Origin: a virus
Virus record (IMG/VR): IMGVR_UViG_3300045988_028822
Coordinates: 1 to 39,872 of that record
Strand: one strand, 5' to 3'
DNA length: 39,872 nt
Position 1 is the stretch's first letter. Each line of letters starts with the position of its first letter. Positions 1-39,872 of this stretch are shown here, one piece after another. Position numbers and translations under genes: made by a program. The notes beneath the pieces were generated by a model. The model was not told the origin of the DNA. It ran no database searches and saw only the letters and a list, made by a program, of their open reading frames with translations.

Positions 1-119
1 ATGGAACGACTGACTTATTTCAAAGACGGATACTGGCGGGTAAATTTCAGCGGAGTGCAGTACCAGGCGGATTTTGTTGATCGACTTGCGGCCTACGAGG
101 ACATTGCCGAGTTGTGCGG
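1..119 (+). repeat. Terminal direct repeat, copy 1 (identical to 39754..39872)
   Basis: Read directly: ATGGAACGACTGACTTATTTCAAAGAC...GAGTTGTGCGG occurs at both ends of the window. Confidence 0.95.
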
Positions 120-417
120 CGGGTTTGACCGCCTCCGCGAGCTTGCCGAGGCCGACAAGGACGGGCGCGTGGTGGTGCTGCCGTGCAAGGTGGGCGATAC
201 GGTGTGGGCGAATCTTGACGGGATGCGGCACACCCGCAAATGCGTGATAGAATTTGCAAACATTGGAAGCCGCGTTACGACCATTGTATTCTCCGCAGTA
301 GATGGATTAAGAGAACAGTACGGAGTCAATCCTAGCTCATTTGGCAAGACCGTATTTTTGAGCCGCGAAGAAGCCGAGAAGGCTTTGCAGGAAATGGAGG
401 GCAAGAAGGATGGCTGA
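1..417 (+). CDS. Hypothetical phage protein (138 aa)
   Basis: ORF from the track. Its start overlaps the stop of the ASCH gene at the circular junction (39754 = nt 1), and the downstream gene overlaps its end. No diagnostic motif. Confidence 0.6.
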   Translation: MERLTYFKDGYWRVNFSGVQYQADFVDRLAAYEDIAELCGGFDRLRELAEADKDGRVVVLPCKVGDTVWANLDGMRHTRKCVIEFANIGSRVTTIVFSAVDGLREQYGVNPSSFGKTVFLSREEAEKALQEMEGKKDG

Positions 418-691
418 ACTGAAACCGTGCCCGTTCTGTGGCGGTAAAGTTAGCATTGTTCTGTGCGATGACGAAGGGAATCTACATGATGAGGCATATA
501 GAGAACATCCCTATAGTGGACTTGGCTTTATGCTTCACCACGCTCATGAGGAAAATCCGGGATGCCCGATTGCAAGCTATGAGTGCGATGGCGGGATTTT
601 AGGTGGTGTGTATATTTATGACATAGAAGAACAAGCCACTGAAGCATGGAACAAGAGGGATGAAAATTATGATGAAGGTGCATTTTGGTAA
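410..691 (+). CDS. Lar-family-like restriction-alleviation Zn-ribbon protein (93 aa)
   Basis: N-terminal MAELKPCPFCGG and C-terminal EEQATEAWNKR resemble Lar-family proteins as I remember them. It has a longer central insert. Confidence 0.5.
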   Translation: MAELKPCPFCGGKVSIVLCDDEGNLHDEAYREHPYSGLGFMLHHAHEENPGCPIASYECDGGILGGVYIYDIEEQATEAWNKRDENYDEGAFW

Positions 692-741
692 TACGGCAAG
701 TTGATATGCGTCAACTATTGAGGCATGGAACAGGAGGGTAA

Positions 742-1050
742 ATGATGGATGATTATATCCGGCGCGAGGATGCACTATTTGCGTTACGGAAAGCCGAACG
801 CGGTGGAAGCATGACGGCACTAACACGGTTGGAACGCGCATATGCCGAAATTCGGGAAATGCCCGCCGCCGACGTTGCGGAGGTTGTGCATGGGCGGTGG
901 ATTAAAGAAGATTTTCTTTCCGATGATGTAAACAACGCTGAAAAATGTAGTCAGTGCGGCGAACTGATTGGATGGTTCGGGAATCTGCCGAACTACTGCC
1001 CCAACTGCGGGGCGAAGATGGATGGAGGTGAAGATTGTGCGGTTAGTTGA
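742..1050 (+). CDS. Zn-ribbon protein (102 aa), paralogue of the next gene
   Basis: GGAGGG RBS upstream. Motifs VVHGRWI and CSQCG...YCPNCGAKMDGG. Confidence 0.6.
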   Translation: MMDDYIRREDALFALRKAERGGSMTALTRLERAYAEIREMPAADVAEVVHGRWIKEDFLSDDVNNAEKCSQCGELIGWFGNLPNYCPNCGAKMDGGEDCAVS

Positions 1051-1300
1051 TTTAGATGCAGTAATTGATTGTATCGAAATGGAGTGGGGATACGAGGGGA
1101 TACGTGAGGACTTATACAGTCTGCCAGTCGTAGACGCTGTGCCGGTGGTTCACGCGAAGTGGATTCCGTTCCATAGCGAAGCGGCAGGAGATATCCAGTA
1201 TTGCTCGGCGTGCGACATTGGATTTGACGCGCGAATGGATTACTGCCCGCACTGCGGGGCACGCATGGACGGCTGGATGGAGGACGCAGACAATGGGTGA
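1022..1300 (+). CDS. Zn-ribbon protein (about 92 aa), paralogue of 742..1050
   Basis: Internal ATG at 1022 of track ORF 968..1300. Motifs VVHAKWI and CSACD...YCPHCGARMDGW mirror the upstream gene. The start is uncertain (GTG at 1028 or 1037 is possible). Confidence 0.5.
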   Translation: MEVKIVRLVDLDAVIDCIEMEWGYEGIREDLYSLPVVDAVPVVHAKWIPFHSEAAGDIQYCSACDIGFDARMDYCPHCGARMDGWMEDADNG

Positions 1301-1589
1301 TTTTGAGCAGATGCTGAACGATCTGTGCAAGATGAGCAAAGCGCAGCTTGTGCAAATGGTGAAAAACACGGACGAGGTGGAAATCGCTCTGAACATTTTC
1401 AAAAACGTGATGAAAGAAGATTACGCTAGGGTGCTTCGCTGCAAGGACTGCAAGCACTACAGAAACCAGCCGAACGGGCTGTGCTATCTGCACACAGAAC
1501 CAAAGGAGAACGAGCGCGGTTATTCCGGCGAGGCGGTTTGCGTAGAACCGGACGATTTTTGCAGCTACGGAGAACGGAGGGAAGAATGA
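1293..1589 (+). CDS. Small Cys-rich protein (98 aa)
   Basis: ATG at 1293 overlaps the upstream stop (ATGGGTGA). Motifs CKDCKHY...C...C...C. Confidence 0.5.
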   Translation: MGDFEQMLNDLCKMSKAQLVQMVKNTDEVEIALNIFKNVMKEDYARVLRCKDCKHYRNQPNGLCYLHTEPKENERGYSGEAVCVEPDDFCSYGERREE

Positions 1590-1783
1590 AAAACTTGAAT
1601 GGTGTTAGCTGCCTGACTTGCAAGCATCTGGAGTATAGAAAGAACTACGTTTACCCGTACCGGTGCTTGAAGCACAAGGCGGAACGGTTTTCTGAACAAG
1701 AACTGGAACGGATGTGCTTTTCCGGCGAGAAATGCGGAGATTTTGAAGAAAGGAGATTTGAATGTTTGGAAGAGCAAAATTGA
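1586..1783 (+). CDS. Small Cys-rich protein (65 aa)
   Basis: ATG at 1586 overlaps the upstream stop. CLTCKH motif. Internal start of track ORF 1481..1783. Confidence 0.5.
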   Translation: MKNLNGVSCLTCKHLEYRKNYVYPYRCLKHKAERFSEQELERMCFSGEKCGDFEERRFECLEEQN

Positions 1784-1965
1784 AAGCCGAAATTGTGCGG
1801 CTACAATACCGTGTGGCTGAACTTGAAGAAAGGTTATGCCCGTGTGAGGAACACGATTGGAAAGAGATTGGGTATAAATTGTCCTTCGGCGATTTTGACG
1901 TTTCGCGGATATGTACCTATAAATGCAGGCAATGCGGAAAAATCGTCACAAGAGATGAGGATTAG
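1762..1965 (+). CDS. Small coiled-coil/Zn-finger protein (67 aa)
   Basis: Track ORF. Motifs CPCEEH ... CRQCGK. Confidence 0.5.
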   Translation: MFGRAKLKAEIVRLQYRVAELEERLCPCEEHDWKEIGYKLSFGDFDVSRICTYKCRQCGKIVTRDED

Positions 1966-1968
1966 AGG

Positions 1969-2571
1969 ATGAACACACACATTACAAACATCAAGGGAGA
2001 CTGGCAGGAAGTCGTGGACACCTGCCGCGCCACCTCCGGCAAAGGTCCTCTTGGGCATGAGCCGAGCGAGGATTTTAAGCGCCGAATTCTGATTGCCGAA
2101 CACTCGCCGATTCGGCGGATCTCGGTATCGTGGGTTTGGCAAGGCATTAAGAGCTGGATTGCGACGCACTGGTCAAGGCACAAATGGGAGTGCTTTATCT
2201 CTACGCAGAGAACCGACCGAACCGGAACGCCGAGGGACAAGCTGCCGCAGGACGCGCCGGTGATCTTCGAGGGAGAAGCGAACGTACAAGCTTTGATTGA
2301 CTCCATGCGCAAGCGGTTATGCAGGCAGGCAGCCCCGGAGACGCGCGAGTATGCCGAGGATTTCAAAGCGGCGCTGCATGAGGTACAGCCGGAGATCTCG
2401 GACGTTCTGGTACCTAACTGCGTTTATCGGTGCGGCTGCCCGGAAATGCAGACGTGCGGGATGTACGAATGGTGGCTGAAGTTTCACCCGGACATTGCAA
2501 GCACGGACATTCAGAAGCGGTATAACACTTACAACGAACTGTTTTGGAAAGTGAGGGCGAAGCGTGAATAG
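1969..2571 (+). CDS. Divergent ThyX-like (flavin-dependent thymidylate synthase fold) protein, 200 aa
   Basis: EHSPIRRISVSWVWQGIKSWIATHWSRHKWECFISTQR aligns by eye with the ThyX block HETPFEH..F.F.V....V..QW.RHR..S....S.RY. Here RHR is RHK and the first Ser is Cys. Confidence 0.45.
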   Translation: MNTHITNIKGDWQEVVDTCRATSGKGPLGHEPSEDFKRRILIAEHSPIRRISVSWVWQGIKSWIATHWSRHKWECFISTQRTDRTGTPRDKLPQDAPVIFEGEANVQALIDSMRKRLCRQAAPETREYAEDFKAALHEVQPEISDVLVPNCVYRCGCPEMQTCGMYEWWLKFHPDIASTDIQKRYNTYNELFWKVRAKRE

Positions 2572-2791
2572 AACGGAAACAAGATCCTTTTTGGCTAGGA
2601 CTCTCCAAGAGATGGCGAAGTTTGCAGGAAGCGGAGAAAAGACATTTGCAGAAATGACAACCGCCACAATTACACTGCTGCACGGAGAAGTAAGGTCGCT
2701 TAGTAAAGATGTAGATATACTGCGCCGAGAGATCCGGGAATTGGAGGAAAAAATAAAGGGTGGTTCAAATGGGAACGATTCTGGCGATTGA
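2564..2791 (+). CDS. Hypothetical coiled-coil protein (75 aa, GTG start; ATG at 2612 also possible)
   Basis: Track ORF that fills the gap between neighbours. No motif. Confidence 0.4.
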   Translation: MNRTETRSFLARTLQEMAKFAGSGEKTFAEMTTATITLLHGEVRSLSKDVDILRREIRELEEKIKGGSNGNDSGD

Positions 2792-3269
2792 TCCCGGCAA
2801 CATTCAATCCGGCTATGTGCTGGTGGAGCACGACGGGCAGGAAATCCGGAAGGTGCTGGACGTTGGGAAAGTTCCGAACGGGGAGATATTCCCCGTTCTC
2901 TGCCGAGAGTATCAGCATCTGGCAATCGAAATGGTTGCCGGAATGGGAATGCCAGTCGGTCAGGAGGTGTTCGACACCTGCTTCTGGATTGGGCGGTTCT
3001 GGGAGTACGCCGAGCTTTACCGGCAGGGGTACCAGATACAGAAGATCTTCCGCCGGGAAGAAAAGCTTTACCTTTGCGGCAGAGCGTCGGCGAAGGATGC
3101 GAACATCAGGCAAGCCCTCGTCGACCGCTATGCGCCCGGTCAGCCGAATTATGGGAAAGGAACAAAGAAGAACCCAGGTTTCTTTTACGGGTTCGCAGCC
3201 GACATGTGGGCGGCTATGGCGGTAGCAACAACGTATTTTGACAAGTACATAAGGGGGGTTAAACTGTGA
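2769..3269 (+). CDS. RuvC-like Holliday junction resolvase (166 aa)
   Basis: N-terminal ILAIDPGNIQSGYV (RuvC-type first acidic motif) and later AIEMV. The position in the nin-like region is typical. Confidence 0.7.
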   Translation: MGTILAIDPGNIQSGYVLVEHDGQEIRKVLDVGKVPNGEIFPVLCREYQHLAIEMVAGMGMPVGQEVFDTCFWIGRFWEYAELYRQGYQIQKIFRREEKLYLCGRASAKDANIRQALVDRYAPGQPNYGKGTKKNPGFFYGFAADMWAAMAVATTYFDKYIRGVKL

Positions 3270-3400
3270 AAGATTTCCTTGTGATCTTCTTCGCCACGGT
3301 GCTGGTTATTGCCGTGAGCATGCTTTGCTACAAGATCTGGTTTGACTGGATAGTAGGGCTTGACGCGCCGGGCTGGTTTAAATTTATGCTGATTGCGTAG
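3266..3400 (+). CDS. Small membrane protein (44 aa), not in the ORF track
   Basis: The GTG at 3266 overlaps the upstream TGA (GTGA). Translation VKDFLVIFFATVLVIAVSMLCYKIWFDWIVGLDAPGWFKFMLIA has one clear TM helix. Confidence 0.35.
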   Translation: MKDFLVIFFATVLVIAVSMLCYKIWFDWIVGLDAPGWFKFMLIA

Positions 3401-3408
3401 GAGGGAAT

Positions 3409-3741
3409 ATGAGTACAATGAACGATCTGGCGAAGCGGATCAGAAGCAGCAACGCGGCATACCTGAACGCAGGAATGGAAGCGGGGATGCAGAAAGCGAT
3501 CGATCTGCTATTCGTTGCGGCGTATGAACTCGGGATGCTCAAAAGCCCATCGAAGGCAAATCAGTTGTTGCAGAAAATGCAAGAACTCGAGAAGGAATAC
3601 GGCGTGGCATGGCAGGGAAAGCCAGAATCTGACGATGCCATTCACAGAATCGACTCGAGCCTTAAGAAGCTCTGCGGGGCGTTCTTTCAGCCGTTTTTCG
3701 AACGGAACGATACGATTAAAGATTGGTGGGTGAAGGAATGA
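3409..3741 (+). CDS. Hypothetical protein (110 aa)
   Basis: Track ORF with GGAGGGA RBS upstream. Confidence 0.55.
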   Translation: MSTMNDLAKRIRSSNAAYLNAGMEAGMQKAIDLLFVAAYELGMLKSPSKANQLLQKMQELEKEYGVAWQGKPESDDAIHRIDSSLKKLCGAFFQPFFERNDTIKDWWVKE

Positions 3742-3958
3742 AAGGAGGAAGCGCAAGTACAAAGACGCGGAGGACTGGCGCAGCATTGCGCCGGAGAGAT
3801 GGCACGAGGCGCTTTTAAGGCATGTCCTCGCGATTTGGGAAGACCCAACGCACATTGACGAGGAATCCGGGCTGCCGTCTATTTGGCACGTGATGACAAA
3901 CGGGGCGTTTCTGTGTGCGTGTCTGAAAGACATTTTGGAGGAAAAACGGAATGTATAA
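3734..3958 (+). pseudogene. Start-less ORF resembling the C-terminal two thirds of a DUF5664 / dATP-dGTP diphosphohydrolase N-terminal-type domain
   Basis: Open frame RNERRKRKYKDAEDWRSIAPERWHEALLRHVLAIWEDPTHIDEESGLPSIWHVMTNGAFL... has no ATG/GTG/TTG until near its end. Its stop overlaps the next gene's start (ATGTATAA). Confidence 0.3.
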
Positions 3959-4208
3959 ACGCGGAGACGGAGCAAGAACCATAATCATAAGCATGCAAAA
4001 AAGCCTTCGCGCGCAGCGCGAAAAGTCCGGCCTGACATACGGGCAGATCGAGCAAAAGACGGGCATTGACGAAAGGCTTCTTGGCGCGCTGGAAGGGCGT
4101 GTGCAGCTTGTCGGGCTGGATGGGTATCCGTTGCCGGATGTCCCTATGCTGTGTGAGCTTGCGGACGCTTACGGCGTGACACTTGACGAGCTTGTCGGAA
4201 GAGCATAA
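3951..4208 (+). CDS. XRE-family HTH protein (85 aa; the start may be ATG 3993)
   Basis: LRAQREKSGLTYGQIEQKTGIDERLLGALEG is a typical HTH_XRE pattern. It is the last gene of the plus-strand early block, just before a terminator. Confidence 0.7.
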   Translation: MYKRGDGARTIIISMQKSLRAQREKSGLTYGQIEQKTGIDERLLGALEGRVQLVGLDGYPLPDVPMLCELADAYGVTLDELVGRA

Positions 4209-4213
4209 AGCAA

Positions 4214-4248
4214 AAGCTGCATCCAAAACGGGTGCAGCTTCTCTTTTA
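4214..4248. terminator. Bidirectional intrinsic terminator
   Basis: AAGCTGCA (4214-4221) pairs with TGCAGCTT (4233-4240). An A-run lies upstream and CTCTTTTATT downstream, between convergent genes. Confidence 0.6.
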
Positions 4249-4698
4249 TTCCCACGAGCGGCGGGCGATGTCTTCTTCGTAAGGGATGCCGGGGCGTTGG
4301 CGGCGTAACTCTGCGGCTCTGGCAAAGGCTTTTCGGCGGTCTTTGCCTGGGAAGACTTCGCGTAAGTCCTGCGTTTTCGTGCCGTCGGAAAGCGTCTTTG
4401 TCAGTGTGATAACGTACTCGATATGGCCTTTCCAGTGCGGGACGCGCTCGAGCTTCAAAAGGTACGTATAAGGCAGGGTTTCCAGTTCGGCATACCGGGC
4501 GGCAAGCGCCCGGCGGTAGTCCTTGAGATCGTCTATAAGCTTCTCTAGCCGTTTGATGTCTTGCGATATGGTCTTATCCCGGTACGCGACTTCGTCGGGC
4601 GTGGTGAGCTTCTGGGGGGCTTGCGCGAAGATGTGGACGCGGGTTTCGGCTTGCGGCTGTTCGTGGCCGTATTGGTTTAAAAGATCGTGGTAGCTCAT
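4246..4698 (-). CDS. Hypothetical protein (150 aa), second gene of the minus-strand cassette
   Basis: Track ORF with a GGAGG-type RBS (reverse complement of CCTCC at about 4706-4712). No recognisable motif. Confidence 0.6.
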   Translation of the reverse strand: MSYHDLLNQYGHEQPQAETRVHIFAQAPQKLTTPDEVAYRDKTISQDIKRLEKLIDDLKDYRRALAARYAELETLPYTYLLKLERVPHWKGHIEYVITLTKTLSDGTKTQDLREVFPGKDRRKAFARAAELRRQRPGIPYEEDIARRSWE

Positions 4699-4722
4699 GT
4701 TGGAACCTCCAAAGGGGACGGC

Positions 4723-5220
4723 TTACGCCGTCGCCCCGATCTTTTCGTATTTGGTGGACTCGCCGGAAGCGGTGTAGACCTGAGAGCCGTATTTTCGGCG
4801 GATGTCGGACATGGTGGAGTTGCCGCGCCGCCAGTGCTTGCCGGGCTCTTCGTGGTGCCAGTACCAGAGCTTCTTATTATTGCTCCAGCGGCAGCCAGCA
4901 GCTTTCAGGCCGTCTTTGTTCTCGCGGGTGTTGCCGCCGATCCAGAGCCAGGAGCCGCAAAGCTCGATCTCCAAGCCGCCCATGCGGACAAGTGCATTGA
5001 TGATCTCGATGAACTCGGCGGGGGTCTCGGTCGTCTGGTGGTATTCGTCGGCGCTCGCGTTGTGCTGCTTCTTTAAGATCTCGTGCAGCGTCTCATACTC
5101 GGAGTTGATCGCCTTCATGGTCTCGACGTCTCCGCCCCGGTCGGGATGGTTCACAAAGGCAAGGCGGCGATATTCTTTCTTGAGTTCGTCCAGCGTGTGA
5201 ATGTTGGTGAAGTATGTCAT
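4723..5220 (-). CDS. J-domain (DnaJ-like) protein (165 aa)
   Basis: LDELKKEYRRLAFVNHPDRGGDVETMKAINSEYETL contains the HPD tripeptide in J-domain context. The C-terminal region LEIELCGSWLWIGGNT...KKLWYWH is of unknown function. Confidence 0.75.
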   Translation of the reverse strand: MTYFTNIHTLDELKKEYRRLAFVNHPDRGGDVETMKAINSEYETLHEILKKQHNASADEYHQTTETPAEFIEIINALVRMGGLEIELCGSWLWIGGNTRENKDGLKAAGCRWSNNKKLWYWHHEEPGKHWRRGNSTMSDIRRKYGSQVYTASGESTKYEKIGATA

Positions 5221-5277
5221 GTCGTTTCCTCCTCGGCGGTGCCGTTTTCGTTCCGTTTTGATGGCTCAATAATACAC

Positions 5278-5356
5278 GTTAACGGTTATATCGTCAAGAG
5301 GCAGGTTGCACAAAAGTTAACGGTTATTTCTGGTGAATTTTATACGTTGACGGTTA
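5278..5356. promoter_or_regulatory. Three direct operator-like repeats GTT(A/G)ACGGTTA
   Basis: Copies at 5278-5288, 5316-5326 and 5346-5356, in the divergent region between the J-domain cassette and the RHH gene. Confidence 0.45.
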
Positions 5357-5376
5357 AGCGGTGCAAGTGGTATAAT
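5347..5376 (+). promoter_or_regulatory. Sigma70-like promoter for the RHH gene
   Basis: TTGACG (5347-5352), 18-nt spacer, TGgTATAAT extended -10 (TATAAT at 5371-5376). The -35 overlaps operator copy 3. Confidence 0.5.
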
Positions 5377-5398
5377 TGCACGGAAACGAGGTGGAACT

Positions 5399-5584
5399 AT
5401 GGCAGTCAGCGACGCACACAAGAGAGCCTCGGCGAAATGGAACGCCAGCCGGGACAATATTATGATTCGCCCGGAGAAGGAAGAGGGGCAGAAGATCAGA
5501 GACGCAGCCGCCAAAGCTGGGCAGAGCGTCCAGGCGTTCATATTGGACGCGGTAAGAATGAGAATAAAGGATAAGACATGTTAG
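5399..5584 (+). CDS. Ribbon-helix-helix (Arc/CopG-like) DNA-binding protein (61 aa)
   Basis: Pattern KRASAKWNASRDNIMIRPEKEEGQKIRDAAAKAGQSVQAFILDAV (beta strand followed by two helices). GAGGTGG RBS. Confidence 0.55.
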   Translation: MAVSDAHKRASAKWNASRDNIMIRPEKEEGQKIRDAAAKAGQSVQAFILDAVRMRIKDKTC

Positions 5585-5659
5585 GCGAAAAGGATTTGCA
5601 AGCGCGGGTCGATGCCATCGAAAAACGGCTTGCTTAATCTCCAACAGAATAGACAATAG

Positions 5660-5695
5660 CCCCGTACAAGGTCGTCTTGTGCGGGGTATTTCTTT
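5660..5695 (+). terminator. Intrinsic terminator
   Basis: CCCCGTACAAG (5660-5670) pairs with CTTGTGCGGGG (5676-5686), followed by TATTTCTTT. Confidence 0.65.
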
Positions 5696-5989
5696 ACCTG
5701 ATTGATAGCATTATTTGCAATGTACTGGCATTATTGTTTGCATAAAATGCGCATCCTCTGACAATGCCAGATGCTTGCACTCATTCAGTGCAAAAGCAGG
5801 CTGAGACCATAGCTGGTAAATACAGGAGAATCTTGTCAAGCCCCTGCGCCCACTATTTTATAAAATTTTTTCAAATCACGGTTTGGCCTGTATTTCCAAC
5901 GCTTTTTGTCCGAAAAAATCAATAATTTTACGAAGTGATAAACGGCCTTTTATTTATGGTCAAAAAAACTGTGATATATATACATCTGG

Positions 5990-6046
5990 GGAGATTCAAA
6001 CGGGAAATTCGGAAACGAAGTTTCCGATTTCCCTTATTGAATCTCC
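5990..6046. repeat. 57-nt near-perfect palindrome upstream of terS
   Basis: GGAGATTCAA-ac-GGGAAAT-TCGGAAAC-gaa-GTTTCCGA-TTTCCC-tta-TTGAATCTCC, read directly. Confidence 0.6.
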
Positions 6047-6107
6047 ACGCAAAGAGATTTTTCGGGCACATAGGTTTTGCGGCGAAATGTTCGGGAGGTG
6101 GGTTTAT

Positions 6108-6506
6108 ATGGCTGGCAAAGCAGTGTTTCCGCTGTCTTACAAGCAGACAGTGACGGCGATCAACGAGTACAAACATAAGGTCGAGACCGGCGAGTATCCA
6201 AAAGCAGATTGGTGGCATTTCTGCGGCACAATCGGCATGGACGCCGAGAGCGTGTCAAAGGCGATCAAAGATCCGCCGGCCAATAAAATGGACGTGGCGC
6301 GCGAGCTAAAAAAGTTTGCTACCTGGATTCGCGGGCAGTACAACACCGCTCCGGGCTGGTCCGGCCCGAACTCGTCAAAGAGCATCTTTGCCAATAAGCA
6401 GGACTTTGACGGCTGCAAGATGATCGATAAGGCCGAGGACGGCAAAAGCTCGGGTGAGCTGACGATCAATATTGAGTTCGGCGGGTCCAAAACGGCTTTC
6501 AAGTAG
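6108..6506 (+). CDS. terS: Putative terminase small subunit (132 aa)
   Basis: ATG at 6108 follows a GGGAGGTGG RBS. It is the nearest plus-strand gene upstream of terL. The C-terminal ...SKSIFANKQDFDG is reminiscent of TerS proteins. Confidence 0.5.
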   Translation: MAGKAVFPLSYKQTVTAINEYKHKVETGEYPKADWWHFCGTIGMDAESVSKAIKDPPANKMDVARELKKFATWIRGQYNTAPGWSGPNSSKSIFANKQDFDGCKMIDKAEDGKSSGELTINIEFGGSKTAFK

Positions 6507-6649
6507 TCAACGCCACCAAATATCTATTTTGTTGCGTTCGTTTTTCGCAAATAGTTAGGAGCATGCTGAGTTTGTAGGTAAATACGCAACTTTATGCTAT
6601 GTAGTAGACATAGTTATATTACTGTCAACTATCATTCGGCATAATGACG

Positions 6650-7030
6650 GGCACGGCTGGGCGCGGGCTGCATGGCTCGAGGGGCGATAAGGGCGGCGCT
6701 CGCAGGCCTATAAGACCCCGCGCGTTTTTTCTGAGGGCATGCGCGCGGGAAGGCGCTTCCGGGTATGCCCTCCCGTGAACGATCTGGCAATGGAGGGGGT
6801 AGCGGAAAAACAGGGGGCGCGGTCTCCTGTATGTATAGTTATATCCAGCTCCCCCATGCATGCCCTTCCAAAGCTTTTCCCATTCATTGGGAGGGGTGGG
6901 AGAAAAACGGCGTACCCCTTTGCACAAATCGAATCTCAAATTTTTCAAAAATCCCGTGTTGACCTTGGCGGCAAGCCATCGTTTCAATCCTCCTTACTTT
7001 GGCGTCCCGGAGCAATCCGGGCGTCAAGGT
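6650..7030 (+). ncRNA. GC-rich structured non-coding segment of the terS-terL spacer (candidate RNA element / leader)
   Basis: Several helices were read by eye (see findings). There is no convincing ORF on either strand. Confidence 0.3.
6661..6730 (+). terminator. Terminator-like helix plus T6 inside the spacer
   Basis: GCGCGGG (6661-6667) pairs with CCCGCGC (6717-6723), followed by TTTTTT (6725-6730). The enclosed 49 nt are themselves GC-rich. Confidence 0.35.
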
Positions 7031-7050
7031 GAGCACGGGCGGAGGGCGCT

Positions 7051-8430
7051 ATGGCGAGAAAGCAAACAGCAAAGGGCGGAGCGATCACGCTGAATCTTGG
7101 CTGCCCGAACAGCGAGCCGCAGAGGCGGTTCTTTGAAAGCCGGGTGAAATACACGTGCTACGGCGGCGCGAGAGGCGGCGGAAAGTCGTGGTGTACGCAG
7201 AGAAAACCGGTCGGCGGGTGCATCGAGTACCCGGGACTTCGGATACTGGTTATCCGCCGGAGATATGAGGATTTGGAGAACTCTGTCATAGACCCGATTC
7301 TCAAGCTGATTCCGGAAAGCCTGGCTACATACAACGTGCAGAAGCATCTGCTGACGTTTGTCAACGGGTCGAGCATCAAATTTGGCAACATGGACGGCTA
7401 CGGCTCGGCAGTCACGGGCAAATATCAGGGTCAGGAATACGACTGGATTTTCATTGAAGAGGCGACGCAGTTCACGGAGCAGGAGTTCCGAGGGATTGCG
7501 GCTTGCTGCCGCGGCGCAACGCCGTTTCCGAAACGGGTGTATCTGACGTGTAACCCCGGCGGTGTCGGGCATCAGTGGGTGAAGCGGATCTTTGTCACAA
7601 GAGATTTTCTGCCGGAAGAAAACCCGGACGATTATCTGTTTCTGAAAGCGACGGTCGAGGACAACGTCGATCTGCTGAAAGGATCTCCGGATTATGTAAA
7701 CGCATTGAATCTGCTGCCGGAGGATGTCAGAAGGGCACACCGGTTTGGCGACTGGGATGCGCTGTCCGGCGGATTCTTCCCGGAGTTTACGATCAAGACG
7801 CATGTCATTCAACCGTTTGCAATTCCAACAGGCTGGACGAAATACCGGGCATTCGACTACGGCCTCGATATGTTCGCGTGCCTCTGGATTGCCGTGGACT
7901 ATAACGGAAGGGCATATCTGTACCGGGAGTACAACGAATCGAAGCTGATTGTTTCGCAGGCGGCGAATGCAGCGATTGTGTCGACGCCGCCCGGGGAGAG
8001 AGTGGAGTATACGATTGCGCCGCCGGATATGTGGTCGACATTAAAGGACACCGGCAAGACAATGGCGCAGCTGTTTGCAGAAAGCGGGCTTCCGGTCGTC
8101 AAGGCGAACAACTCGCGTGTGGCGGGTTGGATGGCAGTCAAGGAACTGCTCAAGCCCATGAACGACGGAAAGCCGGGGCTTTTGGTGTTCAACACCTGCA
8201 AGGGAATTATCGACGATCTGATGGCGATCCAGCACGACGACAAGAACCCGTCGGACTGCGCCAAAGAACCGCATGACATAACTCACGCGCCGGACGCGCT
8301 TCGGTATTACGCGCAGCTTCGGACGCTCAAGCCGGAACAGCAGGTCATTGCAGACGAAGAAGATCACGAGGAAAGCTACGGCGATTACATGACCGGAGGG
8401 GAAGCGGACAGCAGCTACCTGAATTTCTAG
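7051..8430 (+). CDS. terL: Terminase large subunit (459 aa)
   Basis: Walker A YGGARGGGKSW, Walker B-like DWIFIEEA, and a C-terminal nuclease-type region ...HDITHAPDALRY. Confidence 0.9.
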   Translation: MARKQTAKGGAITLNLGCPNSEPQRRFFESRVKYTCYGGARGGGKSWCTQRKPVGGCIEYPGLRILVIRRRYEDLENSVIDPILKLIPESLATYNVQKHLLTFVNGSSIKFGNMDGYGSAVTGKYQGQEYDWIFIEEATQFTEQEFRGIAACCRGATPFPKRVYLTCNPGGVGHQWVKRIFVTRDFLPEENPDDYLFLKATVEDNVDLLKGSPDYVNALNLLPEDVRRAHRFGDWDALSGGFFPEFTIKTHVIQPFAIPTGWTKYRAFDYGLDMFACLWIAVDYNGRAYLYREYNESKLIVSQAANAAIVSTPPGERVEYTIAPPDMWSTLKDTGKTMAQLFAESGLPVVKANNSRVAGWMAVKELLKPMNDGKPGLLVFNTCKGIIDDLMAIQHDDKNPSDCAKEPHDITHAPDALRYYAQLRTLKPEQQVIADEEDHEESYGDYMTGGEADSSYLNF

Positions 8431-8439
8431 GAGGATTCT

Positions 8440-8847
8440 ATGACAACGCCTGAATGGGTATTTTCCAGAGCTATCCACTTGATGGACGAGCAGAACGAGT
8501 CAAGCGGTGCGACAGCAACGCAAGATACGCAGGAATACAGGATGCGGACGATCAGCATTCTGAACGTTCTGCGGCACGAGCTTTTTCCGTATTCCGACAC
8601 GTTCCAGACAGGAGAGGATGGAAAACGGGCAGTGTGCCCGGAGATCAAGGACTTTACGGACGAGATCGGGCTCGACGATGTCATTGCGCAGGGGATCATG
8701 CCCTACGGATTGGCAGCGCACCTTCTTTTGGGCGAAAACGATTCGATGGCGAGTTTTTTCAACGAACGGTATTCCGAGCTTGTCGCGACGCTCGCGGCAA
8801 AGAAGCCATCCGTGTGGGAGGAAATTACCCCGTATTACGGATTTTGA
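8440..8847 (+). CDS. Hypothetical virion-module protein (135 aa)
   Basis: Track ORF between terL and the scaffold gene. No motif. Confidence 0.5.
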   Translation: MTTPEWVFSRAIHLMDEQNESSGATATQDTQEYRMRTISILNVLRHELFPYSDTFQTGEDGKRAVCPEIKDFTDEIGLDDVIAQGIMPYGLAAHLLLGENDSMASFFNERYSELVATLAAKKPSVWEEITPYYGF

Positions 8848-8856
8848 GTAAACAGC

Positions 8857-8892
8857 GGCCTACCAGAGCCGTGAATATGGCCTACCAGAGCC
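8857..8892 (+). repeat. 14-bp direct repeat GGCCTACCAGAGCC x2 (22-nt period)
   Basis: Copies at 8857-8870 and 8879-8892, just upstream of the scaffold gene RBS. Confidence 0.8.
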
Positions 8893-8910
8893 AAAAACAG
8901 GAGGAAGAAA

Positions 8911-9768
8911 ATGAACGAGTTTATGGATGAAGAATTCGGCGTAGATCTGAGCGATATTGTTTCCGAAGACGACGGCAACCAGACCGAAGAGGAAACCAGC
9001 GAAGAAGCCGCCGAAGCGAACGAAGAAGAACAGGAGCCTTCGGAAGAACCAGAAGAACCGGCGGGGCAACCGGAAGCGGAGCCCACAAAGGAACAGAAGG
9101 AAGAAGAGCTGTTTGATCTCAAGTTCAACAAGGAAATCCGAAAGGTGAGCCGTCAGGAGGTCACGGAGCTTGCCCAAAAGGGGCTGAACCACGACCGCAT
9201 TTTAGAGCAGAGAGACCACTTACAGCAGGAAAACGCAGAGCTTTTGAAGTTCAAGCAGGACAACGAGGCGATTATCGGGCTACTGGACGCGGCAGCTCAG
9301 AAATCCGGCACAGACAGGAACACATTTTTGCAGTCGGTGCGGGAAAACGCTTATGTCTCGCAGGGCTTGAGCCGGGACGCGGCACACGAGCGCGTTTTAC
9401 GGGAGGACGCAGAGCAGCGGCTTTCCAGAACGGAAAAGGCGGATGCGGAAAAGCAGCAGGCGCAGCAGGGGCAGGAGCTTGCCCGACAGCAGGACATCGA
9501 ACGGTTTTTGAAGCTCTACAAGGATGTTGACCCAAACACGATCCCGAAGGAAGTCTGGGACGACGTGAGAGGCGGCGAGACGCTTGTCTCCGCGTATGGA
9601 AGATACGAGAATCGGCAGCTTGCGGAAAGCAACCGGAAGCTTCAGGAGAGCCTCAACGCACTCAAACAGAACGAGAAAAACAAACAGAAAAGTATTGGTT
9701 CCGCGAAAACAGAAGGGAAGGAGACGGCGAAGGACCCGTTCCTCGAATACCTGTTTAGCGACGATTGA
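8911..9768 (+). CDS. Putative scaffolding protein (285 aa)
   Basis: Very acidic N-terminus, a long predicted coiled coil, and a position immediately upstream of the capsid gene. Confidence 0.55.
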   Translation: MNEFMDEEFGVDLSDIVSEDDGNQTEEETSEEAAEANEEEQEPSEEPEEPAGQPEAEPTKEQKEEELFDLKFNKEIRKVSRQEVTELAQKGLNHDRILEQRDHLQQENAELLKFKQDNEAIIGLLDAAAQKSGTDRNTFLQSVRENAYVSQGLSRDAAHERVLREDAEQRLSRTEKADAEKQQAQQGQELARQQDIERFLKLYKDVDPNTIPKEVWDDVRGGETLVSAYGRYENRQLAESNRKLQESLNALKQNEKNKQKSIGSAKTEGKETAKDPFLEYLFSDD

Positions 9769-9781
9769 CAGGAGGTAAAGA

Positions 9782-10852
9782 ATGTCTAAAACCATCAACC
9801 TTGCAGAAAAGTATTCTGACAAGGTACAGGAAAGATTTTATCAGGATTCTTTGACGCAGAGCTCCTTCTCGAAGGATCTCGATATGGAGTTCGTCGGCGT
9901 GAAGACCGTGAAGGTCTATGAAGCGCACACGTCCCCGCTCAACGACTACACCCGTTCCGGCTCGAACCGTTACGGCACGCCGCAGGAGCTTGCAGACAGC
10001 ATCTATGAGTTCCAGATGAAGCAGGACAAGGCGTTCACCTACACCATTGACAAGGGCAACGCAAAAGAGCAGTTCAACATCAAGACGGCTGCAACGAGCC
10101 TGAAACGCGAGATGCGCGAAGTTGTGACCCCGTACATTGACAAGCACCGTTTCAAGACCTGGGCAGTGAACGCAGGTCAGCATGTTGCGCTGACGGCGGC
10201 GCCGACGAAGAGCACGATTGCCGGTATCATCATGGATGCGACCTGCGCGCTCGACGATATGTTTGTCCCGCAGAACGGCAGAACGCTGTACATCCGCAAT
10301 GACCTTTATAAGGCGCTGAAGCTTTGCGACGAGTATGTCAAGCTTGAGGGCATCGGCACGAAGGCACTTGTCAAGGGCGTCGTGGGCGAGTTTGACGGTA
10401 TGCCCGTCAAGAAGGTACCGAAGAGCTATTTCCCGTCGGATGTGTATTTCATGATCGTCCTGAAGGACGCGGCGATCTCGCCGATGAAGCTGAACGACTA
10501 CAAGATCCACTCCGACCCGCCCGGCCTGTCCGGTGATCTGGTGGAAGGCCGCGTGATGTTCGACGCATTCGTGAAGCCCACGAGAGCGGACGGTATTTAT
10601 GTCGGCTGCGCGGCGTCTACCGTTGCGGCAACGCCCGCGATCGTGATTGCAACGAATGTTGCGACGATCACTTCGGACACGACCGACGCGGTCATCAAGT
10701 ACACCACGGACGGCAGCGACCCGCGTTTCAGCGATACCGCGAAGACGTACTCGGCATCCAGCAAGCCGACGCTTGCGACCGGCGACACCATCAAGGCTGT
10801 CGCGACGAAGACCGGCATGTATTGGTCTGGCGTGGCGGTTGGTCAGAACTGA
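9782..10852 (+). CDS. Major capsid protein (HK97-fold type) with C-terminal Ig-like/CHB_HEX_C-like domain (356 aa)
   Basis: Position after the scaffold gene, with a strong terminator downstream. The N-terminal two thirds resemble N4-gp56/phi29-type capsid proteins from memory. C-terminal AVIKYTTDGSDP...TIKAVATKTG. Confidence 0.75.
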   Translation: MSKTINLAEKYSDKVQERFYQDSLTQSSFSKDLDMEFVGVKTVKVYEAHTSPLNDYTRSGSNRYGTPQELADSIYEFQMKQDKAFTYTIDKGNAKEQFNIKTAATSLKREMREVVTPYIDKHRFKTWAVNAGQHVALTAAPTKSTIAGIIMDATCALDDMFVPQNGRTLYIRNDLYKALKLCDEYVKLEGIGTKALVKGVVGEFDGMPVKKVPKSYFPSDVYFMIVLKDAAISPMKLNDYKIHSDPPGLSGDLVEGRVMFDAFVKPTRADGIYVGCAASTVAATPAIVIATNVATITSDTTDAVIKYTTDGSDPRFSDTAKTYSASSKPTLATGDTIKAVATKTGMYWSGVAVGQN

Positions 10853-10859
10853 GTAATAG

Positions 10860-10883
10860 GGGCGGCGCGAGCCGCCCTTTTCT
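10860..10883 (+). terminator. Intrinsic terminator after the capsid gene
   Basis: GGGCGGC-gcga-GCCGCCC followed by TTTTCT. Confidence 0.7.
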
Positions 10884-10898
10884 CAAACAGGGGGAAGT

Positions 10899-12674
10899 AT
10901 GGCGAAAATTGTAACCTCGGATGTCGCGAAGGTTTTACAGATACAAAAATTTCTGGGGCTCAACGAATCGAAGGACGGCGACACGCAGCTCAAAGTCGGC
11001 GAGGCCTCGAAACTTGAAAACTGGCAGGTCACGCCGCAGTACCATTTGAAGGTTCGACCGGGCATGCAGGCAATGGAGACCTTTCAGGGAGCTGTACGCG
11101 GGCTGTGGCACGGCTTCGTTGCGGGGGAGGAAGTTACCCTCTGCGCAGCAGATGGCGGCGTATGGAAGATTTCCGAAGGCAAGACAAGGCTTGGGAACAT
11201 CACCGACGCACCGACAACCTTTTTCGGATTCAACAATAAGGTCTATATGCTCAACGGGCACGAATATCTGTCGTGGGACGGCGCGGGAAGTGTGAAAACG
11301 GTGGACGGGTATATCCCGTGTGTGGTAACGGCGGCATCCCCCAAAGGCGGCGGAACGACGCTGGAAAACATTAACCGGCTGACGGGAAAACGGCGGGTGC
11401 GCTTTTCGGCGGACGGCGAGAGCACAAAATATGTCCTCCCGGAATCCGGACTTTCGTCCATCGACCTTGTTTATGTCGAAGGGACGGAAACAGCGGCAGA
11501 GAAGGACGCGGCAGCCGGTACGGTCACGTTTTCTACGGCTCCGGCAGCCGGGAGCAACAATGTCGAGATTTATTATACCGCGCCGAACAGCCTGCGTTCT
11601 CAGGTCACGGCCATGCGGTATTGGGAATTTTTCAACGGCGCAAATGATACAAGAGTGTTTTTGTACGGAGACGGAACGGCGAAGGCTCTGTATTGCGGCA
11701 TTACAGAAAAAGGCATTGCGTCGGCGGAGTATTTCCCGGATCTTTATGAAATGCTGGTCGGAGATGAAAATACGCCCATTACGGCGATGGTCAAGCACTA
11801 TGACAGGCTCCTGACATTTAAGCCGGGAAGCGTATACGCAACGGAGTATTCGACGGTTACGCTGGCTGACGGGGCGGTCACGGCAGGATTTTACACGATC
11901 CCACTGAACCGGGAGATCGGAAACGAAGCGCCGGGACAGGTGCGGCTTGTCTACAACTTTCCGCGCTCGATGTACGCAAGCGCGCTCTACGACTGGAAAA
12001 TGACCTCCTCGACGGTCCGAGACGAGAGAAACGCAAAGATGGTGTCAGAACGTGTACGAAGCACGATGCAGCGGGCAGAGCCGGAGAAGGTATTTATCTT
12101 TGATGACGACAGCAAGCAGGAATACTACATGTTCCTGAACGATGCGCCCGGTACGGCGCTGGTGCACCGGTACATTGAAGACGTTTGGTATAAATATACG
12201 AATCTCAAGGTCGTGTGTGCATGCAGAAGCGGAGACGACATTTACTTCGGCACGTCAGACGGGAAGCTTGCGCTGTTTGACGAACTGGTGCACAACGATT
12301 TCGGGCAGGAAATCGGGTGCACGTGGGAAAGCGGCAATATGGACTTCGGGTCAGATTACCAGAGGAAGCACAGCTCGGTACTCTGGGTGAGTCTCAAACC
12401 GGCGGCAGGCGCGCGATGCACAGTATCGGCAAGGTCTGACCGGAAGAGCGAGTATGCAGAAAAAACCGTCACGGCGCAGATCTCGAATTTTGCATCCGTT
12501 GACTTTGGACATTTTTCTTTCAACACGAACAGAAGCCCGCATATGCAGAGAGTCAAGCTGAAAGTAAAGAAGTTCGTCTACTACAAGCTGCTGATCAACG
12601 CGGTATCGGTCGCAAACGACGTTACTGTTCTTGGCGTTGATATGCGGGTACGGTTCACGGGTTATGTAAAGTGA
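10899..12674 (+). CDS. Large virion structural protein (591 aa; possibly a tail tubular/adaptor beta-rich protein)
   Basis: Track ORF with GGGGGAAG RBS, located between the capsid and portal genes. The function is only inferred from position. Confidence 0.5.
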   Translation: MAKIVTSDVAKVLQIQKFLGLNESKDGDTQLKVGEASKLENWQVTPQYHLKVRPGMQAMETFQGAVRGLWHGFVAGEEVTLCAADGGVWKISEGKTRLGNITDAPTTFFGFNNKVYMLNGHEYLSWDGAGSVKTVDGYIPCVVTAASPKGGGTTLENINRLTGKRRVRFSADGESTKYVLPESGLSSIDLVYVEGTETAAEKDAAAGTVTFSTAPAAGSNNVEIYYTAPNSLRSQVTAMRYWEFFNGANDTRVFLYGDGTAKALYCGITEKGIASAEYFPDLYEMLVGDENTPITAMVKHYDRLLTFKPGSVYATEYSTVTLADGAVTAGFYTIPLNREIGNEAPGQVRLVYNFPRSMYASALYDWKMTSSTVRDERNAKMVSERVRSTMQRAEPEKVFIFDDDSKQEYYMFLNDAPGTALVHRYIEDVWYKYTNLKVVCACRSGDDIYFGTSDGKLALFDELVHNDFGQEIGCTWESGNMDFGSDYQRKHSSVLWVSLKPAAGARCTVSARSDRKSEYAEKTVTAQISNFASVDFGHFSFNTNRSPHMQRVKLKVKKFVYYKLLINAVSVANDVTVLGVDMRVRFTGYVK

Positions 12675-12681
12675 GGTCTGT

Positions 12682-12918
12682 ATGGAAATTTTTATGTGTG
12701 TGCTTCTCGGGATTCTGAGTATGTTCATCCTTTTGCACTGCTCGGTGCTGCTGCTGATTGCGGCGGCGCTCTGGAAGCGGCGGGAGAAAAAGGCCGTTCC
12801 GGAAGAGACGGCAGAAAAGACAGAGGAAGAACGCAGGGCAGAGATGGAAATGAAACTGTTCAACGAAGGCGTTGCGAACATTCTTTCTTACGGGAATCCA
12901 AAGGAGAGGGATAGATGA
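12682..12918 (+). CDS. Small membrane protein (78 aa)
   Basis: N-terminal TM helix CVLLGILSMFILLHCSVLLLIAAALW, then a charged tail. Confidence 0.45.
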   Translation: MEIFMCVLLGILSMFILLHCSVLLLIAAALWKRREKKAVPEETAEKTEEERRAEMEMKLFNEGVANILSYGNPKERDR

Positions 12919-14594
12919 AGAAACCAACACCGGAGCTTGTTTCCAAGCGGTATGACAAGGGCGTAATGTTCAATACGCAGATCAATTTATACGACACGGT
13001 CACGGAAAACGAGAACTTCTTCATTGGTAAGCAGTGGGAGGGCGTGGAGGCAAACGGCCTGCCGACGCCGGTCTTCAATTTCCTCAAGCGTGTCACGCTC
13101 TTTCAGATTGCAACGATCAGCTCCGACAACCTGTCCATGCAGGCGACACCTTTAAACTCCACGTCCAGATATGGACTTGCAGATCTGGAACAGGTCACGG
13201 ATGTGATCAACAAGCAGTTTGCGGAGATTTTTGAACGCAACAAAATTGTGACAAAGGTGCGCGAGTTTATGCGCAATGCCGCCGTGGACGGAGATGGGGC
13301 AACCTATTCGTGGTTTGACCCGGATATGGAGACGGGGCAGGAAGCAAAGGGCGGCATTGTCACGGAGATCGTCGAGAACACAAGAATCATCTTCGGCAAT
13401 CCGAACGAGCGGAACGTGCAGCAGCAGCCGTATATCATTATTCCCATGCGAAAGCAGGTGGAATATGTAAAGAACCTGGCTGAGAAAAACGGCGTCAAGA
13501 AGGACGATATTGATTCTATTCGGGCAGACTCTGAGGCGTACGGCAACAAAATGGACGCGCTGACGGACGACAGAGTGTCCATGTATATCTACCTGTACCG
13601 GGATTTTGAGACGGGGACGATTCACAGCTACAAGTGCACACAGAACGTGGAGCTGGAAGAAGACAAGGATACGGAGCTGAAGCATTATCCCATTACATGG
13701 ATGAACTGGGATTATATTCAGGACAGCTACCACGGGCAGGCGCTGATTTCACAGCTGCTTCCGAACCAGAAGTTTGTGAACAAGGCGTTCGCAATGGCGA
13801 TGATCTCACTGATGACGACGGCCTATCCGAAGATCGTCTACGACAAGACAAGAATTCCTAAATGGGATTCGAGGGTCGGCGCAGCCATTGGCGTGAACGG
13901 CGGGGACATGAACTCCATCGCGAAGATCATTGACCCGGCGCAGATCAGCCCGCAGATCTCGCAGTTTATTGATCTGGCCGTCAACTACACGCAGAACTTC
14001 ATGGGCGCTTCCGACGCGGCTTTGGGCGACACGAGACCGGACAACACGTCGGCCATTATCGCGCTGCAAAGAGCGTCGAACGCACCGTTGGAGCTTGTAA
14101 AGCTCAACATGTATGAGTCCATCGAAGACCTCGGGAGGATCTACCTCGACATGATGCGGGTCTACTACGGGACGCGGTACGTGCAAGTGAAGTTCCTCTC
14201 CAAGCAGGAGATGAACAATCAGCCGCTTGGCATGAGCATTCAGGACACGAATTTCAACAAGCCGTTTGATTTCTCGATTCTGAATGAAATCCCGATGAGC
14301 CTGAAACTGGATGTGGGCGCGTCTTCGTATTGGAGCGAGATTACGACGGTGCAGACGCTCGACAACCTTCTGATGCAGGGCAAGATCGAATTGGTAGATT
14401 ACTTGGAGCGCATTCCGGAGGGATATGTTTCCAAGAAGCAAGAGCTGATTGACAAACTGCAAGGCATGCAGGCACAGATGGCGGGGCAGCAGTCGAATTC
14501 CCCGGTGATGGGGCAGGGGACAGAAATTCCCGTAGAGGGCGGCAGCGGATACGGGCAGCTCCAGCGGGCACTTAATGAGACGGGGGTGATTTGA
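12915..14594 (+). CDS. Portal protein (559 aa)
   Basis: Size, NENFFIGKQWEG near the N-terminus and a central ...GDTRPDNTSAIIALQRAS... block are typical of portals as I remember them. Confidence 0.7.
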   Translation: MKKPTPELVSKRYDKGVMFNTQINLYDTVTENENFFIGKQWEGVEANGLPTPVFNFLKRVTLFQIATISSDNLSMQATPLNSTSRYGLADLEQVTDVINKQFAEIFERNKIVTKVREFMRNAAVDGDGATYSWFDPDMETGQEAKGGIVTEIVENTRIIFGNPNERNVQQQPYIIIPMRKQVEYVKNLAEKNGVKKDDIDSIRADSEAYGNKMDALTDDRVSMYIYLYRDFETGTIHSYKCTQNVELEEDKDTELKHYPITWMNWDYIQDSYHGQALISQLLPNQKFVNKAFAMAMISLMTTAYPKIVYDKTRIPKWDSRVGAAIGVNGGDMNSIAKIIDPAQISPQISQFIDLAVNYTQNFMGASDAALGDTRPDNTSAIIALQRASNAPLELVKLNMYESIEDLGRIYLDMMRVYYGTRYVQVKFLSKQEMNNQPLGMSIQDTNFNKPFDFSILNEIPMSLKLDVGASSYWSEITTVQTLDNLLMQGKIELVDYLERIPEGYVSKKQELIDKLQGMQAQMAGQQSNSPVMGQGTEIPVEGGSGYGQLQRALNETGVI

Positions 14595-15622
14595 TGGCAC
14601 TGACAGAATTTCAAGACGATCTGAACATTATTCAGAAGCTGGACGACGAGCCGAACGACGTAGGCGGTCTGACGGCGGCGGAGCTCAAGGCGAAGTTCGA
14701 CGAAGCGGGGCTTACGATTCAGAACTGGCTCAATACTGTGCTGATCCCGGCGCTGGTCGCGGCGAATTTGGGCTTTCAGGCGACGACGGATATTCCGGCG
14801 AAAACCATTCAGGCGGCAATCGAGAACGTGCAGGAGCAGGTCAAGCAGGCGACAATTGCGGCTGTTCCGAACGGCAGTATCAACTATATCAAGCTTGCGC
14901 AGGACGTTACGACAATTCTGACGGGGCTCAGAACAGATATCACGCAGTCTCAGGCGGATATCACGGAGCTACAGAACCGGCCGATTATCATTGACCCGGC
15001 GACGGCTTCGGCAAACGGCCTGATGAGCAAGGAGGACAAGGCCAAGCTCGACGGGATCGCGGCGGGGGCAACGAAAGTAAACGTCAACAACGAACTGTCA
15101 GCGACGAGTTCGGACGCGATCATGAATAAGGTTGTTTACGCGGCGCTGCAAAACCTGTCACAGAGCCTGGCGCAGAGCTTGACAGAGGCGTTCACAGCAG
15201 GGCTCTCCGGGAAAGCGAATACCGTACATACGCATGTTCTTTCGGACATTACGACGGAATTTGACAGCGCGCCGACAGAGGGCAGCAACAACCTTGTCAA
15301 ATCCGGCGGCGTCTATACGGCGATCAAGAACGTCAAAAACGCGTTCCAGTATACCGGAACGCTGCTTTCTACGGGCTGGACGGTGGACGCGAATGGCTAC
15401 CGGACGCAGACAATCACAATTACGGGTCTTGTGGCAGATTACAACGTAGACCCGCAGTGGGACGTGGTGTTATCGGGGACAGATCATGACGCCGATACGG
15501 CGATTCTGGACGCGTTCGTTCTAGTTCACAACTTCACGACCGGCGCGGACTCGCTGACCGCGCAGTGTCTCGGAGTTGCGCCGACGGTCAATATCCCGGT
15601 CAAGGTGGTGGTTTTTGTATGA
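14591..15622 (+). CDS. Tail fibre protein (343 aa)
   Basis: DLNIIQKLDDEPN...GLTAAELKAKFDEAG N-terminus, ANGLMSKEDKAKLDGI repeat, and NNLVKSGGVYTAI. Confidence 0.65.
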   Translation: MMALTEFQDDLNIIQKLDDEPNDVGGLTAAELKAKFDEAGLTIQNWLNTVLIPALVAANLGFQATTDIPAKTIQAAIENVQEQVKQATIAAVPNGSINYIKLAQDVTTILTGLRTDITQSQADITELQNRPIIIDPATASANGLMSKEDKAKLDGIAAGATKVNVNNELSATSSDAIMNKVVYAALQNLSQSLAQSLTEAFTAGLSGKANTVHTHVLSDITTEFDSAPTEGSNNLVKSGGVYTAIKNVKNAFQYTGTLLSTGWTVDANGYRTQTITITGLVADYNVDPQWDVVLSGTDHDADTAILDAFVLVHNFTTGADSLTAQCLGVAPTVNIPVKVVVFV

Positions 15623-16293
15623 GCGGACGGAGCCCGAGATGGATCATGTACTATGAGCGTTCGTGGGAGCCCAATTTCTCCGAGAACTCATGGAAGCAGG
15701 TGATCTGGTGCTGTCAGCACCGTATTATCCCTCCCACGTGGTCAGTAGGCAATCAATTGTCCATGACAATTAACAGAAAGGATTACCTGATCGACATTAT
15801 CGGGATAGAGCATGATACCTACGCCGATTCCGACCAAAAAGCGCCGTTCACGTTTATGCTCCATCAGGTTTATGAGTTTTCAAATATAATGTACGGCACA
15901 TTGCCCACTACTGTAACGTGGGCGGACAGCGACATGAGATCGACGCATCTTCCAAAAATTCTGACGAAAATGCCGACAGAGGTTCAGGCTGCGGTCAGAG
16001 AGGTCAAAAAGAATACCGTTTCGGGCGGGGAGACTGCCGATAAGCTGTTTTTACCTTCGAAGGCGGAGCTTACGGGAGACACCGTAGCATCCCACGGGAC
16101 ACAATATCCTTATTTTTCTGGCGGAAATGGACTGATAAAGCATCGTGTTAACTCGTCTACATTAGCGAAATATTGGACGAGAGACACAGATACCGTGAAT
16201 AGTAAATACTTCTGTTATGTCAGTACAACCGGCGAAATTCTTAGTCAGTCGGCAAAGTCATCGGCGTTTGTGAGCCCAGCATTTTGTTTTTGA
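15619..16293 (+). CDS. DUF6273-like tail-associated protein (224 aa)
   Basis: ATG at 15619 overlaps the upstream stop (ATGA). The ADKLFLPSKAELTG motif is typical of that family. GC is lower than in the flanks. Confidence 0.5.
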   Translation: MSGRSPRWIMYYERSWEPNFSENSWKQVIWCCQHRIIPPTWSVGNQLSMTINRKDYLIDIIGIEHDTYADSDQKAPFTFMLHQVYEFSNIMYGTLPTTVTWADSDMRSTHLPKILTKMPTEVQAAVREVKKNTVSGGETADKLFLPSKAELTGDTVASHGTQYPYFSGGNGLIKHRVNSSTLAKYWTRDTDTVNSKYFCYVSTTGEILSQSAKSSAFVSPAFCF

Positions 16294-16306
16294 GAGGAAA
16301 AAGATA

Positions 16307-16663
16307 ATGGGAATGTTTTTGCGCAGAGGAGTGTCCGGGAAGCTTGCCGTAACCATCACTTTAATAGAAAACTCGGCGCTTGATTTTGATGAAAACATAG
16401 CGTATGTGATGGTAAACGGAGTAAAGTATTGCAAAAAAACCGTTTTAGAGGTGTACTACGGAACGGTCATAGGAATTTGCGTTGGCGCCACCTCTCCTAT
16501 GTACGAGGATAAATGCAGAGTCACAATCGATGGCGAACTCGTGCAGTCCGGAGCGGGGATTTACCGGTATACCGTGCTAAAGCCAAGCACGTTGAAATTT
16601 AGTGGAAACAAATCCACCAGCGGAAATGACTCGTGGCGGCATTGTGCGATCACAAGAGGATAG
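16307..16663 (+). CDS. Hypothetical protein (118 aa)
   Basis: Track ORF within the tail region. Confidence 0.5.
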   Translation: MGMFLRRGVSGKLAVTITLIENSALDFDENIAYVMVNGVKYCKKTVLEVYYGTVIGICVGATSPMYEDKCRVTIDGELVQSGAGIYRYTVLKPSTLKFSGNKSTSGNDSWRHCAITRG

Positions 16664-16675
16664 GAGAATTAAAAA

Positions 16676-17338
16676 ATGTACATCATTGCAAACGGAACAA
16701 CATATCCGGGCGTCGGTATGGCCGTTACAGAGGATTCTGTCATTTTTATCGGGAACTCGCTTCCGGAGGCGCAGGCGGTCATGGGCGAGATCAAGGCTTA
16801 CGCGAACAACGGGTTCGAGATGCGGGCATTTGCCGCGTCGGACTATGCGCGGAAGGAACTCAAAAGCGGGTCTTGGCTGCTGACAAATGCGCAGGAAGTA
16901 CAGCCAGTTGTTCAGCCGGTGGAATATGATCTGGACGCGTCCGTAGCAAACGCGGTGCGGCTTCTGATGAAGAATGAAAAGCCGACGACGGCGGACGAGA
17001 TCATTCAGTGCTCGGCCTTGTATGACGAATGGAAGGCCGGAAACCACGTGGTGGGAGAGATTTTTCTTGTCGACGGCGAGCCGTGGACGTGTTTTCAGGC
17101 CTACGACAATGCAGTCTATCCGGATATCGCGCCGGGAAAGAATGCCTGGTACACGTTCAACAAGCCGTATCACGGGACATCGCGCGAAACGGCGCGGCAG
17201 TTTGTCCATCCGACGGGCGCGCACGATATTTACAAGGCGGGAGAATGGGCAGTGCAGGGCGGGAAGTTCACAAAATGTTTGATGGACACGTCCTACAGCA
17301 TAGAAGAATACGCCGCTGCGTGGGAAGTGGAGGAGTAA
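16676..17338 (+). CDS. Tail-associated protein with CBM5/12-like C-terminal half (220 aa)
   Basis: YDEWKAGNHVVGEIFLVDGEPWTCFQAYDNAVYPDIAPGKNAWY resembles chitin/carbohydrate-binding W..G..Y..G..V...G..Y.C modules. Confidence 0.45.
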   Translation: MYIIANGTTYPGVGMAVTEDSVIFIGNSLPEAQAVMGEIKAYANNGFEMRAFAASDYARKELKSGSWLLTNAQEVQPVVQPVEYDLDASVANAVRLLMKNEKPTTADEIIQCSALYDEWKAGNHVVGEIFLVDGEPWTCFQAYDNAVYPDIAPGKNAWYTFNKPYHGTSRETARQFVHPTGAHDIYKAGEWAVQGGKFTKCLMDTSYSIEEYAAAWEVEE

Positions 17339-18508
17339 ATGGGCGTATATAACATCGGAACCGAAGCCGGTTACGACATTTCCGAGTCGCTGAAAAATCA
17401 TCAGGGAACGTCCACGACAGTAAAAGACGGCTCTACGTGGACGGCGGATAAAAACGGAAATATCTGGGTGACAAAAGACGGCGTGACTACAAAGGCAAAT
17501 ATCACCTATAAGCCCGGCACGGCTGGCGGCGCTACTTCCGGCGGCGGTGGTGGAGGCAGCAGCGGGGTCGGCACGGGCACTTCCAGAGGAACTACTGCGC
17601 AGCCGAAGGATTGGAGCACGCCGGGCGGTTCCGGTTCCAGCTCTACAGTAGACAGCGCGGCAGATAAACGGGCGGCTTACGACCAGCAGATTCAGGACTA
17701 TATCCGGCAGCTACAGGGGATGCAGGGGCAGAAGACGGCGTCGGCGGCTGACCAGTCGGATTACATCCGGCAGATGTATGAACAGCAGCTGGCGGCGAAC
17801 AAAGCCCAGCTCGAGAGCGACTACAACCAGAATGTCAGCAATCTCGACAGCGAGGCCAGTAAAATCGGCTCTAACTATTATGAGCAGCGCAGGCAGACGC
17901 AGGCGAACGCCGACCGGGCGCAGGCAAACTATAACGAGATGGCGAACGCTTCGGGGCTCAACTCCGGCACGGGCAGTCAGGCGCAGCTTGCACGGAGCAA
18001 TCAGCTGCAAAGCGACCTGACGACACTCGGAAACGCGGAGGCGCAGAACCGGGCGGAGATCGAGCGGCAGAGGACGCTTCTCGGGCAGCAGTATCAGAAT
18101 GCGATTCAGAAGGCGCAGGCGGAAAACAACATGGAGCTTGCGCAAAAGCTCTATCAGGAGGCTGTGCGCGTGGATGAAAGCATCATTGACGCGTCCAAGA
18201 ACGACAGCAGCCGGGCGCTGGAAATTCTCAATATGATGCTCAGCCAGGTGAGCTCGGAGCGGAACCTTGCGTCGGAGGACGCGAGAAAGGCGGCGGAGAT
18301 CGCGGCGGCTTCGGGCAAGTATGGCCTTTACGGGAAGCTCTACGGGCTGTCTGACGACGTGGTCAAGCGGCTCGAGGAAATCTATAACAAGGAGCTTGCG
18401 GACAAAGAGGCAGCACAGAGGCTTGAACTTGCGATCAAGGCCAAACAGGCAGGCAGATATTCACCCGATATATCCATCTTGGAAATACTTAAAGGACTGT
18501 ATTCATGA
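17339..18508 (+). CDS. Q/A-rich coiled-coil virion (internal/ejection?) protein (389 aa)
   Basis: Gly-run, then long Q/A/N-rich heptad-like sequence. It lies upstream of the giant gene, and the two genes overlap at start and stop. Confidence 0.5.
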   Translation: MGVYNIGTEAGYDISESLKNHQGTSTTVKDGSTWTADKNGNIWVTKDGVTTKANITYKPGTAGGATSGGGGGGSSGVGTGTSRGTTAQPKDWSTPGGSGSSSTVDSAADKRAAYDQQIQDYIRQLQGMQGQKTASAADQSDYIRQMYEQQLAANKAQLESDYNQNVSNLDSEASKIGSNYYEQRRQTQANADRAQANYNEMANASGLNSGTGSQAQLARSNQLQSDLTTLGNAEAQNRAEIERQRTLLGQQYQNAIQKAQAENNMELAQKLYQEAVRVDESIIDASKNDSSRALEILNMMLSQVSSERNLASEDARKAAEIAAASGKYGLYGKLYGLSDDVVKRLEEIYNKELADKEAAQRLELAIKAKQAGRYSPDISILEILKGLYS

Positions 18509-21500
18509 TTACAAAAGACGGCGAACGGAACCCAAATTCCGGGAAGAGCAAGGCAGAACAGGCGAGCAAAAAAGGGCAGAAGAAGAATAATACCGGCACA
18601 GGAAACAAGGGCGGCGCGCCAAAGTCGATTCCAAGCGCCTCGACAAGCACGCCAAAAACGACGCCTTCTTCCAGCACAAGCGGTTCACTGACGACGCCCA
18701 AGACGACGGAAAGCCAGAAAAGCAGTTCTTCGTCTTCTGGTTCCTCCGACTCTTCCAGAAAGAAAAAAACACTGAGCGCAGAGGAAAAATCCAAAGCGCT
18801 CAGCGACCTGATGGACAGGGCAACAATCGGCAGCTCGAGAACCTACGGGCTTTCGTTCCAGAGTTCTGCCAACCGGAAGATCTCCGACGCGGAGTCAAAG
18901 CGGAAGCAGACGCTTGTGGAGCAGGCGACGAAGAACGGGTATCTGGTTGGTCAGAACACGAAGCAGGCGCAGGATTTCCGCAATACGGTTAATCAGAAGC
19001 TTGAACGAGCCATTTCCAGCGGGAAAAGCCCGAGCGAGGCGAGAGCGGATGAGCAGCAGCGCATCAGAACACAAAGGACGGTTAACCGAGATCAGGAAAA
19101 GGGGTACAACCGGACTGTATCTGAGCTTAACAAGCAGATTGCGGCTATCGACAGCGAACTTGCGCCGCTCAAGAACAAAATTGAAGGCCGCTACCCAGTG
19201 GTCAGCGAGAAAAGCGGCAAAACCAAAGAGGCGCTGACAGAAGAGCGAAGCAAACTGATTCAGAAGAAAAAGGACGTAACGGGCGACTACGGCGTTCTGG
19301 ATTCGATCTATAACTCGCTGGAAACTGGTGCAGGACAGTTCAACTCTGGCGTTACCAGCACACTGAACGCGGGCAAAAATGCCCTGATGCAGCTGGAAGC
19401 TATCGCAAACGGCGGCTGGGATAAGGAAACCGGTAAGTTTGTGAAGGGCGATGCTCCGTTTTTTGGTTCTCTCCTTCAACCGGTATCCGATTTAAACCAG
19501 ACCACAAAGGACACAACGGCGCAGTTCGCACAGAAAGCGGCCACAGGATGGAATCAGTACGGCAAGGGCGGCGATATCGCGAACCAGCTGATTCAGGGCA
19601 CGGTTTCGGCAGTACCGAACGCGGTTCTTGCAATGGCAACGGCGGGCGGCTCTACAGCGGCGACACTCGCCCCGGAGGCTTCGGGATTGACGGCGACAGT
19701 CGCAGATGCGGTGCAGAAGCTCTCCAAAGACCCCATGTACTGGACAAGCTTTATTCAGAGCTTTGGCAATTCCTATGACGAGGCAATCGAAAAGGGCGCA
19801 ACGGAGGACGAGGCGCTTCTGGCGACGCTTCTTTCTTCGACGGTAAATGCTGTCGTGGAAGTCGGCGGAGGCGTGGAGCAGCTACCGGGAGAACTGCGCG
19901 AGGCAGGACTTACCAGCAAGGATAAGATCCGAAAGTGGGTTTCTTCGTCTCTGGACGAGGGCAAGGAAGAAGTCGTGCAGGGCATGATCGAGCGGCTTGT
20001 CAACAAAGCTGTCTACAATCAGGATGCGCCGTGGAACGATGATACGGGCAAAAACGAGGACGCTGTCTTTAATCTCGGACAGTCGGCGCGGGAGTTCGGA
20101 ATGGGCGCGGCGATTGGCGGTATCTTGGGCGGCGGGCAGATGCTGGCGCAGGATATCGCCACAAGGGGACAGCGCCTTGTAGACCCGACGGCGAGCCCCC
20201 TTGATCAGGCGATTCTGGACACCTTGCAGGGCGTGCAGACGCCGGAGAATGTGACGCAAGTCAGAGAGCCGACGGAGCTGGACAATATTGTCATGGCGGC
20301 TATGAACCAGAATAAAAATACTTCTGCCGATGTGGCAGAAGTAGAAAGTACGGCGGTCAATGATAACCCTGCGACGCATACGCCGCAGGAGATGCAGATT
20401 ATCGAGGCATATAAGGGGAGTACAGACGAAAGCCTCAAAGAAACGTTCGAAAGCTATCTTGATAATCCGCAGCAGAAATTTTCACGGCACAATATCAATG
20501 ACGTTTCAGAGCGGCAGGCCAGTGATGCAAAGCAGATTCTTGGCGGAAACTATGAGGGCTATAAAAATGCCATTAACTCGAACGGAATCAATCATGTAAT
20601 GAAAGAGCATGGTCCGTTTGGTACAGTGGATCATTCTATGGCAGATTTGAATGACCCGGCTAGAATCGGGTACGTTCTTCATAACTATGATTCCGTGGAG
20701 CAAACAACGTATAAAAGCGGGGAAGCTGACCTAAGTGCAGAATTCCGCGGAGCGGATAATAAACCGGCTCCCATGCTGAAATACAGCAAGAAGGTAAACG
20801 GAACATATTACGTTGTAGAGGCAGTGCCAGAATCAAAATATAAGAAATTCTGGGTTGTGAGCGCATATATGGAAACAGACGGAGGTACGCAAGCTTCCAA
20901 TGCTGTTCGCCCCGGAAATACGCCAAACGCGTCTCTTGCTTCTTCTCCGTCTGTATCTCAAAGCACCCTCAATCAAGAGTCAACCTTGCCCGTGAACCGA
21001 GCCAGTGACGGTACGTCCGAAACGCTCCTTGATAGCATGTTGGGTGCTTCTAATCAGAATGTAGCACAGTCGGTTGATTCTGTCAATAGGGAAAATGTGG
21101 GCGCAGATGCATCGACCGGCGCAGCGCCTGCGGGCTTTGACCCGTTAAGCCATGCGAGCAACCAGTACGGTGCAATTCCTCCCGGCGAGAATCCTTCGCG
21201 TGTGGTGGATATCCCCGCTTCTATGGACGGAGAAACAAAAGTCAGCAGGTTCTCCCGGACAGCGGCAGAGGCGCAGATCACGACAGACGAGATGGTCGGA
21301 AGAATTGAGCAGCTGGTGCAGGATGGAAAGCTCAGTCATGAGGTCTACAGCAACAAGCAGGCGATTGAGGACGGCGCAAAGCAGATTGAAAAGCAGTATG
21401 CCAGAGGCAAGAGCATCGAGCAAATCCGCGGAGAGTTCATTCGCGACGCAAACGCGGGAAAGGCCGGGGCAAAATTCGTTTCTCAGGGTACGACACTGTA

Positions 21501-24500
21501 TGCAGACGCTATCGCGGAAGGGGACTACAACGCAGCGTCCGACATTCTGGTTGCACTGACGGCGGTTGAGACAAACGCTGGTCAGACGGTGCAGGCGGCA
21601 AGACTCATGAAGTCGTTGACGCCGGAGGGCAGAATCTTCACAGTGCAGAAGATGGTTTCCAATCTGGAAGCGCAGATCAACCAGAGAAGAGCCGCGAACA
21701 AGCAGATCGAGATTGATGTACCGGATACGCTTTTGCAAACGTATCAGAACGCCGCGACGGCAGACGCGCAGGAAGCCGCTTTGCAGAACATTTATCAAAA
21801 TGTTGCAGACCAGATTCCGACATCTCTCGGCGAAGCGGCGCAGCAGTGGCGGTATTTCTCGATGCTGGCGAACCCTTCGACACATGCAAAGAACATCATG
21901 GGTAACGTCTCCGGCGCAGTTGCAAAGATCGGCAAGGATAACCTTGCCGCACTCATGGAAACTGTTTTCATCGGAAACAAAGAAGGCCGAACAAAAGCAT
22001 TCTTAAATCCGCTGAATAAGGCAGACCAGAATCTTTTGAATCTGGGCTGGGCGGACTACGACAACGCAGTCGATCTTTATGAAGACAGCACGGGGAAGTA
22101 CTCCAACACGGCGGGTGACATCAATGACAAGCGCCGGTACTGGAAGATCAATGACCCACAGAATGCTTTGACAAGAGGCATTGACAAGGCTTTGAATATC
22201 GCGGAAAAGGCGAACAACCTGAACAGCAAGGCGCTGGAAGTGGAAGATATGTGGTTCTCGAAGCCTATGTATTCTGTGGCGCTGGCCGGTTATATGAAAG
22301 CCAATGGGCTTACGGAAATCACAGACGCGGCTAGAACCTACGCAATGACCGAAGCGAAGAAGGGCACGTATAATGACCTGAACGCCGTATCCAAGTGGGC
22401 GACATCTCTTGGAAAGGGAAGCAAACTCGGACGGTTCTTGTCCAGTACGATCTATCCATTTAAGAAAGTCCCGGCAAACGTTATGGTTCGGACGGTGGAA
22501 TATTCGCCGCTCGGGTATCTGAAAGGGGCATGGGATCTCATTCAGATGCAGAAAGGGAATCCGGATATCACGGCGGCCAAAGCAATTGATGATTTTGCGG
22601 CGGCCACGACGGGAACGGCGCTTCTCGGTGTCGGCGCGATGCTTGCCAAGCAGGGAATCCTTCGGGCGACGGGCGTCGGCGACGACAAAGAAAAAGAGCA
22701 GCAGAAGAACGCCTTTGGCGCGAAAGATTTCTCCATTCTGGTCGGAGATACGTATATCCCCATTGACAGCCTGACGCTGGCCGGGACAGGGCTATTGACG
22801 GGCGCGCAAATCTGGGAGGCGGCACAGAACGCGCGAAACGGTGACGAACCGATCTCGTTTGAAGATTTTCTCGATGCGCTGTCTAAAATCACAGACCCGG
22901 TGTTTGAACAGTCCATGCTCAGCGGCATGGACAGCATTCTGACGACGATCCAGAATTCCGACGACGCGGGAACCGGCGAGCTACTGACCAAGATGGGCGT
23001 ACAGATTATCGGAAACTATGTCGGGCAGTACGTGCCGACGGTAGTCGGGCGCGTGGCGGCCAGTCTTGACAAGAACCAGAGAAGTACGTATCTGGAACCG
23101 GACGGTGCTTGGAGTCCGGTGCAGTCTGCCGTACAGGGTGTACAGAAGAAGATCCCGGGGCTTCGGGAGGATATGGCCGTCACCTACGGAAACTGGGGCG
23201 TTCCGGTCGAAGGAAACGGGGCGAACGGCTTTGGAGAAGCAGCGTTCAAGGCGGTCACGCCGGTATATCCCTCTAAGCAGAAGACAGATGCAGTGGAAGA
23301 GGAAATCGCGCGGCTGCATGATGTGAACGCGGAATACTCCAACTTCTATACGAAGCCGCCGAAGAGCATTGCCGTAGATGGGGAGAATGTCAAACTGACC
23401 TCTGAACAATACGCAAATTACACAGAAACGAGAGGCCAGACGGACTATAATCTCCGGAAGAATATGTTGGATAGCGATATCTACAAGGGGCTTCCGGATA
23501 ATGTAAAGTCAAAGGCAATGAGCCTTTCGCAGGAGTACGCGAACACGCTTGGAAAAGAAGCGGCGGGCGTTGGCTATGAAAGCGATGAGAAATGGGTCAA
23601 CGGCCTAAAGGGGAAATCCGACGAGGAGATCGTGAACGCGATTCTTGGGCGAGCCGTTGAGAGTGAAAAGTACATCAGCGACGAAGCAAAGAACAAGCTC
23701 GGGAATGTGCAGAAACTCTATGACTCGCTTGCGTATGCCGGGGTATCCGACGATCTGAAAGAATCCGCGCGGGAAAAGGCTGCGGCATACTTCCAAGATG
23801 CGGAAAAGGCGAAATTCGGCTATGAACTCTCCGAAGAGCAGAAGAAGCTTGCAGGGAAAAACCAAAAGACACTTGCAGAGTATTTCCTCGACGAGGCAGT
23901 CAAGGCCAAGTACAAGGATGCGAACAAAGACGGAACGAACCGGGACGAGCTTTTGCAGGCATACAACGACAATGAGCTGAACGACCGGACGGCAATTGCG
24001 GTTCTGTCTGCCCGGGAAGTCGATGCGTATCAGAAGTTCGGAAAGGCCGCAGGCGTTACGCCGCAGATGATGCTTGAAGCGTCCAGCGCGCACGCGAGAA
24101 TGCACGAAGTCAAAGACATTGACGGCATTGTGACCAGCAGCGTACAAGAGCAGTATGACGATTGGCTGGAGTCGAAGAATCTGACGGATGAACAGAAGCG
24201 GGCGCTTCGCATGGGCTTCTACGGGGATACGGTAGATACCTACAACAAGCTTGTGGAAGACCTTGACATCGGAAACATTACCGTCGGAGAGGCGAAGCAA
24301 GCACTATCCCCCACATACCAGTACGGATGGACGCACAATGTCAGCAGCACCGGCGTTCAGATGCGCGATTACATTTCCAGCATGGCGACGTTTGAGAACG
24401 CGCCGACAGCGGAAGAACGCGACAAGATGGGCTTTGACAGCAAGTGGGAATGGTTCTGCAATGAGCTGAACAAGAACACGGAACTGACCAAAGAACAGAA

Positions 24501-25722
24501 GTACGCGATCGCGATCAGCACGGACCGTTCTATGGCGGAAAGTACGAAAAAGAAAATCGCGAACAAGCTTGGGGCATCGTATGTCGCGCCGACTACGCAG
24601 ACCGACGGTTCCGGGGCGTCTTCGACGGCAGGTTCCAGCTCTGGCGGTACGGCGGTCACTTCAACCGAAAGTGCCGCTTCCGGTTCCGACAGCTACGCTT
24701 CCAGCGGGACTGGCGGCGGAACTTTCAGCGGATGGAGCAGCGATGCAGAGGAAAAGAGTCAGGCGCAGAAGGCCTACGAGCGGTTCGGCATGGCGGCAGG
24801 AGCCACGGAAGCCATGTATCAGGAAGCAAAGGCGGCGCTCAAGAACATCGAGACGGTCTACGACATGGACGGAAACGTCGTGCGCAGCGCAGAAGAACAG
24901 TTTGATTCCTGGCTCGAACGCCGGGACTGGACAGAAGACCAGAAGGACGCGGTACGCGCCGGGTTCTACGCGGATACGGTGAAGAACCTCCGGTATCTTT
25001 CTTCGGAGCTTCGGGAAGGAAATATCAGCGTTGCGGCGGCGAAGAGCGAGCTTTCGGCGAGGGCACAGACCGGATGGACACGCAGCGTCATGGACACGGG
25101 CGCGGCAATGGCCGACTACATTGACGCGTGGGCGCAGTTCAAGCAGGCTCCGAACGAAGACGAACGAAAAGCGATGGGGTTCAAGAGCAAATGGGCATGG
25201 TTCTGCGATTATCTCAACCAGACAAACATGACGCCGGAGCAGAAATATGCAATCGCCGTCAGTGTCCAGGATTACGGAGAGAGAACAAAGACAAGGATTC
25301 AGTGGGCGTTCAATTATAACGGAAAGCCGTCAGCCGAGCCGGAGTTTCCGGGTGAAACCTACGACATCCGGACGGACGATGGATACCGGGAGTATCTGAG
25401 TCTGCTTCTCAAGCGGAAAGACCGGTATGAGGCAAAGGACGGCTCTGTGTGGACGCTTGGAGCGGACGGAGATGTGATTGCGCAGACAAAGGACGGGCGG
25501 CAGCTTCGGGTGCGGGCAGTACTCGGGCGGAATGGCTTTGACGACGAGCCGGGAGACGGCTACACGGTCGGCTCGAAGGCGGGGCAGCTTGCGTATAAGA
25601 TGATGCAGAACGGCGTCATGAAGACGTGGGACGCGCCGGACGGGTGGACGTGGAAGCTGGTTCGCGGGGAGATCATCGCGGAGAAGAACGGGACAAAAAT
25701 CCCCGTCCGAATGGCCGGGTAA
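18505..25722 (+). CDS. Giant 2405-aa virion protein of polyvalent type (S/T/K-rich N-terminus, hydrophobic Gly-rich segments, PBECR-like nuclease-fold module, duplicated C-terminal modules)
   Basis: A single uninterrupted ORF. See the findings for the domain observations. Confidence 0.8.
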   Translation: MITKDGERNPNSGKSKAEQASKKGQKKNNTGTGNKGGAPKSIPSASTSTPKTTPSSSTSGSLTTPKTTESQKSSSSSSGSSDSSRKKKTLSAEEKSKALSDLMDRATIGSSRTYGLSFQSSANRKISDAESKRKQTLVEQATKNGYLVGQNTKQAQDFRNTVNQKLERAISSGKSPSEARADEQQRIRTQRTVNRDQEKGYNRTVSELNKQIAAIDSELAPLKNKIEGRYPVVSEKSGKTKEALTEERSKLIQKKKDVTGDYGVLDSIYNSLETGAGQFNSGVTSTLNAGKNALMQLEAIANGGWDKETGKFVKGDAPFFGSLLQPVSDLNQTTKDTTAQFAQKAATGWNQYGKGGDIANQLIQGTVSAVPNAVLAMATAGGSTAATLAPEASGLTATVADAVQKLSKDPMYWTSFIQSFGNSYDEAIEKGATEDEALLATLLSSTVNAVVEVGGGVEQLPGELREAGLTSKDKIRKWVSSSLDEGKEEVVQGMIERLVNKAVYNQDAPWNDDTGKNEDAVFNLGQSAREFGMGAAIGGILGGGQMLAQDIATRGQRLVDPTASPLDQAILDTLQGVQTPENVTQVREPTELDNIVMAAMNQNKNTSADVAEVESTAVNDNPATHTPQEMQIIEAYKGSTDESLKETFESYLDNPQQKFSRHNINDVSERQASDAKQILGGNYEGYKNAINSNGINHVMKEHGPFGTVDHSMADLNDPARIGYVLHNYDSVEQTTYKSGEADLSAEFRGADNKPAPMLKYSKKVNGTYYVVEAVPESKYKKFWVVSAYMETDGGTQASNAVRPGNTPNASLASSPSVSQSTLNQESTLPVNRASDGTSETLLDSMLGASNQNVAQSVDSVNRENVGADASTGAAPAGFDPLSHASNQYGAIPPGENPSRVVDIPASMDGETKVSRFSRTAAEAQITTDEMVGRIEQLVQDGKLSHEVYSNKQAIEDGAKQIEKQYARGKSIEQIRGEFIRDANAGKAGAKFVSQGTTLYADAIAEGDYNAASDILVALTAVETNAGQTVQAARLMKSLTPEGRIFTVQKMVSNLEAQINQRRAANKQIEIDVPDTLLQTYQNAATADAQEAALQNIYQNVADQIPTSLGEAAQQWRYFSMLANPSTHAKNIMGNVSGAVAKIGKDNLAALMETVFIGNKEGRTKAFLNPLNKADQNLLNLGWADYDNAVDLYEDSTGKYSNTAGDINDKRRYWKINDPQNALTRGIDKALNIAEKANNLNSKALEVEDMWFSKPMYSVALAGYMKANGLTEITDAARTYAMTEAKKGTYNDLNAVSKWATSLGKGSKLGRFLSSTIYPFKKVPANVMVRTVEYSPLGYLKGAWDLIQMQKGNPDITAAKAIDDFAAATTGTALLGVGAMLAKQGILRATGVGDDKEKEQQKNAFGAKDFSILVGDTYIPIDSLTLAGTGLLTGAQIWEAAQNARNGDEPISFEDFLDALSKITDPVFEQSMLSGMDSILTTIQNSDDAGTGELLTKMGVQIIGNYVGQYVPTVVGRVAASLDKNQRSTYLEPDGAWSPVQSAVQGVQKKIPGLREDMAVTYGNWGVPVEGNGANGFGEAAFKAVTPVYPSKQKTDAVEEEIARLHDVNAEYSNFYTKPPKSIAVDGENVKLTSEQYANYTETRGQTDYNLRKNMLDSDIYKGLPDNVKSKAMSLSQEYANTLGKEAAGVGYESDEKWVNGLKGKSDEEIVNAILGRAVESEKYISDEAKNKLGNVQKLYDSLAYAGVSDDLKESAREKAAAYFQDAEKAKFGYELSEEQKKLAGKNQKTLAEYFLDEAVKAKYKDANKDGTNRDELLQAYNDNELNDRTAIAVLSAREVDAYQKFGKAAGVTPQMMLEASSAHARMHEVKDIDGIVTSSVQEQYDDWLESKNLTDEQKRALRMGFYGDTVDTYNKLVEDLDIGNITVGEAKQALSPTYQYGWTHNVSSTGVQMRDYISSMATFENAPTAEERDKMGFDSKWEWFCNELNKNTELTKEQKYAIAISTDRSMAESTKKKIANKLGASYVAPTTQTDGSGASSTAGSSSGGTAVTSTESAASGSDSYASSGTGGGTFSGWSSDAEEKSQAQKAYERFGMAAGATEAMYQEAKAALKNIETVYDMDGNVVRSAEEQFDSWLERRDWTEDQKDAVRAGFYADTVKNLRYLSSELREGNISVAAAKSELSARAQTGWTRSVMDTGAAMADYIDAWAQFKQAPNEDERKAMGFKSKWAWFCDYLNQTNMTPEQKYAIAVSVQDYGERTKTRIQWAFNYNGKPSAEPEFPGETYDIRTDDGYREYLSLLLKRKDRYEAKDGSVWTLGADGDVIAQTKDGRQLRVRAVLGRNGFDDEPGDGYTVGSKAGQLAYKMMQNGVMKTWDAPDGWTWKLVRGEIIAEKNGTKIPVRMAG

Positions 25723-25738
25723 AAAGAAGGGAGCGCCT

Positions 25739-26041
25739 ATGAATGAAGTAGAAATGGAACACAGACTGACGGAAACGGAGGCACTGACGCGGGACAACAC
25801 GCGCCGGATCAATGATCTGGAAGCAGACTACAAGGTCTTACAGGAACTGACTTCGTCGGTGAAGGTCATGGCAGAACAGTTTAAGACGATGAACGAAAAG
25901 ATCAACAAGATCGACAAAACCGTTCAGCGTCTTACGGGAAAGCCGGGGGCAATGTGGGAGGGGGCGGTGAAAACCATTGTCACGGCGGTAGTTGGCGGAA
26001 TTATTGGATATGCGCTGTTCAGACTCGGTCTGAAAGCATGA
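25739..26041 (+). CDS. XhlA-like lysis-associated protein (100 aa)
   Basis: N-terminal coiled coil plus a C-terminal TM ([20 protein letters not shown]), located directly before the holin. Confidence 0.55.
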
Positions 26042-26055
26042 GAAAGGAGCACGGT

Positions 26056-26253
26056 ATGATGAACAAGAATTGGTGGAAGGCTGCGGGTATCCGCGCGGTG
26101 AAAACGGTATGTCAGACGGCGATTGCGACGATCGGCACGTCGGCGCTTTTGAACGAAGTGAACTGGATCGCGGTTGCGTCGGCTTCGGCGCTGGCGGGTA
26201 TCCTGTCGCTTCTGACCTCGGTTGCGGGTCTTCCGGAGGTGGAAAACGAGTGA
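26056..26253 (+). CDS. Holin (65 aa)
   Basis: ATG at 26056 follows an AAGGAG RBS. It has two hydrophobic helices, and its stop overlaps the endolysin start. Confidence 0.6.
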
Positions 26254-26951
26254 TGCTCATCGGACAGGCGAGCATTGATGAGCGGGGTAAGATTTCCGGC
26301 GGCAACGCCGGAAATCAATCCGGCTGGGAGCTGAATATCCGAGACTGGTATGCCAACGGCTGGACACTGGTCCTGCGGCCAAAGTGGAGAACCACAGCAA
26401 AAAAGATGGCGGCGGCGTGCCGCGCGGGCGTGGGAAATCGGCACATCGGGTATGACCAGTGGCAGAGGAATACGCTGCGGTATTACGCAAAACTCGCCAA
26501 GTGGAATCTTGCGGCGGTCACAGACGACTGTGAGACGGACTGCTCGGCGTTTATGGCGGTTTGCGCAGAAGCGGCGGGCGTGGACATGGAGTCTGCATAC
26601 ACGGCAGGCAATGCCCCGGCAACGTTCCAGATGCGGCAGCAGTGGGGCAAGACAGGGGAATTTGAGCTGCTTACAGATCGTAGGTATCTGGACTGCCCGG
26701 ACTATCTCTTGGAGGGCGACGTGCTCGTCAACGAATCGAGACATACGGCAATGGCACTTGGAAACGGCGAAAAGTCGGAAGGAGAGCTGGAAGTGGTAGA
26801 AAAATCGAAGATCATTGTAGACGGTAAGGAGATCGAAGTCGACCGGATTCTCAAGGACGGCACGAACTATATCAAGGTCAGAGACCTTGCGGCGGCGCTC
26901 GATTTGGAAGTGTCGAATCAGGGAAGCATTGCGGTTCTGAACAGAAAGTAG
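26253..26951 (+). CDS. Endolysin: Cys-peptidase (NlpC/P60- or CHAP-like) plus Cu-amine-oxidase-N1-like wall-binding domain (232 aa)
   Basis: ETDCSAFMAVCAEAAG (nucleophile Cys context) and ...SRHTAMAL (His). C-terminal IIVDGKEIEVDRILKDGTNYIKVRDLAAALDLEV. Confidence 0.65.
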   Translation: MLIGQASIDERGKISGGNAGNQSGWELNIRDWYANGWTLVLRPKWRTTAKKMAAACRAGVGNRHIGYDQWQRNTLRYYAKLAKWNLAAVTDDCETDCSAFMAVCAEAAGVDMESAYTAGNAPATFQMRQQWGKTGEFELLTDRRYLDCPDYLLEGDVLVNESRHTAMALGNGEKSEGELEVVEKSKIIVDGKEIEVDRILKDGTNYIKVRDLAAALDLEVSNQGSIAVLNRK

Positions 26952-26958
26952 GGGAAAT

Positions 26959-27171
26959 ATGCAGCGCGGATTGCCATTAAAGCCGCGCAGTGAGTGGGAG
27001 CACCTGATTTCTGAATGGATTCACAACGCACTGTATCGGGAGATCATGCGAAGGAATATCTGCGACGGGGAAACGGCAGAGCGGTTGGCCGAACGGTTCG
27101 GGTTTTCTGTGAATGGTATGAAGGGCATTATCAAACGATGCACGGAAGTTTTATTGAAGGCAGACGCGTAA
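26959..27171 (+). CDS. Small sigma70-region-4-like HTH protein (70 aa)
   Basis: DGETAERLAERFGFSVNGMKGIIKR has an HTH-like pattern. Confidence 0.4.
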   Translation: MQRGLPLKPRSEWEHLISEWIHNALYREIMRRNICDGETAERLAERFGFSVNGMKGIIKRCTEVLLKADA

Positions 27172-27187
27172 GCGCCTGCCTTTTTCT
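27159..27187 (+). terminator. Intrinsic terminator
   Basis: GGCAGACGC-GTAA-GCGCCTGCC (one mismatch, GNRA loop) followed by TTTTTCT. Confidence 0.55.
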
Positions 27188-27286
27188 ATGCCTTTTCTAG
27201 CCTTTGGCTTGGTTTTTTGTTATGGCGTTTTCCCACAGAATGATGGTAGGAACTGGCCGGTTCACTATCTTTTTGGGGGTATTTTT

Positions 27287-27775
27287 ATGGAATACGCAAG
27301 CAACGGAAAAGGCAACCTCGGCGTGACGCTGGGCGCGATCGGCACCGGTCTTGGCGTGCTGAACGGCGGTCTCGGCGGCATCCTCGGCGGATTCGGCGCG
27401 AATCCTGCTGCGGCTGCGGCTATGGCTGCGGGTAACAGTGACAACCGGTATGTCAGCCGGTATGAGGCTGGTCAGTCCGCACGAATCGCAGAGCTGGAGA
27501 CGGAAGTGAAGCTGCGCGACGCGAACGCTTACACCGACAAGAAAATGCTCGAGCTGTACCAGTACACGGACGGCAGAATGCGCTCGATCGAAGAGCAGCT
27601 CTGTCAGCAGCGCGTGATCAATGCGCAGACCACGGCGAATATCAGCTGCATGCAGAATGAGATCGCGGCGCTCTCGGCCATGACGAAGACCGTCATTCCC
27701 ATCGGCAACGTCTGTCCGGAGCCTATGCAGCGGTATAACAGCTGGACGGCACCGACAACCAGCACGACGACCTAA
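27287..27775 (+). CDS. Hypothetical protein: Gly-rich hydrophobic N-terminus plus coiled coil (162 aa)
   Basis: Internal ATG at 27287 of track ORF 27188..27775. Sequence GNLGVTLGAIGTGLGVLNGGLGGILGGFG. Confidence 0.5.
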   Translation: MEYASNGKGNLGVTLGAIGTGLGVLNGGLGGILGGFGANPAAAAAMAAGNSDNRYVSRYEAGQSARIAELETEVKLRDANAYTDKKMLELYQYTDGRMRSIEEQLCQQRVINAQTTANISCMQNEIAALSAMTKTVIPIGNVCPEPMQRYNSWTAPTTSTTT

Positions 27776-27822
27776 CGTACAAAGGGGCGGCAAACGCCGC
27801 CCCAACGTCTCAGGAGGGGCAT

Positions 27823-28161
27823 ATGGTAACAATTGATCAGGCAATGCGCGGCATCGTGCGTTTCGTTGACACGGAGATTCTTCCACATCTTCCGACCGGG
27901 AAGGGGATCGGAGCCGGTATCGCGATGGCGCTTATGATGGACGGCGGGAAAGAACGAATCCTTGCGCTGCGGGAAAACCCGGTTGTGCAGATGATGGGCG
28001 TTATGGACGAGACAGGGAACATCAACATCGACCGGCTTTACAATGCGGCGAGACCGAAGTTTGAGCAGCGGCTTCCGGTTTCGATTCCGTTTATCGGGGA
28101 GCTGACATTTGACCAGAACGATGTTGACAAACTTTACAGATATATCAAGGAGGCAGTATGA
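27823..28161 (+). CDS. Hypothetical protein (112 aa)
   Basis: Track ORF with AGGAGGGG RBS. Confidence 0.5.
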   Translation: MVTIDQAMRGIVRFVDTEILPHLPTGKGIGAGIAMALMMDGGKERILALRENPVVQMMGVMDETGNINIDRLYNAARPKFEQRLPVSIPFIGELTFDQNDVDKLYRYIKEAV

Positions 28162-28610
28162 GAGAATACATAGAAAAGCTTCGGGAGCGGCTGCATGAGC
28201 TGATGGAGCGGCCTGCGACGCTCGGGAATGTGGAAGAGGTCAGACTCTACGCGAAGACCATTCGGGCGCTGGAGAAGCTCGAGTGCGGCGAGACGTTCAC
28301 GAAAGAAGATGCGCTTTACTGGGTGGAGCACATGGAAAACAGCGACGGCACGACCGGGGCGCAATGGACGATGGACGAGACAAGCGCAATGGCAAAGAGC
28401 ATGGGCGTGTATCTTCCGGCCTGCATCTGGTTCGCGGCGGTGAACATGATGCGGTCGGACTACTGCATGGTAGCGAGAAAGCACGGGGTGGACAAGCCGG
28501 AATTTTACGCGGATATGGCGCAGGCGTTCCTTTTTGATGAGGACGCGGGGGAGCCGGAGGAGAAGATTTCGGCGTATTATCACTGTGTTGCAAAGCCAGA
28601 AATTCATTAG
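28158..28610 (+). CDS. Hypothetical protein (150 aa)
   Basis: Track ORF whose start overlaps the upstream stop. The HMENSDGTTGAQWTMDET...NMMRSDY block looks like a conserved phage family that I cannot name. Confidence 0.55.
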   Translation: MREYIEKLRERLHELMERPATLGNVEEVRLYAKTIRALEKLECGETFTKEDALYWVEHMENSDGTTGAQWTMDETSAMAKSMGVYLPACIWFAAVNMMRSDYCMVARKHGVDKPEFYADMAQAFLFDEDAGEPEEKISAYYHCVAKPEIH

Positions 28611-28643
28611 CATTTTTCATTAGCATTTTTCATTAGCATTTTG
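28605..28643 (+). repeat. Tandem CATTAGCATTTTT x3 (13-nt period), putative integrase arm-type sites
   Basis: Read directly. The same word recurs twice at 28850-28872, on the other side of the attP core. Confidence 0.7.
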
Positions 28644-28645
28644 CG

Positions 28646-28705
28646 TTCCGGGAATGCGGTTTTCTTTCCGAAAATGCGGGATAGTTTCCGTAAACGCGGA
28701 ATTGC
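28646..28705 (+). repeat. Three 20-nt-period repeats TTCCGnnAAnGCGG
   Basis: TTCCGGGAATGCGG, TTCCGAAAATGCGG and TTCCGTAAACGCGG start at 28646, 28666 and 28686. Confidence 0.7.
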
Positions 28706-28734
28706 TAAAACGGCTGAAAGTATTGAAAATGCAA

Positions 28735-28770
28735 GAAAAACCTGCAATCTCAATTGATTGCAGGTTTTTG
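28735..28770. terminator. Bidirectional terminator
   Basis: AAAAA-CCTGCAATC-tcaatt-GATTGCAGG-TTTTT. Confidence 0.65.
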
Positions 28771-28775
28771 CTTTT

Positions 28776-28799
28776 TGGTGACCCGTACGGGAATCGAAC
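28776..28799 (-). other. attP core: mimic of a tRNA 3' end (T-loop, T-stem, acceptor, CCA)
   Basis: The reverse complement reads GTTCGATTCCCGTACGGGTCACCA. No full cloverleaf is present upstream, so this is a fragment and not a tRNA gene. Confidence 0.6.
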
Positions 28800-28843
28800 A
28801 CGTAAACAATATGGCAAATGAACCGTAATATCAATGATATTAT

Positions 28844-29920
28844 TTATTTATTAGCATTTTCATTAGCATTTTCTTCTTCCGGGCGCGTGTTTTCAAAAAA
28901 CGCAGCCATTTTATTCCTGGCTTTCAGGCGGTCACATTGGGCGAGATGCGTATAGATTTTACGCATGGTGTTGTAGTCAGACCAGCCGCCAAGCTCCATT
29001 GTGTCCTGCTCACTCATGCCAACATGGTAGGCAAGGGAAGCGAAACTATGACGGAGACCATGCACACCAACCTTCGGCAAGTCGTTATTCTCACAGATCT
29101 GATTGACACGCCAGTACAGGGTTGTTGGGTTTGCAGTATAAATCAGTCCGGTTCGCTTTTCCGCCGGGACGGAATTGATTGCGTCAATCAGTTCCGGAAT
29201 CATGATCGGGACGACACGGCGGGAAGACGTGTTTTTATTTTCACCCTTTTTAATGAGCTTGCCATCTTCATCGAGGACGGAAGAACCATGCACTGTAATT
29301 GTCTTTTCTTTTATGTCAACCATTTCGTAGGTCATAGCTAGAACTTCGGAGCGGCGCAAACCATGAAGCGCAAGAAGAGCCGGAATTTCGAAACGGTCTC
29401 CTTTGAGAATCTTCACAAATTTCAGAATATCGTCCGGCTCCAGCCATTGCTTTTCAGCGCGAATGACTTGCGGAAGACGGATTTCCGGAACGGGGAGATT
29501 TGCGTAACGAAGCGCTGATGCAAGAAATCCCCACGCGTTTTTCAGCGTTTTTGCAGAAACAAGGTTCGCTTCGGTGTCAATCACTTTCTGCCAGTCTTTA
29601 ATGCTATCGTGTGTGGAATCAGAGATGGAGAGAAAACGCGTTTTCTTGATACTGGCATAGCCCCGCACGGTTGCGGGGGACGCGGTTGCGCGGATGCTGT
29701 CTATGTACGCCTGCATCAGCTCGGAAATTGTCTGCTCTGTTTTTTTTGTTATGCGGCGTTTCCCAGCGATATGCTCAGCTTTAATGAGCTGCGCTTGCTG
29801 GATACATTCCTTCTTGCTGGGAGCAGAGACAGGGACACTGACACCGTTCAAACGCATCTGGATAAACCATGTACCACTTGGTAATTTCTTTGGCTCTGGT
29901 ACTTTCATGATGAACCTCAA
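28844..29920 (-). CDS. int: Tyrosine integrase (358 aa)
   Basis: HGLRRSE..., VHGLRHSFASLAY, GWSDYNTMRKIYTHL (R...HxxR...Y pattern). Adjacent to attP. Confidence 0.9.
   Translation of the reverse strand: MRFIMKVPEPKKLPSGTWFIQMRLNGVSVPVSAPSKKECIQQAQLIKAEHIAGKRRITKKTEQTISELMQAYIDSIRATASPATVRGYASIKKTRFLSISDSTHDSIKDWQKVIDTEANLVSAKTLKNAWGFLASALRYANLPVPEIRLPQVIRAEKQWLEPDDILKFVKILKGDRFEIPALLALHGLRRSEVLAMTYEMVDIKEKTITVHGSSVLDEDGKLIKKGENKNTSSRRVVPIMIPELIDAINSVPAEKRTGLIYTANPTTLYWRVNQICENNDLPKVGVHGLRHSFASLAYHVGMSEQDTMELGGWSDYNTMRKIYTHLAQCDRLKARNKMAAFFENTRPEEENANENANK
28850..28872 (+). repeat. (C)ATTAGCATTTT x2, second arm-site cluster
   Basis: Read directly. It overlaps the integrase C-terminal codons (ENANENANK). 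Confidence 0.65.
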
Positions 29921-29926
29921 TTCTCT

Positions 29927-30391
29927 TTATGCGCGAACCCAGCCGATGTTTGGGTTGCAAAGATCGATGATCAGCGCAACCAGAGCCAGCGCCATAATGA
30001 CGCACAGCCCCATAATAATCATGGAACGCGTGTGAAGCCCGCGTTCATAGATCCGCTGCATCTGCTCTGCGTGCGCCAGTTCCGGGCAAGCGCTGCAATC
30101 TTCCGGGTTCTTTTCGCTCGGTATTTTAATATTAAAATAGGCGTTCAGATCGACGCTGCACGCACGGCAAATCGGCCCGACAGTGTAGACAGACGGGTGC
30201 TTGGTATCTCCGCGAAGATACTGCGAAACCGTATTCAAAGCCAAGCCTGTTTCGTCTGCAATATGCTGGTTCGTAACGTGTGCGGCATCTTTCGCGTCAC
30301 GGCAGATTTCCCACAACTTTTTAACCAAAACACATTCCCCCATATGTTTTAATGGACAAAACCTATGCTGATGTGCGCGATAAGTGGACAT
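29927..30391 (-). CDS. Membrane-anchored HTH protein (about 154 aa; start uncertain: 30448, 30391 or 30343)
   Basis: HIADETGLALNTVSQYLRG HTH, a Cys-rich middle part, and a C-terminal TM IIMGLCVIMALALVALIIDL. It lies 6 nt upstream of int. Confidence 0.55.
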   Translation of the reverse strand: MSTYRAHQHRFCPLKHMGECVLVKKLWEICRDAKDAAHVTNQHIADETGLALNTVSQYLRGDTKHPSVYTVGPICRACSVDLNAYFNIKIPSEKNPEDCSACPELAHAEQMQRIYERGLHTRSMIIMGLCVIMALALVALIIDLCNPNIGWVRA

Positions 30392-30468
30392 TGTGTCTCG
30401 ACATGCCCATATAGAACGGTATATTCTGGAACTACAGGCAGCTCCCACTACTGCTTGGCAAACAAAGT

Positions 30469-30497
30469 CCCCGCCGCTCGGTGGCTCGGCGGCGGGG
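30469..30497 (-). terminator. GC-rich hairpin, possible terminator for the upstream minus-strand gene
   Basis: CCCCGCCG (30469-30476) pairs with CGGCGGGG (30490-30497). The T-tract on the minus strand is only weak. Confidence 0.35.
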
Positions 30498-30585
30498 CAA
30501 CATTACGGGCGCACCGTCAAAAAAGCTATTTCGGTTTATGCGGAACAGCGTCCCAAAAGACAAAAAACATATGAAGCCCTCCGAT

Positions 30586-30864
30586 TCAAGATATCTTTCC
30601 TGCGCGGAGAATTACAATCAAAGATATGATGTAGCCTACCAAAAAGAAAGTCTTGTATTGTGGGATGAACCTGAGAACAAGGAATGTGAGAACACCTAAA
30701 AGGCAGGTATGTAAGGCGATTGTAAAAATCGTAAGTTTCATCCCACGTGATTTTATATTTTGCAAAGAGCCTACAATCTGCGCGAAACCAAATGTACCGG
30801 CCATAAACGCACCATAGCCAACCAATATATGAAGAATCACCTTCCAAAACACGCTATACCACAC
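30586..30864 (-). CDS. Small polytopic membrane protein (92 aa), low-GC moron
   Basis: Three hydrophobic helices. The region is markedly AT-richer than its surroundings and lies between int and the repressor. Confidence 0.5.
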   Translation of the reverse strand: MWYSVFWKVILHILVGYGAFMAGTFGFAQIVGSLQNIKSRGMKLTIFTIALHTCLLGVLTFLVLRFIPQYKTFFLVGYIISLIVILRAGKIS

Positions 30865-30940
30865 TCCCTGTCCAATATTTTGTACTTATTCAAAATTTCC
30901 GTGTAGAAAATTGAATATGAAATTTGTGGAATCTTGCATA

Positions 30941-30969
30941 TTGTATTTTACGAACATGCGTTCTAAAAT
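30941..30969 (+). promoter_or_regulatory. Sigma70-like promoter facing the repressor 3' end
   Basis: TTGTAT (30941-30946), 17-nt spacer, TAAAAT (30964-30969). Confidence 0.35.
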
Positions 30970-31000
30970 ATCAATACGCCGCAAGGAAAGGAGCACGCCG

Positions 31001-31144
31001 ATGACACGCGAAGAAGCAGCCAAATACATAGAGCGTCTATCTTACGATGAAAAGCGACAACTCAACGATTTGCTAAGAGCCCTTGCACAAAAGCGTCAAC
31101 CTTCTGCATCTCTTCGGGTGTCAAAGAAACCAGACGCGAAATAA
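31001..31144 (+). CDS. Possible small protein (47 aa) convergent with and overlapping the repressor gene
   Basis: AAGGAAAGGAG RBS 7 nt before the ATG. Translation MTREEAAKYIERLSYDEKRQLNDLLRALAQKRQ... It overlaps 31062..31144 antisense to the repressor C-terminus. Confidence 0.3.
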   Translation: MTREEAAKYIERLSYDEKRQLNDLLRALAQKRQPSASLRVSKKPDAK

Positions 31145-31439
31145 GATCCTCGTTTAACTTCCTCTCGTCCTCCGGGACGGGGGGATTTTTTTCGTCTGTC
31201 TCGCCCTTGAGCCAAGCAACAGAGACACCATACTTTGCAGAAATCTCATAAAGATAGTTACTATATGACGTTGAGTTGCCAGCTATCCAGTCTGAAATTA
31301 TGTGTCCATCCTTGAATCCAAGCGGACGGGCAAATGCCGCCAGCGAACCATGTTTGAAATCGCCATTTTCCTTCTTCGGAATAAGCGAGAGAATACGTTC
31401 TAGCATAATGTCCATAATTGGAACCTCAAAATTGTGCAT
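31062..31439 (-). CDS. cI-like XRE-family repressor (125 aa; the start may be ATG 31415, which follows GAGG)
   Basis: GSLAAFARPLGFKDGHIISDWIAGNSTSYSNYLYEISAKYGVSVAWLKGETD has an HTH_XRE pattern. Divergent from the cro-like gene across an operator. Confidence 0.75.
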   Translation of the reverse strand: MHNFEVPIMDIMLERILSLIPKKENGDFKHGSLAAFARPLGFKDGHIISDWIAGNSTSYSNYLYEISAKYGVSVAWLKGETDEKNPPVPEDERKLNEDLISRLVSLTPEEMQKVDAFVQGLLANR

Positions 31440-31455
31440 GTAAACAAATAGTTTG

Positions 31456-31488
31456 AATAAACCATTTTATTATTGCAAATGGTTTATT
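31456..31488. promoter_or_regulatory. Operator: perfect 12-bp inverted repeat AATAAACCATTT / AAATGGTTTATT
   Basis: Arms at 31456-31467 and 31477-31488. The right arm overlaps the -35 of the rightward promoter. Confidence 0.6.
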
Positions 31489-31501
31489 TATGAGTTATTA
31501 T
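31473..31501 (+). promoter_or_regulatory. Rightward early promoter
   Basis: TTGCAA (31473-31478), 17-nt spacer, TATTAT (31496-31501). Confidence 0.5.
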
Positions 31502-31647
31502 ATGAGCGTACCCGAAAGGTACAGCAAAGCAGCCCCTCGGAGAGCGGCAAAAAACAATGTTTTCTGAACAATTTCATTGTAACACCGCTCCTGAAGGGTT
31601 GTCAATCATTATTACTCATATTTATGAGGCTCAGAGGAGGCGAGAGA

Positions 31648-31905
31648 TTGAGGCTGAAAGAACTCCGGCTAAAAGCAGGGCTTACGCAGGCGGAAGTTGC
31701 AAAGGAACTGAACGTGAACCAGTCTGCGGTACACCTGTGGGAGACCGGGAGAACACGCATTGCACGGAAACATCACGAAAATCTGGCAAGACTGTACGGG
31801 GTGACGATTCCCGAGCTTTTTACAGGAGGTGAAGAACATGCCGAAGGCGGCGGTAAAGCGGACGCTGGACTACATGCTGGAAGCGAAAATCCGGGGAGAG
31901 ATTGA
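31648..31905 (+). CDS. Cro-like XRE HTH protein (85 aa, TTG start)
   Basis: GGAGG, 8 nt, then TTG. Translation (M)RLKELRLKAGLTQAEVAKELNVNQSAVHLWETG. The same 17-nt SD-TTG cassette precedes 32091. Confidence 0.6.
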   Translation: MRLKELRLKAGLTQAEVAKELNVNQSAVHLWETGRTRIARKHHENLARLYGVTIPELFTGGEEHAEGGGKADAGLHAGSENPGRD

Positions 31906-32077
31906 GGCACAAGGCGTGAGCGTTGAGAAAGCCTGCAAGTACGCGGGCATTGGAAGCACGACGCTTTATGAGCTTTACAAGAGCCCGACGAAGTATTTCC
32001 CGCAGGCGCTCCGGCTCATGCGCTGTCTGGGCGTTCCGATTGCGGATGTACGGGAAATGATCTGCTACCCGTGGTAA
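31838..32077 (+). CDS. Small HTH protein (79 aa)
   Basis: AGGAGG RBS 8 nt before ATG 31838. VSVEKACKYAGIGSTTLYELYK is HTH-like. Confidence 0.5.
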   Translation: MPKAAVKRTLDYMLEAKIRGEIEAQGVSVEKACKYAGIGSTTLYELYKSPTKYFPQALRLMRCLGVPIADVREMICYPW

Positions 32078-32090
32078 GGGAGGCGAGAGA

Positions 32091-32309
32091 TTGAGCAAAA
32101 GAAGCTTTGGCGCTTACGTGAAGGCAAGACTGCACGACCTGAACATGACGCAGGCCGATCTTGCAGACTGCTGCAACGTGACGCAGAGCCACATCAGCAA
32201 TGTACTAAACGGACGGGCGAGCGCCCGGAAGCTCAGACCGGTCATCATCTCTGTGCTTGATCAGTGGGAAGCGCAGAGGAAGGAACGGAGGAAACGGCAC
32301 CAGCCGTAA
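32091..32309 (+). CDS. XRE HTH protein (72 aa, TTG start)
   Basis: LNMTQADLADCCNVTQSHISNVLNG. The SD-TTG cassette is identical to the one at 31636-31652. Confidence 0.6.
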   Translation: MSKRSFGAYVKARLHDLNMTQADLADCCNVTQSHISNVLNGRASARKLRPVIISVLDQWEAQRKERRKRHQP

Positions 32310-32330
32310 AATTTAGGAGGATTGAAACGA

Positions 32331-32915
32331 ATGAAAGTCAGATTAACATTTTTGGAGCCTGTGCTTGGCACATGGCCGAGCAATGAGAATGTAGCGCGGG
32401 ATTTCATCGCGTCGAAAGCGCCGGACGCTTCTACCATTGAAGACGAGATCGCGGCTTTGGGCGCGGACGTGGTAGCTGACAAGGGCATGACGGTATTCCC
32501 CCGCGCGAACGGGTGCCCGGTTCTTTACGATTACCAGATCAAGGGGTTCTTCAAAGACTCTTGTGGTATGTTGGCAAGAGTCAAGAGCAAGAAGAGCTCG
32601 ACCTTGAGAGCTTACAAGAAGATCATCGACGGTCTGATTTTCGTCGAGCCGCGGCACATCCCGATTCAGACAAACGGTGAGATTGGCGAATGCCAGCGTC
32701 CTTTGAGAGCACAGACCCCGCAGGGTGAGCGTGTGAGCCTTGCGAACTCGGAGGAGATTCCGGCGGGCAGCACGATCGAGTTTGAGATCAACATGTTAGA
32801 CGAAAAGGCACACAAGGATATCGTCCTGGAATGGCTGGATTACGGACGGCTCAGAGGCATCGGCCAGTGGCGAAACTCCGGAAAGGGACGGTTCTCCTAC
32901 GAAGTGCTCGAGTAA
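32331..32915 (+). CDS. Conserved phage protein with RAMP/Cas7-like motifs (194 aa)
   Basis: TAGGAGG RBS. Motifs MKVRLTFLEPVLGT, PVLYDYQIKGFFKD, and a C-terminal Gly-rich loop GIGQWRNSGKGRF (32856-32894). Confidence 0.6.
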   Translation: MKVRLTFLEPVLGTWPSNENVARDFIASKAPDASTIEDEIAALGADVVADKGMTVFPRANGCPVLYDYQIKGFFKDSCGMLARVKSKKSSTLRAYKKIIDGLIFVEPRHIPIQTNGEIGECQRPLRAQTPQGERVSLANSEEIPAGSTIEFEINMLDEKAHKDIVLEWLDYGRLRGIGQWRNSGKGRFSYEVLE

Positions 32916-33681
32916 ATGCGATGGCGGGGCCGGGAACGGCCGTGATCGGCACAGCAAAGCAAGGGCACAGCGAAGGCATCGATAAGCTATGAGAGCAAAG
33001 GAAAGGCACCGATGCGCGGCGAAAAGCATCGAAAAGCAACGGATATGCGATGAACCGCATAGTGTCGCGAGGGAGAGGCATGGCTCCGAACGGCGAAGAC
33101 AGGCATTGAACGGCAACGGCGTGGTGTTGCAAAGCGTAGCAATGGCGTTGTGTTGCAGCGTAAAGTTCGGCAAAGGCTTCGACTGCTGCGAGTAGCGAGG
33201 GCATGACTTGGAGCTGCGTAGCGAAGCAAAGGCTTGGTAGGGCAATGCTGGGTACGCAAAGGCTTTGGTATGCAATTCGTGGCAACGGCACTGTAGAGAT
33301 TTGATGTGCCTCGCAAAGGCAAAGAATAGTCTGGCTTCGCGGCGGCATGGGATGCTATGTTTGCGACGGAAAAGCGAGGCAGGGCTATGCTAGGGAATAG
33401 CTACGAGAAGCGCAGCGGAGGCAAAGTGCCGCAAAGCAATGGAAAGGCAAAGACTGCGCGGCAAAGGCGAAGTAAAGCAAGGATTGGCAACGGCGTAGTA
33501 ACGCACGCTTTGCTTCGACAGGCAAGGGCAGAGATGTGCACTGATCGGCACGGCAAAGGCAATGTAAAGCTCGGCAATGCGTAGCGGCGGAAGGGCTGCG
33601 AAGGGCTCAGAGACGCAAAGGCTATGCAGCAAACAGAAAAGCCCCACTCGGCAAGGAAGATTATTTAAGGAGGATGAGAAA
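32916..33681 (+). repeat. Purine-rich non-coding tract with 14 same-strand GCAAAG motifs (7 as GCAAAGGC)
   Basis: Motif starts at 32954, 32995, 33129, 33170, 33226, 33256, 33313, 33319, 33421, 33431, 33447, 33461, 33553 and 33615. The reverse complement occurs only once. Confidence 0.8.
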
Positions 33682-33945
33682 ATGAGTGACGTTGAGATTA
33701 TCACGGAGTTAAACCACCGGGCGGCGCGGGAGCGCGAGCTCGGCGAAAGGTGGGATGAGATCGTCCGGCTTCGCAAGCGGCAAAAGAGCCTGATGAAGAT
33801 CGCGGAAACGGTCTGCTTCTCTGTGGCGTGTATGCTGCTGGGCGGTACGGCGGTTATGCTGGGCTTTGGCCTGTTCCGGGCTGCGGTCACGCTTGGAGGC
33901 GCGGCGGCGTGCTTCTTCGTCGGCGCGGTGCTTACGGGGGCATGA
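33682..33945 (+). CDS. Small membrane protein (87 aa)
   Basis: AAGGAGG RBS 7 nt before the ATG. Two C-terminal TM helices. Confidence 0.55.
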   Translation: MSDVEIITELNHRAARERELGERWDEIVRLRKRQKSLMKIAETVCFSVACMLLGGTAVMLGFGLFRAAVTLGGAAACFFVGAVLTGA

Positions 33946-33946
33946 T

Positions 33947-34120
33947 ATGGAGCATCCTTGTGAGAGCTGCACGAAGGGGCGCGGGGAGAATTGCATGTGC
34001 AACAGATGGCGGGAGTGGTTTCGCTACACATGCGCGAATCCGCCAGAAGCGCCGCAGGAGCAGAAGGTCACGTACCGCGATATCGTGTTCTGGACGGTGT
34101 TTACAGAAGCGTGGAGGTGA
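33947..34120 (+). CDS. Small Cys-rich protein (57 aa)
   Basis: ATG at 33947 lies just after the upstream stop. Motif CESC...CMC. Confidence 0.4.
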   Translation: MEHPCESCTKGRGENCMCNRWREWFRYTCANPPEAPQEQKVTYRDIVFWTVFTEAWR

Positions 34121-34122
34121 AC

Positions 34123-34341
34123 ATGAAGCAGACGGAGAGAATCCTGCAATATATGCGCGACTTCGGCAGCATTACGCAGCTCGAAGCGATTCGGGACATC
34201 AGTTGTATGCGTCTGGGAGCGAGAATCTTTGACCTCAAGCGTGAGGGCTACGAGATCAAGAAGGAAACGGAAACGAGCAAGAACCGGTATGGTGAGGACA
34301 CGAGCTATGCCAGATACAGGTTGGTGGATGATGAAGGATAA
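34123..34341 (+). CDS. Winged-helix DNA-binding protein (72 aa)
   Basis: ILQYMRDFGSITQLEAIRDISCMRLGARIFDLKREGYEI is the pattern of small phage wHTH proteins. Confidence 0.55.
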   Translation: MKQTERILQYMRDFGSITQLEAIRDISCMRLGARIFDLKREGYEIKKETETSKNRYGEDTSYARYRLVDDEG

Positions 34342-34552
34342 GCAGCAAGCGCAATGTATGTTTGACCGGTTCGGCGCTGAGATTTACGAAGGCGAAGAAT
34401 ACTTCGCCGGAAACGAAGGAGATATCTTCGTGTGCGATTCTGAGAACTTTGACCCGGGCAATCATGTCATTTGCGATCTGGTAGAGACGATGGGAACAAA
34501 GTGGATATTAGAGCAGCTGGGGTATCAGAAGAAGACGTTCTGCCCCGGCTGA
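34307..34552 (+). CDS. Hypothetical protein (81 aa; start uncertain)
   Basis: Track ORF 34229..34552. The ATG at 34307 follows GAGGA. Confidence 0.4.
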   Translation: MPDTGWWMMKDKQQAQCMFDRFGAEIYEGEEYFAGNEGDIFVCDSENFDPGNHVICDLVETMGTKWILEQLGYQKKTFCPG

Positions 34553-34565
34553 GAAGGAGGGTAAT

Positions 34566-35210
34566 ATGCTGAAAGGATTTAACGAGCTTGTACAGATCGA
34601 CGTTTTGCCGTTCTGCGACAAGCGGAAGGCGAAGGATGACAACGGGAAGCCGATTGAGGTTCCGTATCTTCCGTGGGCGAAATGCAAAATGCTGCTGCAC
34701 GAAAACGGGGCCAATGAGGTCTATTTTGTGCCGCTGAAAAATGAGACTGGCGGGTACTTATTCCAGTCAAAGGAAGTCCATGACAAGAATGGCAGAACGA
34801 CGGGGTGCTATTTTGTCTCCGTTGAAATCCACATCGACGATAAGACGTTCCGAATGGATATGCCGCTGATGAACGGTTCCTTAGTCGTCTACGATGACAC
34901 ATTGAATCAGCTTCGGATTTCCAACGCTCACGCGAGAGCTTTTGTGAAGGGCGTGGCCATTCACACGGGGCTTGGGTTTAAGCTTTGGCTGAACGACAAG
35001 GACACGGAACGCGCAGACGATGACCTTTCCCAGCACAGCATTATGGCGATCAAGCAAAGAATCGAGCAGCTGATTACTTTGAAGCTGCAAAACGGGGCGG
35101 ATATGAGCTATATCCTCTCGGCGCTTGGGCTGAATCAGAAGAAATTCGATCAGCTGATGGCGTCGTTCGGTAACATTCAGTATCTGGAAAATACGCTGAA
35201 ACGCTTATGA
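34566..35210 (+). CDS. Rad52-superfamily single-strand annealing protein (Sak/DUF1071-like, 214 aa)
   Basis: YLPWAKCKMLL and ARAFVKGVAIHTGLGFKLW motifs. Followed by an exonuclease gene. Confidence 0.6.
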   Translation: MLKGFNELVQIDVLPFCDKRKAKDDNGKPIEVPYLPWAKCKMLLHENGANEVYFVPLKNETGGYLFQSKEVHDKNGRTTGCYFVSVEIHIDDKTFRMDMPLMNGSLVVYDDTLNQLRISNAHARAFVKGVAIHTGLGFKLWLNDKDTERADDDLSQHSIMAIKQRIEQLITLKLQNGADMSYILSALGLNQKKFDQLMASFGNIQYLENTLKRL

Positions 35211-35767
35211 TACACGACCACGACAGAAGCGGATGGTTCGGCGCTTCGGATACGGCGGCGATCATGGGCAGATGGGGCACAAAGACGTTCCGCAGCTTTT
35301 GGCTGCAAAAGCTCGGCGTGAACCGCGACCACTTTTCGACACTGGAAATGGATACCGGAAGTGCTTACGAACACAGGATTCTGGAGCATATCGGTATCCG
35401 GAAGATGGACAGGCAGATCAGGATTCGACGGCTCCGGCTTCGGGTGAATCTGGATGGAGAGGACGCGCAGGAAATATCAGAGGTAAAGACGCACAAGGGA
35501 GAATCCTTCAAGGTGTCCCGCGCGTACTGGATGCAGGCGCAGGTCGAAATGTTCGCGGCGAAAAAGAATTTGCGTATCGTTGCGTACCATCTGGAACCGG
35601 AAGACTACAGAAACTGGTTTCGGGAGATTGCGGACGATAGGCTGTCCTATCATCCGATACCGTATGATCGGGAATGGATAGAAGGGGAGTATCTGCCACG
35701 GCTTCGGTATCTTGCGAAGTGTCTCAGAAAGGGGGTCATTCCGGTTGAGGGAGCTGAACATAGTTGA
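35207..35767 (+). CDS. YqaJ-like PD-(D/E)XK recombination exonuclease (186 aa)
   Basis: WFGASDTAAIMG, LDGEDAQEISEVKT, AYWMQAQVEMF. Confidence 0.7.
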   Translation: MIHDHDRSGWFGASDTAAIMGRWGTKTFRSFWLQKLGVNRDHFSTLEMDTGSAYEHRILEHIGIRKMDRQIRIRRLRLRVNLDGEDAQEISEVKTHKGESFKVSRAYWMQAQVEMFAAKKNLRIVAYHLEPEDYRNWFREIADDRLSYHPIPYDREWIEGEYLPRLRYLAKCLRKGVIPVEGAEHS

Positions 35768-35780
35768 AGCTTCGTGGAGC

Positions 35781-36314
35781 ATGGACGCTTCGGGGAGCTG
35801 GTTGAAACTCCGACCGGAGCTTCCAGGACAAGCCCAGATGGTAGCCGGGGAACTCGACCCGCAGAAGAAGTACACGGTCACGATCAAGGAATTTCGCAAG
35901 AAGCGGAGTCTGGATGCAAACCGGTATCTTTGGGTGCTTTGCAATAAGCTTTCGGTCAAGGTGGGCGCGCCGCCGGAAGAAATCTACCGGCACTATATCC
36001 CGGACGTTGGCGATAACTCCGATACGATCTGCATTCCGGACGCAGCGGTCAAGCGGTTTCGGGAAGGCTGGGAATCGCGCGGTCTCGGATGGGGTACGGA
36101 GATTATGGCGTCAAAAATTCCGGGCTGCACGAACGTCATTTGCTACTACGGCTCAAGCACCTACGACACAAAGCAGATGGCGCGGCTCATTGATCTGGTC
36201 GTTGAGGATTGCAAACAGCAGGGCATTGAGACGCTCCCGCCGGAAGAACTCGAGCGTATGGCGCTGGAATGGAGGCAGGATGAGAAAGGAAACGAAGGCG
36301 ACAAAGATACCTGA
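35781..36314 (+). CDS. ninB: NinB/Orf-family recombination mediator (177 aa)
   Basis: KKRSLDANRYLWVLCNKLS and YGSSTYDTKQMARLIDLVVEDCKQQGIE parallel lambda NinB's RSLDQNRKLWA and GQSTSRM..FAELLE...G. Confidence 0.6.
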   Translation: MDASGSWLKLRPELPGQAQMVAGELDPQKKYTVTIKEFRKKRSLDANRYLWVLCNKLSVKVGAPPEEIYRHYIPDVGDNSDTICIPDAAVKRFREGWESRGLGWGTEIMASKIPGCTNVICYYGSSTYDTKQMARLIDLVVEDCKQQGIETLPPEELERMALEWRQDEKGNEGDKDT

Positions 36315-36579
36315 GAAGGTCAAAAAGGCCGTCTGGGAGCGCGACGGCGGACGCTGCATCGTCTGCCTCCGCCCCGGCAATCCGTGGTGTCATTTCATCC
36401 CACGCTCGCAGGGCGGGCTTGGAATCGAGCAGAACATTGTGACGTTATGCAATAAGTGCCACGAAGACTTTGACCAGACGGAAAAGAGAAAACATATGCA
36501 GGCGTATATCAGGTGGTATCTCAAGATGAAATATCCCGATTGGGAGGAAACGAAACTGGTTTATAAGAAAGGAATGTAG
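36280..36579 (+). CDS. HNH endonuclease (99 aa)
   Basis: RDGGRCIVC...CHFIPRSQGG...NIVTLCNKCHEDFD. Confidence 0.75.
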   Translation: MRKETKATKIPEKVKKAVWERDGGRCIVCLRPGNPWCHFIPRSQGGLGIEQNIVTLCNKCHEDFDQTEKRKHMQAYIRWYLKMKYPDWEETKLVYKKGM

Positions 36580-36581
36580 GA

Positions 36582-37007
36582 ATGCTGAACCACATTACCA
36601 TTATGGGGCGGTTGACCCGTGACCCGGAACTGAGAAAGACGCAGGGCGGAACGTCCGCTGCATCCTTCACGCTGGCGGTTGACCGCGACCTCACGCCGAA
36701 GGGCGGAGAGAAAGAGACGGATTTTATCGATTGCGTCGCGTGGGCGGGAACAGCTGAATTTGTAAGCGGTTACTTTTTCAAGGGCAGTATGGCCGTCGTG
36801 GACGGCAGATTGCAGCTGCGCGACTGGAAGGACAAGAACGGAAACAAGCGCCGGTCTGCTGAGATCGTAGCGAACCGTGTTTACTTCGGCGAAGGAAAGA
36901 AATCTTCGGAGCCGCAGAACCTGGAAAACCCCGGCAGGTTTACGATGATGAAAGATGACGGCGGGTTTACGATGATGGAAGATGACGGCGAAGAACTGCC
37001 GTTCTAA
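36582..37007 (+). CDS. ssb: Single-stranded DNA-binding protein (141 aa)
   Basis: MLNHITIMGRLTRDPELR... OB-fold signature and an acidic C-terminal tip DDGEELPF. Confidence 0.9.
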   Translation: MLNHITIMGRLTRDPELRKTQGGTSAASFTLAVDRDLTPKGGEKETDFIDCVAWAGTAEFVSGYFFKGSMAVVDGRLQLRDWKDKNGNKRRSAEIVANRVYFGEGKKSSEPQNLENPGRFTMMKDDGGFTMMEDDGEELPF

Positions 37008-37019
37008 GGCGGTGGCGGT

Positions 37020-37736
37020 ATGGCAAACAACAAAGACCCTGCCGTCTTGTTTTACACGTCGGATTTCCTATCCGGCTGTGCCTTGATGGATATGCGGGAG
37101 CGTGGGCAGTATATCACGCTCCTGTGCCTCCAAAGAGAGCGCGGGCATATGACGATGCAGGAAATCATACGGGCTGTCAAAAAGCCGTCAGACGAGGTTA
37201 TGAGCAAGTTTCAGAAGGATGATGACGGCAAGTACTTCAATCGCCGGATGGAGCTTGAAATCGAAAAACGGGACAAGCATTGCCAGCGTCAAAGGGAGAA
37301 CATCAGCAAGCGTTGGAACAAAGAAAATGATAACTCTGGTATGGATGATGGTAGTGCTTGCGGTAATACCACGGTATTACCTTTAGGAAATGGAAATGGA
37401 AATAGAAAAGAGAGTAGTTCTATTTCTGAGAAGAAACGTAAGAAATTTATACCACCTACGTTGGAAGATGTTTCCGCATACGCGAAGGAGCGTGGAGTCC
37501 CGAATCTGGCACAGAAATTTTTCGACTATTATTCTGCCGGAAATTGGGTCGACGGTAAGGGTGACCTCGTACGGAACTGGAAACAGAAGTTTTTGACATG
37601 GGAATCGAAAGAACGTGAGAAGGGCACGCCGTCACAGCCGGGGAAGAAGCCGGGATACAACGTGCAGCATCACGACGGCGATCTGAGCGACTTACAGAAA
37701 GCGGCGATTCAGCGGATGATGGGGGAGAAAGCATGA
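37020..37736 (+). CDS. DUF1376 (YdaU-like) replication organiser/initiator-type protein (238 aa)
   Basis: AVLFYTSDFLSGCALMDMRERGQYITLLCL. The low-GC linker and the C-terminal FIPPTLEDVSAYAKERG...NWKQKFLTW module are seen in phage replication proteins. Confidence 0.6.
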   Translation: MANNKDPAVLFYTSDFLSGCALMDMRERGQYITLLCLQRERGHMTMQEIIRAVKKPSDEVMSKFQKDDDGKYFNRRMELEIEKRDKHCQRQRENISKRWNKENDNSGMDDGSACGNTTVLPLGNGNGNRKESSSISEKKRKKFIPPTLEDVSAYAKERGVPNLAQKFFDYYSAGNWVDGKGDLVRNWKQKFLTWESKEREKGTPSQPGKKPGYNVQHHDGDLSDLQKAAIQRMMGEKA

Positions 37737-37945
37737 TGAAGCAGAAAGTCAAATGCGGCCGCGATCAGGCCGAACGTGTCGCTTGGAGAATCCTCAAAGA
37801 TTGGGTGGCAGCACAAATGGCGATTCTGGAATCTGAGATGGTACAAATGGACGAAGTCTTCCTGCCGTACATGGTAAACGATTCCGGGCAGACGCTTTTC
37901 CAGTGCTACCGGAACAAACAGCTTGCGATTGGAGGGACACGATGA
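37733..37945 (+). CDS. Hypothetical protein (70 aa)
   Basis: Track ORF whose start and stop overlap its neighbours. Confidence 0.45.
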   Translation: MMKQKVKCGRDQAERVAWRILKDWVAAQMAILESEMVQMDEVFLPYMVNDSGQTLFQCYRNKQLAIGGTR

Positions 37946-38793
37946 TTGCCCGCGTCTTCCCCAGAAAAACGAACGCTTCCCCGACGGACGCGCTGGCGTT
38001 CTTCCGGGAGCCGACGATTGAGAACATCGCGGACTGCATCAAGGCGGGAGTGACAAAGGTACATATTTCCGTGACGTTCACGTGGGATTTGGAACGTGCA
38101 GAGGAACTATACGACACATGGCAGATTCTCGGCGTACCGGTAGAAGTCGGCGGTCCGGCATTCGATGATCGCATGGGAGACTTCACACCGGGGCTTTACC
38201 TGCGTGACGGTTTGATTTTTACCTCGCGGGGATGCACAAAGGACTGCTGGTTTTGCTCCGTACCGCGCTGCGCGCATGGCGTAATTCGGGAGCTTCCGAT
38301 TGTGGACGGCTGGAACATCCTTGACGACAACATTCTCGGAACGTCAGAAACGCATTTCCGGGCAGTTTGTGACATGCTTAAGAGGCAGAAACACAGGGCA
38401 ATTTTTACGGGAGGCTTAGAACCGGCGCTATTGCAGCAATGGCAAGCGGAACTTCTACATGAGATAAAACCGGCAAGGCTATACACGGCGTATGACACTC
38501 GTGACGATCTGGAACCGCTGATCGAGATGGGCAAGAAGCTGCGGGCAGCAGGATTTCGCCCGGTAAGCCAGACCATGCGCTGCTATGTGCTGTGCGGCTA
38601 CGACGGAGACAGCTTTGAGGACGCTGAAAAGCGCCTGGCGCAGACCATGCGTGCTGGATTCGTGCCGTATGCCATGCTGTTTCGCGGAGAGGATGGAAAG
38701 TACGATTCTGAGTGGCGGAGGTTCCAGCGCGAATGGTGCCGCCCGATTATCACCGGGAAAAAGTTCAACGAATTTTGGAAGGAGACGACATGA
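37942..38793 (+). CDS. Radical SAM protein of unknown function (283 aa)
   Basis: The CX3CX2C cluster motif GCTKDCWFCSV (about 38233-38260) follows a Rossmann-like N-terminal segment. Confidence 0.65.
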   Translation: MIARVFPRKTNASPTDALAFFREPTIENIADCIKAGVTKVHISVTFTWDLERAEELYDTWQILGVPVEVGGPAFDDRMGDFTPGLYLRDGLIFTSRGCTKDCWFCSVPRCAHGVIRELPIVDGWNILDDNILGTSETHFRAVCDMLKRQKHRAIFTGGLEPALLQQWQAELLHEIKPARLYTAYDTRDDLEPLIEMGKKLRAAGFRPVSQTMRCYVLCGYDGDSFEDAEKRLAQTMRAGFVPYAMLFRGEDGKYDSEWRRFQREWCRPIITGKKFNEFWKETT

Positions 38794-39341
38794 CAGAAAA
38801 GGAAATTATACGGGCGCTGCGTATCTGCGCGACGCATGAGGACAAGGGTTGCGGGCTTTGCCCACAAAGGAAGTATGTGCTTTGCGCGGAGCGGCTGGCG
38901 GATGAAGCTATCACCATGATCGAGCGCCTGACCGCCGAGAATGCGGCACTCCGCGAAGGCGCGAGTCTTGGGAAAGTAAAACGCCCGCAGAAAAAAGCAT
39001 ATGAAAAATCCATTGAATTTCTGCGCGCGCCGACAGATGGGCAATCGGACGAGATAAAAAGTCTCAGAAGAGAACTTGAATGGAAGGACATGGTGATTAT
39101 CCTCGCCCAGAGAAAGCAGACGGAGGCAAAGGCCGAGAGGGACGCGCTGATCGAGCAAATAAAAGAGCGGCATGACTGCATGGACTGCAAGCATAACGAT
39201 TTTTGCGAATTTGACAGTGATACTGTCTTTGACTGCATGAACTGCGTGCAGGAAGAATGTCCATGCGCCGGGTGCTGCGATTCCAGCCGCTGGGAATGGC
39301 GCGGCTTACCGGAAGCGGCGGAGGAAGGAGAAAAGGCATGA
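38790..39341 (+). CDS. Cys-rich coiled-coil protein (183 aa)
   Basis: ATG at 38790 overlaps the upstream stop (ATGA). Motifs CGLCP...C and, C-terminally, CMDCKHNDFC...CMNCVQEECPCAGCC. Confidence 0.5.
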   Translation: MTEKEIIRALRICATHEDKGCGLCPQRKYVLCAERLADEAITMIERLTAENAALREGASLGKVKRPQKKAYEKSIEFLRAPTDGQSDEIKSLRRELEWKDMVIILAQRKQTEAKAERDALIEQIKERHDCMDCKHNDFCEFDSDTVFDCMNCVQEECPCAGCCDSSRWEWRGLPEAAEEGEKA

Positions 39342-39766
39342 AAGCTGTTTTAATCAGCATCCGCCAGAAGTGGTTCGAGAAGATCATAAGCGGAGAGAAA
39401 ACGATTGAGGTGCGCAAGACGCGCCCGAAGATGAACCCGCCGTTTAAGTGCTATATCTACAAATGTGGAAACGGCAAAGTCATCGGGGAGTTTCTGTGCG
39501 ATGAGATCATCAAAATTAACGGCGCGGGAAGAATCCCGTCGGATGCTGCGCGGCCAACCTGCCTAAAGCCTGCGGAGCTGCACCAGTATCTCGGCGCTGC
39601 CACCGGCTTCGGCTGGCACATCTCAGATTTGCGCATTTACGATCACCCGCGCGATCTGTGGGAGTTTACCGGTCTGCGGGGGACCAAATACGGCCTTGCG
39701 CCCGGGCCCATCACCCGCCCGCCGCAGAGCTGGCGGTATGTGGAGGAAGAGCTATGGAACGACTGA
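39338..39766 (+). CDS. ASCH (PUA-like) domain protein (142 aa)
   Basis: MKAVLISIRQKWFEKIISGEKTIEVRKTRPK is typical of ASCH N-termini. Confidence 0.6.
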   Translation: MKAVLISIRQKWFEKIISGEKTIEVRKTRPKMNPPFKCYIYKCGNGKVIGEFLCDEIIKINGAGRIPSDAARPTCLKPAELHQYLGAATGFGWHISDLRIYDHPRDLWEFTGLRGTKYGLAPGPITRPPQSWRYVEEELWND

Positions 39767-39872
39767 CTTATTTCAAAGACGGATACTGGCGGGTAAATTT
39801 CAGCGGAGTGCAGTACCAGGCGGATTTTGTTGATCGACTTGCGGCCTACGAGGACATTGCCGAGTTGTGCGG
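39754..39872 (+). repeat. Terminal direct repeat, copy 2 (duplicate 5' end of the gene at 1..417)
   Basis: Identical to nt 1-119. Confidence 0.95.

What the first reader, a model, noticed from the sequence alone, without database searches (positions are those of the whole stretch)
32916..33681. 766-nt purine-rich non-coding tract with 14 co-oriented GCAAAG motifs in the early/replication region
The region between the stop of 32331..32915 and the strong RBS/ATG at 33682 has no credible ORF on the transcribed (+) strand, yet it is clearly non-random.
- The + strand is strongly G/A-rich.
- GCAAAG occurs 14 times (starts 32954, 32995, 33129, 33170, 33226, 33256, 33313, 33319, 33421, 33431, 33447, 33461, 33553, 33615). 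Seven copies extend to GCAAAGGC.
- The reverse complement CTTTGC appears only once (about 33507).
- Related words (GGCAACGGC, GCAATG, GCGTAGC) also recur.
- Spacing is irregular (6 to about 130 nt) and the motif falls in all three frames, so conservation is at the DNA/RNA level, not the protein level.
- Depletion of TTA/CTA/TCA on the + strand leaves all three minus-strand frames open (the 159-, 165- and 111-aa track ORFs). I read this as a compositional artefact.

I know of no described element that looks like this. Hypotheses:
- (a) An oriented iteron array or R-loop-prone origin, given the G/A-rich non-template strand next to the recombination genes.
- (b) A long ncRNA with multiple binding sites that sponges a protein, or that is bound or processed by the adjacent RAMP-like protein.
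- (c) A cluster of oriented Chi-like sites.
Basis: seen in the sequence. Interest (0 to 1): 0.8.

Follow-up and report, generated by a model that had tools for sequence, protein, structure and literature searches.

The report
Phage VIPR guide-RNA repeat array
The purine-rich "non-coding" tract is an array of about 150 five-base repeats that most likely encodes guide RNAs for the small CRISPR-like (RAMP) protein made by the gene just upstream, which makes it a VIPR system, a phage-against-phage weapon first described in 2026 preprints.

Summary
All 14 GCAAAG copies sit at the stated coordinates, against 1.8 expected, and the tract is 64% purine.

GCAAAG is only the visible part of a deeper pattern: a strict 5-nt periodicity. 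G autocorrelation at lag 5 is 0.415, against 0.00±0.04 in shuffles. The unit is n-G-[C/A]-n-n. Every 4-9 units there is a 6-nt unit, nGCAAn, followed by GG[C/A]. This gives about 26 modules of roughly 31 nt.

The upstream gene (32331-32915) encodes a 194-aa protein with a Cas7-like RAMP fold. Its G-loop, GIGQWRNSGKGRF, matches that of the solved SUSP1 Vipr protein.

Gene and co-oriented pentamer array occur together in 70 of 73 viral loci and 65 of 74 bacterial loci. Flanking genes are not conserved.

Among close relatives the scaffold G hardly varies (5%), while the other positions vary by 20-40%. Whole modules are gained and lost.

This matches the VIPR systems (Vipr protein plus GGY/NN pentamer vrRNAs) described in bioRxiv 10.64898/2026.04.26.720920 and .720927. 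It fits the alternative "YNNNG" consensus and possibly the "staggered array" architecture.

The origin and Chi hypotheses are not supported.

No targets were found, and expression is untested. I class it as a new member, possibly a variant, of a very recently described kind.

The parts
32331..32915 (+). vipr-like gene. It encodes a 194-aa minimal RAMP (Cas7-like) protein with the G-loop G176-I-G-Q-W-R-N-S-G-K-G-R-F188.
   Evidence: AlphaFold2 model: pLDDT 72.7, pTM 0.72. Top Foldseek PDB hits are type VII Cas7, Csm3 and Cas7-11 (E 1e-6 to 1e-4, TM about 0.55). A family profile hits type VII Cas7 (E 0.088) and the 'SUSP1 Vipr protein' 36pp_D (E 0.19), with G-loops aligned. hhalign of 105 family representatives against 118 type II Vipr relatives gives probability 85.5% and E 5.7e-6 over 121 columns. 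BFVD has a 90%-identical entry named 'Cas system-associated RAMP superfamily protein'. PADLOC gives a weak Cas7_IIId hit (E 0.0044).
32916..33660 (+). Putative vrRNA array. It holds about 150 pentanucleotide units n-G-[C/A]-n-n in about 26 modules, co-oriented with vipr and filling the whole intergenic space.
   Evidence: 5-nt periodicity. Segmentation into units. Unit matrix: position 2 is G at 93%; position 3 is C at 58% and A at 34%. Position-specific variability among close relatives is 0.35, 0.05, 0.20, 0.40 and 0.30. No Rfam match at E<=1. No excess RNA structure, z +0.59 and -0.48.
33072..33117 (+). Example module 7, the longest regular one, with 9 units: GGAGA GGCAT GGCTC CGAAC GGCGA AGACA GGCAT TGAAC GGCAAC. 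It starts with GG[C/A]A and ends with the 6-nt unit nGCAAn.
   Evidence: Segmentation. An identical module is present in L009 and L012, a 1-2-mismatch copy in L010 and L007, and it is absent from L005, L006, L011 and L032.
33170..33177 (+). Example module junction GCAAA|GGC.
   Evidence: Eight of the 14 GCAAAG copies lie on such junctions: 32995, 33170, 33226, 33256, 33313, 33461, 33553 and 33615. The other six are in-frame units nGCAA followed by a unit starting AG (read from the segmentation). Junction logo: position 28 C 98%, position 29 A 76%, position 30 A 87%; the next module starts G 98%, G 100%.
32091..32309 (+). Small HTH (Xre/Cro-type) gene directly upstream of vipr. It is context only and not a conserved partner.
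   Evidence: Pfam HTH_3 and PHROG 1468 'transcriptional repressor'. A homologue is found in only 1 of 164 vipr loci.
34123..34341 (+). Winged-helix (HTH_39) gene downstream. It is the only nearby candidate for a DNA-binding accessory (vap-like) protein, and the link is weak.
   Evidence: Pfam HTH_39, E 3e-17. Present near vipr in only 8 of 164 loci.
31473..31501 (+). Promoter-like site at the head of the rightward early operon, which would carry vipr and the array.
   Evidence: Consensus scan only, 9 of 12 matches. No + strand terminator-like site lies between vipr and the gene at 33682.

Best explanation
The tract and the gene before it form a VIPR-type (Viral Interference Programmable Repeat) cassette in a temperate phage of gut Clostridia.

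Proposed mechanism:
- The tract is transcribed with the upstream gene.
- Copies of the 194-aa RAMP protein bind the RNA one protomer per 5-nt unit.
- Each protomer grips the invariant G and the following C/A through the G-loop residues W180 and R181 and the thumb.
- This leaves the variable bases of each unit exposed as a gapped guide.
- The array is divided into about 26 modules of 4-9 units. Each module begins with GG[C/A]A and ends with a 6-nt unit nGCAAn. This shifts the frame by +1, and the modules are probably the individual guide RNAs.
- By analogy with characterised VIPR systems, the ribonucleoprotein filaments would bind double-stranded DNA of competing phages or other mobile elements and silence transcription.

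Shown here:
- the periodic anatomy of the tract;
- the RAMP fold of the protein;
- remote homology to Vipr, including the G-loop;
- the obligatory gene-array linkage;
- the contrast between scaffold and variable positions;
- module-wise turnover between related arrays.

Inferred only: transcription, processing at module junctions, protein binding, the pairing rule and the targets.
For: 1. Periodicity and unit structure.

2. The same scanner finds the known pentamer arrays beside bona fide vipr genes. These are SUSP2, a Mycobacterium prophage, phiHSIC and a Gordonia phage (sequences).

3. Gene-array linkage:
- 70 of 73 IMG/VR loci have the array, at about 30 motifs per kb against 1-3 per kb in the rest of the locus, with 0-4 reverse-complement copies per array against 6-25 forward.
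- 65 of 74 bacterial-genome loci have it, 58 downstream and 7 upstream, across 53-94% protein identity.
- Flanking genes are not conserved.

4. Protein:
- Cas7-like fold.
- G-loop GIGQWRNSGKGRF aligned to SUSP1 Vipr GVGDWRPR-FGRF.
- Profile-profile E 5.7e-6, probability 85.5%.
- In the cryo-EM paper W178 stacks on G2, R179 contacts Y3 and D177 reads G1. Here W and R are nearly invariant. D is replaced by an invariant Q. This fits the loss of G1 conservation inside modules.

5. Evolution:
- Scaffold G varies at 5% of positions, against 20-40% for the other positions, in arrays whose Vipr proteins are 94-96% identical.
- Modules are present or absent as blocks.

6. Literature: VIPR is defined as Vipr plus YNNGG repeats. 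Alternative consensus forms NNNGG, YNNNG and NNNNG are reported, as are 'staggered' arrays whose vrRNAs overlap by 1 nt.

7. The RNA shows no excess folding. This is as expected for an RNA held extended by protein.
Against: - Sequence similarity to the experimentally characterised type II Vipr is remote. Single-profile E against PDB sequences is 0.19. hhalign probability is only 60-85%, and the N-terminal third is not aligned.
- Position 3 accepts A (34%) as well as C. In SUSP1 the Y3 pocket excludes purines.
- There is no conserved 3' tail or pseudoknot as in type II vrRNAs.
- No conserved accessory (vap) gene was found.
- Modules carry only 4-6 variable dinucleotides. This seems too little for specific targeting under the published rule.
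- No target was found. There was no enrichment over permuted controls in 0.7-1.2 Mb of related phage DNA for skip 0-3 or a contiguous-triplet rule.
- Four exact scans of IMG/VR gave two chance-like hits and three empty results.
- There are no expression data.
Confidence: 0.85

Rival explanations
1. A DNA-level element: an oriented iteron array or R-loop-prone replication origin, bound as double-stranded DNA by a phage initiator.
For: The tract lies in the early region near the recombination genes Sak SSAP, HNH and SSB. It has a strongly G/A-rich non-template strand.
Against: - There are no 17-22-bp iterons. The repeat families found are only 60-76% alike and are by-products of the 5-nt frame.
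- GC stays at 0.55-0.58 with no AT-rich unwinding region.
- In 164 loci the array follows the RAMP gene, while replication and recombination neighbours differ.
- Variable positions turn over fast and by whole modules. Binding sites for a single protein should not do this.
Confidence: 0.03
2. A decoy or sponge RNA-protein pair. The phage RAMP and its periodic RNA would mimic or titrate host class 1 CRISPR (type III or I) components, or another RNA-binding factor, rather than guide DNA recognition.
For: The closest solved folds are type III and type VII Cas7 subunits. The array is very long, up to about 800 nt, and no targets were found.
Against: - A decoy would be expected to keep a constant sequence. 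Here three of every five positions are nearly random and evolve fast, while only the protein-contact positions are fixed.
- Modules are exchanged like spacers.
- The G-loop residues that read the repeat in a guide-presenting Vipr filament are conserved.
Confidence: 0.05
3. A cluster of oriented Chi-like recombination hotspots.
For: A short oriented motif lies next to the SSAP and SSB genes.
Against: - GCAAAG is at background elsewhere: 29 + strand copies in the other 39 kb, against 14 in 766 nt.
- Every copy is explained by the pentamer frame or a module junction.
- The same anatomy follows the RAMP gene in phages with unrelated recombination modules.
Confidence: 0.01
4. A protein-coding region after all, either through the open minus-strand frames or through a recoded + strand gene.
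For: Three minus-strand ORFs of 111-165 aa are open.
Against: - No family hits.
- Periodicity is 5, not 3.
- Length varies from 150 to 800 nt among relatives, with block indels of 21-46 nt that are not multiples of three.
- The + strand has stops in all frames.
Confidence: 0.01

Closest known systems
VIPR systems, type II (Escherichia phage SUSP1 and Pseudomonas fulva prophage); bioRxiv 10.64898/2026.04.26.720920 and 10.64898/2026.04.26.720927
   Same: - Phage-encoded.
- One small (~20 kDa) stand-alone RAMP with a G-loop ...G-x-G-[D/Q]-W-R...G-R-F.
- A co-oriented intergenic RNA made of tandem pentanucleotide units. Fixed protein-contact bases alternate with hypervariable bases.
- No CRISPR repeats or other cas genes.
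   Different: - The unit is n-G-[C/A]-n-n rather than G-G-Y-n-n. The first G is fixed only in the first unit of each module, and A is allowed at position 3.
- No ~100-nt vrRNAs with 9-16 repeats plus a structured 3' tail. Instead there is one uninterrupted array of about 745 nt with about 26 short modules, delimited by a 6-nt nGCAAn unit.
- The G-loop D that reads G1 is Q here.
- No vap gene was recognised.
- Protein similarity is remote: hhalign E 5.7e-6, probability 85%.
VIPR variants mentioned but not characterised in the same preprint: alternative repeat consensus (NNNGG, YNNNG, NNNNG) and 'staggered vrRNA arrays' (fig. S18)
   Same: - A single conserved G followed by C fits 'YNNNG'.
[quoted passage not shown]
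   Different: I could not see the figures or the locus tables, because no supplementary tables are held. So neither the type assignment nor the inclusion of this gut-phage family among their 667 systems could be verified.
Class 1 CRISPR backbone filaments (Csm3/Cmr4 of type III, Cas7 of types I, IV and VII)
   Same: RAMP fold, G-rich loop and thumb hairpin. One protomer binds per fixed number of guide nucleotides, with periodic base flipping. These are the best structural matches.
   Different: - Periodicity is 5 nt, not 6 nt.
- The guide itself carries the periodic sequence.
- No CRISPR repeat-spacer array.
- No Cas5, Cas6, Cas10 or Cas1-Cas2 genes nearby among the ORFs tested.
TRAP-trp leader RNA (11 G/UAG triplets separated by 2-3 nt). 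This is an analogy from my own knowledge, not tested here.
   Same: An oligomeric protein reads a short motif repeated every 5-6 nt on an unstructured RNA.
   Different: TRAP is a closed 11-mer ring with an unrelated fold. Its spacer bases have no guide function, and it binds about 55 nt, not hundreds.

Membership tests
VIPR system | Stand-alone minimal RAMP protein (RRM core, G-rich loop, thumb; ~20 kDa) | tested here: met
   The protein is 194 aa. Its AlphaFold2 model matches Cas7/Csm3 folds (E 1e-6, TM ~0.55). It has the G-loop GIGQWRNSGKG. The low-confidence segment 124-137 sits where the thumb lies.
VIPR system | Homology of the protein to characterised Vipr proteins | tested here: inconclusive
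   Profile against PDB sequences: SUSP1 Vipr E 0.19, with the G-loop aligned. hhalign gives E 6e-5 to 5.7e-6 and probability 60-85% over the C-terminal 93-121 columns. The result is supportive but remote, and the N-terminus is not aligned.
VIPR system | Adjacent intergenic tandem pentanucleotide repeats (YNNGG or related NNNGG/YNNNG/NNNNG), at least 4 units, co-oriented with the gene | tested here: met
   About 150 units. G at position 2 in 93% of units, C/A at position 3. Lag-5 autocorrelation 0.415, about 11 sd above shuffles. The same is seen in 135 of 147 related loci.
VIPR system | Conserved scaffold bases alternate with hypervariable guide bases | tested here: met
   Variability per unit position is 0.35, 0.05, 0.20, 0.40 and 0.30 among close relatives. 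Information content is near zero at positions 4, 5 and 1 of internal units.
VIPR system | Not part of a CRISPR-Cas locus | tested here: met
   No CRISPR-like repeat array in the window. Neighbouring genes are HTH, SSAP, HNH, SSB and integrase.
VIPR system | Encoded by a phage or prophage | tested here: met
   The window carries a tyrosine integrase, a 2405-aa ORF (18505-25722) of tape-measure size (not searched against any family library), SSAP and SSB. Relatives lie in IMG/VR contigs and in Oscillospiraceae, Faecalibacterium and other Clostridia genomes.
VIPR system | Structured invariant 3' tail on each vrRNA (type II) | tested here: not met
   The periodic frame runs through the whole tract. 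The only recurrent non-guide element is nGCAAn|GG[C/A]. There is no excess secondary structure. The preprint describes other array architectures, so this is not a family-wide requirement.
VIPR system | Accessory vap gene next to vipr | tested here: not met
   None of the window's neighbours is conserved beside vipr; each is found in only 1-8 of 164 loci. Unrelated small DNA-binding genes in other loci were not examined systematically.
VIPR system | vrRNAs expressed and bound by Vipr | not testable with these tools
   This needs small-RNA sequencing and a pull-down.
VIPR system | Natural DNA targets matching the variable bases under the 1-nt skip rule | tested here: inconclusive
   No enrichment over permuted guides in the local 0.7-1.2 Mb database. 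Exact IMG/VR scans gave 2 chance-like hits for an 18-base pattern and 0 for three longer patterns.
Class 1 CRISPR-Cas | Array of 23-50-bp direct repeats separated by unique spacers, plus further cas genes | tested here: not met
   Searches find no such array. No cas families were found among the neighbouring ORFs tested.
Iteron-type replication origin | Several well-conserved 17-22-bp direct repeats, an adjacent AT-rich region, and linkage to an initiator gene | tested here: not met
   Repeat families are only 60-76% alike. GC is flat at 0.55-0.58. There is no conserved neighbouring gene other than the RAMP gene.
Chi-like sites | Short oriented motif over-represented along the genome, not in one cluster | tested here: not met
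   14 of the 43 + strand copies lie in 766 nt. The other 29 are spread over the remaining 39 kb.

The most novel reading that the evidence does not exclude
This very abundant gut-phage family may be a distinct VIPR type with its own grammar. The arrays are long and tail-less. Guide boundaries would be encoded by a 6-nt nGCAAn unit and a +1 frame shift, with no ribozyme or structured handle. Only G2 and C/A3 would be held by the protein. That would free three bases per pentamer, so the pairing rule could differ from the published 'two paired, one skipped' code. Specificity might come from several short guides acting together.
Probability: 0.25. Interest if true: 0.75.

Novelty: new member of a known kind. 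Interest (0 to 1): 0.55.

Why it matters
VIPR is a newly reported mode of RNA-guided DNA recognition, using a gapped pentamer code, and it has been proposed as an ancestor of CRISPR effectors.

The family here is very large:
- at least 1862 clusters at 50% identity;
- at least 7960 clusters at 90% identity.

It is carried by temperate phages of dominant human-gut Clostridia such as Faecalibacterium and Oscillospiraceae. It is uncharacterised experimentally.

Its arrays are far longer than those studied, reaching about 800 nt and about 26 modules in this phage. They also show a clear punctuation signal.

If the modules are guides, these arrays record which competitors each gut prophage fights. 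The module grammar could also show how guides are delimited without ribozymes or tails.

For annotation, the result means that such 'purine-rich intergenic tracts' should be called vrRNA arrays. They should not be called origins or hypothetical minus-strand ORFs.

Tried and rejected
- **Rfam.** Permissive thresholds on 31000-35500 gave nothing relevant.
- **Pfam and PHROG.** Searches on the RAMP protein, the minus-strand ORFs and the longest + strand ORF in the tract gave no hits.
- **Tandem Repeats Finder and seed-based repeat finding.** These saw only fragments, because the units are too degenerate.
- **RNA folding.** Two 300-nt halves showed no excess stability, so a folded ribozyme or riboswitch-like RNA was rejected.
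- **Conserved accessory gene.** None was found by tblastn of all window neighbours against 164 loci.
- **Local target prediction.** I tested skip 0-3 with NN guides at 7 and 10 units, and a contiguous N4N5N1 triplet rule, against 0.7-1.2 Mb of related phage DNA with permuted-guide controls. There was no enrichment. The excess at skip 3 was unmasked arrays matching each other.
- **IMG/VR target scans.** Four exact pattern scans were run. Module 7 under the 1-nt skip rule gave 2 hits in unrelated contexts, judged to be chance. Module 7 as contiguous triplets gave 0 hits. Two cross-junction 22-base patterns gave 0 hits each.
- **Preprint supplementary tables.** I looked for type assignment and accession lists, but none are held.
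- **Minus-strand G-phase hits.** Two hits at 6318-6402 and 9918-10017 were inspected. They lie inside + strand structural genes and are not arrays.
Full report
**1. The observation**

The tract 32916-33681 lies between the stop codon of a 194-aa gene (32331-32915) and the ribosome-binding site and ATG at 33682.

The single reverse-complement copy is at 33508.

Motif counts against 2000 dinucleotide-preserving shuffles of the tract:

| Motif | Observed | Expected |
|---|---|---|
| GCAAAG | 14 | 1.78±1.27 (maximum 8) |
| GCAAAGGC | 7 | 0.19 |
| GCAA[ACT]GG | 14 | 1.03 |

The tract is 64.5% purine. None of the ORFs in it hits Pfam or PHROGs. Rfam finds nothing at E<=1.

**2. What the motif really is**

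Motif spacing is not irregular. Across 66 distinct related tracts the distances between motifs fall on 5, 6, 10, 15/16, 20/21, 25/26, 30/31 (the mode), 35/36, 41 and so on.

In the window, G autocorrelation at lag 5 is 0.415. Shuffles give -0.001±0.036 (maximum 0.130). Any other 766-nt stretch of the window, on either strand, gives at most 0.085. The spectral peak is at 5.11 nt.

An iteratively trained unit model over 66 arrays gave the following unit matrix:

| Unit position | Composition |
|---|---|
| 1 | any base (G 41%) |
| 2 | G 93% |
| 3 | C 58%, A 34% |
| 4 | A-biased |
| 5 | any base |

An independent set of 53 arrays from bacterial genomes was started from a nearly flat model. It converged on the same unit.

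About one unit in six is 6 nt long. It is nearly always nGCAA[A/C/T] or nGC[A/G][A/G]n, and it is followed by GG[C/A]. Runs of 5-nt units between these long units peak at five. Modules therefore peak at 31 nt, with 36 nt next.

The module logo:
- The first unit is G(98%) G(100%) C/A A(73-81%) n.
- Internal units are n G C/A n n, with almost no information at positions 4, 5 and 1.
- The last unit is n G C(98%) A A n.

The window array parses into about 150 units and about 26 modules.

Six are in-frame nGCAA units followed by a unit starting AG. This is read directly from the segmentation.

**3. The neighbouring gene**

The 194-aa product has no Pfam or PHROG family. Its AlphaFold2 model has pLDDT 72.7 and pTM 0.72.

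Structure and sequence matches:
- Foldseek against PDB matches CRISPR backbone RAMPs. These are type VII Cas7, Csm3, Cas7-11 and type IV Cas7, with E 1e-6 to 1e-4 and TM about 0.55.
- The family profile weakly hits type VII Cas7 (E 0.088) and the PDB entry 'SUSP1 Vipr protein' (E 0.19).
- In that alignment GKLRGIGQWRNSGKGRF lies on GNLCGVGDWRPR-FGRF.
- BFVD holds a 90%-identical virome protein already named 'Cas system-associated RAMP superfamily protein'.
- PADLOC gives a weak Cas7_IIId hit.

The family is very large. It has at least 7960 clusters at 90% identity and 1862 clusters at 50% identity with E<=1e-3. None carries an informative name.

**4. Linkage of gene and array**

Four human-gut phage contigs in GenBank carry a homologue. 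Three have the same kind of tract directly after the stop codon. The fourth, which is low-GC with 51% protein identity, has its array upstream.

| Collection | Loci with a co-oriented array next to the gene | Notes |
|---|---|---|
| IMG/VR viral contigs | 70 of 73 | 150-800 nt; about 30 motifs/kb vs 1-3/kb elsewhere |
| One-genome-per-species bacterial set | 65 of 74 | 58 downstream, 7 upstream |

The bacterial hosts are mostly Oscillospiraceae, Faecalibacterium and other Clostridia.

The window's other neighbours are found beside the gene in only 1-8 of 164 loci. Gene plus array therefore behaves as a self-contained cassette.

**5. Evolutionary behaviour**

Arrays of phages whose RAMP proteins are 94-96% identical to the window's are only 74-87% identical to the window's array. 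They also differ by block indels.

In a multiple alignment of the five closest arrays, the scaffold G varies at 5% of its positions and position 3 at 20%. Positions 1, 4 and 5 vary at 30-40%.

Individual modules are present or absent as units:
- Modules 8-9 are identical in L009 and L032.
- Modules 12-13 are shared with L005, L010 and L011 instead.
- Modules 17-18 are shared only with L005.
- Modules 5, 19 and 20 are unique to the window.
- The two 3'-terminal modules are shared by most relatives.

This is how a set of guide units would behave. It is not how binding sites for one protein would behave.

The RNA has no excess predicted structure, with z +0.59 and -0.48.

**6. Comparison with what is known**

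A literature search triggered by the PDB name found two 2026 preprints. [quoted passage not shown]
- The protein is a phage-encoded minimal RAMP (Vipr, ~20 kDa).
- The vrRNAs are made of 9-16 YNNGG (GGY/NN) pentamers plus a 3' tail.
- One protomer binds each repeat. G1 is read by H17 and D177, G2 by R138 and W178, and Y3 by R179 and a narrow pocket.
- The NN bases pair with double-stranded DNA, skipping every third target base.
- This gives transcriptional silencing of competing phages and satellites.

The preprints report seven types and alternative repeat consensus forms (NNNGG, YNNNG, NNNNG). They also report array architectures that include 'staggered arrays' whose vrRNAs overlap by 1 nt.

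My G-phase scanner recovers the published SUSP-type arrays. It also recovers arrays beside Vipr homologues of a Mycobacterium prophage, phiHSIC and a Gordonia phage.

Profile-profile comparison of the window's family with the type II Vipr family gives E 6e-5 to 9e-5 with small alignments. With 105 and 118 diverse members it gives E 5.7e-6 and probability 85.5% over 121 columns.

The G-loop W and R are nearly invariant here. The D that reads G1 is an invariant Q. This fits the observation that the first G is conserved only in the first unit of each module.

Differences from the characterised type II systems:
- no structured tail;
- short modules in one long uninterrupted array;
- A tolerated at position 3;
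- no recognisable accessory gene.

The +1 offset at nGCAAn|GG fits the wording of the 'staggered array' legend. I could not see that figure or any locus table.

**7. Mechanism proposed, and what is only inferred**

The rightward early operon is the most likely source of a vipr-array transcript. It has a promoter-like site at 31473-31501 and no + strand terminator before 33682.

Vipr protomers would coat the RNA one per pentamer. The nGCAAn/GG[C/A] punctuation would delimit or phase the individual guides. The filaments would then bind DNA of competitors and block transcription.

Only the anatomy, the fold, the linkage and the evolutionary pattern are shown. Transcription, processing, binding, the pairing rule and the targets are inferred by homology.

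My target searches were negative or uninformative.

The short length of modules, 4-6 variable dinucleotides, is a real puzzle under the published rule.

**8. Rivals**

- **Iteron origin.** This fails on repeat type, base composition and linkage.
- **Chi cluster.** This fails because the motif is local and fully explained by the frame.
- **Coding.** This fails on periodicity and on indels that are not multiples of three.
- **Decoy or sponge RNP.** This is not excluded, but it is disfavoured by the hypervariable, module-swapping positions.

**9. Verdict**

This is a real, non-random, functional-looking element.

The element belongs to a class described only months ago, so it is not categorically new. 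It is an uncharacterised and very abundant gut-phage lineage with a distinctive array grammar.

The window itself is a temperate phage. It has a tyrosine integrase at 28844-29920 on the minus strand, and SSAP, HNH and SSB genes downstream. It has no CRISPR array and no tRNA genes.

Noticed in passing
window 28603-28860: There are three perfect tandem copies of TTCATTAGCATTT at 28603-28642, and a near copy at 28848-28860. Three spaced copies of TTCCG-N5-[A/C]GCGG lie at 28645-28700. At about 28776-28806 the sequence TGGTGACCCGTACGGGAATCGAACACG is the reverse complement of a tRNA 3' end (T arm, acceptor and CCA), although ARAGORN finds no whole tRNA. The region sits just before the integrase gene (28844-29920, minus strand). 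It looks like an attP core that targets a host tRNA gene, with arm-type binding sites.
   Followed up: partly
window 36932-36990: A 27-nt unit is repeated 2.2 times (93% match) inside the C-terminal part of the SSB gene (36582-37007). This is probably a duplicated acidic tail segment.
   Followed up: no
L004 3616-3845 (MT835477, 84.7-kb gut phage contig): In this low-GC relative (Vipr 51% identical) the pentamer array lies upstream of the gene instead of downstream. Seven of the 74 bacterial-genome loci show the same upstream-only arrangement.
   Followed up: partly
window 32923-32963 (module 2) and 33000-33040 (module 5), 33420-33465 (modules 19-20): Modules 5, 19 and 20 are absent from all ten closest arrays, and module 2 is shared only with L011. 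The two 3'-terminal modules (33589-33660) are shared by most. The array therefore turns over by modules, with the promoter-distal end the most stable.
   Followed up: partly
window 32924-32955: A short palindrome-like element (GGCCG GGAA CGGCC) lies at the very start of the array, in frame with the pentamers. It is the only hairpin-like feature in the tract, and its role is unknown.
   Followed up: no
window 37020-37736 and 35207-35767: These two early-region ORFs (238 and 186 aa) have no Pfam or PADLOC hit.
   Followed up: partly
L093, L113, L121, L142, L157, L162 (genome contigs titles): A few homologous cassettes sit in bins labelled Bacteroides, Prevotella, Olsenella, Muribaculaceae, Cryptobacteroides or Eggerthella. 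This may be mis-binning of phage contigs, or a host range that is truly wider than Clostridia.
   Followed up: no
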